Assembly: GCA_964471235.1 (NCBI GenBank)
Contig: CAYYGL010000001.1
Location: 71,315-128,039, forward strand
Direction of reading: 5' to 3'
DNA length: 56,725 nt
Source of the DNA: an uncultured Calditrichaceae bacterium
GTDB lineage: Bacteria > Calditrichota > Calditrichia > RBG-13-44-9 > J075
In this document: positions 1-56,725 of the stretch, in pieces
Layout of the letters: each line of letters starts with the position of its first letter
How positions within the stretch are numbered: position 1 is the first letter of the stretch
The notes under the pieces: model-generated
What the model was told of the DNA's origin: nothing
Database searches by the model: none
What the model saw: the letters and a program-made list of their open reading frames with translations, nothing else
Translations under genes and position numbers: made by a program

Positions 1-2
1 TG

Positions 3-419
3 AACATTGATGAATTCCATGCGGAACTGCTGCCGGAAGACAAGGTGGCGGTGATTAAAGAATTATCAGCCCTATACGGTCCGGTAGCAATGGTGGGCGA
101 CGGCATCAATGATGCGCCGGCGTTAGCGGTTGCGGATATCGGTATCTCCATGGGCGCTTCAGCCACCGATACCGCATTAGAAACGGCTGACATTGCCCTG
201 ATGAACGATGACCTGCGGAAGATTGCTTTTTTAAAGCGATTGAGCCGCAAGACATTGCGCATCATCCGGGAAAACATTTTTATCGCCTTGTTTTTGAAAG
301 GGATTTTTGTGATGTTAGCCATCCCCGGGCTGGCAACCCTGTGGATGGCAGTCTTTGCCGATATGGGCGCCAGTTTGCTGGTGGTGTTTAATGGGTTGCG
401 GGTGCTGCGGAAGGGGTGA
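3..419 (+). CDS. Heavy-metal P1B-type ATPase (CadA/ZntA-like), 3' part only
   Basis: Frame is open from the window edge (..AELLPEDKV), then [20 protein letters not shown] and C-terminal WMAVFADMG typical of Zn/Cd P1B-2 ATPases. Confidence 0.93.
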
Positions 420-543
420 TTTCTAATTTCTTAGGAAGTATTCCAGGGGAATTCTTTTGGGGCAAATTCCAAATCGGGTAAATAAGGTATTGAATCATTT
501 AGTAACGATGAAAAAATAAGTTGTTAAGAATACCTCAATTAGT

Positions 544-698
544 TGTCATTCCGGTTTTTCCCGTTTTTTGGGAAAATACCGCCGCCCACAAAGTGGTCAT
601 TTCGTGAGAAGCGGTTCCGTTGGAAGAATCCCCAGCAGAGATTCCTCCAACGGAGCCACCATGTGGCGGCATTCCGCTCCGCTCCAGCCGGAATGACA
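544..698. repeat. Palindromic intergenic element with TGTCATTCCGG...CCGGAATGACA ends (REP/MITE-like)
   Basis: 11-bp perfect terminal inverted repeats (544-554, 688-698) plus an inner hairpin TCCGTTGGAAGAATC/GATTCCTCCAACGGA. Confidence 0.7.
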
Positions 699-740
699 GC
701 CACATTAAATTTGACAAGTTGTTCTTTACTTTTTACTTAA

Positions 741-1166
741 TTACTGATTTTTAATGTTTTGCTGTTGGATAATATCAAAAAATTCTTTTGGGGAAATGAT
801 TTTAATAGTTCGGAAGGGATTTAGTTCAAGTAAATCTGTATCACTGGAAACTATAAAATCTGCACCTGTACTAACAGCAACTTCAAGAAAAATATTATCT
901 TTGGGATCCCGACAGTCAGTTATTTTTTCATTGGGTACAATAGTTTCCGAATAAAAACTCAGTAAATAGAGAAATTCGCTTATGTCTTCTTGTGAAAAGT
1001 ATTTCCGGAATTTTGGACGTTGCAAAACAAACACCAATTCTTCCAAGGTAGATTCAGAAAATACCAACCGGAATTTCTGTTCCTGTAGAAGTAATATGAA
1101 CTGTCGAAGGGATTTTCCTATTAATGCACTAACCAAAACACTGGTGTCAACCACGACTCGCGGCAA
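741..1166 (-). CDS. PIN-domain (VapC-like) toxin
   Basis: RVVVDTSVLVSAL, CRDPKDNIFLEVA and IVSSDTDLL motifs; probable TTG start at 1166 overlapping the antitoxin end (ORF track extends to 1241). Confidence 0.88.
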   Translation of the reverse strand: MPRVVVDTSVLVSALIGKSLRQFILLLQEQKFRLVFSESTLEELVFVLQRPKFRKYFSQEDISEFLYLLSFYSETIVPNEKITDCRDPKDNIFLEVAVSTGADFIVSSDTDLLELNPFRTIKIISPKEFFDIIQQQNIKNQ

Positions 1167-1377
1167 ATTCTTTTCTGGCACGTTCAACCTCTTTCCGTAT
1201 TTCTTTCTCACTGATTGGATAAGTCGCCAGTTTTTTGTCAATACGGGTCAAAAGCATATTCCATTTTTGGCTGAGGAGTTGGGAACTCAAATAGTCAAAA
1301 AGTTCAATTTTTTTCTGAATGTCTAATTGGTCAACTAACTTATAAATTTCTTTTTCGGATATTTGAAGTGTTGGCAT
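1147..1377 (-). CDS. Putative antitoxin of the PIN toxin
   Basis: 76 aa, overlaps the toxin start, ISEKEIRKEVERAR C-terminus, AGGAG RBS. Confidence 0.75.
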   Translation of the reverse strand: MPTLQISEKEIYKLVDQLDIQKKIELFDYLSSQLLSQKWNMLLTRIDKKLATYPISEKEIRKEVERARKEFAASRG

Positions 1378-1404
1378 TTTTACTCCTAAAAATTTTGTTT
1401 TTAT

Positions 1405-1434
1405 AATATAGAACTAACAGAGACATCAATGCAA
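1405..1434 (-). promoter_or_regulatory. Sigma70-like promoter of the PIN TA cassette
   Basis: Minus strand TTGCAT-N18-TATATT just upstream of the antitoxin RBS. Confidence 0.5.
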
Positions 1435-1887
1435 TTAAAAATTGGCGATACCATAAAACACACACTGTTGCTGTTAATTTTTATTTTCCATCTGTTGCCG
1501 GGACATATCAGTTTGGCGAACCTGGTGCTATGCATTGGCACCGATGGGCATGTCGCTTATGAATCCGCAACGAAACTGGCGACCTGCGCCGAAGCAATTT
1601 CACATCCTTCTCTCCCGGCCGAAACTTCCTTTTCGGCGCTTCACAATGCATTCACTCCAAACCATTGCGGTGAATGTATTGACCTGCCACTCATCATTGA
1701 ATGTAACGAGTATTCCAAAGTTCAATCGCAGCATTCCTCGCTGCGCTCTCTTCAACCGCTCCTCAAAATAAGTCCTGCGGATGATATAACGGCCTTCAAT
1801 GTTCAGCATCGGGTCATCGATATCAACCATTCCGTTTTTCAACATACCTCACTGATTTCTCTTCGTACCACCGTCTTATTGATTTAG
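1429..1887 (+). CDS. Cys/His-rich small protein heading the czc operon (candidate leader ORF, CzcI/DUF2946-like position)
   Basis: N-terminal hydrophobic segment, LVLCIGTDGH, HCGECID, C-terminus LRTTVLLI-stop; lies directly before the TolC gene. Confidence 0.7.
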   Translation: MQLKIGDTIKHTLLLLIFIFHLLPGHISLANLVLCIGTDGHVAYESATKLATCAEAISHPSLPAETSFSALHNAFTPNHCGECIDLPLIIECNEYSKVQSQHSSLRSLQPLLKISPADDITAFNVQHRVIDINHSVFQHTSLISLRTTVLLI

Positions 1888-2045
1888 AATTCCTCACATC
1901 AAAATCTACCAAATTCTTTTCACATTAATAGAAACAGATGAGAAAAGGATACGAAGGTTAAATCGTTAATAAGAACCTCCGTATTCACTCCAACTGTTTC
2001 CCTGAAGAATAAGTCTATTCATGTATACTCAAGCGGAGGATTTAA

Positions 2046-3410
2046 ATGCTCAGGAAATATTTTTATTTACCTGCATTGATTTTACTATTCGGAATTAGTG
2101 GCTGTTCAACTTATCGAACGACAGCGATTTTCCCGGAACCGCGTCCCCTGGCAGAAGAATACCCGGGTTACCGGACTCCGGAAATAATTGAGAAATCCGG
2201 AGAAATTGCGAAATCGACAGTTCCGGTAACGAAGGTACTCACCCTACCAGAGGCGCTATCTTTTGCCTTATTGAATAACCCGGAGCTGGCTGCTTTTTCT
2301 TACGAAATTCGTGCCGCAGAAGCGCGGGCATTACAAGCCAGCCTCTATCCCAACCCGGGGTTGGATATTGAATTGGAAAACTTTGCCGGCAGCGGGGAGG
2401 TGAGTGGTTTCCAGGGAACAGAGTCTACAATTTCCCTGAGCCAGATATTCTTACTGGGAGGGAAACGCAGCAAAGCGGTGCGGGCTGCTGCCCTGGAAGG
2501 GGATCTGGCTGCCTGGAATTATGAAAGCAAACGACTGGATGTGTTTACGGCTGTCAGAACAGCATTCCTTGAAGTGCTGAGTACACAGCAGCGGGTTGCC
2601 CTGAACGAAGAGTTGGTCAACCTGTCAGAACAGCTTGTTAAGACTATATCCGAGAGGATTAAAGCCGGCAAAGTGTCTCCTGCCGAAGGGTCTCGTGCCC
2701 GGGTCATTCTCTCTGCCACAAAGGTAGAGCTGGAGCGCGCCCGGCGTGAATTAGCATCTGCCCGTATCCGCCTGGCAGCGACCTGGGGCAGCACGACACC
2801 CACTTTCGAACGGGTTGCCGGGAGAATGGATACCCTCTTCACCATCCCCAACCTGAACCGGTTGCAGCAAAAGCTTCCTCAAAATCCGGATATTGCTCGA
2901 TTCGCAACAGAGATGGAGCAGCGGCAGGCAGTCATTGCCCTGGAAGACGCCCTTCGGATTCCCGATCCCACGGTTAGTGGCGGATTGCGACGCTTAAACG
3001 AAAGCGATGACAATGCCTTTGTGGTTGGTTTATCCATTCCCCTGCCTTTATCGGATCGCAACCAGGGCGCCAGGCAGGAAGCACGGATTCGCTTTGCGCA
3101 AACCCTGCGGGAGAAGCATGCCATAGAAGTACAACTCAATGCCGCCCTTAGCGAGGCTTACAATAATTTGATTAGCAACTTCAACGAAGCCACAACTCTG
3201 AAAGAACGAATCCTTCCCGAAGCGGAAAATGCTTACCGGGTCATCAAAGAAGGGTACTTACAGGGCAGATTTGATTTCCTGGATGTACTGGATGCCCAGC
3301 GTACCCTGTTTGAAGCCCGCGGGCAATATTTGAGAACGCTAACCGATTTCCACCGGTTTGTCGCAAAAGTTGAGCGTTTGATAGCCATGGAGATTAACGC
3401 TGTTCAGTAG
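2046..3410 (+). CDS. czcC: Outer-membrane efflux protein, TolC/CzcC family
   Basis: Lipoprotein signal ISGC, ALLNNPELAA, YPNP, GRFDFLDVLDAQRTL; GGAGG RBS; operon context. Confidence 0.9.
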   Translation: MLRKYFYLPALILLFGISGCSTYRTTAIFPEPRPLAEEYPGYRTPEIIEKSGEIAKSTVPVTKVLTLPEALSFALLNNPELAAFSYEIRAAEARALQASLYPNPGLDIELENFAGSGEVSGFQGTESTISLSQIFLLGGKRSKAVRAAALEGDLAAWNYESKRLDVFTAVRTAFLEVLSTQQRVALNEELVNLSEQLVKTISERIKAGKVSPAEGSRARVILSATKVELERARRELASARIRLAATWGSTTPTFERVAGRMDTLFTIPNLNRLQQKLPQNPDIARFATEMEQRQAVIALEDALRIPDPTVSGGLRRLNESDDNAFVVGLSIPLPLSDRNQGARQEARIRFAQTLREKHAIEVQLNAALSEAYNNLISNFNEATTLKERILPEAENAYRVIKEGYLQGRFDFLDVLDAQRTLFEARGQYLRTLTDFHRFVAKVERLIAMEINAVQ

Positions 3411-3456
3411 AGTGGGTATTGATAATCCATAAACAAATTTTGAAGGAGATTTTACA

Positions 3457-4467
3457 ATGAGTAACAAACATAAAATAATTCTGGCAATAACACTGTTTGC
3501 CGGAATTATCGTGGGAATGATAATTCATGCGTTGTTTTTTTCTGCCTCCGGTGAACCCCCTGTGGCAAGTGACACCGCTTTTGCGAAAGAGAGCCACAAT
3601 CCGGAAGGGAGCGATGCCGGCGAACATGAAGAGCACGAAAATGCTGTGGTGAAAATCGACGACCGGGAATTGCGGGAATTCGGCATAGAAATCGCAACTG
3701 CCAGTGCGAATACCCTGCAAATTCACACCGATTTAACCGGTGAGATTGTCATCGACCCCGATCGATTGGCGCATATCGTGCCGCGCTTTCCCGGGGTGGT
3801 GAAGGAAGTAAGGAAAAAAATCGGCGACCGGGTGAAAAAAGGGGAGGTGATTGCGGTTATCGAAAGCAACGAAAGCCTGGCGCCTTACGAGGTTCGTTCC
3901 TTGATTGACGGCACGGTGATCGATATGCACATGACCAGAGGTGAGGTAATTGAAGATGCCGAGCACGCCGTGGTGGTCGCAGATTTGAGCTATGTGTGGG
4001 CAAATTTGAGTGTCTATCAAAAAGACCTTCCGCATGTAAAGGTCGGGCAGCCGGTTATTCTCTCTGCCGGTCCGGGAACGAAAGAAGTTAGCGGTACTAT
4101 TTCCTATGTTTCACCGGTGGTAGATGAGGAAACCCGAACGGCAACTGCCCGGGTGGTGTTGCCCAATCCCAACGGCACCTGGAAGCCCGGGTTGTTTGTG
4201 AAAGGGCGAATCATTGTGCAGGAGGTGGAAGCGCCGGTTGTGGTCCCTCGCACGGCAATTGAAATGATAGAAGACCGCCCGGTGGTGTTTGTGAAAACCG
4301 ACGAAGGGTTTAAACCCCAAACCGTGGTGTTGGGGCGGTCAGATGAACGCCGGGTGGAAATCGTGGGAGGACTACACCCCGGTCAACAATACGTGGCGAA
4401 GAACGGATTTACCCTGAAAGCGGAGTTAGGCAAAAGCAGTCTCGGCGAAGGAGGACATGGGCATTGA
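3457..4467 (+). CDS. czcB: RND periplasmic adaptor, CzcB-like
   Basis: N-terminal TM, EHEEHE, lipoyl-like IGDRVKKGEVIA, ISPVVDEETRTATARV, C-terminal GHGH. Confidence 0.9.
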   Translation: MSNKHKIILAITLFAGIIVGMIIHALFFSASGEPPVASDTAFAKESHNPEGSDAGEHEEHENAVVKIDDRELREFGIEIATASANTLQIHTDLTGEIVIDPDRLAHIVPRFPGVVKEVRKKIGDRVKKGEVIAVIESNESLAPYEVRSLIDGTVIDMHMTRGEVIEDAEHAVVVADLSYVWANLSVYQKDLPHVKVGQPVILSAGPGTKEVSGTISYVSPVVDEETRTATARVVLPNPNGTWKPGLFVKGRIIVQEVEAPVVVPRTAIEMIEDRPVVFVKTDEGFKPQTVVLGRSDERRVEIVGGLHPGQQYVAKNGFTLKAELGKSSLGEGGHGH

Positions 4468-4512
4468 TGGGTTCCGAATGGCGAAAGGGATTTGAATTCA
4501 AATAAGAGGGAT

Positions 4513-4878
4513 TCAGGAGATGGGGAGATATAGGATTAAATCCCGGTATTCGAGAGGGTCGGATACTTCCTAAATCAAAAGCAGCTCATCGATTGTTTCT
4601 CCAAGGCTCATCTCGGGGTTTAATTCAAAAATACCAGGAAGATGGTGGTTTTTAGCAAGATGTGTTTTGAGGTGACCTGGCATGGATTTACGATTATTGG
4701 TAACCAGAATGAACGAATTTTTTTCACACCAGAGAAGGATATCAGGGTCCGGAGTTCCCTTTGGGGGTGCTCCGGGGTCACCTATTTTCCAGACAGTCAT
4801 CTCTGGAACCCGTTTAAGCAGTTCGACTCGCAAAACTGGGTTCACGTTTTCATCAAGGAGATACCGGATTTCCATCAC
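4513..4878 (-). pseudogene. DUF5615 PIN-like toxin truncated by an in-frame TAG
   Basis: YLLDENV, TPDPDILLW, LVTNNRKSM; the frame continues past TAG (4570-4572) as EVSDPLEYRDLILYLPIS to TGA at 4513. Confidence 0.75.
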
Positions 4879-5207
4879 TAATGTGAAAGCTCTTTTTCAC
4901 TTTCCTGTTTCAAACGACGCAGCTTTATCACCACCGGAGGCGGATTTTTATCCTGCATACCTCTCATTCGTTTACCAAATGCCAGCCACTCTTTCAAATA
5001 AGATTCGACGGTACTTTTATTGCGCAGATAATAAAGAATGGTGGCATACACTTGTTCAAGCGTCAACGTGGGAAATCGCCTGGCGATCTCTTCCGGTGAT
5101 TGTTCCCGATAAATGTATTCATAAAGGACGGATTCGATGCCGATTCGAGTGCCCTTTATGCGAATATCATCTGAAGCCAGAAAATCGAAATAATCTGCCA
5201 ATTTCAT
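4878..5207 (-). CDS. DUF433 (VapB45-like) antitoxin
   Basis: IRIKGTRIGIE, SPEEIARRFPTLTLEQVYATILYY; coupled to the DUF5615 gene. Confidence 0.88.
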   Translation of the reverse strand: MKLADYFDFLASDDIRIKGTRIGIESVLYEYIYREQSPEEIARRFPTLTLEQVYATILYYLRNKSTVESYLKEWLAFGKRMRGMQDKNPPPVVIKLRRLKQESEKELSH

Positions 5208-5254
5208 ATTTTATCATCTCCTTCACTAAAATTGTCATGACCTTATCTTCTATT

Positions 5255-5283
5255 AATATAACAGGTCGCGCTTAATATTTCAA
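5255..5283 (-). promoter_or_regulatory. Sigma70-like promoter of the DUF433 cassette
   Basis: Minus strand TTGAAA-N17-TATATT. Confidence 0.55.
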
Positions 5284-5378
5284 ATCTCTTTTCCACGAAC
5301 AATTCATGACCATGATAATCAAATAACGAATTAAGGTGATATATGCTTTATCAATAGACCACAAACAGGAGTATCGAT

Positions 5379-8300
5379 ATGAACAAAATCATTCAGTTTG
5401 CCTTACGAAGCCCATTGTTAATGATTGTATTGGGCTTATTGGTGATGGCGGGAGGCTATTACAGCTACCGGCAGTTACCCATAGATGCCTTCCCCGATGT
5501 CTCGCCCAACCTGGTGCAGGTGTTTACCGAAACCGAAGGGCTGGCACCGGAGGAGGTGGAAAAATATGTTACTTATCCGATTGAAGTGGTAATGAACGGA
5601 CTGCCCAATCTGAAATCCATCCGCTCGGTCTCCAACTTCGGATTATCGGTAGTGAACATCTACTTCGAGGATGGCACCGATATTTACTTTGCCCGCCAAT
5701 TGGTCAATGAGCGTCTCCAGGAAGCGCGGGAACAAATTCCGGAGGGATTCGGCGAACCGGCAATGGGACCCATCTCCACTGGTATGGGATTGGTGTTGTT
5801 TTATTACCTGGAAGATGAGGAGGGAAAATATAGTCTGGAAGAACTGCGCACCATCCAGGACTGGCTGATTAAATTTCACCTGCAAACCGTGCCCGGAGTG
5901 ACCGAGGTGCTGGGTATCGGCGGCTGGGAAAGACAATATCATGTAGTGCTCGATCCGTACGCCCTGCTTCGCTACAATGTGACCACCGGTGATATTCTGG
6001 AAACCATTGAGGAGAATAACCTGAACGTGGGCGCCCAGTTTATTGAGAAAAATTCGGAAGAGTTTATCGTGCGCTCCGTGGGTCTGGCATCCACCATTGA
6101 AGACATTGAAAACATTGTGGTAAAAGCGGAAGATGGCACCCCGATATACTTAAAACAATTGGCTGATGTAAAAATCGGTGGCGCCATTCGCCGGGGAATT
6201 CAGACCCGTAATGGAATTGGTGAAGTGGTGGCGGGAATGGTGATCAAACTTTTCGGGAGTAATTCTTCCACGGTTATCGGGGCGGTGGAGGATAAGTTGA
6301 GTGAAATTAACCGCATTCTTCCCCCCGGCATTAAAATTGTACCATACTACGAACAAAAAACCCTGGTGGAAGCCTGTGTAAAAACCGTGACCGATGCCTT
6401 AAAAGAAGGTATCATTCTGGTGGTGATCATTTTGATGCTGTTTCTGGGCGCCATTCGTCCCAGCCTGGTGGTTGCCATCGCCATTCCCTTCTCGGTATTG
6501 TTTGCCATCATTGGAATGCGGTATTTTGGGATTTCCGCAAACCTGATGTCCTTCGGCGGATTGGCAATTGCCATTGGAATGATGGTGGATGGCGCCGTGG
6601 TGATTGTAGAAAATATGGACCGGATGTTGCGGGAGTCCGACCCCGATGAACCGCGAATCCACGTGGTAGCGCGCGCCTGTAAAGAAGTGGTACGACCCAT
6701 CGCCTTTGCCGTGATCATCATCATCATCGTTTTCCTACCCTTGTTTACCCTGCAAGGGGTGGAGGGGAAAACATTCCGCCCCTTAGCTTATACCATTGCC
6801 CTGGCAATGACCGGCTCCCTGGTATTTACCATTCTCCTGGCGCCGGTGCTGTCTTTTCTGCTGATGCGCCGGCCCAGGAAGTCAAAAGAAGCCGGCTCTA
6901 AAGGCGGTGAACACCAAATCTGGATTGTCCGGCTGCTGTTAAAAATCTATGACCCGCTGGTCACTTTTTTCGTGAAAAAGAGAGCTGTTGCAGTAATCCT
7001 GGCGGCAGTGTTAATTCTCATCGGTGCGCTGATTTACCCCCGGTTGGGAACCGAATTTACCCCCACCCTTCAAGAAGGCACCATCGTGCTGCGGCTGACC
7101 ATGGCACCATCCATTGCCCTGGAGGAGAGTAAGCGGATCACATTACTTGTGGAACGCCGGGTGATGAGGATCCCGGAAGTCACCGGGGTGGTCACTCGCA
7201 TTGGGCGCGGCGAAGTGGGAGCACACACCGACCCGGTGAACAGCGCCGAAATGTATGTATTGCTAAAACCCCGTGAGGAATGGCGTAGCGCGCAAACCCA
7301 GGCGGAAATTGAGGAGATTATCCGTAAGGAAGTTGGCAATGTGCCCGGGGTGCTCACCAACCTGACCCAGCCCATCCAGATGACCGTGGATGAACTGTTG
7401 GAAGGGGTGCGGGCGGAATTAGCGATTAAGTTGTTCGGAGATGAGATTGATGTGCTAAAGGAAAAAGCAAATGAGATTGCCGCCGTCATCCAGCGAATTC
7501 CGGGAGCGGCAGACGTGCAGCCGGACCAGATCAGCGGTACGCCGCAGTTGTTGATAAAAATCAACCGTCATGCCATCGCCCGATATGGGATTAACGTATC
7601 CGATGTGCAGCGGGTTATTCGTGCTGCCGTCGGTGGTGAGACGGCAGGTCAGATATTCGAAGGCATTCGCCGTTTTGATATCTATGTGCGTTTTGCCCCG
7701 CAATACCGGGATTCCAAAGAGGCAATTGGCGAGATTCTTATCGAAGCGCCCAACGGTGCTAAGGTTCCTCTGGCACAATTGGCTGCCATCGAGGAGATTG
7801 TCGGTCCCCGGCAAATTACCAGGGAGAATAACCAGCGGTTTATCACCGTGCAATGTAATGTGGTCGGCAGGGACATCGGTTCGTTTGTAGCGGAAGGCCA
7901 GCGGGCGATTGAGGAAAACGTCAATTTGCCGCCCGGTTACCTGGTCACCTGGGGCGGACAATTCCGCTTGCAGCAGGAAGCCAACAAACGGCTTAGCGTG
8001 GTGGTGCCCATTACCCTGTTTATCATCTTCATCTTACTGTTCTCCAGTTTTAACTCGCTGAAGAATTCCTTATTAATCCTGTTAAATATTCCTCTGGCAT
8101 TGGTGGGTGGAGTGGTTGCCCTGTGGATTAGCGGGCAAAACCTTTCCGTTCCCGCCTCAGTAGGATTCATCGCCCTGTTCGGTATTGCCCTGTTAAACGG
8201 AATTGTTCTGGTTACCTATATCAATCAACTCCGAATGGAAGGGCTTCCGGTTGATGAAGCCTCTATCCGGGGCGCCGGTTTAAGGCTGCGCCCGGTGTTA

Positions 8301-8495
8301 ATGACCGCACTGGCGGCGGCCCTGGGGATGATTCCACTGCTCTTTTCCAGCGGCATCGGCAGCGAAGTGCAGCGCCCCCTGGCTACGGTGGTGGTAGGCG
8401 GATTGTTCACCTCTACAGTGTTAACCCTGTTGGTGATTCCGGCATTGTATAAATGGTTTGCCATAGATGTGGACTCGGAAACGGGCGTCAGGTAA
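5379..8495 (+). CDS. czcA: HME-family RND permease, CzcA-like
   Basis: LPIDAFPDV, GMMVDGAVVIVEN, GVEGKTFRPLA, RLRPVLMTA, SEVQRPLATVV; 1038 aa. Confidence 0.93.
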   Translation: MNKIIQFALRSPLLMIVLGLLVMAGGYYSYRQLPIDAFPDVSPNLVQVFTETEGLAPEEVEKYVTYPIEVVMNGLPNLKSIRSVSNFGLSVVNIYFEDGTDIYFARQLVNERLQEAREQIPEGFGEPAMGPISTGMGLVLFYYLEDEEGKYSLEELRTIQDWLIKFHLQTVPGVTEVLGIGGWERQYHVVLDPYALLRYNVTTGDILETIEENNLNVGAQFIEKNSEEFIVRSVGLASTIEDIENIVVKAEDGTPIYLKQLADVKIGGAIRRGIQTRNGIGEVVAGMVIKLFGSNSSTVIGAVEDKLSEINRILPPGIKIVPYYEQKTLVEACVKTVTDALKEGIILVVIILMLFLGAIRPSLVVAIAIPFSVLFAIIGMRYFGISANLMSFGGLAIAIGMMVDGAVVIVENMDRMLRESDPDEPRIHVVARACKEVVRPIAFAVIIIIIVFLPLFTLQGVEGKTFRPLAYTIALAMTGSLVFTILLAPVLSFLLMRRPRKSKEAGSKGGEHQIWIVRLLLKIYDPLVTFFVKKRAVAVILAAVLILIGALIYPRLGTEFTPTLQEGTIVLRLTMAPSIALEESKRITLLVERRVMRIPEVTGVVTRIGRGEVGAHTDPVNSAEMYVLLKPREEWRSAQTQAEIEEIIRKEVGNVPGVLTNLTQPIQMTVDELLEGVRAELAIKLFGDEIDVLKEKANEIAAVIQRIPGAADVQPDQISGTPQLLIKINRHAIARYGINVSDVQRVIRAAVGGETAGQIFEGIRRFDIYVRFAPQYRDSKEAIGEILIEAPNGAKVPLAQLAAIEEIVGPRQITRENNQRFITVQCNVVGRDIGSFVAEGQRAIEENVNLPPGYLVTWGGQFRLQQEANKRLSVVVPITLFIIFILLFSSFNSLKNSLLILLNIPLALVGGVVALWISGQNLSVPASVGFIALFGIALLNGIVLVTYINQLRMEGLPVDEASIRGAGLRLRPVLMTALAAALGMIPLLFSSGIGSEVQRPLATVVVGGLFTSTVLTLLVIPALYKWFAIDVDSETGVR

Positions 8496-8563
8496 TTATC
8501 GAGGGATTCACAATGCTTGCCCCCTGGCGTTCCATCCGGGGAGACAGGAAAGGTAATTAAGTC

Positions 8564-8790
8564 AGCCATGGATTGACGCAGATGAACACAGATACAGCCT
8601 CTACCCCGGTTTACAGGTTGAAAAATTTCCGGTTCCGGGTTAAACGCGTTAGATTGCGATGATGGTGTTGGAGATGCAGTTGCTATAAATGGATTTATGA
8701 CAGGGAGGCTCTACAGCGGGAGTCGCTGAACGCCCCCCACAACCTGAGTCGTTCAAAATAATCCGTGAAATTCAGTGTCAATCCGTGGCT
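8564..8790. repeat. Imperfect inverted-repeat element (AGCCATGGATTGAC...GTCAATCCGTGGCT)
   Basis: About 30-bp imperfect inverted repeats at 8564-8593 and 8761-8790 around about 170 bp without an ORF. Confidence 0.6.
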
Positions 8791-8837
8791 TTAAAATCAT
8801 TCTAAGATAGGACAAATTAGAAAAAAGGAGAAATACC

Positions 8838-9179
8838 ATGAAGCATATTATTGCTTATATCAAACCGCATAAGTTGAGCCAGGTAACCCTGGAATTGCAC
8901 AAGGTGAAAGGGTTAACCGGCATGACCGTGCTGGATGTGCGCGGCTTCGGTCGCACCAAAGCCAAAGACGCGCCGCATCGGATTGTGGAAGATTTGGTTG
9001 ATTATGTTCCCCATGTAAAAATCGAGATTTTCTGCCGGGATGAATTGGTAGAAGAAATCGTTGCCACCATTCAGCGGGAAGCTCACACCGGTTTGCGTGG
9101 CGACGGCAAGATTTATATAACCGGCTGTGAGGACGCTATCCGGATTAGCAGCGGGGAGAGAGGGGAAGTGGCAATCTAA
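8838..9179 (+). CDS. PII-family signalling protein associated with czc
   Basis: IIAYIKPHKL, GMTVLDVRGFG, AHTGLRGDGKIYI, AIRISSGERG; AGGAG RBS. Confidence 0.92.
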   Translation: MKHIIAYIKPHKLSQVTLELHKVKGLTGMTVLDVRGFGRTKAKDAPHRIVEDLVDYVPHVKIEIFCRDELVEEIVATIQREAHTGLRGDGKIYITGCEDAIRISSGERGEVAI

Positions 9180-9238
9180 CATATTCAATGGGAGAAGATT
9201 TTGAGAATCCCAATAATCTGATTATCCTTAATACTCCG

Positions 9239-9510
9239 GGTCATCTATATTTGGATAGCAAACAATAAGTAAAAGCTAAAGTTGTTTTAGGAAATTGATT
9301 GAGGTGAATCCGGAAAACCAGGAAGCATTCGTGAATCTGGGCGCTGCCCTTTGGGGAAAAGGCCGCGTTAACCTTTGGGATAATGAGAGGGTGGCGCAAG
9401 ATTTTCAAAGTTTTTATTACTGGTGCGATAGTGAGATAACTCCCGGGGTGAGACAGGAAATTGAGCGGATTAAAATGGAAATGAAACCCGCAATGCCCGG
9501 AAATCCGTAA
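9239..9510 (+). pseudogene. Degraded TPR-protein fragment
   Basis: GHLYLDSKQ*VKAKVVL, then a frameshift into LIEVNPENQEAFVNLGAAL (TPR-like); no proper start. Confidence 0.45.
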
Positions 9511-9527
9511 AAAAGAAATTAATTGCT

Positions 9528-9821
9528 TCAATCTAATTTTTGAAAGGATTTTCGATAAACATCTTTACGATGAACGATTCTCAGAAGGTATATCGCTTGA
9601 TCATCAAATGTAAAAATGAGTCGATAAACGTGTTTAACTTTCGCCCTCCACACATTCTTATAGCCATGCAATTTCTTGATATCAACGGAAGGATGAAAAA
9701 CGTTTTCGGTAAGGAGCACAGCGATTTCTCAACTTCGCTGTTTGATATCATCTGGCAATTTCTTCAAATCCTTAGCAAAAACCGGGGTTCGATGAATATC
9801 CCGCTTATTCGATGAATTCAT
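9528..9821 (-). pseudogene. RelE/ParE-family toxin with an in-frame TGA
   Basis: ATG at 9821 overlapping the antitoxin: MNSSNKRDIHRTPVFAKDLKKLPDDIKQRS*EIAVLLTENVFHPSVDIKKLHGYKNVWRAKV..YRLIF..IVHRKDVY; TGA at 9729-9731. Confidence 0.8.
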
Positions 9822-10020
9822 CAAAGCTCTGTACTTTTTGTGTTTGGCCGGTTTCTACTTCTTTCAGTGCTTGTTCAAGTTTGCCACGAAAATTCTTTTG
9901 ATAGATTTTTTCCCGGGGAAGAATGGTTTCTAATAATTCACCTAAGAGGTTATAAGCATAAATAATTTCTTTAATTTTATCTTCCGAAAGGGTAATTGTT
10001 ACCTTGGTGCTATTCTCCAT
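9805..10020 (-). CDS. Putative antitoxin of the RelE toxin
   Basis: 71 aa, LEQALKEVETGQT..SFDEF C-terminus, overlaps the toxin start; GGAG RBS. Confidence 0.75.
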   Translation of the reverse strand: MENSTKVTITLSEDKIKEIIYAYNLLGELLETILPREKIYQKNFRGKLEQALKEVETGQTQKVQSFDEFIE

Positions 10021-10166
10021 GTTGCTCTCCTGAACATGTATAAATCCGTTTTTTTTTATTATTCAGAATATAAAACAGTTTCGAGAAAATCAAAATGAAA
10101 AACATTGTTTGAAAAAGTAACTGCACTTATGGCGATGCTCACTGACTGTGTGAAAATTATCAGTCA

Positions 10167-10277
10167 GTTCAAACCAAAGCCCACACCGGTTTACCCGGCG
10201 ACGGCAAAATTTATATAACCGGCTGTGAGGACGCCATCCGGATTAGCAGCGGGGAGCGGGGGGAAGTGGCGGTGTGA
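10167..10277 (+). pseudogene. Remnant 3' copy of the PII-like gene
   Basis: Encodes VQTKAHTGLPGDGKIYITGCEDAIRISSGERGEVAV*; about 100-bp near-identical direct repeat of 9079-9179. Confidence 0.85.
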
Positions 10278-10547
10278 TCCCTTTGCGAAACAATTAGTTT
10301 GATTTGGCAAAAAAATGAACTTATGTTTTTTGAAACGGACGCATGAGCAATTGCAAGTCATTCTCCCCGAAGGGAAAAAATAGGAGAGCCGCGAATATGT
10401 GCCCGGAACACGCACAGCCCTGAAAGAGCAACATCATCCCTTATTATTTCGCTCGTTCAGGGCAACGGATCGTGTATGGTGCAATTTGTCATGGGTCTTT
10501 TGGAACAGTTGATCTCTTTGGAAAAAACATAGATGAAGGAGAATACA

Positions 10548-11648
10548 ATGAAATCAAACACCTTTTTCTTGATATTCGGTTGTCTTATCATCCTGGCTCA
10601 AATAGGACTGGAGGTAAGGGGTGAAAATCCGGCAAAAACCACCGGCAAGCAACTCTTTCTCACCAACTGCGCCGCCTGCCACGGTGCCAATCTGGAAGGG
10701 AATCCTCCCGCTTTCCCATCCCTGAAGAATGTGAAAGAGCGGCTCTCCCGGGAACAAATTCGCACCCAGATAATTAATGGCAAAAACGCCATGCCATCAT
10801 TCAGGCATTTGTCGCCGAAGGAGATTGATGCGATTATTGACTATGTGTTAGGAGAAGCCAATCCCGTCGTAGAGAGCACACCGCTGCCACCGGAGAAGCA
10901 GGGCGAACTTATCTTTAAGGGAACCTGCAACAGTTGTCATCGTGCTACGGTGACCGATCCCCGGCCGGGCGGGTTACCCTTTCGTCATCACATGGAACCG
11001 GCGCCGCTTGCGGGTGCCACCAAACGCTTTAGCCGGGAAGAGTTCAACTGGATTCTGGATATGGGACCGGGATACATGCCCTCGTTTTCCAACCTGGGCG
11101 AAGAAGACCGGGAGGCATTGTGGCGTTATCTCAAAACCCTGGAGGGTAAAGGCGAACCGCGTGGGATAACCATGATGCAGATGCACTGGAGAATGATAGG
11201 ACGGGGCGGCATGATGGGTCGAGGGGGCATGATGGGGATGATGGGGAGAAGGCACCGGGGAATGGGATGGCGAGGACGCTGGCGACAGGAAGGTCGGGTA
11301 AACAAACCGACGAAGGAAATGATTGCCGAAGCCATTCGGGTACATATTCAGCTCGACCAAAAATTAAACAACGGTTTTTATGTGTTGCAAGACCCACAAA
11401 CCGGTAAGACCCTGCGGCTGACATTGAAAAAAATTCACCATGACCGGGTTATTCAAACCATTGACGGTTTTCTGGTGATGGGCGTGGATATGGTTTCAAC
11501 AAGCGGGGAGCGGTATGATGTGGATTTTTTCTTACAACAGCAGGGAGACGAACTACTGGTTTTCCAGGCGATGATTCATAAGGTTAATGCCCAACCCCGC
11601 TACACCTGGAAATTAAAGGATGGGTACTGGGAGCAGGAGGGGAAGTGA
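10548..11648 (+). CDS. Exported di-haem c-type cytochrome with a Met/Gly/Arg-rich linker and an uncharacterised C-terminal domain
   Basis: Signal peptide; CAACH..AMP and CNSCH..YMP haem domains; AAGGAG RBS favours a start at 10548. Confidence 0.85.
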   Translation: MKSNTFFLIFGCLIILAQIGLEVRGENPAKTTGKQLFLTNCAACHGANLEGNPPAFPSLKNVKERLSREQIRTQIINGKNAMPSFRHLSPKEIDAIIDYVLGEANPVVESTPLPPEKQGELIFKGTCNSCHRATVTDPRPGGLPFRHHMEPAPLAGATKRFSREEFNWILDMGPGYMPSFSNLGEEDREALWRYLKTLEGKGEPRGITMMQMHWRMIGRGGMMGRGGMMGMMGRRHRGMGWRGRWRQEGRVNKPTKEMIAEAIRVHIQLDQKLNNGFYVLQDPQTGKTLRLTLKKIHHDRVIQTIDGFLVMGVDMVSTSGERYDVDFFLQQQGDELLVFQAMIHKVNAQPRYTWKLKDGYWEQEGK

Positions 11649-12101
11649 AATAAGCACTTCTAAACAACATGGAAAAAAGGAAAGTCTTCCCACTTCGCCG
11701 TGGACCGATTAGGGATATGATTTTTTCCGGATCGCAACGGAACTTGTAAATCCCGCGGCTTTACATCTCTAACGGGGAGAGAGTTATGAAAATCCTTCAG
11801 AATTGTTTTGAACAGGTCATTCATATACTTTCCTTTTTGTAAAGAAAATATATATCAATATTTTCCTTTTAACAAGGAAACTATTGACAGGGTGTAATAG
11901 GTTGAGGGCATCGTTAACAAAGTTTTATATGACAAAATTAATTCTTATATCTCCCGGTGATTGAATTCGTTATCTTCTGTTACAGATAAAAAGCAGAACG
12001 TTGTAACATAGATTGGGTTATGGAATCCAATATATTTTGGGTGTGAATTGAATTTTGCAAACGGGTGTTAAAAGCTTACCACATAACAGGAGGAGATTCT
12101 C

Positions 12102-12488
12102 ATGAGTTACTATTTTTCCCGTAAATTAAATATGGGCTTTGACGCAGCCATTGATAAAGTGACCGAAGCCTTAAAAGAGGAGGGGTTCGGCATACTGACC
12201 GAAATCGATGTGAAAGAAACGCTGAAGAAGAAGCTGGATGTGGATTTTCAACCGTATCGGATTTTGGGTGCCTGCAACCCGCCTTTTGCGTATCAGGCAT
12301 TACAGGCAGAGGATAAAATCGGCACCATGCTGCCCTGCAATGTGATTGTTCAGCAAACCGGGGAAAACGAAGTGGAAGTGGCTGCGGTAGACCCCATTGC
12401 CTCCATGCAGGCAATTGAAAATCCGAAATTAGGTGAAGTAGCACACCAGGTTCAGGAAAAATTAAAAAAAGTGATTGAGAGTTTGTAG
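12102..12488 (+). CDS. DUF302 domain protein
   Basis: EEGFGILTEIDV, YRILGACNPPFA, IGTMLPCNVIV. Confidence 0.92.
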   Translation: MSYYFSRKLNMGFDAAIDKVTEALKEEGFGILTEIDVKETLKKKLDVDFQPYRILGACNPPFAYQALQAEDKIGTMLPCNVIVQQTGENEVEVAAVDPIASMQAIENPKLGEVAHQVQEKLKKVIESL

Positions 12489-12503
12489 AACCCCGGAGGA
12501 AAG

Positions 12504-12737
12504 ATGATGGGTCATGATATGTGGGGATGGGGATGGATGTGGTTCGGGTGGGTGTTGTGGTTAATTCTTATCGCAGTGATCATTTGGGCGGTCGTGAGGT
12601 TCACCAGCAGCGCTTCCGGACGGTCACATTCTACGCCACCTCAGGAGAGCGCCCTGGACATTCTTAAAAAGCGGTACGCCCGCGGGGAAATTTCCCGGGA
12701 AGAGTTTGAACAGATGAAAAAGGATTTAATGGAGTGA
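12504..12737 (+). CDS. SHOCT-domain small membrane protein
   Basis: Trp/Gly/Met-rich N-terminus, one TM, ESALDILKKRYARGEISREEFEQMK. Confidence 0.9.
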   Translation: MMGHDMWGWGWMWFGWVLWLILIAVIIWAVVRFTSSASGRSHSTPPQESALDILKKRYARGEISREEFEQMKKDLME

Positions 12738-12899
12738 GAAAACGGGAGTCTATTTTTTCTTCACTGTTTAACAGATATGAGGGGATTTTTTCTCGCACCG
12801 TAAGATAGATTATAGCATTTACCGGGAAAAACACCTATATTGCTCCGTATTTGAAATGTACAGAAACCGGCACATGTTTTTAGAAGGCAGCAGTAGCCA

Positions 12900-13289
12900 A
12901 TGACTAAAACTCGTATCCATGACACCTTTTCCCGTCTACTGGTAATACTCATCTTAGCCGCTACATTTCATTTCCAGGCGCCGCTTGCCAACCGGGCAAT
13001 GGATAAGAAATGCTGCGTGAACTCGGAGATGGCATGCTGCAAGGGTGACATACCCGGGAGAACCGTCTGCTGCATCGAACACACTGAACACGATTCGGAG
13101 AATGCCGCCCCGATTCGGGCAATTCCCCATTCAAATCAATCCTTAACAAAACTTCTTGCCGCTGGTCTTAATCTGCCCCCTACACTTTACCAAATTCCGC
13201 AAATTGCACTAAAAACCAATCTTTCAACTGATTTTTTTCTCCACCAGGATAATCATCTCTATTTGCAGAACTCCTCTCTTTTGATTTGA
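12900..13289 (+). CDS. Cys-rich small protein heading the cus operon (candidate leader ORF)
   Basis: Hydrophobic N-terminus, three CC pairs, C-terminus HLYLQNSSLLI-stop; lies directly before the TolC gene. Confidence 0.7.
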   Translation: MTKTRIHDTFSRLLVILILAATFHFQAPLANRAMDKKCCVNSEMACCKGDIPGRTVCCIEHTEHDSENAAPIRAIPHSNQSLTKLLAAGLNLPPTLYQIPQIALKTNLSTDFFLHQDNHLYLQNSSLLI

Positions 13290-13456
13290 TCCTCCTCTCG
13301 CTATACAGGCGTACTATATCCAATCGGCTTCCCCGGGCTTTCTTTTTCCAGGGGAAATAGCCGTCTTGATGGAACTCCTCTGTTTCCTTTACTGGAAATG
13401 CAAAACGGATTTCCCAATCGGTAACCAGTTTAGTTGATTTACCAGAGAGGACTGCT

Positions 13457-14734
13457 ATGCAACGTCTGACCATAATAATATTTTTTTGTCTGGCGTCAAT
13501 GATGCCGACATTCGCCCAATCCGGTTTTCCGAGTCCCGACTCAACAACTCCCGTTCCATTGGAAACATTTATTCGGGAGGCATTGGAGAAGAATCCCATT
13601 ATCCATTCCGCGGAGCAACAGTACAACGCGGTTTTAAGCCGGGTACCGCAGGTTCGTTCGCTGGATGATCCCATACTCAGCTACACCCATTGGTTTTCCA
13701 GTGTGGAAACCCGGGTGGGTCCCATGCAGAACTCGCTACGTCTCTCGCAGCGTTTCCCCTTTTTCGGCAAACTGCGGCTCAGGGGAAAAATGGCGGAGCA
13801 AGATGGGGAGGTTGCCGGGCAACACCACCATGCCATCCGCCGTGATGTAATTTTCCGGGTAAAAATTACTTATTTCGATCTCTATCGCATCGACCGATCC
13901 ATCGCCATCCTCAGGGAATACCGGGAATTGTTGAAACGCTTTCAGAAAGTTGCCGCCCGTAAATACGCCACCGGCATCGGCACCCGGGTGAATGTGCTGA
14001 AAGCGCAGGTGGAAATTGCCGCACTTCAAGAACAGATAATAAACTTTACGCAAATTCGTGAAGGAGCAGTAGCACGGCTGAATGCCCTCCTCGGGCGGGA
14101 TGAAACACACTCCATTGCCCAGATTACTGAAATTGATACATCCCTGTTAGCCTTGACCGAGGCGGAAATACTGGAAGCCGCTTTTGCCGCTCGGGAGGAA
14201 TTACAGTCAGCGGAAGCGCAGATCCGCAAGGCTCAATTTGCCATTCGCCTGGCAAAACGGAATTTTTTTCCGGATGTTACCCTGGCGCTATCCTACACCA
14301 CCATCCCCTCCGGAAGAACCCCGGCAATAGACCGGGGAAAAGACCCCTGGGCGCTGCAAGTGGGTATAAATCTGCCTATCTACCTGGGAAAACGAAAGGC
14401 TGCGGTGGAGGAAGCCCGAGCCCTGCGGAATTCGCAGCAACTCTATTACCGGAATCTCAGAAACGAGGTGGTGGCGGAAATCCGGGAACTCCATGCCCGA
14501 TTAAAGGCATCGGAACAGACGATGGTTCTGTACCAGCGGCAGTTGCTTCCGGACGCCCGGCAAACTCTCCAATCGGCACTGTCTGCATATCAAACCGGCA
14601 GCCTGGATTTTCTTTCCCTGTTAGACAGTGAGCGGATGCTGCTTCAATTTCGCCTGGCGTATGTGGAGGAACTATCGGATTACCGTCAGATAGCCGCTGC
14701 TCTGCAAAGAGCCATGGGCAGGGACTTACCCTGA
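13457..14734 (+). CDS. TolC-family outer-membrane protein of the Cus-like system
   Basis: Signal peptide, ALEKNP, LDDP, SQRFPFFGKL, YQTGSLDFLSLLDS. Confidence 0.9.
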   Translation: MQRLTIIIFFCLASMMPTFAQSGFPSPDSTTPVPLETFIREALEKNPIIHSAEQQYNAVLSRVPQVRSLDDPILSYTHWFSSVETRVGPMQNSLRLSQRFPFFGKLRLRGKMAEQDGEVAGQHHHAIRRDVIFRVKITYFDLYRIDRSIAILREYRELLKRFQKVAARKYATGIGTRVNVLKAQVEIAALQEQIINFTQIREGAVARLNALLGRDETHSIAQITEIDTSLLALTEAEILEAAFAAREELQSAEAQIRKAQFAIRLAKRNFFPDVTLALSYTTIPSGRTPAIDRGKDPWALQVGINLPIYLGKRKAAVEEARALRNSQQLYYRNLRNEVVAEIRELHARLKASEQTMVLYQRQLLPDARQTLQSALSAYQTGSLDFLSLLDSERMLLQFRLAYVEELSDYRQIAAALQRAMGRDLP

Positions 14735-14769
14735 AACAGTTTCAGTAAACAAAACGACGGAGGTTTACG

Positions 14770-16401
14770 ATGTATCGAATAAAAACCTTTTTAAATGCCA
14801 TCAGCATAATAATCGTATCGATACTTTTACTGAGCGCCTGTGGAGATACCAAATCACCGCCACAGACGATCGGTATTTACCAGGTGTCATTCATAACCAT
14901 TCCCAATCCCCCAACAGTTGGGCTGAACACTTTTCGGGTTCGCGTTTGGAATGATGCCGGTGATCCGGTATCCGAGGCTGAGGTTCATCTGCATTACTCC
15001 ATGCCAGCCATGGCGGGGATGCCGGCAATGGGAGATGAAGCCCGCCTTGAAGAAACCGGCAAGGGGATTTACCAGGCACAGGTGGACCTCTCCAGCGGCG
15101 GAGAGTTCCCCTGGGATGTGCGCCTGGAAGTGTTGAAATACCAACAGGTGTTGTTCATTTCCCAATGGCAGGTAATTCCGGGGAATGAAGGAGTTGCCTT
15201 TGTTTCCGGTGAAACCGGTCAGGAAAGGGGTATGGGAGGGAACAGCTATTACACCTGCACCATGCATCCCTCGGTAAAGCAAAAAGACCCTGGAAAATGC
15301 CCAATTTGTGCGATGGACTTGGTGCCGGTTAGCAGGGCTGGTGAAAACCCGGCTGTTAGTGGTACAGAAACGCCGGTTGCCATCGTCAACATCCCACTGT
15401 ATCAGCAGCAGCTTATCGGCGTGCAACTGGATACGGTGAAGCTGCGCGGGGCCCATAAGACCATTCGAACCATCGGGCATGTGGCGTATGATGAAACCCG
15501 CCTGGCAACGGTGAATCTGAAGTTTTCCGGCTGGATTGAGAAATTGTACGTGGAATATGCCGGTGAGTTTGTGGAGAAAGGGCAACCGTTGTTCGAAATT
15601 TACAGCCCGGAAGTGGTTTCCACCCAGGAGGAGTATCTGCAGCTTCTTAAAGAAAGCGCTCGAATATCCCGGAGTAGGCGCAGTGTAGGAACCGACGGAT
15701 CGGATGGCGCCGGTGATAGCCAATCCCTGCTCCAATCTGCCCGGCAGCGGCTTCGCTTGTGGGGCATTTCCCCTGATCAAATACAGGAAATCGAAACCAC
15801 GGGTGTTCCCAAACTGACCATCACTTTTTACTCACCGATTCGCGGTTATGTTGTAAATAAAAACGCCCTGGAAGGCAGCCATGTGGTACAGGGAAAAGAC
15901 CTTTTCACCATTGCGGATTTATCACGGGTGTGGGTGCATGCCCAGGTGTATGAATACGAACTGCCGTTTGTTCGCCCCGGGCAGTCAGCGCAGATTCGCC
16001 TCTCTTATGCCCCGGAGGTGAATTATACCGGTGTGGTGAATTATATCTATCCCACCCTGAACCCCCAAACCCGCACCGCTACTATTCGCCTGGAATTTCC
16101 CAATCCCCGGTTAAAGCTGAAACCGGATATGTATGCAGACGTGGAGATAGCTATTGATTTGGGGGAACAATTGATTGTTCCGGCAACAGCGGTATTGAAC
16201 ACCGGTCGTCGCCAATTGGTGTTTGTAAACCGGGGCAGGGGGCGTTTTGAACCGCGGGCAATCAATGCCGGCGCAAAGGTCGGGGAGTTTTACGTAGTGC
16301 ATAAGGGTTTGGAAGCTGGTGAGGTGGTGGTCAAATCGGGCAATTTTCTCATTGATGCCGAAGCGCATGTGCAGGGTGTGTTGCAAATGCTGGAAAATTG
16401 A
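14770..16401 (+). CDS. cusB: CusB-like adaptor with an N-terminal YtkA/FixH-like domain and a heavy-metal-binding motif
   Basis: LLSAC lipobox, YSMPAMAGMPAM, YTCTMHP..GKCPICAMDL, GWIEKLYV, YSPEVVSTQEEY, SGNFLIDAE. Confidence 0.88.
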   Translation: MYRIKTFLNAISIIIVSILLLSACGDTKSPPQTIGIYQVSFITIPNPPTVGLNTFRVRVWNDAGDPVSEAEVHLHYSMPAMAGMPAMGDEARLEETGKGIYQAQVDLSSGGEFPWDVRLEVLKYQQVLFISQWQVIPGNEGVAFVSGETGQERGMGGNSYYTCTMHPSVKQKDPGKCPICAMDLVPVSRAGENPAVSGTETPVAIVNIPLYQQQLIGVQLDTVKLRGAHKTIRTIGHVAYDETRLATVNLKFSGWIEKLYVEYAGEFVEKGQPLFEIYSPEVVSTQEEYLQLLKESARISRSRRSVGTDGSDGAGDSQSLLQSARQRLRLWGISPDQIQEIETTGVPKLTITFYSPIRGYVVNKNALEGSHVVQGKDLFTIADLSRVWVHAQVYEYELPFVRPGQSAQIRLSYAPEVNYTGVVNYIYPTLNPQTRTATIRLEFPNPRLKLKPDMYADVEIAIDLGEQLIVPATAVLNTGRRQLVFVNRGRGRFEPRAINAGAKVGEFYVVHKGLEAGEVVVKSGNFLIDAEAHVQGVLQMLEN

Positions 16402-16425
16402 AGGGAGAAATAAGTTGAGAAAAGA

Positions 16426-17034
16426 TTATGGAAAGAATACCAATTTGATGAGCATGGCTAACATAGCTAACAGGAGGCCAAATACCAATTTTTGGCCGGT
16501 TTCTAATTTTGCAATCCGTTCACTCAGCGATGCCGCAACATTTCCGACGTACTCAATAAGTTCCACACGCAAATTCGCCAGGTCAGCTTTGGTAGCCATA
16601 TTTTCTTTAATATCATCGATTTCTACCTGTATTTTTCCAAGGTCGGCTTTGGTAGCCATATTCTCTTTAATGTCATCAATTTCCACCTGTATTTTTCCAA
16701 GGTCACCCTTGGTAGCCATATTCTCTTTAAGATTATCATTTTCTACCTGCAGTCTTCCAAGGTCACCCTTGGTAGCCATATTTTCTTCGATATTTTCCAC
16801 CCGGCTGCGCAAATCGGTTATATCGCCCCGTAACATAGCCACTTCCTCACGGGTAGCCATGTTTTTTTCGATATACCTTTCAAGCCCTTCTAAACGGGTT
16901 TCTAATCTGACAATGGCGGCAGCCGGCGAACGGCGCACCTCTTCCATATCTTCTAACGTTAATTTGAGATGCTCCTCTACCGCCTTTTTGACAAGCTCTT
17001 TCAGACGTTTTTCATCAACGTTCATGGTAGCCAT
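16426..17034 (-). CDS. Coiled-coil protein with MATKxDL repeats and a C-terminal TM anchor (CCDC90/DUF1640-like)
   Basis: Repeats ENMATK(G/A)DL, hydrophobic tail; own promoter TTGAAA-N17-TATATT at 17060-17088. Confidence 0.75.
   Translation of the reverse strand: MATMNVDEKRLKELVKKAVEEHLKLTLEDMEEVRRSPAAAIVRLETRLEGLERYIEKNMATREEVAMLRGDITDLRSRVENIEENMATKGDLGRLQVENDNLKENMATKGDLGKIQVEIDDIKENMATKADLGKIQVEIDDIKENMATKADLANLRVELIEYVGNVAASLSERIAKLETGQKLVFGLLLAMLAMLIKLVFFP
16573..16800. repeat. 60-bp coding tandem repeat (about 4 units)
   Basis: GGTAGCCATA recurs at 16591, 16651, 16711 and 16771 (degenerate copy at 16852). Confidence 0.9.
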
Positions 17035-17107
17035 GTTCGTCCCTGCATCTTTTAAATTAAATATAACGGTTCGCTAATTTTATTTCAACCGAATTTCGAG
17101 GATTGGT

Positions 17108-20100
17108 ATGATTGACAAACTAATTGAACTCAGCGTCAGAAACAAACTTATCATCTTCCTGTTGATGGCAATTGCCACTGCCTGGGGAATTCGCTCTTTG
17201 TACAACACCCCGCTGGATGCCATTCCGGATTTATCCGATGTGCAGGTGATTATCTTCACCGAATGGCAGGGGCGCAGCCCGGATATCATCGAGGATCAAA
17301 TAACCTATCCCATTGTGACCAGCCTGCTTTCCGCCCCGAATGTGCAATTTGTGCGGGGGCAGTCGTTTTTCGGGCTTTCCTTTGTGTATGTTATTTTTGA
17401 AGAAGGTACCGATATGTACTGGGCGCGCAGCCGGGTGTTGGAATATATGAACGAAATCGAAGCGCAGCTTCCGGATGGCGTTACCCCGACCCTGGGACCG
17501 GATGCTACCGGGGTGGGCTGGGTCTATGAATACGCCCTGGTCGATACCACCGGTCGCTGGAATCTGGCAGATTTGCGATCTTTCCAGGACTGGCACCTGA
17601 AATACTGGCTGGAGGGAGTGCCCGGGGTGGCGGAAGTGGCTTCGGTGGGCGGATTTGTCAAACAATACCAGATTGAGGTGGACCCCAACAAACTGTTAGC
17701 TTACCACATCCCCCTGAAAAAGGTTCTTCAGGCGGTGCGCAACAGCAACAATGATGTGGGCGGCAGGGTGATTGAGATGGCATCCACTGAATTTATGCTG
17801 CGGGGCAGGGGATACATCAAATCCATCGCCGATATTGAAGAAATTGCCGTGGCAACTGATGGAAAAGGCACTCCCGTGCTGATCCGGAATATCGCCAATG
17901 TCCACCTGGGACCGGATATGCGCCGCGGCATTGCCGAGTTAGACGGCAAAGGAGAAGCCGTGGGCGGCATTGTGATAATGCGCTACGGCGAAAATGCCCT
18001 GCGGGTGATCGAACGGGTGAAAGAAAAAATTCGCCAGGTAACAGCCGCCCTGCCGCCGGGTATGAAGATTATTCCCACCTATGACCGTTCCGATCTCATC
18101 GAACGGGCAATTGACACCCTGAAGGAAAAGCTAATCGAAGAATCGATCATCGTCAGCCTGGTGTGCCTGCTGTTTCTCTTCCATTTTCGCAGCGCCCTGG
18201 TGGCGATTTTGACCCTGCCGATTGCCATCATCTTCTCTTTTATCCCCATGTATTACATGGGCTTGACCTCCAACATCATGTCTTTGGGAGGTATTGCCAT
18301 TGCCATTGGCGCCATGGTGGATGCGGCAATCGTGATGATTGAAAACGCTCATAAACGGCTGGAGCATGCCCGGGAGGGCGGAAAAGAACTGAGCGCTGCC
18401 GAACATTTCCGGGTCGTCATTGCAGCAGCTAAAGAAGTGGGAAAACCGCTCTTCTTTTCCCTGCTGATCATCACCGTATCATTCATCCCGGTGTTTACCC
18501 TGGAAGCGCAGGAAGGGCGGTTGTTTAAACCACTGGCATATACCAAAACCTTCGCCATGTTTTTTGCATCGTTTATCTCGGTTACCCTGGTACCGGTGTT
18601 GATGGTGCTCTTGATTCGCGGGAAAATTGCCCCGGAGAGCAAGAATCCCGTCAACCGACTTCTCATTCGGCTGTATCACCCGGTTGTTACCCTGGTTCTC
18701 CGGTTTCGGAAGACCACCATTCTGGCGGCTGTCATCCTGCTGCTTGCCACCATTCCTATTTTTAACCGCCTGGGAACCGAATTCATGCCACCGCTCAACG
18801 AGGGCTCAATCCTTTACATGCCCACCTCCATCCCGGGGATGCCGGCATCGGAAGCGAAAAAGATTTTGCATACCCAGGACAAAATTCTGGCAACGTTTCC
18901 GGAGGTGGAGCGAGTATTCGGCAAAATCGGGCGGTCCCGTACGGCAACCGATCCCGCCCCGTTAAGTATGGTCGAAACCACCATCACCCTGAAACCGAAA
19001 AAACTATGGCGCCCCGGCATGACCTGGGAGAAGCTGGTAAAAGAGATGGATCAAAAGCTAAAATTTCCGGGTATGGCAAATATCTGGTGGATGCCCATCC
19101 AGACCCGCACCGAGATGCTGACCACCGGTATCCGCAGCAACCTGGGCATCAAGGTGTTTGGAGATGATTTAAAGGAGATAGAACGGATTGCCGTGGATAT
19201 CGAACAGGCGCTGCAAAATTTTCCGGGCACCCGGAGCGTTTTTGCGGAACGATCATCCGGCGGCTATTTTGTGGATTTTCATATCCGCCGGCATCAAGCG
19301 GGGCGATACGGGCTGACAGTGGGGGATGTGCAGAACATCATCCAGACTGCCATCGGGGGTATGAATATCACCCATACCGTGGAAGGAAAGGAACGCTACC
19401 CGGTGAATGTGCGGTATCCCCGGGAACTGCGCGATGATATCGATCGCCTGAAGCGGGTGCTGGTGCCGACACCAACCGGTGCCCAGGTGCCCATTGCCCA
19501 GCTGACGGATATTAGCCCCACCACCGGTCCACCGATGATTCGCAATGAAGACGGCGCCAAAGTGGGGTTTGTGTTTGTGGATGTGAAAGAAAAAGATTAT
19601 GCTAAATACGTTCGTCAGGCACAGGAATACATCTACCGTAACGTCAACATCCCACCCGGCTATACCCTTGCCTGGGCGGGCCAATACCAATACCTGCAAC
19701 GGCTTCGGGAAAAACTGACCGTGGTGATACCGCTAACCCTGTTTATCATTTTTATGCTGTTGTATTTAAATTTTCGTTCTGTTTCCAAATCGTTGATCGT
19801 GCTACTCTCGGTGCCGTTTTCACTGGTGGGCGCCTTCTGGCTGTTGTGGGTACTGGGCTACAACACCAGTGTGGCGGTCTGGGTGGGGATTATTGCCCTT
19901 GCCGGGGTTGCCGCGGAAACCGGGGTGGTTATGATTGTTTACCTGGATGAATTTTACGACCGATACCGCGCCGAGGGGAGGATGAAAACGCTGGCTGATC
20001 TGTATGATGCGGTCATCAAAGGTGCGGTGCAACGGGTGCGCCCCAAAATGATGACCGTGACGGCGATTATGGCAGGTTTGCTGCCCATCCTGTGGTCAAC

Positions 20101-20272
20101 CGGCACCGGGGCGGATGTGATGAAGCGCATCGCAGCACCTATGGTAGGCGGTATGATGACTTCCACCATTCTGACGCTGGCAGTCATTCCGGCAATTTAC
20201 ACCATCTGGCGGGAGTGGCAGCTTAAACGGGAGATGGGAGTGGCGCCAGGGTCTTCAGAAACATCGGAGTAA
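17108..20272 (+). CDS. cusA: Cu(I)/Ag(I) RND permease CusA
   Basis: PLDAIPDLSDVQVI, GPDATGVGWVYEY, AMVDAAIVMIEN, and the Met triad contexts LYMPT, LSMVET, WWMPI. Confidence 0.95.
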   Translation: MIDKLIELSVRNKLIIFLLMAIATAWGIRSLYNTPLDAIPDLSDVQVIIFTEWQGRSPDIIEDQITYPIVTSLLSAPNVQFVRGQSFFGLSFVYVIFEEGTDMYWARSRVLEYMNEIEAQLPDGVTPTLGPDATGVGWVYEYALVDTTGRWNLADLRSFQDWHLKYWLEGVPGVAEVASVGGFVKQYQIEVDPNKLLAYHIPLKKVLQAVRNSNNDVGGRVIEMASTEFMLRGRGYIKSIADIEEIAVATDGKGTPVLIRNIANVHLGPDMRRGIAELDGKGEAVGGIVIMRYGENALRVIERVKEKIRQVTAALPPGMKIIPTYDRSDLIERAIDTLKEKLIEESIIVSLVCLLFLFHFRSALVAILTLPIAIIFSFIPMYYMGLTSNIMSLGGIAIAIGAMVDAAIVMIENAHKRLEHAREGGKELSAAEHFRVVIAAAKEVGKPLFFSLLIITVSFIPVFTLEAQEGRLFKPLAYTKTFAMFFASFISVTLVPVLMVLLIRGKIAPESKNPVNRLLIRLYHPVVTLVLRFRKTTILAAVILLLATIPIFNRLGTEFMPPLNEGSILYMPTSIPGMPASEAKKILHTQDKILATFPEVERVFGKIGRSRTATDPAPLSMVETTITLKPKKLWRPGMTWEKLVKEMDQKLKFPGMANIWWMPIQTRTEMLTTGIRSNLGIKVFGDDLKEIERIAVDIEQALQNFPGTRSVFAERSSGGYFVDFHIRRHQAGRYGLTVGDVQNIIQTAIGGMNITHTVEGKERYPVNVRYPRELRDDIDRLKRVLVPTPTGAQVPIAQLTDISPTTGPPMIRNEDGAKVGFVFVDVKEKDYAKYVRQAQEYIYRNVNIPPGYTLAWAGQYQYLQRLREKLTVVIPLTLFIIFMLLYLNFRSVSKSLIVLLSVPFSLVGAFWLLWVLGYNTSVAVWVGIIALAGVAAETGVVMIVYLDEFYDRYRAEGRMKTLADLYDAVIKGAVQRVRPKMMTVTAIMAGLLPILWSTGTGADVMKRIAAPMVGGMMTSTILTLAVIPAIYTIWREWQLKREMGVAPGSSETSE

Positions 20273-20453
20273 TAAATTATTGAAAGTGCTTCTTCAAAAT
20301 CTCTATTTCCAGCCGCTATACTTGCTTTAGTTTGTATAGCCCAGCCACTAAGTTTGAAGGTTGGTTTTTGTTGAATATTTTCATTTGCAAAAAGAGCGAA
20401 TCACGGATAAGCATATAAGTTTTATTCTCCTCATGATTCTCCCCCTTTCTTGC

Positions 20454-20984
20454 TTAAGGCAGGATCGTAATTTCCGGGTATTTATATTTGTGAGGAAAAA
20501 ATTCCATATATAATCCGGTCAATGCTTCCGGGTCATTATACCACTCCTGCAGGATATAATCTCGAATTTGTTGGGGGATGGGATATCCTCTATCCTTAAA
20601 GGTAAAACCCGCTACAACCCTGTACTTACCGGGATGCAAAACATACAACGAATCATCAACCCACATTCCTTGTGGAATGATGTATGTGCCAAATCCTTCA
20701 TAATAACCGCCTGGATTCATATATACATCCATGTCTGTATTGGTATTATCAGAATGTGAAATTATAACTGGTGGATAAGTTTTATCTCGATACAATGAGA
20801 CTCTCCCAAAATCTCCAGAAACATTCACAAATTCGATATGTAAAACGGGATATCTTCATCGTGGAATTTCCTTTGATGAAATATCATTTGTACAATAATA
20901 AAACTATTTTTGTATTTCAATCGTAATATGAGTAAACTGGCTTTGGGGTATCCTTTTTCCAGAGCCCCCCTTATCACTCTCCAT
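20454..20984 (-). pseudogene. Hypothetical gene with two in-frame stops
   Basis: One frame from ATG 20984: MESDKG..IQK*FYY..IPR*RYPVLHIEFVNVSGD.. continuing into the 124-aa ORF; AT-rich. Confidence 0.45.
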
Positions 20985-21070
20985 ATATTTTACGGCGTAT
21001 ATTAACAGGAAGGTTAAATATTAGATTCGACAGGCATAAACGTTCTACTTCCGATAGAATGGTTTAGCGG

Positions 21071-21105
21071 AAAACCTGCCTGTCCTTTTGCCAGACAGGC
21101 AGGCT
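21071..21105 (-). terminator. Hairpin terminator downstream of the His-rich gene
   Basis: CCTGCCTGTC...GACAGGCAGG stem followed by a short T run on the minus strand. Confidence 0.55.
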
Positions 21106-21151
21106 CCGGTTCTTACATTAATGAGAGAACTTCTCTGACGGTCGGATAAGA

Positions 21152-22696
21152 CTACTTGCTCAAATTCATCTTCTTCACCAGGCTCACATTCCCCACTTTC
21201 AGCTCGTAGAAATAGATTCCCGAAGGCAAATTGCTGGCGTCGAAATCCACCTGATAGACCCCGACCGGCTTTGCTTCATTCATCAGTTCCACCACTTTTT
21301 GCCCAAGCACATTGTAAATGGTCAGAACCACGTGGGCATTTTCCTGCAAGGAAAATTCAATGGTCGTTGAGGGGTTAAAAGGATTGGGATAGTTCTGTTC
21401 CAGGGTAAATTGAGCGGCTATATTGGGTGATTGTTCATCAATCGAGAGCGGATTTTGCTGCCCGGTGAGAATTACCTGACTGCTCACGATGCCATTGGCT
21501 ACGGTCACGGTATTGTTCACCACATCCACACTGGCATTCAACATTTCCCAGCTATCGCTCTGTTCGTTCCAGTATTTTAACTGAATGGTATTTTCATCAA
21601 TATTAAACCCTTGCAACTGAATGTCATTGTAATGTAATTGATACTGCACATTGTTGGCAAACTGGATATGCCCGCCGTGCATGTGGTCGTCCCAGAGAAG
21701 ATTGAATCCATCCGGTCGGAACAATCCGAACTCGTAGGCGGCAAAGACATTTTCATTATCGGTATTGGCGATATTTTGGGGGAATACCTGGATCATCTGG
21801 CAGAAGAGATTGTCTGGAAGATGCCCATGGTGTCCGCCACCACCGCCAGGATGCCAGCCGGGCTGAATTTCCATCCAGTCCCCATCATCAAAAGGAGCGC
21901 GAACATGTGTGGTCTGATTCATGTACCGATGAATCCATCGTCCTCCCATATTCGGACCCCAGCCGGTGGTATCCTGCCATACCAGACCATTAATTTCATA
22001 GACAAAAATCATGGGGAAATTGGCGTTATCAATTAAACCGCCTACAATATCAATGGTATCGCCGTCATTGGGGCGTTCCGCACCGGAAGATGGTTCATAC
22101 CAGGGCGGACCGAAGTTGAGATAGTAATCGGGGATGCCATCGTTATTCTCGTCAAGATAATAATGTAAAAAGATGAAGGTGCTGTCCACGATCGCCGTGC
22201 CGCTAACCGAGACCACCTGCAAGGAATCGTGCATCCAGCCCCAGGTATGCCCGTGTCCGCCGCCATGATGACCACCGCCATGCCCGTCATGATGTGTCCA
22301 ATAAGGGTCAAAGGGGTCTCGCCAGAATTCGCCGTTGATTTCATACACGATGATTACCGGCAGGTCGCCCATGAGTGAATCATCGTTCAACCCGCCACCG
22401 ATGGTGACAAAATCACCGTCATTCGGTCGGGTGGCGTTGCTGCTGTCCGGCTCATACCACCAGGGACCAAAATTCAAAAAATAGTCTGCCTGACCGTCGC
22501 CATCTTCATCCAGGTAATACATGGGGTGCATGGTGCTGCTGTCCACCAGGGCAGTGCCGGAAACAGTCACCGGAACCAATGAATCCGGATCGCAGTGATG
22601 CCCGTCGCCGTGACCGCCCCACTGGGCATAGAGTGCCCCATAACCCAAAAAAAACAGCATGAGATAAAACAATACGGAAGTGTGGTAGCGTTTCAT
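21152..22696 (-). CDS. Secreted His/Gly-rich protein with two tandem domains of about 90 aa and a T9SS-type C-terminal sorting domain
   Basis: Signal peptide; two YYLDExxDGxxDYxLNFGPxWYEP repeats; His-Gly linkers; LEQNYPNPFNPST...LPSGIYFY C-terminus. Confidence 0.85.
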   Translation of the reverse strand: MKRYHTSVLFYLMLFFLGYGALYAQWGGHGDGHHCDPDSLVPVTVSGTALVDSSTMHPMYYLDEDGDGQADYFLNFGPWWYEPDSSNATRPNDGDFVTIGGGLNDDSLMGDLPVIIVYEINGEFWRDPFDPYWTHHDGHGGGHHGGGHGHTWGWMHDSLQVVSVSGTAIVDSTFIFLHYYLDENNDGIPDYYLNFGPPWYEPSSGAERPNDGDTIDIVGGLIDNANFPMIFVYEINGLVWQDTTGWGPNMGGRWIHRYMNQTTHVRAPFDDGDWMEIQPGWHPGGGGGHHGHLPDNLFCQMIQVFPQNIANTDNENVFAAYEFGLFRPDGFNLLWDDHMHGGHIQFANNVQYQLHYNDIQLQGFNIDENTIQLKYWNEQSDSWEMLNASVDVVNNTVTVANGIVSSQVILTGQQNPLSIDEQSPNIAAQFTLEQNYPNPFNPSTTIEFSLQENAHVVLTIYNVLGQKVVELMNEAKPVGVYQVDFDASNLPSGIYFYELKVGNVSLVKKMNLSK

Positions 22697-22758
22697 TATA
22701 AATCTCCTTTTGGTTTTAGTTAACTTCCTATTCCTGTTCTCAGGTTACCACGTATAAA

Positions 22759-22773
22759 ACAATCAATGTGCCA
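22759..22773 (-). promoter_or_regulatory. Sigma54 -24/-12 promoter
   Basis: Minus strand TGGCAC-ATTGA-TTGT, 63 bp upstream of the ATG at 22696; a bEBP gene lies in the same cluster. Confidence 0.7.
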
Positions 22774-22871
22774 GAAAATATTGTAATGTGAGGGTAGGGG
22801 AGTAAGGGTTGAAATAACAGATAGTTATATCAACAAGTGAAATGGGAGTGCAAGAGAAAAGAATTCAATCA

Positions 22872-22905
22872 TGCAAAATTTGCAGGCTCAATTGCAAAAA
22901 TTGCA
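22872..22905. promoter_or_regulatory. Tandem palindromic enhancer-like sites TGCA-N5-TGCA
   Basis: TGCAAAATTTGCA (22872-22884) and TGCAAAAATTGCA (22893-22905), 21 bp apart, about 100-130 bp upstream of the sigma54 site. Confidence 0.65.
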
Positions 22906-23144
22906 AAAGGGACTTTCCATATCCCTGACCAGAATATCAGCATGCCTTAATTGGTTTGCATCAGCTTGATGCATCGGCGCGGTTATTTAATCAAAATTCA
23001 TCAAGAGAGGGAGATGAAAGGGGGAGAGTTGAATTTACCGCTTCAAACAGCAGAAGGATTTATGGATGGTATAAAGTTCACTGTTCCTATAAAAAATAAT
23101 AACTGTTTACCAACAGTTGAAGAGAGAAATGTTTGAACGTCACT

Positions 23145-23924
23145 TTATAAGGTGATGGTAAGCCGAAGTAGATGGGAGGTAGAGGTCACATTCACCGAAA
23201 GGGAAGCAGGGATTTTATGGGGGGAGAAGAAGAAAGCATCGACCTGGGAGGTTACCCAAACCCCAATCAAGGCGTAAGACCAGTAAAACTGCGATTGATA
23301 CAAGTTATTGTATCGATGATATTTTGCGGAGATGTCATCGGGTTTGGTCGCCTGTTCATAATCCTGTTTTGCCCGGTGGGTGCGAATGAGCGCCCGGGTA
23401 ATTCCCACCAGGCAGCCGGCGCCGGCTGTCATCCATATTGCGCCTTTCCAGCGGTATCCGCGGTGGTATTGCTCCCACCCCGGAAAAACCAGTGCCCGCC
23501 AGGGCGTCTCCCGGGGAATCAGTCTTTGCTGAGATTGTTGTACCCGGCGGTTCAAATCTTCTAAAAAATCAAGTTTCGTTTTTTGAAAAAGTGCCAATAT
23601 CTTTGGTGAAGTCGTTAATGGGTCCAGCGTATGAGTGGGGTCTATTTCCAGCAATTTCCAGAAAAATTCCGCTGCTTTAAATGTATCTCCCTGTTGGAAT
23701 TTACGAAACGCAGCATACTGATAAATTCCGATTTTTTCTTTCAGGGAGAAGGATTCGATCTCCTTCAGGGCTAAAGCAATTAATCGGTCGGTCTCCTGGT
23801 AATCAAAGCGCTGGTAGGCGGCAACCAATTCCTGAAGCAGGGATGGGCTGCCTTGCGGAAATGCCGGAAAACAGCTTAACAACATGCTGAGGATGAACAG
23901 GATGAGGATGTGAGAAGACTTCAT
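23145..23924 (-). CDS. Exported TPR-like protein with a C-terminal membrane-associated domain
   Basis: Signal peptide, helical region ending LLEIDPTHTLDP..SPKI, then LVFPGWEQYHRG..KG hydrophobic domain. Confidence 0.7.
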   Translation of the reverse strand: MKSSHILILFILSMLLSCFPAFPQGSPSLLQELVAAYQRFDYQETDRLIALALKEIESFSLKEKIGIYQYAAFRKFQQGDTFKAAEFFWKLLEIDPTHTLDPLTTSPKILALFQKTKLDFLEDLNRRVQQSQQRLIPRETPWRALVFPGWEQYHRGYRWKGAIWMTAGAGCLVGITRALIRTHRAKQDYEQATKPDDISAKYHRYNNLYQSQFYWSYALIGVWVTSQVDAFFFSPHKIPASLSVNVTSTSHLLRLTITL

Positions 23925-23930
23925 CTGGGT

Positions 23931-25172
23931 CTATTTTATAAAGTTTATTTTCACCATACGCCGTTCGTTCGGGGTCATAACATAAATAAAATATATGCCC
24001 GATGGCAAGGTGTTTCCATTATCATCGCTGCCGTCAAACTGAATCCGCTGCCACCCCCTGGTCCGTCCCCGGTACAGTTGGCGCACGTTCTGCCCGAGGA
24101 TGTCCAGAACACCTACCTGAATGTCTTCGTACTTGTTCAGGTAAATATCCACAATAGTGCTGCTGTTAAAGGGATTGGGGTAATTGGCACTGACATAAAG
24201 CTGTTCACGCCTGACGATGTTGGGCGGTGGCGTAATGTCGGTCAACAGGTCTAATGCTTCAACCACATTGGTGCCATTTTCCATATGGTTATTGGTCGCA
24301 CCGCCGATGGCATATAACCAATTCCCCACCTGTACTACCGCAAGGTTTTTGCGCGGTGTCTGAAGAGCCGGACCATTGAGCCAGTTTCCCTGCCCGGGAA
24401 TATCTTTATATTGAACATTGTCCAGGATACCGGATTGGTTTTCCCCGCCCACGATCCAGATTTGACCGTTGTAAACATCCCCGGCCGCGGAGCCGCATGA
24501 ATACAGCATTGAGCCGACAATTTCCCATCCCTGCCCGGGTACGTATTTTTCATAGGAATTCAGCGGTCCGAAGTAGAACCCTCCCATCACATATACGTCG
24601 TTATTTACCACGGCTGCCACCGGCGCTACCCGGGGAACCGTTAATGGATCGGAAAGGGTTGTCCAGCTATTGGTATTCGGATGGTAGATTTCAACAATGT
24701 CGGAAGTCATCTGGAAGGTGGCACCGGCAATCACCCAGATAACGCTATCCACCACTACTGCTGACAACCCTTCCCGCGGGGTGGGAATCTGGCTGACAAT
24801 CGACCATTGGTTGACAGCAGGATCGTAGACTTCAACAGTCGAGATCAAATTATGATGATTTCGACCACCAAAGAGATATATTTTATTCTGAAGAGCAACC
24901 GCTGCGGCACTGGTGCGGGCGTTGTTCAAAGGCGCAATACCGGTTTGCCAGCTATCATGTTGGACATCATACGCTTCGACAATGTTCAAAGCATTGTGCC
25001 CGGTTTGCGCCCCGCCGATAACATATATGTTGCCATTCAAGGCTGCGGCTGCCATTCCCTGCCGGGCGGTGGGCATGGAGCTTCTGTATTGCCATTGCGG
25101 TTGACCATTCACCGACAGGATGATACTCAATCCCCCCAGGATGCTTAAACATATCTTATGCAAATTTTGCAT
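23931..25172 (-). CDS. Secreted Kelch beta-propeller protein with a FlgD/T9SS-like C-terminal domain
   Basis: Six Kelch repeats (IYVIGG..VEAYD..W), then NYPNPFNSST..LPSGIYFI. Confidence 0.9.
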   Translation of the reverse strand: MQNLHKICLSILGGLSIILSVNGQPQWQYRSSMPTARQGMAAAALNGNIYVIGGAQTGHNALNIVEAYDVQHDSWQTGIAPLNNARTSAAAVALQNKIYLFGGRNHHNLISTVEVYDPAVNQWSIVSQIPTPREGLSAVVVDSVIWVIAGATFQMTSDIVEIYHPNTNSWTTLSDPLTVPRVAPVAAVVNNDVYVMGGFYFGPLNSYEKYVPGQGWEIVGSMLYSCGSAAGDVYNGQIWIVGGENQSGILDNVQYKDIPGQGNWLNGPALQTPRKNLAVVQVGNWLYAIGGATNNHMENGTNVVEALDLLTDITPPPNIVRREQLYVSANYPNPFNSSTIVDIYLNKYEDIQVGVLDILGQNVRQLYRGRTRGWQRIQFDGSDDNGNTLPSGIYFIYVMTPNERRMVKINFIK

Positions 25173-25359
25173 GGCTTGGTCTCTTTTTTGCTGCTGTTAC
25201 GGATAGTTCTTTAACACAATCCTATAAATGGTCTCACTTTAAACTGATTTTTCACTTTCACTGCCTGGTAAATATTTGTCATCACCATACCAGTCCTATC
25301 GAACAGGACCATTCCACTCAATCCCACTGAAAAAGATTTAACAAATTACATACCAATCC

Positions 25360-27144
25360 TTATTTCTTCTTCAGCACCACTTGCAAATGAAGTGTATCCC
25401 CTTCCTGAATCGTGATGTATTCCCGATAAGGCAGAAGATACGGGTGCTTCAATTCCATGAGATGTTCGCCGGCAGATAATAGCAATGGTTCCCGTAATGG
25501 TGTGGTGTCCCTCAGTTTGTCGTCAATATATACCTCCGCCCAGGGGCGCACTTCAATCTGCAAAAAACCGACATTCTTCAAAAAAGACCAGGTCACCGCT
25601 TTTTGTTCACCGGGTTTCATTTCAATGTAAAATTGCTGCGGTGGAAAATTGGGGTGCACAAGCGTCAGGGCATGTTTGCCCGGAGGAACCGAAAATGTGT
25701 GCTGTGTTGCCCGTGATGCCGTTTCCTTCCCGTCAATCAGAACTCTTGCCCAGGGTTCCACCTGTACCGCCAATCGGGATTGACCGTTTTCCACCGGGGT
25801 GGAGGGAACACCGGAGGGCTCGATAGGTGAATGTTCTGCCGGTCTCTTATCGGAAACGTGTTCATTCACTACCCGGCGGGTTCTGCCGGTGACCGTTGTC
25901 GATTCCGACTCATTTGGCAGTGATTTCTCAGCAGACGTATCAATGGTCGTGCTCGATGTCTCCGGGGTTGATGTCAGTTCCGGAGAAACCGGTTGATGAA
26001 GTGAATCTCTGTTATCCGTGCTATCCGCTACCGTCAGGAGGGATTTCCCACCGGCATGTTGTAGAGGAATTGTCTCACTTCCCGCAAATCGCCACCACAT
26101 TCCAAATAGAAGGAGAAGAACAAACACACCGATACCACCCAGAAGCATTCGCCGTTTTCTGCCTTTGGTTAAAGTCCGGGGGGCATTCGGTTCATCCATG
26201 CGGGGTTCTTCTTTTGTGAGCGTTCCGGAACACCCCGGCTTATCCGGCAGATTATGGAGATACGGTCGAATGAATTCGGCAATCTGTTCCGTCTGAAAAG
26301 TTATGTTCATTTGCGTGCAAAGTTGGTGCAGCCTGTCTAATGCCGAGTCGGCATCCTGCCAGCGTGCTTCCACGGATTTTTGAAGAAAGGTATCGACAAA
26401 GGCAGCAATTTCCAGGGGAATTCCCGGGTGCACCTCGTTCAATAATGGCGGGTGTTCGTTCATGATTTTGTACAAACAATTCGACACATTTTCCCCGGAA
26501 AAGGGCTGGGTTCCGGAAAGCATCTCGTAGAGCACCGCGCCCAATCCGAACAAATCTGCCCGGGCATCCACGGAAACTCCCGAGATTTGTTCCGGCGCCA
26601 TATAAGCCGGCGTGCCAATCAGGGTGCCCTGCCGGGTAACCCGGGATTCTTCCCCAATTTGTGCCAGACCGAAATCGGCTAATTTCACCTGCCCGTAAAA
26701 GTCGATTAAAATATTCCCCGGTTTGATGTCCCGATGAAGGATTTGATGCTGGTGTACAAAACTCAATGCCCGGAGTAGTTGTTCGGTAATGTTGAACGCC
26801 ATATTGAGCGGAAGCTTGCCCGCCTTCTGCAGCAACTCCTTCAAACTGATGCCCCGCACATATTCGATGGCAATGTAGTGAAAACCATCCCGTTCTCCCA
26901 GGCGATACACTTCCACAATATTCGGGTGTTTTAAGCGGGCGCACACCCGTGCTTCCCGCTGAAAGCGCTCCATCCATTCCCTGTTATCATTCACATGGGG
27001 CTTCAGCACCTTGATGATGACCTGCCGTTCCAGGTTTTTCTGGCAGCCCAGGTACAAAAGGGTGTGCTGCCCCTCGTATAGCAACGTATCCAGGGTAAAG
27101 TCATCCACTTCCCGAAATGGAATTCGCCACGCCGTATCATCCAT
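25360..27144 (-). CDS. Membrane Hanks-type Ser/Thr kinase with extracytoplasmic PEGA-like domains
   Basis: VIIK, RFQREA, HRDIKPGN, DFGLA, GTPAYMAPEQ; one TM; two VxPWAxVxID repeats. Confidence 0.92.
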   Translation of the reverse strand: MDDTAWRIPFREVDDFTLDTLLYEGQHTLLYLGCQKNLERQVIIKVLKPHVNDNREWMERFQREARVCARLKHPNIVEVYRLGERDGFHYIAIEYVRGISLKELLQKAGKLPLNMAFNITEQLLRALSFVHQHQILHRDIKPGNILIDFYGQVKLADFGLAQIGEESRVTRQGTLIGTPAYMAPEQISGVSVDARADLFGLGAVLYEMLSGTQPFSGENVSNCLYKIMNEHPPLLNEVHPGIPLEIAAFVDTFLQKSVEARWQDADSALDRLHQLCTQMNITFQTEQIAEFIRPYLHNLPDKPGCSGTLTKEEPRMDEPNAPRTLTKGRKRRMLLGGIGVFVLLLLFGMWWRFAGSETIPLQHAGGKSLLTVADSTDNRDSLHQPVSPELTSTPETSSTTIDTSAEKSLPNESESTTVTGRTRRVVNEHVSDKRPAEHSPIEPSGVPSTPVENGQSRLAVQVEPWARVLIDGKETASRATQHTFSVPPGKHALTLVHPNFPPQQFYIEMKPGEQKAVTWSFLKNVGFLQIEVRPWAEVYIDDKLRDTTPLREPLLLSAGEHLMELKHPYLLPYREYITIQEGDTLHLQVVLKKK

Positions 27145-27147
27145 GAT

Positions 27148-28620
27148 TTAATCCAGACCCCATTCTTTCATTTTGTAATGTACCCAGCGTAAGGATACCC
27201 CCATGGCTTCCGCCGTTCTGGTTTTGTTGCCGTCATTGGCACGGAGGGTTTTTTCCAGAAGGAGCCGGGAGACTTCTTCCAGGGTCATGCCGGCTTCAAT
27301 GCCGTCACTTTCGGAAATCGAATTCAGAATGATATCCTCTTCCGAAATGAGCGGCTGCGATGCCAGAATCACCGCCCGTTCAATCGCATTTTCCAATTCC
27401 CGCACATTCCCGGGCCAGGGATAGGCGATTAATTTTTCCAACGCCGCCGGTTGGAAGCCGGTGATGGGCTTGTCCATCAACTGAGAAAATTTTTTCAAGA
27501 AGTGCTGCGCTAACAGGGGAATATCTTTTTTGCGTTCCCGCAACGGCGGAATATTGATTTCAATTACATTAAGACGGTAGTAGAGGTCTTCCCGAAACCG
27601 CCCTTCCCGAACTTCTTCGGCGAGGTTGCGATGGGTGGCGGCAATGATCCGCACATCCACCTTGATTGGACGATTGTCTCCCAGGCGCTGGATTTCCCGC
27701 TCCTGCAAAAATCGCAACAATTTAACCTGCAAACCCAGGGGAAGCTCTCCGATTTCATCCAGAAATAAAGTGCCGCTATCCGCCAATTCGATTAAGCCTT
27801 TTTTATCGGTGTTTGCCCCGGTAAAAGCGCCTTTTTTATAGCCGAACAGTTCACTTTCCAACAGGTTTTCGGGAATCGCAGCGCTGTTTACCGTCACAAA
27901 GGGGTTGTTTTTGCGGGGACCGTTATAATGAATTGCCCGGGCAACAAGCTCTTTTCCGGTGCCTGTTTCCCCGGTTACCAAAACCACCGCGGTGTTGTTG
28001 AGTACCTTGCCCATCAATTGCAACACCCGCTCCATCCCTTTGCTTTTGGCAATGATTTCCTTGAAAGAATAAATTCGATGGAACTCCCCTTTCAGCAACT
28101 CATTTTCATTGCGCAGGGAGTCCAGCAAGCGAGCGTTTTCAATTGCAATCGCTGCCTGGTTGGAAAAAGCATTCAGGAATTCCAGACTTTGCTGATCAAA
28201 TCCGGCCGTCTTTCCGCGGCTGTCAATGTAAATGACCCCGATTAATTGCCCCTTCAACAACAACGGCACACAGGCAATCGAGCGTATCTGATGCAATATA
28301 ACGCTTTCTGTGGCATCAAAAGACTTGTCACTTTGAACATCGTATGTTAAAATGGATTTCCGGGTGGTGATGACCTTCTGGATTGCCGAAGAGGAAATCT
28401 CCGATACCTCACTGGCTTTGGTGGGATCAATATTTTTGGAAACCCGGGGGACCAAAGTGTCATCCCTGCCTTCCCGGAGCAAGACAAACCCTCGTTCCGC
28501 AGAAAGCTGCTGAAGAGCAATATCCAGAATCCGTTCCAGCAATGTTTCCAGTTCCTGGATGGAATTGATTTCCTGGCTGATTTCTACCAATGCCGACAGG
28601 TAGCGTTCCGGAACGTTCAT
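27148..28620 (-). CDS. GAF-domain sigma54-dependent activator (bEBP) with a Fis-type HTH
   Basis: N-terminal GAF, GETGTGKELVARAIH, GAFTGA, LFLDEIGE, WPGNVRELEN, GNKTRTAEAMGVS; no receiver domain. Confidence 0.95.
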   Translation of the reverse strand: MNVPERYLSALVEISQEINSIQELETLLERILDIALQQLSAERGFVLLREGRDDTLVPRVSKNIDPTKASEVSEISSSAIQKVITTRKSILTYDVQSDKSFDATESVILHQIRSIACVPLLLKGQLIGVIYIDSRGKTAGFDQQSLEFLNAFSNQAAIAIENARLLDSLRNENELLKGEFHRIYSFKEIIAKSKGMERVLQLMGKVLNNTAVVLVTGETGTGKELVARAIHYNGPRKNNPFVTVNSAAIPENLLESELFGYKKGAFTGANTDKKGLIELADSGTLFLDEIGELPLGLQVKLLRFLQEREIQRLGDNRPIKVDVRIIAATHRNLAEEVREGRFREDLYYRLNVIEINIPPLRERKKDIPLLAQHFLKKFSQLMDKPITGFQPAALEKLIAYPWPGNVRELENAIERAVILASQPLISEEDIILNSISESDGIEAGMTLEEVSRLLLEKTLRANDGNKTRTAEAMGVSLRWVHYKMKEWGLD

Positions 28621-28633
28621 AAGATTTCCTCTG

Positions 28634-29632
28634 TTAAGGTATCATAAAAGATGCTTCTTTAGAGCGGCTGAAATTTTTCAAATTGTCGCGTACGCCAATC
28701 GTCCAGAAATAGGTGCCGCTGGTTAAGGAATCCGGAAACTGATAGGTGGACCGGGCAGGGGATAATTCCGGCGACGTATGGATTAACACCGGTATTCCGG
28801 CGGTAATCCGATAGACCTGGGCAAGATAGGTAAACGAAAACGGCAGGGAGATGGGTTGCCATTCCAACAAGGGCAGGGGAGAGGCGGTTTCCAGATTGGC
28901 TGGCGAAACCGGTATGGGCGCTTCCTCGATAATTCGCTGCAATCGGATTGGACCACCCTGGTTTCTTCCACCGGATTTATCCGTTACCCGCACAAAAGAG
29001 GGCTGTTCAATAAGATGCTGCAAGGATTCCTGGGGCAGGTCGATGTTGTCAATATCCACCACAAACGAATCTCCCCGGGTGGTGGATTCAAACGGTTTTT
29101 GCAAATCGAATGCCGGGAGCCGATAAATAACGGAATCAATGTCCGCCAGCCCGTCGGAGTCTGCCACCACAATTGATAAAAAAGCATGATAAATCTCCCC
29201 GGGCCACCATTGATCGATATGCTCGCTGTGAAACTCCATCTTCCGGATTTGCGGTACGGCATTCAGAAAAAAATTTATCTCTTGCGGAGTAGTGTTATTC
29301 ATGATAGATACGGACAGGGTATCCGGGGTGTAGTTTTCTTTGGAGGCGATCAATCGGTAATTGCCCGGTTCCAGGTCTTCAAAGCGGAAGGCACCGGTTG
29401 CATCGGTCATCCGAAGTTTTAAATCCGGCTGCAATTGAACGATGGCGTTTCGCAGGGGGCGAACCGGCTGATACCGGGTAAACACGATGCCGGAGATGAC
29501 AGCTTTAGAAGAGCCGGTGTTCAGTTCCGGATCTAAAGGGTTGGAGCGAGGTGCTTCCGGAACGCACCCCACCAACAGGCGGATCGAAATCAAAGCGAAA
29601 AGAATTTTATTCACCGGGCGGTTCATCATCAT
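28634..29632 (-). CDS. Lipoprotein with a carboxypeptidase-regulatory-like beta domain
   Basis: LLVGC lipobox, APRSNPLDP, TDATGAFRFEDLEPGNYRLIA; start probably at the MMM near 29632. Confidence 0.75.
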   Translation of the reverse strand: MMMNRPVNKILFALISIRLLVGCVPEAPRSNPLDPELNTGSSKAVISGIVFTRYQPVRPLRNAIVQLQPDLKLRMTDATGAFRFEDLEPGNYRLIASKENYTPDTLSVSIMNNTTPQEINFFLNAVPQIRKMEFHSEHIDQWWPGEIYHAFLSIVVADSDGLADIDSVIYRLPAFDLQKPFESTTRGDSFVVDIDNIDLPQESLQHLIEQPSFVRVTDKSGGRNQGGPIRLQRIIEEAPIPVSPANLETASPLPLLEWQPISLPFSFTYLAQVYRITAGIPVLIHTSPELSPARSTYQFPDSLTSGTYFWTIGVRDNLKNFSRSKEASFMIP

Positions 29633-29849
29633 CTCATCGACAGAGTTTGACCAAACAGAAAATAAATTAACCCTGTGGAAGATGTTGAACAAGGGAAAGT
29701 TTAGGATGTGCGACCCGGTTGTTGTTTAAATGCCGCTGGTGGGTGACCAAAGCTCAACTCTTCCCCCATTTTCGCCGGGGGTAGGGTAACCCCCATCTTT
29801 CCCGTGCGGCGTACATCCTTTAGCTATCGTAAAACTCTTTACCCGCCGG

Positions 29850-32800
29850 TCACACCGGTGAAATTACCGGAGCCGCATCCGCCTTCTCTTCGAATAACCG
29901 TGCTTGTTCAGAATCTCCCATCTCCCGGTACAACTTGCTAATCAGCCGCAGTTCCGATTCTTTTAATTGTTCACCATCTTCCTTCACACATTCGGAAAGC
30001 AGTTGACTTGCGGCTTCCTTTTCTCCCTGCATCACCAATTGATGCGCCACATATAGCCGTGGCGTATTCAGCAGCCGACGTTTTTCCAACAGCGTTTCGT
30101 TGTTCGGCTGGTGGGATAGGGCAGCATCCAACAACTCTGCCGCTGCCTGGAAGTTGCCGTCTTCAATATACAAATCGGCCAATCGCTGGTAGGCATCCAT
30201 ATCTTTCGGGTGTGTTCGGATTAAATGAATATACAAAGCGATTGCCTCCTCAAACTGTTCCGTTGTTAAATAGGCATCCGCTAAGTTTTTCATATATTGC
30301 GGGTTTTCCGGGTGATGTTGCCATGCCTGTTGAAAATAGGAAATCGCCTTGGAAACCTCCCCGTTCTCCCACAGTCGCACCCCAATCAGGTTGCAAACTT
30401 CCGCATCATCGGGGCGGATGGCGTGGTACTGTTTCAGAATGGAAAGAATCTCCCCTTCCTTGCCGTTGTTGTTCAGGAAATTTTCATACAGTTCAAGTAT
30501 TTCGCGATTTCCCGGCGAGAGCGAAAATGCTCTTTCCAATGCCCATTTTTGCCCTGCCTTATCTTCCTTTTCTGCATCCAGACGTGCTTTTTCTATAAGA
30601 TGAAGCAGCCATAATGCCTGGGGGGTTTCCAGGTCTTTCCATTTCTCGATGAAAATTGCCCGGTTTTTATCTAACATTTTCTGATAATTAATTTTGTTAC
30701 CCTTAAATGTACTGCTGCCGTAATGATGCACAAAAACTTCCCGGGCTAATGCCAACTTGTAGCCGGCAATACTGGCACGCAGGCAGTAATCATCATCCTC
30801 AAAGTTCCCTTTGCCAAATCGTTCATCCAGTAAACCGATTTTCTCAATCACCTCTCGCTTAATCATCAAACAAAAACCAACCAATCGAACCACGGCATTG
30901 ACCTGGTCTTTATGAACGACGCGATAATTTCGAGCGAACGCTTCGAATTCCGCCAAATCTTTATAGGCCGCATCGGGTTCCATTTGTTCACCACTGATGT
31001 AATTGGTCATGGGACCCACCAGCCCGATGGTAGAATCTTTTTCGAAAGCGCTCAGCATTCCTTCCAGCCAGCCTTCCGAGACCACCACATCATTGTTTAA
31101 CAGCACAACGTAATCCCCCTTTGCCTGTTCAATGCCCTGGTTGTTTCCCGCGGCAAACCCCTTGTTGGTTTTATTGACAATCAGGTGAAAATTGTCGTGC
31201 TTCTTTGCCCATTTTCGTAAATAATTCACCGTTCCATCCGTTGAGCCGTTGTCAACCACAATAACCTCGTGTGGAATTCCGGTATGTTTCTCAATACTTG
31301 CCAGGCATTCTTTGGTGCGATCAAGTTGGTTAAATGTTAGAATTACAATGGATACCAACGTTTCCCGGGGCTGGAATCTTTCCGCTATCATTGCACTGAT
31401 ATCCGGACTATCTTTTACGGAAGTCAATTCTCGGGGTGGGGAGTACGGTTGCAACTCCCGCTCTTTGGCAAGATAACGGTGATTATCTTTTTTTAAAATC
31501 AGGTCAGGCTTAATTTTACCTAACCAGCGTTCGTGAAGCCGCTTTACATTCTCAGAAACTTTGATAAATCGCTGCGCCCCGCTCTGCTGTTCATAATGAA
31601 TCAAGACGCTGTGGGGCTGATAGATCAATTTCCAACCGTCCTGATAGATTTTGAAACACAGGTCTACATCTTCATAGCCGTTCCAGTAGCCCTCGTCAAA
31701 TCCACCCACTTTTTGAAAAATCTCGCGACGAATCATTAAACTGGCTGCCGTTAAGACTTTGTAAGTTCTCATCCCGTTTGTTTCCGGATAATCACCCGGT
31801 TTTTTGTAATAGAAATGGCGAGCTAACAAATGATCCGGTAAAATATGATTTTCCACCACCACCACACCGGCATGCTGGATGGTGCCATCCGGAAAGAGAA
31901 GCTTGCTACCGGTGGCACCCACGGTTTCATCAACATCCAATACTTCTACTAAGGGCGGCAGCCAGTTTGGCAGCGGTTCGGTATCGTTATTCAGGAAATG
32001 GAGATATTTCCCGCGGGCATAATGGGCACCGATATTACACGCACGGGAAAACCCCAGGTTATCCGGATTGATCACATAATAAAAATTGGGGTACTTGTCG
32101 GCAGCCTCTTTCAGAAAGGTTTTGGTGTCATCAGTGGAGCCGTTGTCAACCACAATCACTTCAAATGAGAATTCCGGGGCATCCCCGGGAGTATTTTGAT
32201 ACAAGGTTTCTATGCACTGCCGGGTGAATTCCACTTTATTGAATACTGGAATGATAATTGAGACTTTCACCTCAGAAGCTGGAGGTGATTGGGGGTAAAT
32301 CTCCGGCAATACTTGTTCTTCGGAGCCGGATTCATCTAAACTGGTGCTCGCTTTGGCGGCTTTCTGCCGCTCGGTTTGCTGGTATTCCAGACTCTCCCGG
32401 GCGATTTGATTTTCGGGATCCCGGCGCAATACCTCCTCATAACACCAGGCAGACTCTTCGATGAATCCCAGCAGGAAGTATAATTGACCGGCTTGCAGCA
32501 GTGTATGAAGATCATCCGGTTTTTCTTTTAAAATCTCAACAAATAGTTCTAGGGCTCGTTCGTTTTCTCCCAGTTCGGCATAAAGATCGGCGAGGTTCAT
32601 TTTAGCAATCATATTCTGCGGATCGAATTGCACAGCATTCTCAAAATGATGCAGTGCGGATTTTTTATCTCCTTTTTGATAATAGATTGCTGCCAGTTCA
32701 TTATGTGCCAAACCGGATTTCGGATATCGGGCAACAATTTCCTGTAATCTTTGCAGCGCTGCTTCCTGCTGCCCGTTTCGGATAAGATTTTGAACTCTCA

Positions 32801-33641
32801 TTAATTCCGCTTCCGCGGTTTTGCCGTTTACTTTTTCTTGCTTCGGTAAGCTGCCGGGATAACGGGCAACAAATTCCTGGTAAACTCCTCCGGCTTCCCT
32901 GCACAGGTCATCATACAGATGAAAGACCGGCTTAAATTGGGGATAAGAAAAGATGGGAGCTTCCGGAGATTTAAAATGCCGGATTTTCGGTGAGATTGCC
33001 GACACTGCCCGACGCTGTTCTTCCGGAGAAAGCTCTACCCCCAGCCAGCCTAAAATTCGTCTTAACTCCGCCTCCGGATTATGAAAAAAAGCATCATAAT
33101 GGGTTACCAGCCGCTCTTCCGGCTGAGTGGCATCCAATAAAATGCGGTTGTAATGGTACCACAGGTGCAGTCCCAGGGTATACGAAAACCCGTTCCGCTG
33201 CCTCAAGGATTGGGCAACCTCCCGGGGATCGCGCAGGCTTACAATGACTTTGACGCCGGGAAGCAGACTTTTCCAGAAAGGGAAGGTGAGGCAATTGCGC
33301 GGGTCTTTCCAGCCCCAGAATTCATGCCCGGTGAAGTTCCGCAGATGTTTTTCCGCTATGGGACGAATCAGTTGCATGGGCATTGAATTTGTCCAATCCG
33401 GCGGGTATTGGGGGATATAATCCCATGCGCCCCCCAACAGATTTAAAATTTCCTCATTAATTGCCACAAAATCCAGGTTTTCCCAGAATCCTTCCGGATT
33501 CTCCTTTGCAGCCGGCATGATCTGCTCTTCCGGGCCCAGGTATAAACCGGCAAGATTTAACATTCGGGTAACCATAGAAGTACCGGAACGGTGCATTCCT
33601 GCAATGCATATCGGATTCATTTTATGCTCCTTCTTTGTCAT
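29850..33641 (-). CDS. Multidomain sulfotransferase-like / TPR / GT2 / GT2 / TPR glycosyltransferase
   Basis: IAGMHRSGTS and WGWKDPR; TPRs; two VSI(I/V)I..VVDNGSTD..LNND GT2 domains. Confidence 0.9.
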   Translation of the reverse strand: MTKKEHKMNPICIAGMHRSGTSMVTRMLNLAGLYLGPEEQIMPAAKENPEGFWENLDFVAINEEILNLLGGAWDYIPQYPPDWTNSMPMQLIRPIAEKHLRNFTGHEFWGWKDPRNCLTFPFWKSLLPGVKVIVSLRDPREVAQSLRQRNGFSYTLGLHLWYHYNRILLDATQPEERLVTHYDAFFHNPEAELRRILGWLGVELSPEEQRRAVSAISPKIRHFKSPEAPIFSYPQFKPVFHLYDDLCREAGGVYQEFVARYPGSLPKQEKVNGKTAEAELMRVQNLIRNGQQEAALQRLQEIVARYPKSGLAHNELAAIYYQKGDKKSALHHFENAVQFDPQNMIAKMNLADLYAELGENERALELFVEILKEKPDDLHTLLQAGQLYFLLGFIEESAWCYEEVLRRDPENQIARESLEYQQTERQKAAKASTSLDESGSEEQVLPEIYPQSPPASEVKVSIIIPVFNKVEFTRQCIETLYQNTPGDAPEFSFEVIVVDNGSTDDTKTFLKEAADKYPNFYYVINPDNLGFSRACNIGAHYARGKYLHFLNNDTEPLPNWLPPLVEVLDVDETVGATGSKLLFPDGTIQHAGVVVVENHILPDHLLARHFYYKKPGDYPETNGMRTYKVLTAASLMIRREIFQKVGGFDEGYWNGYEDVDLCFKIYQDGWKLIYQPHSVLIHYEQQSGAQRFIKVSENVKRLHERWLGKIKPDLILKKDNHRYLAKERELQPYSPPRELTSVKDSPDISAMIAERFQPRETLVSIVILTFNQLDRTKECLASIEKHTGIPHEVIVVDNGSTDGTVNYLRKWAKKHDNFHLIVNKTNKGFAAGNNQGIEQAKGDYVVLLNNDVVVSEGWLEGMLSAFEKDSTIGLVGPMTNYISGEQMEPDAAYKDLAEFEAFARNYRVVHKDQVNAVVRLVGFCLMIKREVIEKIGLLDERFGKGNFEDDDYCLRASIAGYKLALAREVFVHHYGSSTFKGNKINYQKMLDKNRAIFIEKWKDLETPQALWLLHLIEKARLDAEKEDKAGQKWALERAFSLSPGNREILELYENFLNNNGKEGEILSILKQYHAIRPDDAEVCNLIGVRLWENGEVSKAISYFQQAWQHHPENPQYMKNLADAYLTTEQFEEAIALYIHLIRTHPKDMDAYQRLADLYIEDGNFQAAAELLDAALSHQPNNETLLEKRRLLNTPRLYVAHQLVMQGEKEAASQLLSECVKEDGEQLKESELRLISKLYREMGDSEQARLFEEKADAAPVISPV

Positions 33642-34981
33642 TCAATATATCCCAAATCCCGAAGTCTTTCTTCGATGATCTGTGCTTCTTTGCTGTTGAT
33701 ATCCACAAAATGGGAACGGTTGTCTTCGAGTTGTTCATCCACAAATTGCTCCATCTCGCTGGCAATCTCCGGGTAAGTTTCGATCACGTTGTGGGTTTCC
33801 CGGGGATCGCTTTCCAGGTCCCAGAGTACCCGGTGGGTAACGCCTTCCGCCTCCACCCGCCAGTATTTCCAGCGGTTGCTTTTTGCCCCCCGCAGGTAAC
33901 AGCGGCTTTCAAATTTTTTTCCGCCGCTGCCGTTGGCTTCGATGTATATTTTCTCCTGCTCCGTCGGCTTGAACAACGAAGTACTTTCCGGAACCTCCCC
34001 GGGAATTTTCTCAATACCAGCCAGGTCCAATAACGTGGCGAAAATATCGGTTTGGGAGCGCAGCTCCCGGGATATCCTGCCCGGCCGGGTGTGCTCTTCA
34101 TCCACAATGATTAACGGCACCCGCACCAGGTCTTCGGTCAGATGAAACCCGTGCCCCACCACATTATGGGCGTAAATTTTGGCAGTGACATCCCCCAACT
34201 CTTTTTCCAGTGCTGCATACCAGCCGTCGTAATCAAAGCCGTTGCGTTGTTCCCGGGAGAATCGCTGGTACAATTCCAGAACGGCTTTTTCGTTTCCACC
34301 CAATTGTTCATTCAGCAGGTAATCTTCCGGCAGCCGTTCCCCGTGATCTCCCATGTAAAGCAGGGAGGTCCCTCGGAAATCCACCTCCCGGAACATCAGG
34401 TGCAGATAGTGATCCACAAAGGAGAGGGCGCGGTCGTAAGCGGTTTGCCCGAAATCCGGTGTGTTGAACGGTTCGGGATTCTGATACGGCTGATGCGCTT
34501 CCCAGAAATGAAGTACCAGAAACCAGGGTTCTTGCAGGCGGGGAAAGAAATCTCCCAGGTATTGTAAAAATCCCCGGTGCAGGTATTCCTGGCGTTCCCG
34601 GGTGCGGTAATGCATAAACCCCCGGTTTAATCCGGTTTCCGGTATCAACGGACCGGATACTTCCGCATAGGTATGATACCCGTGGTGCCCCAGGATTTCC
34701 GCTACCGTTTCCACCTCTTCCAGCAAAGAATAACGGGAATGTTCTTTGATGCCATGCCGAACCGGCAGCCTCCCGGTAAACATGCTGGCAAAATTCGGGG
34801 AAGTGGTGCTGGACACCGAGTGAAAGTTGGTCCAGGTGGTTCCCCGGCTGCGTAAAAATTCCAGAAATGGCAGCCGGGCGCTGCGACGGGTTCCGGGAGT
34901 GCTTCTCGGTAAATCCAAAACTGTCTTTTCCCCGCGGGCACAATCTACCACAATCATTAAAATGTTTTTCATCTTCTTCAT
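33638..34981 (-). CDS. Sulfatase-like / alkaline-phosphatase-superfamily hydrolase or transferase
   Basis: NILMIVVDC, TSPNFASMFTG, HFWEAHQPY, GDHGE, HGFHL..VRVPLI, DLESDPRE, RLRDLGYI. Confidence 0.85.
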   Translation of the reverse strand: MKKMKNILMIVVDCARGEKTVLDLPRSTPGTRRSARLPFLEFLRSRGTTWTNFHSVSSTTSPNFASMFTGRLPVRHGIKEHSRYSLLEEVETVAEILGHHGYHTYAEVSGPLIPETGLNRGFMHYRTRERQEYLHRGFLQYLGDFFPRLQEPWFLVLHFWEAHQPYQNPEPFNTPDFGQTAYDRALSFVDHYLHLMFREVDFRGTSLLYMGDHGERLPEDYLLNEQLGGNEKAVLELYQRFSREQRNGFDYDGWYAALEKELGDVTAKIYAHNVVGHGFHLTEDLVRVPLIIVDEEHTRPGRISRELRSQTDIFATLLDLAGIEKIPGEVPESTSLFKPTEQEKIYIEANGSGGKKFESRCYLRGAKSNRWKYWRVEAEGVTHRVLWDLESDPRETHNVIETYPEIASEMEQFVDEQLEDNRSHFVDINSKEAQIIEERLRDLGYIE

Positions 34982-35005
34982 TGCTTTCTCCTCAAGGCAA
35001 CATAT

Positions 35006-36607
35006 TTAGGATACTTTCCCATTTCCGGTTTGCGGTTCCGGGGAAACTTTGTGAAAGACCCCCATCCAGCCCAGGTTTTCTTCCGGATCAGCTTCTATTT
35101 CATGGATTAACCGAAATCCTTCCGCTTCAATTTTCTTCACCAGATCGTCCTGTTCCACCAACTGACGTTGGGTGCGAATGGCGAAAAAGCTGCCGGTTTT
35201 GCGCAGGGCGTTTAACAGGGTGTTCATGCGTTCATTTTGGGGCAGATGGTGGTAAAGCCCCAGAAACAGCACAATATCATATTTATCCAGCAGCATCCCA
35301 TTTTGCCGGCTGGTAAAGGCTTCCCAGGAACTTAAATCTGCGCTACGAAACTCAAACTCTTTTACCGGGGTTTGGGAGAGAATCTTTTTGGCAATCTCTA
35401 CCCGCCCGGGATCCAATTCATAGCCGTGAATTAACTTACATCCGTTATTAGCAAAATAGCTGGCAATGACTCCCTCGGCAGCGCCCAGGTCTAATACCGT
35501 GCTGTCGCGGCAATTTTCGAATAATACTTCCAACCCGGAGAGCCGCAATTTGGGGTCCCATTTCCCATACAGTCCGTATTCCGGCATCCGGAAATACGAT
35601 TTTACCCGGGGCTGATAAATGATGGAAAGCAGTTGACTGGCATAGGACAGCCAGGTAAAGGAACGCATTCGCTGGGCTGCGCGAAAAGCAATTCCCCCGG
35701 CGAGTGTCGGATCAGCCGTCAGGCGGCGGATGCTGTCGGCAATTGCCCGGCTGTTTACTTCCGGCAATACCAGGGCAGTCCCCATGTTTTCCGCAAAGTC
35801 GATGGTTCCGTGTGGAGTGACAATGCTTGGCACGCCACACGCCATTGCTTCTGCGGCGCTGTTGCACCAGCCGGCGCGGGTTTCGGTGCTGACAAAAATA
35901 TCTATCGTTTGGTAAAAATTGCGTAAATCTTCTCCATATAGCGGTCCGTAAAACCGAACTCGTCCCTGACGCTGCCAGTTGGCGAATTGCCCGGCAAGTC
36001 CGGGTGGTGCGGCACCAAAAAGGTGCAGGGTGTATTCATCCGGCAGTAATTCCAACGCCTGGAGCAGGGGCAGTGGATTTTTGGTCGCAAATCCGCCAAT
36101 TGCCCATTCGGACGGCTGAGCCGGAAAAGATTTGAAAGGAGCGGGATAAAACAAATCACCGTCCACCGCGCCGGGTAAAAAGTGAAAGGCATCGGCAGAG
36201 AGTTTGCGGAAATCTTTTAACTGCCAGTGGGAATTGTTAGCCACCACGATGTGGGGTGCGAACAGCTTATTCACCAGCGCAAAACGGGAATAGAGTGAAG
36301 TGTCATTTAATATATGCTGCACCCGAACACCGAAGCGGGGCAATTTTAGCAACGCCAGCAGACTCAGGGTCTGGTCATTCTCCCCGGCGCCGGGGACCAT
36401 CACTGCATCCCAGGTTTGGGAACTTGCCTGCTCATAAGTTAAAATTTCTCCCGGAAAATTCTGCCAGTCAGTATGGGTATTGTTGGTCAACGATAAAAAC
36501 CGCACTTGGTAACCAACCCGATTCAAAACCTTGGCAACATTGATAAAACGGCTGATTCCCCCATTGATGGAAAAGTTAAACCAGGCAACCAATATTTTTT
36601 TGTTCAT
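35006..36607 (-). CDS. GT4 glycosyltransferase fused to a SAM-dependent methyltransferase
   Basis: GGISRF, EAMACGVPSIVT; C-terminal VLDLGAAEG, YDIVLFLGLYHHL. Confidence 0.85.
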   Translation of the reverse strand: MNKKILVAWFNFSINGGISRFINVAKVLNRVGYQVRFLSLTNNTHTDWQNFPGEILTYEQASSQTWDAVMVPGAGENDQTLSLLALLKLPRFGVRVQHILNDTSLYSRFALVNKLFAPHIVVANNSHWQLKDFRKLSADAFHFLPGAVDGDLFYPAPFKSFPAQPSEWAIGGFATKNPLPLLQALELLPDEYTLHLFGAAPPGLAGQFANWQRQGRVRFYGPLYGEDLRNFYQTIDIFVSTETRAGWCNSAAEAMACGVPSIVTPHGTIDFAENMGTALVLPEVNSRAIADSIRRLTADPTLAGGIAFRAAQRMRSFTWLSYASQLLSIIYQPRVKSYFRMPEYGLYGKWDPKLRLSGLEVLFENCRDSTVLDLGAAEGVIASYFANNGCKLIHGYELDPGRVEIAKKILSQTPVKEFEFRSADLSSWEAFTSRQNGMLLDKYDIVLFLGLYHHLPQNERMNTLLNALRKTGSFFAIRTQRQLVEQDDLVKKIEAEGFRLIHEIEADPEENLGWMGVFHKVSPEPQTGNGKVS

Positions 36608-36649
36608 CGTAGCTCCTGTTCCAATAGAATTGTGAACGGTTGTGGATGA

Positions 36650-36910
36650 CTACACTCGTTCGGTTTTAAATTTTTTCAACTTATTTTTTGCCCCGTTGAT
36701 GCTGTAAAGTTCATCTTTCAGTAAATGTTTAATTTCGAGTAATTGGCGAATATGGTGATCGTTATAGAGGCGGTGTCCGCCCGGGGAACGCATCGGGGTA
36801 AAAAACTCGGAGAATTCCTTTTCCCAGTAGCGAAGAGTGTGGGGAGAAATTTTCAGGAGTTCGCAAACGTCTTTGACTTTTAAAAATCCATTTTTGACAG
36901 TGCCTTCCAT
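36650..36910 (-). CDS. MerR-family HTH protein (HTH only)
   Basis: VKDVCELLKISPHTLRYWEKEF..RSPGGHRLY. Confidence 0.9.
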   Translation of the reverse strand: MEGTVKNGFLKVKDVCELLKISPHTLRYWEKEFSEFFTPMRSPGGHRLYNDHHIRQLLEIKHLLKDELYSINGAKNKLKKFKTERV

Positions 36911-37353
36911 AGCACAACCCTCTTATCTTCCGGCATAAGATTCCTGTGTAACGGATAGAAAGCCGGTCGGGCAGGTGGGGAGGGAACAGATGTAACGAAA
37001 TAAAGTGCGGGTTTGTTCGGCTAAGTCCATGCCATCTTCCTGCTTTCTTCCGTGAAACTTTGATATTTACTCTAACTTTTGTCTGATATTCGACTCGGAG
37101 GTAACAGACTTTAGAAAAGGATGCGAAATGACCCTGGTTTAACATCTCCCATAATTCACCTTTTATCGAGGTTGATGATAAACCGAACCCTTCATGTTGA
37201 GAGGGCGGTGGTCGCTACACGCTCATTCGGGAGGAAACAGGTGGTGAAGCTGGCGAGATTTGCGCAGGCATTGCCAAAGGGATTTCCGGCGCTGCGGATC
37301 ATAATAAGGATAACCGATGATAATGGGAAGAGACTTTTCATTAACACCCTCGC

Positions 37354-37478
37354 TTATGAAGTTTGAATAATTAATCGGGCTATTTTTAATGCTCGCAGCG
37401 GAGCGTCAAAACAAGTTTTGACGCTCCGTTGTAAACGTAGGAGCGACAAAATTTATTTTGTCGGTGGCACGGTTATTT
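37354..37478. repeat. Dispersed repeat containing a REP-like palindrome doublet
   Basis: CGGAGCGTCAAAAC-AA-GTTTTGACGCTCCG (37399-37428) and GTAG-GAGCGACAAAAT-TT-ATTTTGTCG (37437-37463); the left 43 bp recur at 56683-56725. Confidence 0.8.
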
Positions 37479-37539
37479 AATCAAACTCTATTAGCGAGGT
37501 GACGGTGAGCGACGGAGGGTGCCGGAACCACTTCAGCGG

Positions 37540-37712
37540 TTTATGGGGCAGAAAGGACATCCCCCCCCCTTCTGGCGTAGCCATCCCTGCGGGAGAAGGG
37601 GGGAGTTTTATCGGGCTCCCATACCTGACTGCACGGCAGGCAGGCCTTCCAAGGGGGGTGTTAACCCCGCCCCCCTTCCGCCGGAGGCGTTCTTTCGGAA
37701 AAAGGGGGGATG
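37540..37712. repeat. Cluster of C-run/G-run hairpins (CCCCCCTT...AAGGGGGG)
   Basis: Several CCCCCCTT / AAGGGGGG pairs with a nested CCTGACTGC..GCAGGCAGG palindrome; non-coding. Confidence 0.55.
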
Positions 37713-37836
37713 TGAAGCGAAACCGGGAGAACACCCGGGAACCACCAACAATGATTCAAAGTTCATTGTTCATTAAAAAACTTGCATTTCCTCTATGCTT
37801 GTGTATATTTGCATAGGAATTGCACAGGTGGAAAAA

Positions 37837-38433
37837 ATGAATCGAAAAGACCAGGTGCTGGAAATTATTCGTAAGCGCGGGATGGTTAAAGCTGCTGATA
37901 TTGAAGCGCAGGGAATATCGCGAAATTATTTGTATATGCTTTATAAAAAAGGCTTCCTGAAGAAAATCGCCCGCGGACTTTATACGGTAAAAGATGCCCC
38001 CTTTACCGAACATTCGTCTATTATTGAAATCGCAAAACGTGTACCTCGAGCAGTGCTATGCCTGGTTTCCGCACTCCACTTTTATCAGGTTACCACCCAG
38101 GTTCCCCATGAAATTTGGATCGCTTTGCCCAGAGGGTCCTGGCGGCCGAAAATAGATTATCCCCCGATTAATATTACTTTTATGTCCACCCGGGCTTATG
38201 AATATGGAGTACAAAACCATATTATTAATGGTTCAACAATAAAGGTGTACAGTCTTTCAAAAACCATTGCCGATTGTTTTAAATTCAGAAATAAAGTGGG
38301 ACTCGACGTGGCAATAGAGGCGCTCAGGGAATCCTTAAGAGCCCATAAAGTGACAGTAGATGAACTGATGAAAGCTGCCCACATTTGTAGCGTGTCAAAA
38401 ATAATAAGACCTTATCTGGAAGCGATGGTATGA
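37837..38433 (+). CDS. abiEi: Type IV TA antitoxin, AbiEi family
   Basis: wHTH LKKIARGLY, CLVSALHFY, KTIADCFKFRNKVGLDVAIEAL; promoter TTGCAT..TATATT upstream. Confidence 0.9.
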   Translation: MNRKDQVLEIIRKRGMVKAADIEAQGISRNYLYMLYKKGFLKKIARGLYTVKDAPFTEHSSIIEIAKRVPRAVLCLVSALHFYQVTTQVPHEIWIALPRGSWRPKIDYPPINITFMSTRAYEYGVQNHIINGSTIKVYSLSKTIADCFKFRNKVGLDVAIEALRESLRAHKVTVDELMKAAHICSVSKIIRPYLEAMV

Positions 38434-39371
38434 ATTCTTTGCCAAACATCGGCCATTCCGTGTTTCAGCGATTTTTAAACCGCGCCAAAAAGGACAAAGA
38501 AGATTTCAACTTATTGCTGCAGCGTTTTGGTGTTGAACGATTCCTTTACCGACTTAGCATCTCAAAACATGCCCAGCGGTTTATCCTTAAAGGCGCCAAT
38601 TTGCTTTTTGTGTGGAAAGGTCAGAATTATCGGGTGACAAAGGACATTGATCTTGCGGGCATTGGTGAGGCGGATACCAATATAATTCGGCGTGTTTTTC
38701 AGGAAATCTGCCAAATATCCTCTCCCCTGGACGATGGTATTCGTTTTTTAGCGGATACGGTTCAAGTGGAAGAAATAAGAGAAGAAGCCCCCTATGGTGG
38801 TATGCGGGTGAAATTGACCGGGTATTTGCACAATGCCAGGATACACTTGCAGGTGGATATTGGATTCGGAGATTTAGTAAAACCTGATCCGGAAATTGTT
38901 CATTATCCGACCCTCCTGGATATGCCCGCACCTGTTTTAAAAGCATATCAAAAATATACCTTTATTGCCGAAAAATTTGAGGCCATGGTTCAGCTTGGAA
39001 TAGCAAACAGCCGGATGAAAGATTTTTTCGATGTCTGGTTGCTTCCTCAGTTACTCGAATTCAACGGAAAGGTTTTGGCTGATACGATCGTTACCACTTT
39101 TGAAAGAAGAAAAACTAAAATTCCTGTAGAAAAATTTCCTTTTGTGTTCACTAAAGATTTTAGGGATGACCCTCAGAAACAGGCACAATGGAAAGCATTT
39201 ATCCGTAATGCAAAACCGGTACCGATTATAGAGGATTTTTCAGAATTGATAAGTGAAATAGCAGATTTCATGATGCCTGTGTTGGAACAAATAAAAAATC
39301 CCGGGCTCGATTTATTCCAATGGCAGCCGGGAAAAGGATGGATTCAAAAAACAGTGAAAAATGAAGAATGA
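38430..39371 (+). CDS. abiEii: Type IV TA toxin, AbiEii nucleotidyltransferase
   Basis: ERFLYRLS, FILKGA, RVTKDIDL, VDIGFGD, AEKFEAM, NSRMKDFFD; ATGA overlap with the antitoxin. Confidence 0.92.
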   Translation: MNSLPNIGHSVFQRFLNRAKKDKEDFNLLLQRFGVERFLYRLSISKHAQRFILKGANLLFVWKGQNYRVTKDIDLAGIGEADTNIIRRVFQEICQISSPLDDGIRFLADTVQVEEIREEAPYGGMRVKLTGYLHNARIHLQVDIGFGDLVKPDPEIVHYPTLLDMPAPVLKAYQKYTFIAEKFEAMVQLGIANSRMKDFFDVWLLPQLLEFNGKVLADTIVTTFERRKTKIPVEKFPFVFTKDFRDDPQKQAQWKAFIRNAKPVPIIEDFSELISEIADFMMPVLEQIKNPGLDLFQWQPGKGWIQKTVKNEE

Positions 39372-39528
39372 AAAACTGGCGGATTATTTTGTAGAAAGAA
39401 TCTTCTGCAAGATAGAAGTTACGCTTTTCCTCCTACGCTAAAGGATCCTCTTCGGGAAAAACTTTGTCAAACTTCATGAAGAGAGTGTAAACAAGAGGGA
39501 GGTTAAAAATCAGAGGAGAAACATTCAA

Positions 39529-40366
39529 ATGTATTGGCGGATTCAGTTTTTATTTTTAATGCTGCTGGCGGCTTCTCCATTGTTATCCCATACCCCAGGT
39601 TGATCACATCTTCACCGGCGCCTGCCCTTTTTCGCAGATTTCTCCCCGGGAAGCGCGGCAGCGAGCCATGCGTCAGGCGCGGCTGAGCGCCATCGAGCAG
39701 CAGTGCGGGATTCATCTGTAATCGGAAACCATGGTGAAGGATTTCATGCTCAGCGGGGATTTCATCCACTCGGTTTCTTTTGGGCAGATCATTTCCGAGA
39801 AGATTGTGGAGGAAACAGTGGCGGTAGAACAAGCCGCCCTCAATCAACCGCCCCACCTGACCTACCGGGTGAAGATGGATATCCGGGTAAATTGCCAAAG
39901 CGGCCAGCCCGACCCCTCCTTTCGGATTCAACTCACCAGCAACAAGAAAACCTTTGTCAGCGGAGAAGAATTGATTCTTACCGTCAAATCCACCCGCGAC
40001 TGTTACCTGACGATAGTCAATTACGCCGCTGATGGCAAGGTTTATCTGTTGATGCCCGGCACTTTGCTGGAGGATAATTTCCTGAAAGCCGGAGAGGCAA
40101 TGGAAATACCCAATGCAGCGCAGCGGGAAAACGGAATCCACCTGAGCATGGCAACGCTGCCGGGAAGTACCGCTTCTTCGGAGGTCATCCAGGTCATCGC
40201 CACCCGCCGCAAGATTGATTTTCTGGATGAACTGCAGGAAGAGCAGGGCTTCGGAGTGCTGCCCAACATCACCATTGCCGGGCAGCAATTGGCTCGCTGG
40301 CTGGCAGCCATCCCGGTAGCGGAACGCGCCATGGCGCAGATGGTGGTGGAGGTGCATGCGGAGTGA
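39529..40366 (+). pseudogene. Disrupted exported DUF4384-domain protein
   Basis: GAGGAG RBS, ATG 39529 and signal peptide, +1 frameshift near 39595 (stop 39601), TAA at 39719; intact C-terminal FVSGEELILTVKSTRDCYLTIVN..DGKVYLLMP. Confidence 0.7.
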
Positions 40367-40406
40367 CATCAGGAAATCCCCCTGCCTCCCCTTTAAAGGA
40401 AGGATG

Positions 40407-41771
40407 TTACCCCACCACCCTCTCTAAAACCTCTTTCAAAAATGCCACCAACTCTCCCGCTTGTTTTTTTCGGGAGAATGGGTCCACGCCGGTGAAAGGA
40501 TAGCGGGCAGTGAGAGAGGTGGCATCTGCCATCCAATCTCGCAACACCGCTTTGATGGCTGCCACATCAGAATCCGGCACCACCTCCCCGGCGTGGCACT
40601 CGCGTACCAGGCGGGCGACATCGCTTTCCGGCGGGCATAACGCTAAGATGGGCTTGCGCAGGTAGAGATATTCGTAAATGCGTCCCGGGGTTACGTGTGG
40701 AGCGCCGGGGAATTGAGATTCGATCGCAAGCGCCAGGGCATGAAACCCGGCGGCAGTCTGTAAAGCAGTTTTGTGCGGCTGGTAGGGTTGAAATTGCACA
40801 ATGTCCGTTAGGTGAAAGTCGTTTACCAGTTCCAGAAAATCCTGCGACCACTTGCCTAAAAAAATTAGTTGGAATTGATCGGAAAAACCGGGAATTTCAG
40901 CCTTCAGTTCAGCAAGAGCGCCCAGCAGGGCAATGGGACGGTTTCCCTGGGAATAGATGGTGCCCATAATCCCCAGGCGAAAGGGTGGGGGAGAAGGCAT
41001 CCCGTGCTCCGGACTCAACTCGGCAAAATCATCCGGGTCAAACCCATTGCGGATAGTGGTATGGGGTCTTGTGCCGATTTCCGAAAAACGCTCCCGGTAA
41101 TCCGCCTCCAGCGCGGGGTTAACAAAGATAAACCCGTCGGCATGGCGCACGCAGAAACGTTCCAGGGCATGGCTCATCCATTCCTGAAACGATGCCACGC
41201 GAGGCAGATAGGGATTGTTGCTCCAACCATCCCGGAAATCCAGCACTACCGGAATTCCGGTAACTTTTTTAACCAGACCTGCAATCAGCCCGGCGGTAAA
41301 GGGGGGCATGGTGGCAACCAGCAGTTGTGCGGGATGACGGCGCAGGTAAACAAGCAGCTTTATCACCGCAAAGGGCAGCCAGAGCAAGCGAGAATCCGGC
41401 ACAAACAGGGACATGGCAATTTTACGCAGCTTGCCGCCGCTCTCGTTGGAATTCTCGTTTTCCGGGCTTTTTTTTCTTAAAAGTTTCCATCGAAATTTTT
41501 TAAAAAGGTAAATTAACCGGAAAGGGTCCAACGAACCGCTGCGGATAACCGAGACATGGGGGGGAATATCCTGGGATAAGGTGGAATCGCTGCTGTAAAA
41601 AAAACTGGGTCTCACGGTGAGCACAGAGACCCGGAACGACTGGTAATCAAAATATTTCAGGAATTTAGTAATGCGCTGCACCCCGCCGCCACCCATGGGG
41701 GGGAAATAGTAACTGATAAATACAATATGCGCTTCAGGGGCAAATTTGTTTGATTTGTGCGACGAGTTCAT
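40407..41771 (-). CDS. GT4-family glycosyltransferase
   Basis: ISYYFPPMGGGGVQR, VLDFRDGW, IRNGFDPDDF, PGRIYEYL..KPILA; start uncertain. Confidence 0.88.
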   Translation of the reverse strand: MNSSHKSNKFAPEAHIVFISYYFPPMGGGGVQRITKFLKYFDYQSFRVSVLTVRPSFFYSSDSTLSQDIPPHVSVIRSGSLDPFRLIYLFKKFRWKLLRKKSPENENSNESGGKLRKIAMSLFVPDSRLLWLPFAVIKLLVYLRRHPAQLLVATMPPFTAGLIAGLVKKVTGIPVVLDFRDGWSNNPYLPRVASFQEWMSHALERFCVRHADGFIFVNPALEADYRERFSEIGTRPHTTIRNGFDPDDFAELSPEHGMPSPPPFRLGIMGTIYSQGNRPIALLGALAELKAEIPGFSDQFQLIFLGKWSQDFLELVNDFHLTDIVQFQPYQPHKTALQTAAGFHALALAIESQFPGAPHVTPGRIYEYLYLRKPILALCPPESDVARLVRECHAGEVVPDSDVAAIKAVLRDWMADATSLTARYPFTGVDPFSRKKQAGELVAFLKEVLERVVG

Positions 41772-42357
41772 TCAAGTCGTTGTCTCCGTTAACGAAATCG
41801 GTTTTATCGGCATTCACTTCCAGGATATGAAATTCCTGTTTTGCCCGTGCAATCCAGCGATCATACGCCTGGTTCAGATATGCGATATAGCTACGTTGAA
41901 TACTCTGTTCAAAATCCCTGCCCCGCTGTCGAATGCGACCCATCAGGGTATCCACCGAGGCTTTCAGGTAGATGATGACATCGAGTTTCGGCAGGAAGGT
42001 AACCATATTGCTGAACAGGTCGCTGTAACAAGCAAAATCGCGTTCGTTCATATACCCCTGCTCATACAGGGAACGGGCAAAGATTTCCACATCTTCGTAG
42101 ATGGTGCGGTCCTGGATGGCGTTGATGCCGGAGTCGATGATTTCCTTCTGGGTGCGAAAGCGGTGGGCTAAAAAATAGATTTGCAGGTTAAAACTCCAGC
42201 GCGACATATCGCTGTAAAAATCATCCAGGTAGGGATTGTCAATAACGCTTTCAAAATAAGGCTTCCAGCCCAGGCTGTCTGCCAACTTCTGGGTGAGAGT
42301 GGTTTTTCCCACGCCAATGTTGCCGGCGATACCAATCAGGTAGGTGCGATTTTCCAT
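41734..42357 (-). CDS. Deoxynucleoside kinase
   Basis: GNIGVGKTT, FNLQIYFL, QDRTIYED, RIRQRGRDFE. Confidence 0.93.
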   Translation of the reverse strand: MENRTYLIGIAGNIGVGKTTLTQKLADSLGWKPYFESVIDNPYLDDFYSDMSRWSFNLQIYFLAHRFRTQKEIIDSGINAIQDRTIYEDVEIFARSLYEQGYMNERDFACYSDLFSNMVTFLPKLDVIIYLKASVDTLMGRIRQRGRDFEQSIQRSYIAYLNQAYDRWIARAKQEFHILEVNADKTDFVNGDNDLNELVAQIKQICP

Positions 42358-42540
42358 AACTTTTTCGGTTTAGAATGAAACGTGAAAACAATGATACGTA
42401 AAACAGGAAACTTCTCCACAGGCAAAGTTACCTGTCGGACGATAGCCTCAATCTTATGGATTTTGGGTGGGAAAGTCAAGGACTTGACTGAATCTTGCTT
42501 ATCCGGAATAGAGTTCAGAATGAAGATGGTGAATGAGCAA

Positions 42541-44232
42541 CTACGAAACATTGGCAACCCACACCGGATTGCTCAGGCAAAATGTCTCCCCCTGTTTGCC
42601 TCCTGCAAACACCTCCAACCGAACATATCCCGCCGCGAATCCTTCCGGAAAGTTGATGTCCTTATGTAATTCATAACCGACGGCAGGAACTTCAATCTCC
42701 CGGCAGCTTTCTGTTCCCGAAGCGTCATCCCCGGTATATAACCGCACCCGGGACAGGGGTCCGAACTCCGGTGTGCTGACTGCCTGAACGGTTATCCGGC
42801 AGGGGGTGGAGGCAGGAATCGTTCCCCCCAGGGTAATTTCCTGATCCTGAAAATGAATGTTAAGGTTTGCTGCCGGCCCGGTGGAAACAATTACCCTCTT
42901 TTCCCGGAGGCTGTTCAGTAGCGTTTGCTGATCAAATGATGTCTCACAAAACACCCCGGTGCGGGTCTGTCCCAATAGTTGCTGACGGTTATAATTCATC
43001 CGCCACAGGGGTACCGCCACCTGTCGGAAGCAATTGAAATTGCCATGCGCATCGGTGCCCCCTAAAATGCCCACACGCAGCCCGTTCAGCAATGCCTTTA
43101 CCCATTCCGCTTTCCCCTGATAAAATGTGCGATTGATCCTCCCGTTTAAAATCTGCCAGTAGTCCAGTTCCGGTTGATGCAAGTCTGTTGCGTGCCATCC
43201 GTCGCGGTTCAACAGCAGTTTCTGCGAAAGGGGGGGCACATCAAACGGATGAGCCGCGGCGATGATTCCGCTCTGGTTTTTTCTCACGGCTTTAAACAAA
43301 TCCGGCAACGGTAAGGTGGGGCGATTGGTAAAAGGATTTAATTTGCCATCGCCGTTTCCCGGAAAAAAAGCCGGGCTACCCAGCACCAGGCAATGGACAT
43401 TCCTGCCTTTGTGATTTCCGGCAGAGACCTCTTCCCCGGCCATTACCAACACCGGATTCTCCCCGTCATTTATTTCCCGGCATTCCTTTTGAAACCGTTG
43501 CCATACGGCAGGGGAGGGCGAAGGGTTGGAACCGCGTTCCAGGTCAAAAGAATGGTCCGTAATTGCCACAAAGTGCAATCCCAGGCTATGGGCGCATTGG
43601 GCAATGGCTTTTATCGGAGCACCGAATTCCACCGGATCATCAGTATAATTGCTATGCACGTGTAAATCGCCCCAGTATAAGTTGGGCAGCCGGGGAAGGG
43701 GAGTGGGGGCAATTTGAATCCGGAACGGAGGGTGGGGGAGACCCCGGTAATTATCCTGCTGCAACTGTTTGTTTTCACCGTTTATGCGGTAGTGCAGCGT
43801 TGCCGTGACCTCGTAAGTTCCGGGGTGGGGGAAGTGCTCGGGTTCAATGAAAAATGATTTCCAGTAAAAAGGAGCACGGATGGAACGGGCGAAGTCAATC
43901 GGGATGGAGATGGAATGGGCGGACTCTTGCCGTTGGACAACAATTTGAACGGAAATGGTTTCCACTGGAAAACGATCGGCATCTTTGACTATCAGAAAAA
44001 GCGGCACCGGAGAGTTGGGGGTACTGCGAAAGGGCAGATCAAAAAGAATTTCCGGCTCTCTATGGAACAATCTTCCCCGGAGGCCGGGTAAGCGGAGGTG
44101 AATTTCGGCATATCCCAGCACCATGATTACCAGCAGCAACAAAATCCGGGGCAGGGAGAAAGCATCATGCCAATCGTGACCGGACTGATGGAAAAGAGTC
44201 GTGGATATGGTGAGGAAGAAGAATGGGCTCAT
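42541..44232 (-). CDS. PHP-domain metallohydrolase (CehA/McbA-like)
   Basis: GDLHVHSNYT, AITDHS, GEEVS, AAHPF, GGTDAHG, SNPVW. Confidence 0.85.
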   Translation of the reverse strand: MSPFFFLTISTTLFHQSGHDWHDAFSLPRILLLLVIMVLGYAEIHLRLPGLRGRLFHREPEILFDLPFRSTPNSPVPLFLIVKDADRFPVETISVQIVVQRQESAHSISIPIDFARSIRAPFYWKSFFIEPEHFPHPGTYEVTATLHYRINGENKQLQQDNYRGLPHPPFRIQIAPTPLPRLPNLYWGDLHVHSNYTDDPVEFGAPIKAIAQCAHSLGLHFVAITDHSFDLERGSNPSPSPAVWQRFQKECREINDGENPVLVMAGEEVSAGNHKGRNVHCLVLGSPAFFPGNGDGKLNPFTNRPTLPLPDLFKAVRKNQSGIIAAAHPFDVPPLSQKLLLNRDGWHATDLHQPELDYWQILNGRINRTFYQGKAEWVKALLNGLRVGILGGTDAHGNFNCFRQVAVPLWRMNYNRQQLLGQTRTGVFCETSFDQQTLLNSLREKRVIVSTGPAANLNIHFQDQEITLGGTIPASTPCRITVQAVSTPEFGPLSRVRLYTGDDASGTESCREIEVPAVGYELHKDINFPEGFAAGYVRLEVFAGGKQGETFCLSNPVWVANVS

Positions 44233-45560
44233 ACCGGAAAGATCAGTTTTACGGTGGTTCCCTGGTTTGGCTGGCTTTCAACGGATATCTGCCCGTTCAT
44301 TTGTTCCACCAATTGTTTGGTAATTGCCATGCCCAGACCGCTGCCAGTGGCGCGGGTGCTAAAAAACGGATCAAAAATCTTCTCCAGAGTCTCCCGCGGC
44401 ATACCCACGCCGTCATCTTTCACCTCGATAACACAGCGGAGGGAGCGCTGGGAAACCGTATAACCGCGTACCAGGATGTTCCCCTGGTCCCCTGTTGCCT
44501 GGCGGGCATTTTCCAGAATATTGAGTATGATTTGCTTGAAAGCATCCCGGTCCAACTGCACTTTGGGTAAAGAGGGTTCGAAATGGGCGGAGATGCGTTC
44601 ATCGTTGAGCTGGTCTACCAAAGGGGTGATGACCTCCGCCGGGTTGGTGGGTTGAAGATTAGGTTCTTTTTGACGGGCAAACTGCAAAAATTCATTCACC
44701 AATCGATTCAAACGATCAATTTCTTCGGGAATGAAATCGAACAATTCATTTTCCTCGGAGGAGTATTTTCGTCTCAACACATCGGCTGAGCCTTTGATGA
44801 TACTCAGCGGGTTGCGGATTTCATGGGCTACCATCGCTGCCATTTGTCCAAGGTGCGCCAGGCGGGTTTGCTGATGCAGCCGGGTTTCCACGGCAAATAA
44901 CTGACGTACCGCCAGGATAATTAATACGGCAAAAAGGATTATCATTCCCAATGCACCTAATGCCACATATAACAAAGTATGCTCAAAAAATCTGAGATTT
45001 GAAAACAATTGGGCCGGCGCTTCGGTGATTAACACGGCGGCAACGTCTCCATTCTCATCCCGAATCGGGGTGTAAGCAGTCAAAAAGTACTGATCTGCCA
45101 GCCGGTTCAATTCCGGTTCCGGGCTGTTGCCCAGGGTTGCCTGGAGAAACAGTGAGTCGTTGAAAAGAAATTTTTCCAGGCGATTGGCAGCAGGTTCGGT
45201 TAATTCATACCCGATAAATTGCCGCCGGTCCAATGATACCACAAAAATATCTTCCAACTGACTGCGCTGTTTAAAATCATACAATAATGTATGCAGGGTA
45301 ATCACATTCCATTCATTTGCCCCGGCGCTGAAAATGTCCTGAAGCAAAAATGTTTCCCCGACAATCTTTTCACTCAACTGTTCAGCGTAAATTTCACCGG
45401 TGACCCGGAGATGCTGCTTTAATTGTGCTAAGATGTCGGTTGTGAAGGAACGAATAAAGAACCAGCCCCAAAAGTTTAAACCGGTTAGTATTACAATCCC
45501 AACGCCCAACAAGCTGTAGATAACTTTTTTATTGGAGAACAGTTTTGCGCTATTCATCAT
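44229..45560 (-). CDS. Sensor histidine kinase
   Basis: Two TMs, VAHEIRNPLS, NILENA, DDGVG, FDPFFSTRATGSGLGM; start near 45560 overlapping the upstream stop. Confidence 0.92.
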   Translation of the reverse strand: MMNSAKLFSNKKVIYSLLGVGIVILTGLNFWGWFFIRSFTTDILAQLKQHLRVTGEIYAEQLSEKIVGETFLLQDIFSAGANEWNVITLHTLLYDFKQRSQLEDIFVVSLDRRQFIGYELTEPAANRLEKFLFNDSLFLQATLGNSPEPELNRLADQYFLTAYTPIRDENGDVAAVLITEAPAQLFSNLRFFEHTLLYVALGALGMIILFAVLIILAVRQLFAVETRLHQQTRLAHLGQMAAMVAHEIRNPLSIIKGSADVLRRKYSSEENELFDFIPEEIDRLNRLVNEFLQFARQKEPNLQPTNPAEVITPLVDQLNDERISAHFEPSLPKVQLDRDAFKQIILNILENARQATGDQGNILVRGYTVSQRSLRCVIEVKDDGVGMPRETLEKIFDPFFSTRATGSGLGMAITKQLVEQMNGQISVESQPNQGTTVKLIFPV

Positions 45561-46053
45561 CCTCACCGCTGTCGAAAAGGGATTTCCAGTACTGGATTTC
45601 ATCCTCATTTAAGTTGGGATCGTATTTGAGACCATTGGGAGGTTCCGGAGCATCATCCCGGGTGGGAGCGGACGCCCGTAGAATTCGGGAAAAATCAGCA
45701 CTGGACAGACAGCCTGCCCCATGGTCGCGGGCGGTAAATTGGATGGCATTGTCAGAACTGACCACGGTTAATTCAGCAGGGTGCTTTTCCTTGCGGATCA
45801 TCTCGCGAATAATGTCATCGGCTTCTTTATCTGCCTGACTGAAAATGATGCGCAGGAGCTTACTTACCCGGGCATTGGTGGTTCGGGAAGTCGCCCCGTC
45901 AAATACGACTGTGAGATGATAGCCGGTGCGATTTGCGTAAGAGAGCAACAAGCGATTCAGATGCTCCCGCTGACCCTCCAGGTCCAGGTGCTGAGGAACC
46001 CCCAGGGAAGAATTACGAAGCAAATTGTATCCGTCGATAATAAACCGTTTCAT
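45550..46053 (-). CDS. NYN-domain (YacP/Rae1-like) ribonuclease
   Basis: IIDGYNLL, VVFDG, EADDII, VVSSD. Confidence 0.9.
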   Translation of the reverse strand: MKRFIIDGYNLLRNSSLGVPQHLDLEGQREHLNRLLLSYANRTGYHLTVVFDGATSRTTNARVSKLLRIIFSQADKEADDIIREMIRKEKHPAELTVVSSDNAIQFTARDHGAGCLSSADFSRILRASAPTRDDAPEPPNGLKYDPNLNEDEIQYWKSLFDSGEDDE

Positions 46054-46119
46054 GCTGTTTTTATGGGAAAAATAACCGGAGAAGGATTGGGAAGCAAGTG
46101 AAACGTGAAGCGTGGGACC

Positions 46120-46210
46120 TGGTTATCGAAACTTGCTTTGATGCTCACACTGGTTATCAAAACAAGTTTTGATGCTCCCAAGTTTTGATGCTCCCAAGTT
46201 TTGATGCTCC
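46120..46210. repeat. REP-like palindromes with a 16-bp tandem expansion (CAAGTTTTGATGCTCC x3)
   Basis: Same CAAAAC-AA-GTTTTGA core as 37399-37428. Confidence 0.75.
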
Positions 46211-46219
46211 TTGCGTTTA

Positions 46220-46594
46220 TCAGCAGGTGGAATGAAACAACCCACCCACTGGTTTTTGCTCCCGGAGGTTATTGTATAATTCCACTGACTTTTTCGTGGG
46301 AAGTACGTGTACTTCGATACCCTCTCGTTTCAGCATATCCAGGGTTTCCGGACAAATATGAAGTTGTTTCAGCATGCCACGGGAGAGAATCACCACCTGC
46401 GCCCCATGCTCTAAAAGTTCCTGAACATCCGCCGGTTGAATTCCGGGTACATGGCGGGTACCGGTTTCGTTCCAGTCCCATTCCCGGGCACCACCGGGAA
46501 AGAGCTTGGCATCCTTGAATGGATGGGACTGCCCATCCACTTCAATGCGCCCCCAGGAGATATGGGTGATGCGCGGCGATTGGACTATTGACAT
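46220..46594 (-). CDS. Mth938-like (AAMDC/DUF498) protein
   Basis: SPRITHISWG, FKDAKLFPGGAREWDW, HVPGIQPADV, GGLFHSTC. Confidence 0.92.
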   Translation of the reverse strand: MSIVQSPRITHISWGRIEVDGQSHPFKDAKLFPGGAREWDWNETGTRHVPGIQPADVQELLEHGAQVVILSRGMLKQLHICPETLDMLKREGIEVHVLPTKKSVELYNNLREQKPVGGLFHSTC

Positions 46595-46639
46595 GATGAA
46601 GTCCTCCCTGCTGCTGGAATATTTTTGGTGCTAACGCCC

Positions 46640-46783
46640 CGGAGTCAAAATAAATTTTGACGCTCCGGAGCGACAAAACTTGTTTTGTCAATAAGACCGC
46701 GTCTGTAGAAAACCAAGAAGCCATTAAAGGGTTCCTTGCTTTTTACGCCGGAGAAAGATTGTCAAATTAAAATTGGACGCTCC
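46640..46783. repeat. REP-like palindrome doublet plus a degenerate copy
   Basis: GTCAAAAT-AA-ATTTTGACGCTCC, GGAGCGACAAAAC-TT-GTTTTGTC and TGTCAAATTAAAATTGGACGCTCC. Confidence 0.75.
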
Positions 46784-46788
46784 GTTTC

Positions 46789-46833
46789 CAAAAAAAACCG
46801 CTCGCTGCCGGTAAGATAACGACAACGAGCGGT
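46789..46833 (-). terminator. Intrinsic terminator of the fad operon
   Basis: ACCGCTCG...CGAGCGGT stem followed by a long T tract on the minus strand. Confidence 0.75.
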
Positions 46834-46858
46834 GGAGGCAACTATTTGATAGGTGTGC

Positions 46859-49204
46859 TTAATTCCTCAATGGTTTGCCGGTTTTAAGCATGTATGCCAT
46901 TCGTTCCTGCGATTTCGTCTCCTGACACAACTGCACGAAGGCTTCCCGTTCCAGATCCAGCAGGTATTGCTCATCTACCGGTGTGGTGAAACCGGCTTTA
47001 TCTCCGCCGGTTAACACGTAAGCCAGATTTTTACCGATCAGCAAATCGTGTTCACTAATGGCTCCCTGTTTCAACATGGCATCCAGGGTACCCTCGATTG
47101 CCAGCCTGCCGCCCTCACCCGGCAAATAAATTTCCTTCCGGGGTTCCGGCGGTTGATATCCGGCAGCCATTTCCAGCACTGTTTGTTTGGCTTCGTAAAT
47201 CAGGTGGTCGGGATTGATCACAATCCGGTCCTGTTTGGTGAGATAGCCCATGGGAATTCCTTCCGCTGCCGATGAAGACACTTTGGCAAATCCAATCGTC
47301 TCAAATGCCTTTTGTACCGGCGGAAAGGGTCCGGAGCGCACTTTTTGCATCTTATCGATAAAGTTCAGCAGTACCCGCAAGGTGCCGCCCCCGCCGGGTA
47401 TCAATCCCACCCCCACTTCCACAGCGCCGACATAGAGTTCCGCAGAAGCGACGATGCGGTTAGCTGCCGCGGTAATCTCAAATCCGCCGCCCAGACACAT
47501 GTTAAAGGGTGCACTCACCACCGGGAAATCGGAATACTTCAACTGCTGACCGATATCCTGAAACGACCTGCTCAGCGCCTCGATGGTGCTCCATTCCTTT
47601 GCCCGGCACAATTCCAGGATCATCGCCAGGTTTGCCCCGGCAGAGAAATGTTTGCCCTGGTTCCCGATCACCAACCCCTTATAGCCTTGTGTCGGAATGA
47701 GTTCCAGCGCCTCTTGCAGCAGGTCAAACATTGCCGGGTCCAGCGGATTGAAATCCGGCTGAGCAATGCTGTGAAATTCCGCACACAACACACCGTCTCC
47801 CAGGTCGATCAGACTGGCGCTCCAGTTCTCCCGAATCACCCGTTCTTTGGCTTTTTCCAGGGAGAGATGAATCACCTTTTCCGACAGTTTTACCGGCTGA
47901 TAGCTTTTCTGATGGAGATCGTAGAAAAATGTTCTTCCATCCTGCACCGTATAAAAGTGTTTATGCCCGGATTGCAGCATCTCTTCCACCCATTGAGGGA
48001 CCGGCTTGCCTTCTTCCTTCATCCGCTGTACCGATTTCTCCACGCCGATAGCGTCCCAGGTTTCAAAAGGACCCATTTCCCAGCCAAAGCCCCATTTCAG
48101 CGCATTATCCACATTGACGATGTCATCGGCAATTTCCGGGATGCGGTTGGCGGAATAGATGAGGGTGTTCGCCAGAATTTCCCAGACGAACTCACCGGCT
48201 TTATCCGGGTTGTATACCAGTGCGTTAATCTTACCGGCGGTGGTGTGGTATCTTTTTGCGATGCGAATACCGTCGAAGCGCACTTTTTTGCGGGGGTGGT
48301 ATTCCAGGCTGTCCAGGTTCAGCGCCAGAATCTCTTTCCCTTCTTTTTTGTAGAATCCCTGACCGCTCTTCTGCCCCAGCCATTTGTTTTCTATCATCTT
48401 TTGCAGGAAACCGGGAATCTTGAAAATTTCCCGCTTCTCGTCATCCGGGCAGTTATCATAAGCGGTATTTGCCACATGGGCAAGGGTATCCAGTCCGACC
48501 ACATCAGCCGTGCGAAAGGTAGCGCTTTTGGGGCGTCCCAGTACCGGTCCGGTTAACGCATCCACCTCTTCCACGGAAAGACGCATTTTCCGGGCGACTT
48601 GCAGGGTTGCCATCATTCCATATACCCCAATGCGGTTGGCGATAAAATTCGGCGTGTCTTTGGCATACACAATCCCCTTACCCAGAACATTTTCGCAAAA
48701 TGCCACCATCGTATCGGTCACTTCCGGGAGGGTGTCTTCCCCGGGAACAATCTCCAGCAGATGCATGTAGCGGGGCGGGTTGAAAAAGTGCGTCACCAGG
48801 AAGCGTTTCCGGAAGTTTTCCGGCATGCCCTCGGTCATGTCCTTAATGGAGATACCGGAAGTATTGCTGGTCACGATGGCATTTTCCTTTAGATAGGGAC
48901 TGATTTTTTTGAACAGGGATTGTTTAATATCCAGCCGTTCTACCACCGCTTCAATCACCCAATCCACCTCTTTTAATTTTTCCAGATGATCATCAAAATT
49001 ACAGGGAGTGATCAATTTTACCGATTTGGGGTTATAGAAAGCCGCCGGTTTAATTTTGGTGGCTGTCTGAATTCCTTTTTCGGCAATTTCCTGGGAGATG
49101 TCGAACGCCAGGGAGGGAATGCCGGCGTTGGCTAAATGGGCGGCAATCTGGCTGCCCATTACCCCCGTCCCCAAAACGGCAACTTTTTTAATGGGAGTAC
49201 TCAT
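46859..49204 (-). CDS. fadN: 3-hydroxyacyl-CoA dehydrogenase / enoyl-CoA hydratase (FadN type)
   Basis: VLGTGVMGSQIA, SNTSGI, HFFNPPRYM, FIANRIG, FSAGANL, LGGGFE, GKPLRN; GGAGG RBS before 49204. Confidence 0.92.
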   Translation of the reverse strand: MSTPIKKVAVLGTGVMGSQIAAHLANAGIPSLAFDISQEIAEKGIQTATKIKPAAFYNPKSVKLITPCNFDDHLEKLKEVDWVIEAVVERLDIKQSLFKKISPYLKENAIVTSNTSGISIKDMTEGMPENFRKRFLVTHFFNPPRYMHLLEIVPGEDTLPEVTDTMVAFCENVLGKGIVYAKDTPNFIANRIGVYGMMATLQVARKMRLSVEEVDALTGPVLGRPKSATFRTADVVGLDTLAHVANTAYDNCPDDEKREIFKIPGFLQKMIENKWLGQKSGQGFYKKEGKEILALNLDSLEYHPRKKVRFDGIRIAKRYHTTAGKINALVYNPDKAGEFVWEILANTLIYSANRIPEIADDIVNVDNALKWGFGWEMGPFETWDAIGVEKSVQRMKEEGKPVPQWVEEMLQSGHKHFYTVQDGRTFFYDLHQKSYQPVKLSEKVIHLSLEKAKERVIRENWSASLIDLGDGVLCAEFHSIAQPDFNPLDPAMFDLLQEALELIPTQGYKGLVIGNQGKHFSAGANLAMILELCRAKEWSTIEALSRSFQDIGQQLKYSDFPVVSAPFNMCLGGGFEITAAANRIVASAELYVGAVEVGVGLIPGGGGTLRVLLNFIDKMQKVRSGPFPPVQKAFETIGFAKVSSSAAEGIPMGYLTKQDRIVINPDHLIYEAKQTVLEMAAGYQPPEPRKEIYLPGEGGRLAIEGTLDAMLKQGAISEHDLLIGKNLAYVLTGGDKAGFTTPVDEQYLLDLEREAFVQLCQETKSQERMAYMLKTGKPLRN

Positions 49205-49217
49205 GGCAAACCTCCTT

Positions 49218-50354
49218 TCACAATCGCTCGATGATGGTGGCAATTCCCTGACCGGTACCGATGCACATGGTAGCCAGACCCAATTTGGCGTTGCGTTGAT
49301 CCATTACATTCAACAAAGTGGTTAAGATGCGTGCCCCGGAGCACCCCAGGGGATGACCCAGTGCCACCGCGCCGCCATTGAGATTGATTTTATTCATATC
49401 CCACCCGCCTTTTTTGATGACATACAGCGATTGGGCGGCAAAGGCTTCATTCAACTCAATCACCTCGATATCGTTCATCGTCAGACCGGCGCGTTTCAGG
49501 GCTTTTTCTGTAGCCGGTAACGGTCCCATGCCCATCCGCTGCCAGTCGACTCCGGCAATCGCCCGGGAAATAATGCGTGCCCGGGGTTTTAACCCGAATT
49601 CTTTGGCGGTTTCAGCGCTGGTTAACAACACCGCCGCAGCGCCGATAGAATACGGGCTGCTGGTGGCAGCGGTCACTGTGCCGTCTTTCAGAAATGCCGG
49701 TTTCAGGGACTTCATCTTTTCAATATCCGGCTCCCGGGGTCCTTCATCCCGGTTGATTACCACATCGTTATGGCGAATGGGTATCACTTCATTTTCGAAT
49801 CGCCCGTTCTTCCAGGCATCTAACGCTTTCTGATGAGAAGCAATCGCGAACTCTTCCTGTTCTTCCCGGGAGATGTTGCCTTCCGTTGCCAGAATCTCCG
49901 CGGTCTCACCCATTCCCATATAAAAATTTTTCTTCATCAAATCCGGGTGAAAGCTGGGGTTGTATCCACCCATGGGAACGGAAAACATATCTTCCACACC
50001 CCCGGCAATCACGGCATCGGCATCGCCCAGGGTAATGGCATAATCCGCCTGATGCACCGCATCCATGGACGAGCCGCAAAAGCGATTTACCACTTTGGCG
50101 CCTGCTTCTTTGGGGATGCCGGCTAATACGGCAACAGAACGGGCAATGAGCATTCCCTGGGTGCCTTCCGGAAATGCACAGCCGAAGATAACATCATCAA
50201 TTTTCTCTACCGGCAGCGCCGCGTTCCGTTTCAGTAATCCCTGTACCACCTGGGCTGCCAGATCATCCGGGCGTATCCCAACCATCTGACCCCGTTTCAC
50301 CCCAATCGGGCTGCGTACGGCGTCAACGATTACACTTGCTTGCTCTTTTGCCAT
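49218..50354 (-). CDS. fadA: Acetyl-CoA C-acyltransferase (thiolase)
   Basis: NRFCGSS, ELNEAFA, GHPLGCSG, MCIGTGQG. Confidence 0.95.
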   Translation of the reverse strand: MAKEQASVIVDAVRSPIGVKRGQMVGIRPDDLAAQVVQGLLKRNAALPVEKIDDVIFGCAFPEGTQGMLIARSVAVLAGIPKEAGAKVVNRFCGSSMDAVHQADYAITLGDADAVIAGGVEDMFSVPMGGYNPSFHPDLMKKNFYMGMGETAEILATEGNISREEQEEFAIASHQKALDAWKNGRFENEVIPIRHNDVVINRDEGPREPDIEKMKSLKPAFLKDGTVTAATSSPYSIGAAAVLLTSAETAKEFGLKPRARIISRAIAGVDWQRMGMGPLPATEKALKRAGLTMNDIEVIELNEAFAAQSLYVIKKGGWDMNKINLNGGAVALGHPLGCSGARILTTLLNVMDQRNAKLGLATMCIGTGQGIATIIERL

Positions 50355-50395
50355 TGTTATCTCTCCTGTGATTTGGTTAGTTATCTTTCTTTAAC

Positions 50396-50560
50396 AGGGG
50401 ATGGGGAAAGGTAAAAGGTATAGGGTATAAGGAGGGGGAGGTTCCTGTGGATGGTAAACCCGGGAAAAAATCACCCTCTTTAACATCCCTACCCGTTTTT
50501 AAAAAACCCACATGTTCAATACCGAATATCCCAGTATCCCTATACCCATTCCCATCATCT
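50396..50560. repeat. Imperfect inverted repeat of short purine-rich units between fadE and fadA
   Basis: GGGATGGGGAAAGG..GGTATAGGGTATA versus TATCCCTATACCCATTCCCATC. Confidence 0.45.
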
Positions 50561-50563
50561 CAC

Positions 50564-52327
50564 CTACAGCCAATACTCCCCATGCCGGTACAATTCCTCG
50601 GCGATATCCGCCTTCCAACGAAAGGTATGGGTCTGATTGGGCAACAGATTCCGCAGTTGCTGTAATGTTTTCAGACTTTCGTCAAGGGTTTTGCCGGAGA
50701 GAATATTTTGCAATCCTCTCTCCACATTCAGGGCAATCAGCGGAATCTGCTCGGCACACAGTGTCTTTGCAATTTTTACCCGAACATCGTCTTCATCCTT
50801 ATCATATCCATGCTGAACGACCCGGCTGAGTACCGTATCCATCACATAGAGCTGGATAAAAATATCGCTAAGGATTTCACCGAGCTGCTGGTAGTTCATC
50901 AAATCCTGCCCGTATTTCACCAGGGCATGATGAAAGAGCAATACGCCCATGCTTTTGGCGATTTCCAGCGCTTGCAGTTGCGGCGCCAGGTTGCCGGAGA
51001 AATGGGGCAATTTACCGGCAGCAATGTCATTGATTTTTTTCACCGCATCACGCATGGGCAGTTGTTCTAAAATGGTGCGTTTCAGGAAATAGCCGGTAAT
51101 CACCTGGCGATTGATTTCATTGGTGCCTTCGTAAAGTCGCTCGATGCGGGCATCCCGCAGCAGCCGCGCCATGGGATAATCTTCGATGAAACCGTATCCG
51201 CCGAATGATTGCAAACCGTCATCTGCCACTTTCCAAAGCGACTCGCTCGAATACACTTTACAGATGGAGCACTCGATAGCGTAATTTTCAATGGCGTTGG
51301 CAACTTCTGAGAAATAGTTCGGGGAATCCGGCGCTACCTCGGAGATGGAGTGGTCCAGTAACCCGCCGGTACGATAGATGATGCTTTCCACGGCAAAGGT
51401 GTGAATCACCATCTCGGCAAATTTCCGCTTCAGAGCATCGAAGTGAGCAATGGGTTGCCCGAACTGCCAGCGCTCCAGGGCATACGCAACCGATTCTTTG
51501 ATTGCCGCTTTACAACCGCCCAAATCCGCTGCACCCAATTTAAAGCGCCCGATGTTCAGGCTATTGAATGCCACTTCCGCACCCTTACCGATTTGATGGA
51601 GCACATTTTCAACCGGCACTGCCACATTCTCAAAAGTGATACTGGTGGTGGATGCGCCTTTTTGCCCCAGTTTGTATTCCTCTTTGCCGGGTTGTACGCC
51701 CGGGGTATCCCGCTCCACAATAAAGGCGGTGAATTTTTCCCCGTCAATTTTGGCAAAGACGATGTACACATCCGCCCAACCACCGTTGGTAATGAATTGT
51801 TTGGTACCATTGAGGATGTAATGTGTTTTGTCTTCCGAGAGGGTAGCCGTGGTACGGATGGACATGGCATCGGAACCGGCGGTGGGTTCGGTGAGGCAGT
51901 AAGCGCTGATGTGTTCGGCGGTTACCAATTTGGGGAGATATTTGCGCTTCTGCTCCTCGGTGCCGAAGAAAACAATCGGGAGAGTACCAATAGACGTCTG
52001 GGCAGCGATGGTAACCCCAAAACTGGCGCTGGTGCCCAGTCCAATGCTTTCGGTCAGGATCGCTGAGGTCACTTTGTCAAGGGACAATCCGCCATATTCT
52101 TCCGGAACGTCGATCCCCAGAAAGCCGATCTCCCCGGCTTTTCGCATTAAGGAACGCATTAATTCCGGGTTGTACTTTTCAATTTCATCCCGTTGAGCAT
52201 AAATCTCTTCCAAAGCAAATTCCCGGGCAAGTTCCAGAAAATCACGCTGCTCTTCGCTGAAGTTTTCTTTGGCAAAGATTTCCTCGGTCCCAACCGGTGT
52301 GGTGAGAAATCGACCTCCGCTTTTCAT
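50564..52327 (-). CDS. fadE: Acyl-CoA dehydrogenase
   Basis: AYCLTEPTAGSDA, NGTKQFITNGG, LNIGR, FGGYGFIEDYP, RLYEGTNEINR. Confidence 0.93.
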   Translation of the reverse strand: MKSGGRFLTTPVGTEEIFAKENFSEEQRDFLELAREFALEEIYAQRDEIEKYNPELMRSLMRKAGEIGFLGIDVPEEYGGLSLDKVTSAILTESIGLGTSASFGVTIAAQTSIGTLPIVFFGTEEQKRKYLPKLVTAEHISAYCLTEPTAGSDAMSIRTTATLSEDKTHYILNGTKQFITNGGWADVYIVFAKIDGEKFTAFIVERDTPGVQPGKEEYKLGQKGASTTSITFENVAVPVENVLHQIGKGAEVAFNSLNIGRFKLGAADLGGCKAAIKESVAYALERWQFGQPIAHFDALKRKFAEMVIHTFAVESIIYRTGGLLDHSISEVAPDSPNYFSEVANAIENYAIECSICKVYSSESLWKVADDGLQSFGGYGFIEDYPMARLLRDARIERLYEGTNEINRQVITGYFLKRTILEQLPMRDAVKKINDIAAGKLPHFSGNLAPQLQALEIAKSMGVLLFHHALVKYGQDLMNYQQLGEILSDIFIQLYVMDTVLSRVVQHGYDKDEDDVRVKIAKTLCAEQIPLIALNVERGLQNILSGKTLDESLKTLQQLRNLLPNQTHTFRWKADIAEELYRHGEYWL

Positions 52328-52406
52328 AATGACTCCTTTAAGTAATTGGTTTTATGAAAAATAGGTAAATGCATCGTATCGGATTAGATGCTGCCTCCGC
52401 AGATAG

Positions 52407-52421
52407 TTGAACAGTGTTCAA
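52407..52421. promoter_or_regulatory. Palindromic operator candidate upstream of fadE
   Basis: Perfect TTGAACA-G-TGTTCAA, 80 bp upstream of the start. Confidence 0.55.
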
Positions 52422-52741
52422 TGATTTTACCCAATGATTTTAAAAATGTTCGACAATCGCAAGAGAAAATGTAATTAAGAATGATTTTTGATTTGGAAGC
52501 AGGGAGTGAAAAAAAGTCCGGAGATGAACAGCATGAACAGGTTTCCGCCGCCAGGGGTAAGAATGCTGCATCCGGTTCGGATGTGAAAGCAGCACGACAG
52601 CGTTTATCCATCAGTTTTCATTCTGCGATGAACGATTGCCGCTTTAGAGGCAGGTTAGCAGAAATTTGCGACCATACCCCGGAGTGTTCCATTGCATCAG
52701 GTGTCGACACCACACTGCCGTGCTACTTTCGATTGGAAATT

Positions 52742-53872
52742 TTATTCCAGCACAAAAATATTCCGTTTGGCGCACATCTCTTTTAAAATTTTGGGCCAGA
52801 CGGTCACGCTCACTTCACCCAGGTGGGCTTTGCGCAACAGCAGCATGTAGGTGCGGGACTGCCCGATGCCACCGCCGATGCTGAGTGGAATCTCATGGTT
52901 CATGATTGCCTTGTGATAGGGATAGTTCAGAAAATGCAACTGACCGGTCATTTCCAACTGTTTTTTCAAGGATTCCGGATTGACCCGGATTCCCATCGAG
53001 GTTAATTCATGACGTCGACGGGTAACCGGATTCCAGACCAGGATGTCGCCGTTCAACCCGTGCATGGGGCGCCCGTCTTTGGAGGTGGTCTCTGTGATCC
53101 AGTCGTCGTAATCCGCGGCGCGCATCTCATGGGGATAACCGTCTTTTAGCGGGTATCCGATGCCGTAGATAAAAATTGCCGGATATTCCTGCAGGATGGC
53201 GGTTTCCCGTGCTTTGCGCGGCATATCGGGAAATCTGTCCAAAATATCCTCGGCGTGTAAAAAGGTGAGTTCGTCCGGTAAATTGGGATATTTATCGGTC
53301 TTCAATTGGGGAAACAGCTCCTGCACATGCTGTTCCGCCCCTTTTAACACTTTCCAGATTTTTTTCACCACCTCGGTGAGATAATCCAGATTGCGCTGCT
53401 CTTCGGTGATTACCTTCTCCCAATCCCATTGATCCACATACACGCTGTGGTCATGATCGAGAAAGTAATCTTTGCGAACAGCGCGCATATCGGTGATAAT
53501 CCCTTCGCCGACGTCCATTCCAAATTGCTTGAGCGCCATGCGTTTCCACTTGGTGGCTGCCTGTACCACTTCGGCATCGATAGGATGTTTGTCGTTGTCA
53601 TTAGAAATGTGGAAGCGGATTGGCGTTCGGGAACCGTCCCGGTCCAAATAGTCATTAACCCCGCTTTCCACATCCACAATCAGGGGCACCGTTACCCGAA
53701 TGAGGTTCAATTCTTTGCACAGGTTCTGCTCGATGTAATCCTTCACCGCAAACAACGCCAACTGGGTTTCCCGGGGGGTTAACAACGAGTGGTAATCGGT
53801 GGGGAGAATTTTTTCCAACTCGGCATAATCCCCAATGCCAGGTCCGTAAAGATCTGCTTTCTTGTCTGCCAT
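52742..53872 (-). CDS. asnA: Aspartate--ammonia ligase
   Basis: KWKRMAL, HSVYVDQWDWEK, RAADYDDW, GLNGDILVW, SMGIRV, SIGGGIGQSR. Confidence 0.95.
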   Translation of the reverse strand: MADKKADLYGPGIGDYAELEKILPTDYHSLLTPRETQLALFAVKDYIEQNLCKELNLIRVTVPLIVDVESGVNDYLDRDGSRTPIRFHISNDNDKHPIDAEVVQAATKWKRMALKQFGMDVGEGIITDMRAVRKDYFLDHDHSVYVDQWDWEKVITEEQRNLDYLTEVVKKIWKVLKGAEQHVQELFPQLKTDKYPNLPDELTFLHAEDILDRFPDMPRKARETAILQEYPAIFIYGIGYPLKDGYPHEMRAADYDDWITETTSKDGRPMHGLNGDILVWNPVTRRRHELTSMGIRVNPESLKKQLEMTGQLHFLNYPYHKAIMNHEIPLSIGGGIGQSRTYMLLLRKAHLGEVSVTVWPKILKEMCAKRNIFVLE

Positions 53873-54202
53873 AATCTTGTCTCCTCTGTTGAGTGAGTCA
53901 TATCATGACGGTTCATGTTTTAACTGCCCTTCAATTATGTTTTCCAGGCCTGATTTGAAGTTATATCCTGTGAATTAAAATAGCAATTCCATTCCACTTT
54001 TTTCAGGAATGTTAGAAACCGGATCGTCAAAACTTGTTTTGACAGGAAGCAGTGGGCAGTGGGTGAGTCATGAAAGAACGAAGGGGGGAGGCAGTGAGCG
54101 AAAGGGTGGGTGAAAGGGGAAAGCAAAAAGCCGTTTTTTTACTCGTTACGCATCAGGTTTCACATCTTCACATTTTACGGTTCAAATTTTGTGATATGAT
54201 GT

Positions 54203-54230
54203 TTGATTTCCGGTTTCCGGTTCCTATATT
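54203..54230 (+). promoter_or_regulatory. Sigma70-like promoter
   Basis: TTGATT-N16-TATATT, matching the other promoters in the window. Confidence 0.45.
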
Positions 54231-54537
54231 TTTAAATCTTTAACTACGGAATCAAAGAGCGACAAAATGTTTTACTTTTTATAAAGTTACCGCAGTTAAA
54301 ACCGAATATGAATCTCTGTTTTCGCAGGAGGCGTAAGCAGGGGCGAGGAAAGTCTGTATGGGTGTCAGAATCCTTCTTAATATGTATGAAACCTTCCTCA
54401 ATTACACAGAACCTGGAAAGGGATTTCCGTACGAAATAAGCTGATACAACTGGATGAATCTGTATTGTCGCCATGTGTTATACCCGGGTCGCTTCATTAA
54501 CCAACGAGGTTTGTAAATCATCGTCCCCGGATGAACA

Positions 54538-54568
54538 GGGCTTTCGGAATGTGGGAGTCCTTTTTTTT
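54538..54568 (+). terminator. Intrinsic terminator within the leader of the sugar-pathway operon
   Basis: GGGCTTTC...GGGAGTCC stem (G-U pairs) followed by T8. Confidence 0.6.
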
Positions 54569-54781
54569 GTTGTGAATATTTGGCACAGATGCTATCGGCG
54601 TAGGGTATACGGTCAGCGGCATTAATTTCCAAATATACGCTATGCGAATAGAGTGTTTGCTCCGGATGCAGGTTGGCATCGCCAGTCTGTAAGTGACGGG
54701 GCGGAGCTGTACATTATCGATTGAGCATTGATGATTTATGATGGATGATTGGTGAAGCATCGCGGCAAGGGGGGAGAGGTA

Positions 54782-54846
54782 TCAGTGAGTCAGTAAGTCA
54801 GTAAGTCAGTAAGTCAGTGAGTCAGTAAGTCAGTTGAGCAGTCAAT
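54782..54846. repeat. 8-bp tandem repeat (TCAGTAAG/TCAGTGAG)
   Basis: About 6-7 consecutive units. Confidence 0.85.
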
Positions 54847-55013
54847 AGCCGCATACAGTGATGGGGTGGGAAATTTTGGAAAGAGGAAAGAGGTCACCCT
54901 CGGAGGGGGTTTGAAACGTTTTTGAAAGCACTATCATTCTGATTTTTTCCGACGTTTTTTTGGTTACTCTTTGGTTTCTGCATTTTCCATAATTTTTGCA
55001 ATACGGAGCTGGT

Positions 55014-56636
55014 ATGAGTAAAAACGAGTTTCGAATAGCGGTCATCGGCAGCGGGCGCTGGGGAAAGAATCATATCAAAACCGCCACCCAGCTATTCGAT
55101 AAAAATTTGACCTATGTTTGTGATAGTAATCCCCAGCAACAGGCGGTAGCCGTACAACTGGCACCCCGGGCAAAATTCACCACCCAGATCGATGAGGTGC
55201 TTTCCGACAGGCAGGTAACGGCGGTCATCATCTCTACCCCGGCGGAAACCCATTACGATTTAGCCCGCCTTGCCCTGCAACACGGAAAGCATGTCCTGGT
55301 GGAAAAACCGCTGGCGTTGTTTTCCTTTCAGGCGCAGGAGCTTCATAAATTGGCTCTTCAAAAGCAACGGATATTGATGGTGGGGCATCTCCTGCTATAT
55401 CATCCCGCGATCCGAAAAATTAAAGAGCTGGTGGATAACGGCACGCTGGGCAAACTGGAGTATATCTACAGCAATCGACTGAACCTGGGCACGGTACGGA
55501 AGGAGGAGAACATCCTGTGGTCCTTTGCCCCCCACGACATCTCCGTGCTGCAATATCTGATCAACGACGATCCCATCGAGGTGGATGCCAAAGGCGGGGT
55601 ATTCCTGCAGCCCGGCATCCACGATGTCACCCTGACCATGCTGCGCTATCCCAACAATATTCTGGCACATATCCATGTGAGCTGGCTGCATCCCTTTAAA
55701 GAACACCGCCTGGTGGTGATCGGCGATAAAAGCATGATCGTCTTTGAAGATACCAAGGCGAGCGATAAGTTGGTTCTCTATCCCAAGGGCATCGACTGGA
55801 TACAGGGGGAGCCCATCAAGCGGGATGAGGGGTTTCAGGTGATAGACTATGAACCGGCAATGCCGCTGAATGTGGAGCAGCAGCATTTTTATGAATGTGT
55901 GACCACCGGCAGGCAGCCCCTTACCGACGGCGAAAATGGCATCAAGGTGCTGGAAATATTAGAGGAAGCCCAGCAATGCCTGGAGCGGTGGAGTGAAGGT
56001 TCGGAAGAGGTGGTTGCCGGCGGGGAAAAGAAACGGGTGGAAGCGCCTTATTTTGTGCATGAAACCGCCCGGGTGGATGAGGGATGCCGCATCGGGGAGG
56101 GCACCAAAATCTGGCATTACAGTCATGTGCAATCCGGGGCAACCATCGGGAAAAACTGCTCCCTGGGGCAGAATGTGAATGTGGGCAATAACGTGCGTAT
56201 TGGTAATCATGTAAAGATACAAAATAACGTCTCCGTGTATGAAGGCGTGGAGTTGGAAGACTACGTGTTTTGCGGACCCTCCATGGTGTTTACCAACGTT
56301 TTGAATCCCCGCAGTGAGTTTCCCCAGCGAGGGAGCAAATTTTATATTCCCACGAAAGTGAAATACGGCGCTTCCATCGGCGCCAATGCCACCATTGTTT
56401 GCGGTACCACCGTGGGCAGGTTTGCCTTTGTAGGCGCCGGGGCGGTGGTAACAAAGGATGTGCCGGATTATGCCCTGGTAGTGGGCAATCCGGCAAAAGT
56501 AACGGGATGGATGTGCCGCTGCGGCACTAAATTGAGCTTCTCTGACGATAACACCGCCGTTTGCCAAAAGTGCGGCAGGGAATACGAAAAAGCCGGGATG
56601 AAGGTAAGCTGCACCAATGAGAATCAGTTTAAGTGA
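55014..56636 (+). CDS. Gfo/Idh/MocA dehydrogenase (WbpB/WlbA-like) fused to a hexapeptide N-acetyltransferase (WbpD/WlbB-like)
   Basis: [21 protein letters not shown]; then [41 protein letters not shown]-terminal CRCG..CQKCG. Confidence 0.9.
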
Positions 56637-56682
56637 GAAGGGGAAAGGCGATGGGGGGAACCGGCGAGATGGAACGTCAAAA

Positions 56683-56725
56683 TTATGGAGTTTGAATAAT
56701 TAATCGGGCTATTTTTAATGCTCGC
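56683..56725. repeat. Second copy of the 37354 dispersed repeat, cut by the window end
   Basis: 56689-56725 is identical to 37360-37396 (37 bp). Confidence 0.9.

Follow-up and report, generated by a model that had tools for sequence, protein, structure and literature searches.

The window analysed here, a stretch of 56,725 nucleotides of DNA from an uncultured Calditrichaceae bacterium, carries a reading frame of 152 codons just ahead of genes predicted to specify a heavy-metal efflux pump. This arrangement raises the question of whether the frame encodes an accessory protein of the pump or a leader whose own translation would govern the genes behind it. The original prediction favored a leader, holding that the frame has a hydrophobic N-terminus, the motifs CIGTDGH and HCGEC and a TTVLLI end, that RNA at its stop codon can cover the ribosome-binding site of czcC, and that a second leader of similar architecture precedes another metal pump operon.

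A conserved protein family at the head of efflux operons

All of the predicted protein features were located in ORF 1429-1887 (the leader ORF), which ends TTVLLI-TAG, and its motifs and LLI terminus proved to be family-wide. The features of the leader ORF and of the genes around it are as follows.

1379..1407, + strand: promoter-like site (TTTACT, 17 nt, TATAAT; 10/12), about 20 nt 5' of the ORF start, a consensus match only
1429..1887, + strand: leader-protein gene of an unannotated family, 152 aa, with Cys/His/Asp/Glu motifs and a tail ending LLI-stop
1444..1512, + strand: N-terminal hydrophobic helix, residues 6-28, a putative export signal or signal anchor (AF2 model)
1522..1566, + strand: motif 1, residues 32-46, LVLCIGTDGHVAYES, family form VLCxGxDGHVAxE, predicted beta-hairpin
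1663..1689, + strand: motif 2, residues 79-87, HCGECIDLP, family form HCGxCxD, predicted third strand of a small sheet
1690..1851, + strand: protein spacer, residues 88-141, of unconserved sequence, low-confidence structure and fixed length
1852..1887, + strand: tail, residues 142-152, TSLISLRTTVLLI plus the TAG stop, family consensus LxSLRTxVLLI, ending exactly at the stop codon
2033..2048, + strand: czcC ribosome-binding region, SD GGAGGA at 2035-2040 and ATG at 2046-2048
2046..3410, + strand: predicted czcC-type outer membrane factor (lipoprotein); Pfam OEP (PF02321) 7.3e-47, IhpA-like 3.1e-72, under the curated cut-off
3457..4467, + strand: predicted czcB-type periplasmic adaptor; HlyD_D23 (PF16576), IhpB-like 2.2e-91, under the curated cut-off
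5379..8495, + strand: predicted CzcA/CusA-family heavy-metal RND pump; PF00873, TIGR00914 at 1143.8 bits against a cut-off of 701

At E<=1e-3 the leader family comprises 170 cluster representatives, with ORF 1429-1887 aligned end to end, and its carriers are found in the window's phylum and on a gammaproteobacterial (Methylomonas) plasmid, with Planctomycetota added by ESM Atlas look-alikes. No match for the family was found in Pfam, NCBIfam or the PDB, Pfam returning 0 families for the ORF itself at E<=0.1, and the ESM Atlas feature lead for the ORF was DUF8199 (PF26622; rank 12, score 0.95, 157 shared features). The nearest relatives whose DNA is known are approximately 35-40% identical, and one known as a protein alone (P0002) is 56% identical. 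Metagenome contigs queried with the leader ORF yielded one contig, of identical DNA, and a single family protein (P0117) used to query genome contigs recovered no relatives. Because the representatives align end to end, the motifs are conserved and the tail is encoded with all six leucine codons and all three stop codons across the family, the family is real and is selected as a protein. Judged by its sequence, ORF 1429-1887 is a real and widely conserved gene for an unnamed small Cys/His protein that is predicted to be exported.

Within motif 1 (mean pairwise identity 0.58), C35 and G40 are invariant and V33, D39, H41 and E45 are at least 90% conserved, as is C53 (1585-1587), while in motif 2 (mean pairwise identity 0.64) C83 and D85 are invariant and C80 and G81 are at least 90% conserved among 80 sequences. 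The spacer that follows has a pairwise identity of 0.11, yet the distance from D85 to R146 is 60 residues with a standard deviation of 1.6 (93 of 103 sequences fall within 2 residues) and that from D85 to the C-terminus has a median of 67 residues (IQR 66-68). The extreme C-terminus is the most conserved block of the family (identity 0.61), with the complete LLI terminus present in 92 of 151 sequences and with L at -3 in 138, L at -2 in 124 and I at -1 in 104 of them. These protein features stand far above chance: frames of at least 100 aa that end in LLI number only 9 of 10,028 in the source genome, and ORF 1429-1887 and the second leader-type ORF (12900-13289) are among them. AF2 models a helix over residues 6-28, with a pLDDT of 94 for residues 11-20 and with K4 and K10 preceding the helix, and the model of the whole protein is mostly predicted to be disordered (pLDDT 64). 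Its length of 152 aa and its eight conserved ligand-type residues would also be in keeping with a stable periplasmic metal-binding protein, and a non-polar C-terminus could alternatively serve as a protease or PDZ recognition tag.

The genes downstream of the leader ORF are predicted to form a heavy-metal RND efflux operon in which an OEP, an adaptor and a CzcA/CusA-family pump follow in series. The czcC start lies 158 nt 3' of the leader ORF on the same strand, and the gap between czcC and czcB is 46 nt. Given the promoter-like site at 1379-1407, the leader ORF would be the first gene of this operon; 4 such sites were found against 2.5 expected in shuffles. A survey of downstream genes, proposed along with the original prediction, found a czcC homologue directly downstream in all 38 evaluable non-own family loci of the window's phylum (29/29 plus 9/10 with czcC next and on the same strand, the tenth locus ending at a contig edge), and the Methylomonas plasmid carries a family member followed by czcC in the matching order. 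The region between leader and czcC measures 67-379 nt (median 127, n=39, own locus included) and is never short. First gene of czcCBA-type efflux operons is the sole conserved position of the leader family. No two-component or metal-regulator genes were seen among the ORFs of 1-21 kb scanned against Pfam.

RNA between the stop codon and czcC

Two features occupy the RNA that directly follows the leader stop codon.

1888..1930, + strand: G-free tract of 43 nt with 11 C, directly 3' of the stop, containing an anti-SD CCTC at 1892-1895
1931..2000, + strand: spacer hairpin with a GAAACAG/CTGTTTC base and a GGATACGAAGGTT/AACCTCCGTATTC upper stem, enclosing CCTCCG at 1976-1981

The original prediction had the stop region pairing, across a 2-nt bulge, with the czcC SD and start. 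Such a helix can be drawn (1882-1888 with 2041-2047, 7 bp including one G-U; bulge at 1889-1890; TCCTC 1891-1895 with GAGGA 2036-2040), and it spans both the SD and the ATG at 2046. What did not stand is its distinction from background, as the duplex has an energy of -8.5 kcal/mol (z -0.55) that is equalled by 43 of 200 shuffles and by 17 of 29 foreign stop regions, and the czcC SD pairs as well or better with 40.7% of 442 other 30-nt windows. The helix also depends on the fold window, being part of the MFE structure of 1861-2075 and absent from that of 1860-2070 (z -1.12), and its ensemble probability is approximately 0.2-0.24 versus approximately 0.5 for a rival partner at 1868-1875, whose CCACC (1868-1872) sits within the tail codons of the leader ORF. 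The SD of czcC has a P(SD paired) of 0.90 with a stop-codon-zone share of 0.26 in one fold window, or approximately 0.6 by summed per-base probabilities, and it stays as paired in 14 of 25 trials in which the own-locus spacer was shuffled. At its own locus, the 12-bp helix is no better than chance.

The spacer hairpin that was also foreseen, with CCTCCG hidden inside it, is by contrast real: at -21.9 kcal/mol (z -4.18), it is matched in stability by 0 of 200 shuffles. Its sequence is unique in the genome, which rejects a genomic repeat, and with no terminator-like site on the + strand an intrinsic terminator was rejected as well. An Rfam scan of 1-20000 gave no credible family, and the hairpin sequence has no counterpart among relatives, whose spacers fold otherwise.

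Across the family, P(SD paired) was 0.885 in 28 loci compared to 0.568 in 200 control gene pairs (p 1.5e-9), and the share of the SD paired to the stop-codon zone was 0.41 compared to 0.13 (p 2.7e-6), where the controls are gene pairs of one genome only, the source genome, and the family loci are mutually related. This difference holds for GGAG-only SDs (0.884 versus 0.651). SD partners were found at -13 to +11 of the stop codon in 16 of the 36 family loci evaluated, and in 9 of 30 no more than 3 of 29 foreign SDs paired as well as the own one; stop-proximal SD pairing was seen in 10 of 150 control gene pairs too. Family-wide, then, the downstream SD is predicted to be occluded, often by sequence at the stop codon. 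When the spacers of family loci were shuffled, P(SD paired) was still 0.81 and the occlusion thus owes more to composition than to any defined helix. The composition itself is distinctive: within 40 nt of the stop on its 3' side the family has 4.6 G versus 9.6 in controls (p 5e-15) and 10.4 C versus 7.8 (p 1.8e-5), and a G-free run as long as the 43 nt of the own locus occurs in 1 of 623 control gene pairs, with medians of 12 for the family and 2 for controls. We regard the tract at 1888-1930 as a candidate anti-SD reservoir, a candidate Rho-loading (rut-like) site, or both.

A second LLI reading frame and known leader proteins

The second leader-type frame and the start of the gene behind it have the following coordinates.

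12900..13289, + strand: second leader-type ORF, 129 aa, with motifs CCxxxxMxCC and CC, ending NSSLLI-TGA
13444..13459, + strand: SD region of a cusC-type gene, AGAGAGGA at 13444-13451 and ATG at 13457, predicted to pair with stop-proximal CUCCUCUC

Here the sequence CUCCUCUC occurs twice around the stop codon (13271-13278 and 13292-13299), and the cusC-type gene has a P(SD paired) of 1.00 with a stop-zone share of 1.00, the pairing being present in both the MFE and the centroid structure. As had been proposed, the two leaders resemble each other in architecture and in the terminal TTGATTT(AG/GA) followed by TCCTC, and at the family level the common ground is this architecture together with a terminal (L/F/Y)LI. 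One common family for both ORFs was rejected (BLASTP E 1.7; the HMM of the first family misses the second ORF even at E<=10), as was homology between the two families (hhalign probability 0.2%). The broader claim of a modular leader family survives in part: both leaders are conserved and always stand ahead of metal-type outer-membrane-factor genes (38/38 and the plasmid for the first, 3/3 loci with cusC-type genes for the second), but they belong to two unrelated families.

Exported leader proteins with Cys motifs that sense metal as nascent chains have been demonstrated in CutF (PMC9973294; preprint 10.1101/2025.02.05.636593) and CruR (PMC9426467). CutF, the DUF2946-like leader of cutFOG in Rhodobacter capsulatus, is likewise the small first gene of a metal-detoxification operon with an N-terminal export signal; in it, too, a fixed spacing separates a Cys metal motif from a conserved C-terminal one, and its intergenic RNA shields the next SD, as is predicted for the leader family. 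The commonest downstream neighbours of CutF-like genes are OEP genes of RND pumps (PMC9973294). The leader family differs in its additional CxGxDGHxxxE motif, in a motif-to-tail spacing of 60-67 residues versus 45 in CutF and CruR, and in a longer intergenic region that is often predicted to be closed by a long-range stop-SD helix rather than a local stem-loop. CruR (Bp2923, DUF2946/PF11162) of Bordetella pertussis shares the CxxC (C80-G-E-C83 here; CxxxC in CutF), an export-type N-terminus, the first place in the operon and a long intergenic region, and the G-poor, C-rich tract after the leader-family stop would fit the loading of Rho, which controls CruR-headed operons (PMC9426467). By contrast, CruR has RAPP three residues before its C-terminus where the leader family ends LLI-stop, and the operons behind it serve copper uptake (TonB receptor) and are shut down by copper, whereas the leader family heads efflux operons. 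In its leader-like anatomy, ORF 1429-1887 matches the hallmarks listed for DUF2946/CruR (PMC9426467).

These likenesses do not extend to sequence. Membership of DUF2946 was rejected, since 0 of 80 family members match PF11162 at E<=0.01 and a scan of the own genome gave nothing at the leader ORF. The tail SLRTTVLLI is not proline-rich and has no RAPP, and PP occurs within the last 15 aa of just 9 of 151 family members. At 152 aa (family median 149) and with no PP, the leader ORF falls outside the rule-based CutF-like class (PMC9973294), and the filter published there would have dropped the family for want of a proline-rich tail. CzcI of Cupriavidus metallidurans pMOL30 resembles the leader ORF in its position before czcC, its small size, N-terminal signal and CGxC and its lack of a proline tail (PMC9973294), but it is 115 aa long, ends QWQRLA and has a weak DUF2946 score (E 0.026) where the leader family has none; homology to CzcI was rejected (hhalign probability 2%, E 0.023, 29 columns around CGxC only). 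The arrest-peptide leaders SecM, MifM, VemP and TnaC offer a further parallel, an exported nascent chain with a conserved C-terminal end that governs either a downstream RNA hiding an SD, as in the SecM type, or, as in the TnaC type, a Rho site located at the stop. These monitor the secretion machinery or tryptophan with proven arrest (PMC9973294), whereas arrest by the leader family would be putative and its proline-free tail, which is unlike theirs, matched none of the arrest motifs tested.

A putative metal-sensing leader and its alternatives

Our favored reading, with chances that we put at about even, is that ORF 1429-1887 works in cis as an exported leader that senses metal in the manner of CutF and CruR. 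By analogy with those systems only, we infer that the leader would respond to metal, cause ribosomes to pause at LLI-stop and act in cis; its export, its binding of metal, the metal concerned and the direction of regulation are likewise putative. The N-terminal helix would direct the nascent chain through the Sec translocon. On the geometry argued for CutF, in which approximately 30 residues occupy the ribosomal tunnel and approximately 17 cross the membrane (PMC9973294), the 67 residues from D85 to the C-terminus would allow a mini-domain with the ligand candidates C35, D39, H41, E45, C53, C80, C83 and D85 to come out into the periplasm while translation is arriving at SLRTxVLLI and the stop codon. 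Metal occupancy would then alter the dwell time of the ribosome at the tail and stop, where it would mask CCACC/CCTC and the adjoining G-free, C-rich tract, and this masking would free the czcC SD, block Rho loading or both, thereby turning czcCBA on.

A bolder and doubtful extension is that (S/T)x(V/I)LLI-stop constitutes a proline-free module for pausing at the termination stage, joined to at least two unrelated periplasmic metal-sensing heads (CxGxDGH/HCGxCxD of czc type and CC...CC...CC of cus type). In this extension the sensor would be positioned by the 60-residue ruler at the exit of the translocon exactly when the ribosome is on the stop codon, and either a long-range helix or a Rho site, beginning within the ribosome footprint of the stop, would serve as the read-out. 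Should the analogy hold, nascent-chain metal sensing would extend beyond the proline-tailed DUF2946 proteins of Proteobacteria and Bacteroidota to a sequence-unrelated family of at least 170 clusters that is invisible to published search rules. The questions touched are how a periplasmic event could be relayed to the peptidyl-transferase centre without prolines and how a start site over 100 nt distant could be governed by a ribosome at a stop codon; the strict spacing of 60 residues and the tail that two unrelated leaders have in common make both open to direct tests. In practical terms, a recurrent "hypothetical protein" heading heavy-metal efflux operons gains a name and a hypothesis.

The main competitor, which we consider somewhat improbable though a serious contender, is a stable pump accessory that acts in trans, either an inner-membrane-anchored protein or a periplasmic metal binder serving as chaperone, gatekeeper or regulator, as suggested for CzcI; its tail would be a protein-protein, PDZ or tail-specific-protease motif and the SD occlusion would reflect ordinary translational coupling. 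The size of the protein, the small predicted sheet that carries its eight conserved ligand-type residues and the strict co-occurrence of the family with czcCBA all suit an accessory, and the RNA is compatible with one, given that the own-locus helix is not significant and that stop-proximal SD pairing among the controls shows it not to be special to leaders. It fits less well that the gene invariably opens the operon, with no fewer than 67 nt of G-poor RNA between it and czcC, when czcC and czcB are so closely spaced, that the spacer behaves as a ruler with no sequence conservation, and that the protein model is mostly disordered. The identical terminal LLI of the unrelated cusC-type leader family also argues against an accessory, suggesting a function tied to the end of translation and not to one partner protein.

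Within the reading of the ORF as a metal-sensing leader, the output could be Rho-dependent attenuation of the CruR/TnaC type, with a ribosome at LLI-stop masking a Rho site; we hold this version to be unlikely, its probability being a share of that given to the leader reading and not an addition to it. The long G-free run with its 11 C, the family-wide depletion of G and enrichment of C after the stop, the long intergenic regions and the presence of a Rho gene in the source genome all point this way, as does the precedent of CruR with its 162-nt intergenic region (PMC9426467, as cited by PMC9973294). Set against them, the tract is short by the standard of rut sites and has a stable hairpin on its 3' side, and the same composition also accounts for the SD pairing. 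Far less credible is regulation by RNA only, in which the hairpin at 1931-2000 would be an attenuator, thermometer or processing site and the ORF irrelevant, or in which the RNA features arose by chance. Although the hairpin is significantly stable and matches no Rfam family, it is peculiar to this locus and lacks a + strand terminator-like site, and the ORF shows protein-level conservation over 170 clusters.

The leader gene and its conserved protein family

The features of the leader genes and of the czcB-czcA gap are listed below by window coordinates and strand.

Features of the two leader loci
1379-1407, +, promoter-like site upstream of the 152-codon ORF
1429-1887, +, leader ORF of 152 codons with a hydrophobic N-terminus, CIGTDGH, HCGEC and the end TTVLLI-TAG
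4570-4878, -, 102-aa partner of the DUF433 protein, in the two-gene module of the czcB-czcA gap
4878-5207, -, DUF433 protein, in the same module
12900-13289, +, second leader ORF of 129 aa, upstream of a cusC-type OEP gene

Every protein element named in the original prediction, from the hydrophobic N-terminus through CIGTDGH and HCGEC to TTVLLI-TAG, is present at 1429-1887. A 158-nt spacer separates this ORF from czcC-czcB-czcA, a heavy-metal RND operon whose genes match Pfam OEP, HlyD_D23 and ACR_tran, as well as TIGR00914 (1143.8 bits). The window's first genes are a P-type ATPase-like gene, of which the 3' end is included, and, on the opposite strand, a PIN-type toxin pair. This probable VapBC-type pair consists of a gene for a PIN-domain protein (741-1241, -) and a 76-aa ORF (1147-1377, -) that overlap each other just 5' of the promoter-like site.

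The leader ORF encodes a conserved protein rather than a short leader peptide. Searched exhaustively with HMMER, 1.84 billion cluster representatives yielded 170 proteins at E<=1e-3, of which 12 reached E<=1e-10; almost all of the 170 are 135-160 aa long. Among the listed matches that reach the query C-terminus, most also have an aligned stretch that stops at the subject's last residue. The ORF matched no Pfam or NCBIfam model and, by sequence search, no solved structure; none of 80 family members had a Pfam match, and none of ten family or second-leader relatives looked up bore a source name, a copy on a Methylomonas plasmid being annotated "hypothetical protein". A literature search found no paper on the family, single members of which may figure in the supplementary lists of the papers on the copper-sensing leaders CutF and CruR.

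Alignment of 80 of the 170 members yields three conserved blocks. In the first, VLCxGxDGHVAxE, C35 and G40 are invariant and V33, D39, H41, E45 and C53 are conserved in at least 90% of sequences; in the second, HCGxCxD, C83 and D85 are invariant and C80 and G81 reach at least 90%. The third is the tail, LxSLRTxVLLI. LLI is C-terminal in 92 of 151 sequences, with Leu at -3 in 138, Leu at -2 in 124 and Ile at -1 in 104. Over 40 loci the tail uses every one of the six Leu codons and each of the three stop codons, so it is the peptide that is under selection, rather than the RNA or the use of a single release factor. Between D85 and the tail arginine, pairwise identity falls to 0.11 versus 0.58-0.64 in the motifs, while the length of this stretch is fixed at 60 residues (sd 1.6; 93 of 103 sequences within 2), in contrast to the variable N-terminus (sd 13.3); the C-terminus lies a median of 67 residues beyond D85 (IQR 66-68). 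AlphaFold2, run on the 80-row alignment, places residues 6-28 in a confident N-terminal helix and residues 32-37, 42-46 and 83-87 in a small three-stranded sheet that juxtaposes motifs 1 and 2, with low confidence outside these elements (mean pLDDT 64.3, pTM 0.36).

Gene order across genomes

The family is present in 39 of 86 genomes of the window's phylum. At all 29 loci found there besides our own, the next gene on the same strand is a czcC homologue; czcC and czcB follow at nine of ten additional loci, the tenth ending at a contig boundary, and the Methylomonas plasmid copy precedes TolC-family, adaptor and CzcA genes. The spacer to czcC ranges from 67 to 379 nt with a median of 127 (n=39, own locus counted). 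Within the window's own genome, a Cys-rich ORF ending in LLI lies upstream of both metal-type OEP genes and of none of the three other OEP-like genes. One genome (G062) holds two family copies (L004 and L038), each ahead of its own czcC-czcB, and at another locus (L017, G045:C7) the czcC homologue is broken over four frames, through either a frameshift in the gene or an error in the assembly. The 911-nt czcB-czcA gap in the window is occupied by the opposite-strand module at 4570-5207, which looks like a toxin-antitoxin insertion splitting the pump operon; on the Methylomonas plasmid, czcA directly adjoins czcB.

Pairing of the czcC Shine-Dalgarno sequence

The helix proposed to join the leader stop region to the czcC Shine-Dalgarno (SD) sequence is fragile at its own locus. 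It does form as proposed, with 7 bp and 5 bp on either side of a 2-nt bulge, and appears in the minimum free energy (MFE) structure of 1861-2075 (-39.1 kcal/mol), but it is not above chance: the duplex was matched or beaten by 43 of 200 shuffles and 17 of 29 foreign stop regions, and 40.7% of other windows in the leader gene and spacer pair equally well with the SD. It is missing from the MFE structure of 1860-2070 (z -1.12). In the ensemble it has a probability of about 0.2-0.24, compared with about 0.5 for a competing partner in the TTV codons (1868-1875). With the spacer shuffled, the SD was equally paired in 14 of 25 trials. The long spacer hairpin of the original prediction, at 1931-2000, proved robust (z -4.18); it occurs once in the genome and is not terminator-like. 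Relatives lack an equivalent hairpin, their spacers folding differently. The spacer hairpins of three loci (L011, L013 and L015) and the window hairpin have a common GAAA(A)CAG ... CTGTTT(T)C stem base; these four loci represent two taxonomic families and the remaining spacer is unalignable.

Across the family, the spacer of several relatives folds into a domain whose closing helix joins bases just past the stop to the czcC SD; the sequence of this helix is locus-specific (ACCCTCTGCA/TGCAGAGGT in L002, ACCTCACC/GGTGAGGT in L010). By partition function, with two loci lacking an SD motif left out, the probability that the SD is paired was 0.885 in 28 loci versus 0.568 in 200 controls (p 1.5e-9), and the share paired to the stop zone was 0.41 versus 0.13 (p 2.7e-6). 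For GGAG-only SDs the pairing probability was 0.884 (n=23) versus 0.651 (n=200); 8 of 23 loci and 17 of 200 controls had an anti-SD 4-mer no farther than 25 nt from the stop. A stop-proximal window ranked in the top 5% of SD partners at 9 of 30 loci versus 14 of 150 control gene pairs from the own genome, and once nine extra loci were included, SD partners lay at -13 to +11 of the stop in 16 of 36 evaluated loci, our own locus falling outside the 16. Spacer shuffles nevertheless still gave a pairing probability of 0.81, so composition carries most of this effect. The first 40 nt past the stop contain 4.6 G and 10.4 C in the family versus 9.6 and 7.8 in 623 controls, and the G-free run past the stop has a median of 12 versus 2 (p 6.5e-15); at the own locus it extends over 43 nt (1888-1930), a length equalled by one of the 623 controls. 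Such a tract can provide an anti-SD reservoir or a place for Rho to load, and the own genome has a Rho gene.

The second leader and the proposed mode of action

The two leaders had been predicted to belong to one modular family. They do have in common the LLI end and a metal-pump OEP gene downstream, but they are non-homologous: BLASTP gave E 1.7 and hhalign a probability of 0.2%, and the family HMM left the second leader unmatched even at E<=10. Of the 10,028 frames in the own genome that reach 100 aa or more, only 9 end in LLI, and the ending common to both leaders is therefore not chance. Relatives of the second leader are few (one by word search; two genomes among 86); CC..M.CC..CC and the end S-x-(L/F/Y)-L-I are kept in all four sequences of this type, and cusC-type OEP genes follow the second leader and both located relatives. 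Two copies of CUCCUCUC flank its stop and pair with a downstream AGAGAGGA (P 1.00, stop-zone share 1.00), a pairing also present in the MFE and centroid structures, and the equivalent helix in a relative (L035) is CCACGCC/GGCGUGG. The earlier observations were largely right, and their interpretation right in kind, if over-specific on one helix and on a single family.

The CutF report describes an exported CxxxC protein whose proline-rich tail, in the copper-bound state, stalls the ribosome and thereby melts a stem-loop covering the cutO SD (PMC9973294; follow-up preprint 10.1101/2025.02.05.636593); OEP genes were the commonest neighbours in its survey, which filtered for a PP motif within the last 15 residues (PMC9973294). 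Rho-dependent termination is under the control of CruR and intergenic regions are long, according to the CruR report (PMC9426467). By analogy, we give even odds to the leader ORF encoding a metal-sensing leader protein of the CutF/CruR type that is exported, acts in cis and carries a new, proline-free tail. Its output would come from SD unmasking, from Rho masking or from both. Whereas the CutF survey required a PP tail, PP is found in 9 of 151 sequences here, so the present family would fail that filter, and PF11162, the CruR/CutF model, matched neither the leader ORF, the 80 family members nor the ORF's genome position. A serious though less likely rival is that the product is a stable accessory protein acting in trans. 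CzcI of pMOL30 is alike in gene position to the leader ORF, and the sequence in common is limited to a CGxC stretch.

Several neighbouring genes deserve mention. About 340 nt past czcA lies a P-II family gene (8838-9179) with a weak DUF3240 match (E 0.025), which recalls the small P-II-like genes that occur in some metal-efflux operons. Between the two pump operons, a di-haem cytochrome c gene (10533-11648) encodes a Met/Gly/Arg-rich repeat (GRGGMMGRGGMMGMMGRRHRGMG), and this Met-rich stretch may bind copper. The cusB-like and cusA-like genes have between them a 252-aa ORF (16319-17077) that matches no Pfam or NCBIfam model and overlaps the adaptor gene at its end, and an AbiEi/AbiEii type IV toxin-antitoxin pair is located at 37795-39371.

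Follow-up and report, generated by a model that had tools for sequence, protein, structure and literature searches.

The stretch of DNA analysed here (56,725 nt, hereafter the window) carries on its plus strand a Cus/Czc-type HME-RND efflux operon with its pump genes in the order OEP-MFP-RND, headed by a short cysteine-rich ORF designated P0001. The features considered below are the following.

12900–13289, plus strand: leader-like ORF P0001, 129 aa, with the tail NSSLLI and a TGA stop codon
13011–13073, plus strand: codons of the cysteine motif CC-x6-CC-x9-CC (residues 38–58), a presumed metal-binding site
13251–13289, plus strand: codons of the conserved C-terminal motif (NHLYLQNSSLLI) and the stop codon, compared across 31 loci
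13272–13279, plus strand: anti-SD box 1, TCCTCTCT, within codons −6 to −3, specific to the window
13290–13299, plus strand: pyrimidine tract TCCTCCTCTC directly after the stop codon, containing anti-SD box 2 (13293–13299)
13308–13321, minus strand: inverted remnant of the family hairpin core, with AGTACGCC at 13308–13315
13326–13362, plus strand: local spacer hairpin GGCTTCCCC...GGGGAAATAGCC, from fold prediction
13376–13381 and 13385–13393, plus strand: third TCCTCT box and UUUCCUUUAC segment, predicted partners of the SD once the stop region is masked
13444–13451 and 13457–13459, plus strand: SD sequence AGAGAGGA, ending 5 nt before the ATG, and the OEP ATG itself
13457–20272, plus strand: Cus/Czc-type HME-RND efflux operon
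13457–14734, plus strand: OEP gene, the first gene after the leader-like ORF
14770–16401, plus strand: CusB-like MFP with YtkA and HMBD domains
16402–17107, plus strand: gap between MFP and RND, holding one further ORF
17108–20272, plus strand: RND of the CusA/CzcA family (TIGR00914, 1204 bits)

All the sequence features on which a first-pass annotation of this DNA had relied (the ORF, its CC pairs, the boxes and a 167-nt spacer) were present where that annotation had placed them. P0001 is the first gene of a same-strand metal operon and is followed by an untranslated spacer, the arrangement used as a criterion for the CutF-CruR upstream ORFs. Its three CC pairs occupy residues 38–39, 46–47 and 57–58. 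The ORFs of at least 90 aa scanned in 1–35 kb included no metal-type transcription regulator, in agreement, over that interval and size range, with the earlier statement that none is encoded beside the operon; a CusF-like gene was likewise absent among the scanned ORFs of the operon. The only sequencing run listed for the locus is one of DNA, possibly from the source sample, and no RNA run is listed. The genome encodes Rho. As the assembly is without SSU rRNA, the use of SD sequences was deduced from upstream composition, AGGAG being found upstream of 16% of putative starts and of 1% of controls.

No Pfam match was retrieved for P0001 at E values up to 0.01. The AF2 model (pLDDT 62) consisted of a helix (residues 3–38), two strands (44–48 and 55–59) and two C-terminal helices (110–115 and 118–128), with pLDDT values below 50 at residues 63–79 and 91–109, in a linker predicted to be disordered; the Atlas model had a pLDDT of 0.50. 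A globular domain was seen in neither of the predicted structures. The predicted N-terminal hydrophobic helix (residues 3–38) would be compatible with both a cleaved and an anchoring role. Complex prediction with residues 34–129 and the CusB-like MFP returned a score of 0.00, which is evidence neither way.

A rare family with a conserved C-terminus

Homologues of P0001 ranged in identity from 62%, in the closest relative (P0002), to about 16%, and were present in two phyla, in 6 of 86 genomes of one and 26 of 167 of the other. The family is rare, with 19 clusters among 1.84 billion representatives, and a metagenome scan with a four-row family alignment retrieved two loci. Three elements are conserved throughout, namely the N-terminal hydrophobic helix, with the residues Q-F-F-x-P..N, the three CC pairs and the C-terminal motif. 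In a 20-row alignment C57, C58 and L128 were invariant, and C39, C46 and C47 occurred in at least 90% of rows.

Besides the cysteine motif, the best-conserved part of the protein is the extreme C-terminus, ...FLI/LLI-stop, the tail consensus being N-(Q/K)-(L/R)-Y-K-x-L-(S/A)-x-F-L-I-stop, and no family member runs beyond the LI (or LN) end. Across the 31 loci, Leu at position −2 was found without exception and was encoded by six different codons; Ile at −1 occurred in 28 and Tyr at −9 in 27 loci, and the stop codons were TGA (22), TAA (7) and TAG (2). Given this invariant Leu in six codons and the wide identity range of the homologues, the P0001 ORF is, judging from sequence conservation, a real gene under peptide-level selection. 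The linker between the CC block and the tail is poorly conserved in sequence and predicted to be disordered, and its length is nearly constant: of 46 distinct sequences, 44 have the last Cys pair 69–73 residues from the C-terminus, the median being 71.

The first gene 3' of the leader was OEP-like in 19 of the 31 loci and an MFP in three; in three more an extra gene preceded OEP-MFP, one locus was different and five were unresolved, Pfam confirmation of the downstream pump genes covering the window and three other loci only. The spacer between leader and pump genes measured 87–274 nt in the family.

Among annotated families, one close in architecture was HYC_CC_PP (NF047658), small CutF-like proteins of FCB type, whose members (about 125–145 aa) likewise have an N-terminal hydrophobic helix followed by CC motifs, are encoded as the first gene before OEP or RND genes and terminate in ...SFLI-stop or ...YLL-stop, as in the P0001 family tail. 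The HYC_CC_PP proteins analysed end in ...QSFLI-stop, with a spacing of 69 residues after the last CC in five of six, a feature noted in this comparison and not a curated one. The P0001 family differs in having no HYC, in carrying N-x-L-Y-K where PP precedes the tail, and in the packing of its three CC pairs into a tight CC-x6-CC-x9-CC block. The HYC_CC_PP model (cut-off 28 bits) gave no match to P0001 at E up to 1, and the scores of 20 family members all fell below the cut-off, with a single match (1/20, E = 0.14). Profile comparison by hhalign aligned the two families in two short separate matches, one over the N-terminal 50 columns (probability 83%, three-row profile) and one over the C-terminal 27 columns (probability 85%, eight-row profile). 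No paper using the HYC_CC_PP family name was found.

A second leader-like ORF, P0022 (1429–1887), lies in the window and belongs to a Cys/His family distinct from that of P0001. This family was present in 31 of 86 Calditrichota genomes and ends in (V/I)LLI-stop, its second metal motif ending 64–68 residues from the C-terminus in all 14 loci, out of 15, in which the distance was measurable. HYC_CC_PP and the P0022 family have in common with the P0001 family a terminal (F/L)LI-stop and a spacer length of roughly 64–70 residues.

The RNA downstream of the stop codon

The pyrimidine tract that follows the stop codon proved to be a family trait, at least seven of the first eight bases being pyrimidines in 16 of 25 loci, as compared with 4.5% of 3135 long-ORF ends in the window's genome. 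A conserved hairpin with the core GGGnnnAGTRCGCCC was further identified after the stop codon in 26 of the 31 loci, starting 7–14 nt from the stop in 24 of these 26 and showing modest covariation. A search of five genomes with the strict hairpin pattern gave four matches, three adjoining family ORFs and the fourth within an unrelated gene. In the window the canonical plus-strand hairpin is absent, and the inverted remnant is the only occurrence of AGTACGCC on either strand.

In the family, conservation is absent from the central part of the spacer; this speaks against an internal promoter or operator kept across the loci, and the predicted hairpin at 13326–13362 has no comparative support. A scan of 12400–13700 detected no sigma-70-like promoter on the plus strand of the spacer; none was found upstream of the ORF either, so that the scan is uninformative for this phylum. 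The C/G ratio of the intergenic region is only 1.18, against 1.27 in the ORF, and a rut signature is therefore weak beyond the first 12 nt. Searches against Rfam, with E values up to 1, were negative for eight loci; over 12000–14000 of the window they gave a single chance-level snoRNA match. An intrinsic terminator was also considered and discarded, since no such site occurs in 12400–13700 and at least four T within the 7 nt after the hairpin were present in 10 of 26 family members. Readings of the hairpin DNA as a sigma-54, ECF or MerR-type operator did not fit the consensus sequences when compared by eye.

A candidate cis-acting leader

CutF of Rhodobacter capsulatus (PMC9973294; bioRxiv 10.1101/2025.02.05.636593) and CruR of Bordetella pertussis (PMC9426467), both DUF2946 upstream ORFs, are described in these sources as poorly structured proteins with conserved motif spacing. 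The fixed distance from Cys motif to C-terminal motif is reported as a hallmark of DUF2946, being 45 residues in CruR, where the 162-nt intergenic region is associated with Rho-dependent output (PMC9426467). In the survey by the CutF authors, CutF-like genes are reported most often upstream of OEP genes and as common in Bacteroidota, and long spacers are regarded as unfavourable for simple stem-loop melting (PMC9973294).

P0001 resembles both: it is small, exported-looking and poorly structured, opens a metal operon, and carries a Cys motif and, at conserved spacing from it, a conserved motif at the C-terminus. The untranslated spacer, too, is long in each case (162 nt for cruR, 167 nt for P0001). 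It is unlike them in its CC pairs, which stand in place of CXXC or CxxxC, in a spacing of about 60–71 residues instead of 45, and in a conserved motif that ends exactly at the stop codon and contains no RAPP or PP; indeed, no Pro occurs in the last 15 residues of P0001. DUF2946 (PF11162) matched none of 20 family members at E up to 10, and nothing genome-wide at E up to 0.1. [quoted passage not shown] On the same ground, the proposal of the first-pass annotation that this is an analogous system with a different C-terminal motif appears a fair reading, the architecture and the fixed spacing being kept.

A further parallel is offered by TnaC-type leaders, in which stalling on the leader's own stop codon hides a neighbouring Rho site. 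They show no sequence similarity to P0001; in both, the conserved peptide runs up to the stop and is followed directly by a C-rich tract.

The best explanation for the locus, to which we would give about an even chance, is that the P0001 ORF is a cis-acting leader of the efflux operon and a proline-free, distant relative of HYC_CC_PP and CutF-CruR. The N-terminal hydrophobic helix would target the nascent chain to the membrane. By the time the ribosome is at the stop codon, the 12 conserved residues of the tail (...Y-K-x-L-S-x-F-L-I) would occupy the exit tunnel on its peptidyl-transferase side, and the three CC pairs, 71–91 residues away along the disordered spacer of fixed length, would just have emerged beyond the tunnel and the translocon. 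Metal bound to the CC pairs may then alter the dwell time of the ribosome on the last codons or on the stop. Such a dwelling ribosome would cover approximately the first 10 nt past the stop, corresponding to the pyrimidine tract, and abut the next structure. Pump expression could be set in one of two ways: an anti-SD-like tract could be kept away from the downstream RBS, or Rho could be denied a loading site beside the stop, as in CruR and TnaC. The window has the canonical post-stop hairpin only in degenerate form, and its place may be taken by three TCCTCT boxes, which are complementary to the OEP SD. What the analysis establishes is the anatomy of the leader, from which we infer metal dependence, stalling and cis action as proposals.

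Some observations sit uneasily with a leader. The conserved hydrophobic C-terminus would fit a degron or a docking helix equally well, P0001 contains no known arrest motif, and the spacers are long (87–274 nt).

Alternatively, P0001 may be a stable, trans-acting small envelope protein, membrane-anchored or periplasmic, with CC pairs binding metal, a reading that we consider less probable yet deserving of serious attention. It would act as a CzcI-like modulator of the pump or as a metal-delivering chaperone, the C-terminal helix serving to dock or sort it, and the post-stop hairpin would merely stabilise or end a monocistronic message. The position at the head of the operon is like that of czcI, and CzcI of Cupriavidus metallidurans, whose gene immediately precedes czcC, is likewise small and without a proline motif. 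CzcI is described as a periplasmic protein quenching the activity of CzcCBA (PMC10127602) and, despite the missing proline motif, is counted among the CutF-like proteins by the CutF authors (PMC9973294); it is likened to P0001 by description, not by sequence, and in acting on pump activity it differs from the role proposed here. An envelope protein would also agree with the lack of a CusF-like gene among the scanned operon ORFs and with an N-terminal helix that is confidently predicted and carries conserved residues; such conservation is not usual in a simple signal peptide and would be in keeping with a stable membrane protein. It is less easily reconciled with the absence of a predicted globular domain, with a linker that is constant in length and not in sequence, and with a C-terminus past which no family member extends. 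Two further points speak against it and count in favour of a cis-acting leader: the conserved RNA element lies as far from the stop codon as the leading edge of a ribosome would reach, and the tail, together with a spacer of similar size, recurs in families whose metal motifs are different.

Proposed pairing with the pump ribosome-binding site

The first-pass annotation had attributed regulation to pairing of the last codons of P0001 with the SD of the OEP gene. The complementarity itself was borne out in the window, since TCCTCTCT at 13272–13279 is a perfect 8-nt complement of AGAGAGGA at 13444–13451, and the second complement, TCCTCTC, was found just past the stop at 13293–13299. The MFE fold contained both spacer hairpins named by that annotation and paired 13272–13279 with the SD, this pairing having a probability of about 0.9–1.0 in MFE and ensemble folds. 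Fold energy was only modestly better than that of shuffled sequences (z = −1.78; 11 of 200 shuffles folded equally well). A perfect complement of at least 8 nt to the RBS window within 178 nt upstream was found for 1.6% of 2328 putative starts in the window's genome, the OEP start being one of them. TCCTCT occurs 16 times on the plus strand of the 56.7 kb, three of them (13272, 13293 and 13376) falling within 110 nt just upstream of the SD; from these counts, the Poisson estimate for three or more in 185 nt is about 2e-5.

The family comparison gave a different picture. In the 31 loci, codons −6 to −3, where TCCTCTCT lies in the window, were variable in both residue and codon, so that the last codons do not behave as a conserved anti-SD. 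RBS complements of at least 8 nt were found upstream in 2 of 25 loci, at scattered positions, and pairing between stop region and RBS in homologues was weak (duplex permutation p = 0.058; pairing more probable than the mean of the shuffles in 14 of 25 loci). Post-stop tracts complementary to their own RBS were seen in L002 (7 bp), L012 (9 bp), L027, L010 and L009. Thus, of what had been expected from a collection of leader homologues, conservation of the C-terminal motif was observed and conservation of the anti-SD/SD pairing was not; as far as sequence comparison allows, RNA pairing with the pump RBS is special to the window's genome and not family-wide. The release of the SD by a ribosome on the stop codon, as originally suggested, was not reproduced in silico, where masking 13270–13300 left the SD paired with a probability of 0.74–1.0, its partners becoming 13385–13393 or 13376–13381.

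A switch confined to the window's genome, in which the box at 13272–13279 and/or that at 13293–13299 sequesters the OEP SD and a ribosome at LLI-stop frees it, is accordingly suggested by the strength of the complement, the clustering of the three boxes, the predicted folds and the post-stop tracts of the five loci above. We regard it as unlikely in view of the variable codons that hold the box, the modest fold energy, the persistence of pairing under the mask and the weak family tests. Of these, the weak pairing in the family and the masking result, along with the missing canonical hairpin in the window, weigh against the leader reading as well.

That the ORF and its features arose by chance, or that the stop is recoded (as selenocysteine, by readthrough or by a frameshift into the spacer), is very improbable indeed: the former is ruled out by protein-level conservation, and the latter, to which the first nine loci had lent some colour by all having TGA followed by T and a hairpin 3', conflicts with the further loci. 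The use of TGA, TAA and TAG among the 31 led to selenocysteine or RF2-specific recoding being dropped, and readthrough or a +1 frame extension was rejected with the hairpin lying in all three frames relative to the ORF, 7–14 nt from the stop, and with downstream frames that, read from the sequences, close quickly and differently in each locus.

Returning to the cis-acting leader, its possible significance lies in the definition of the class. Metal-sensing leader peptides such as CutF and CruR are a recent discovery, and their definition to date relies on stalling motifs that are proline-rich or of the RAPP type; the P0001 family retains the architecture, the constant spacer length and the place in the operon without prolines, which suggests that the class is wider than current definitions. 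Since the tail is common to three families, and the prolines of HYC_CC_PP stand just upstream of it, the tail could be the working part in FCB lineages. Tentatively, and with somewhat less than an even chance of being right, we propose that (F/L)LI-stop is a proline-independent arrest or pause module of at least three Cys/His leader families in Calditrichota and a neighbouring phylum. The module would combine a "ruler" of about 64–70 residues, placing the metal site just outside the tunnel or translocon, with a stop-proximal pyrimidine tract and a sequence-conserved GUAC hairpin at the leading edge of the ribosome. If this is true, RND efflux pumps would be under a new class of riboregulation in which metal is sensed across the membrane, which could also explain how they are regulated in phyla without an adjacent metal regulator. 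Peptide tail, spacer of about 70 residues, stop codon, pyrimidine tract and conserved hairpin form a compact, testable cassette for the study of arrest at termination and of RNA readout of ribosome position. The hydrophobic tail of the Bacteroidota CutF-like clusters may already be visible in logos S5 and S6 of PMC9973294.

The leader ORF and its operon

The first-pass annotation had proposed that a ribosome dwelling at the LLI-stop end of a Cys-rich leader ORF frees, in a metal-dependent way, the ribosome-binding site (SD) of the downstream OEP gene from complementary anti-SD boxes. The elements on which this proposal was built are present in the sequence as claimed, namely the 129-aa ORF with its three CC pairs (residues 38–39, 46–47 and 57–58), the 8-nt perfect complement, the second complement after the stop and the leader-OEP spacer of 167 nt.

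Features of the leader operon
12900–13289, + strand: leader ORF, 129 aa, hydrophobic N-terminus, end NSSLLI-TGA
13272–13279, + strand: anti-SD box 1, TCCTCTCT, perfect complement of the SD
13293–13299: second complement, TCCTCTC
13444–13451, + strand: SD, AGAGAGGA, 5 nt ahead of the OEP ATG (13457)
3' of the leader: Cus/Czc-type heavy-metal RND operon with three gene types, i.e., OEP/TolC family (gene 1), CusB-like adaptor with YtkA and HMBD domains (gene 2) and RND pump of the CusA/CzcA family (gene 3)

The genome assembly lacks a 16S rRNA. Purine-rich SD-like motifs are strongly enriched upstream of its putative starts (AGGAG, 16% vs 1% in controls), thus making SD-based mechanisms plausible here. 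A DUF302 gene (12102–12488, +) and a SHOCT-domain gene (12504–12737, +) directly precede the leader ORF on the same strand and are themselves preceded by a di-haem cytochrome c gene (10533–11648). The leader promoter presumably lies in the gap 12738–12899, where no sigma-70-like site was found. The nearest regulators seen, a PEGA-domain Ser/Thr protein kinase and a sigma-54 activator with a GAF domain (25363–28620, −), are encoded 5–8 kb 3' of the pump operon, and nothing ties the pair to it. Each RND operon of the window has an unannotated ORF of ~200–250 aa between adaptor and pump gene (16402–17107; 4682–5272), read as 16319–17077 (+) in the leader operon, with an alternative at 16429–17034 (−) having a weak DUF2730 match, and as 4682–5272 (+) in the second one. 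No Pfam family was found for either + strand ORF; the operon of L048 also has a familyless ORF, of 209 aa.

A rare family with a conserved tail and a fixed spacer

A word-indexed search returned a single homologue of the leader ORF (62% identity), and profile searching, run exhaustively over 1.84 billion representatives, yielded 19 proteins at E ≤0.001; these, minus one 914-aa protein and plus P0002 and P0003, form a family alignment of 20 rows. By genome search the family was found in 6/86 genomes of the window's phylum and in 26/167 of a second phylum, two of the latter (the unpublished G244 and G248) being left out of all later analysis, and one metagenome scan gave 2 further loci. No Pfam or NCBIfam model matches the family. 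The DNA-level set comprises 31 non-redundant loci, after dropping a weak match without the motifs (L038), an ORF cut at a contig end (L037), a locus identical to L023 (L011) and two loci from unpublished genomes (L017 and L021). The leader ORF is thus a real, rare and conserved gene.

Downstream genes were identified by inspection of their N-termini, with Pfam confirmation for the window and three extended loci. The first gene 3' of the family ORF is OEP-like in 19 of the 31 loci, a CusB-like adaptor in 3, an extra gene (a 151-aa unknown or a GT2 glycosyltransferase) followed by OEP and CusB in 3, a secreted protein with a T9SS tail in 1, and without assignment in 5. The family thus stands at the head of HME-RND operons almost without exception, the same position reported for CutF-like genes in a published survey (PMC9973294).

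Three blocks are conserved in the proteins: a hydrophobic helix at the N-terminus, marked by the signature Q-F-F-x-P..N, a Cys block, CC-x(5-6)-M-x-CC-x(8-9)-V-CC, and a 12-residue C-terminal tail, N-(Q/K)-(L/R)-Y-K-x-L-(S/A)-x-F-L-I-stop. Conservation of the C-terminal motif, which the first-pass annotation had suggested as a check, was indeed observed: Leu at −2 is invariant (31/31 loci) despite the use of six different codons, and Ile at −1 (28/31) and Tyr at −9 (27/31) are nearly so; selection is thus on the peptide and not on the RNA. No family member extends past the tail. The linker of ~55 residues between Cys block and tail is poorly conserved. In the AlphaFold2 model of the leader protein (overall pLDDT 62) the N-terminal helix alone is confident, with the linker below 50 at residues 63–79 and 91–109; the Atlas model has a pLDDT of 0.50. 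The distance from the last Cys pair to the C-terminus is, on the other hand, 69–73 residues (median 71) in 44 of 46 distinct sequences, the exceptions being a truncated 90-aa protein and L010, with 66 residues. A fixed spacer length over a variable sequence is likewise the condition in DUF2946 proteins, whose spacer is described by the CruR authors as constant in length and free in sequence, and whose lengthening by five residues impaired regulation (PMC9426467).

The best reading, in our view about as likely as not, is that the ORF serves as a metal-sensing leader acting in cis, comparable to CutF and CruR. Such a leader would be exported and bind metal, the ribosome would pause on it with the (F/L)LI-stop tail standing in for the proline motif, and output would pass through a stop-proximal RNA module, by either SD release or exclusion of Rho, a factor that the genome encodes. 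In the main rival, which appears less likely to us, the product of the ORF is a stable envelope protein of the CzcI type, working on the pump in trans; CzcI itself is so described in PMC10127602. Residue conservation within the N-terminal helix speaks for this rival.

Post-stop RNA and the proposed anti-SD pairing

The sequence directly past the stop is rich in pyrimidines, which make up 7 or 8 of the initial 8 bases in 16/25 family loci, compared with 4.5% of the 3135 long-ORF ends of the genome, and many of these tracts are similar to the 16S anti-SD (CCUCC, CACCU). After the tract a hairpin with the conserved core GGG(Y/A)(G/T)(A/T)AGT(R)CGCCC is found in 26/31 loci, starting 7–14 nt past the stop in 24 of these 26; one exception has a partial duplication and the other a 130-nt insertion. 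In L018 the 5' part of the hairpin is partially tandem-duplicated within the first 40 nt past the stop (AAGGGCTACGCCCGTAGGGTGAAGTACGCCC), and in the metagenome locus L012 (2875–3005) tract and hairpin are separated by a MITE-like insertion of ~130 nt that ends in inverted repeats, its TTAGAGG target being duplicated. Covariation is modest, both sides changing in 5/8 pairs and the observed score being reached by 13/500 shuffles, and no Rfam family matched the hairpin. The strict pattern matched 4 times across five genomes, with 3 matches adjoining family ORFs and 1 within an unrelated coding sequence. Since it occurs in all three frames, the hairpin is not coding. A role as a consistent terminator was ruled out, as a T-run follows only 10/26 copies. 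A ribosome with the stop codon in its A site covers ~10 nt past the stop, so that with a ribosome paused there the pyrimidine tract would be masked and the hairpin would border on the ribosome's leading edge. The central part of the spacer lacks conservation in the family.

The window is an atypical member. No plus-strand family hairpin follows its leader stop; its place is taken by an extended tract, TCCTCCTCTC, together with another two TCCTCT boxes, so that three such boxes fall within 110 nt, compared with 16 in the plus-strand sequence of the entire 56.7 kb. The core octamer of the hairpin, AGTACGCC, has its sole window copy on the minus strand (13308–13315, 19–26 nt past the stop). It looks like an inverted, decayed hairpin copy, or could hint at an element read as DNA; the distance of the core region (13308–13321) from the stop is the canonical one.

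Concerning the anti-SD boxes, RNAfold does pair the in-ORF box with the SD, with a modest gain over shuffles (z = −1.78; 11/200 as good), and a complement of at least 8 nt to the RBS window within 178 nt upstream occurs at 1.6% of the genome's 2328 putative starts. The observation in the window is real and somewhat beyond chance. When 13270–13300 was masked in silico, the SD stayed paired (P 0.74–1.0) with 13385–13393 or 13376–13381, and equilibrium folding thus gives the switch no support.

The in-ORF box, which corresponds to codons −6 to −3, is not conserved, both residue and codon varying there across the 31 loci. Family pairing was tested in those 25 loci whose downstream start could be assigned. 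Perfect complements of at least 8, 7 and 6 nt to the RBS window, anywhere upstream, occur at scattered positions in 2/25, 3/25 and 11/25 loci (genome background 1.6%, 6.8% and 26%, respectively). Duplexes of the 14 post-stop nt with their own RBS average −7.7 kcal/mol vs −6.9 with the RBSs of other loci (permutation p = 0.058), and in a wider fold the pairing probability of stop region and RBS is above the shuffle mean in 14/25 loci (sum 88.9 vs 61.6). A striking complement to the own RBS directly follows the stop in a few loci, i.e., L002 (7 bp), L012 (9 bp), L027, L010 and L009. With such codon variation and weak pairing, the anti-SD switch is not a family trait; as first drawn it is possible in this genome, and that exactly this mechanism operates there seems to us improbable. 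A chance ORF, or recoding at the leader stop, can be set aside as highly implausible.

Families with similar tails

A second leader-like ORF, P0022, stands 158 nt 5' of the second OEP-MFP-x-RND operon of the window (2046–8492).

Features of the second operon
1429–1887, + strand: P0022, 152 aa, hydrophobic N-terminus, end TTVLLI-TAG
2046–3407: OEP
3457–4464: MFP
5379–8492: RND
8838–9176: P-II-like gene after the operon

P0022 has the metal motifs LCIGTDGH...HCGECID (family form LCIGxDGH...HCGxCxD), and a pyrimidine-rich tract follows its stop. Its family was found in 31/86 genomes of the window's phylum. Among the 15 loci read, 13 end in (V/I)LLI-stop and the other two in ILLT and IILI; the second metal motif ends 64–68 residues from the C-terminus in the 14/15 that were measurable, and at least 6/8 post-stop bases are pyrimidines in 14/15. 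Members of HYC_CC_PP (NCBIfam NF047658) above the NCBIfam cut-off were found in both phyla, with ends of the form ...PPxPKQDIxILxQSFLI-stop, ...LQTYLL-stop or ...LPLLI-stop and 69 residues from the last CC to the C-terminus in 5/6 (66 in the sixth). Profile-profile comparison of the leader family with HYC_CC_PP gave probabilities of 83% over the N-terminal 50 columns and 85% over the C-terminal 27. At the sequence level, the (F/L)LI-stop tail and the spacer of ~64–70 residues are common to three families with different metal motifs.

Metal-sensing upstream ORFs, often before OEP genes and also in Bacteroidota, are already described in PMC9973294, and the leader is therefore no novel type of system. 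Apparently new are the proline-free leader family, which the published PP filter would miss, the recognition of the shared tail and spacer across the three families, and the conserved post-stop pyrimidine tract with its GUAC hairpin. The passages of that survey on hydrophobic and C-terminal features make no mention of an (F/L)LI tail, which its supplementary logos may show, and our literature search found no papers naming HYC_CC_PP. The same GUAC-containing core, as hairpin or string, also follows the HYC_CC_PP stops in L042, L067 and L069 (GGGAAAAGTACG; GTAACGTACGG; CCTGTAAGCTAGTTGTACAGG), so the stop-proximal element may predate the leader family.
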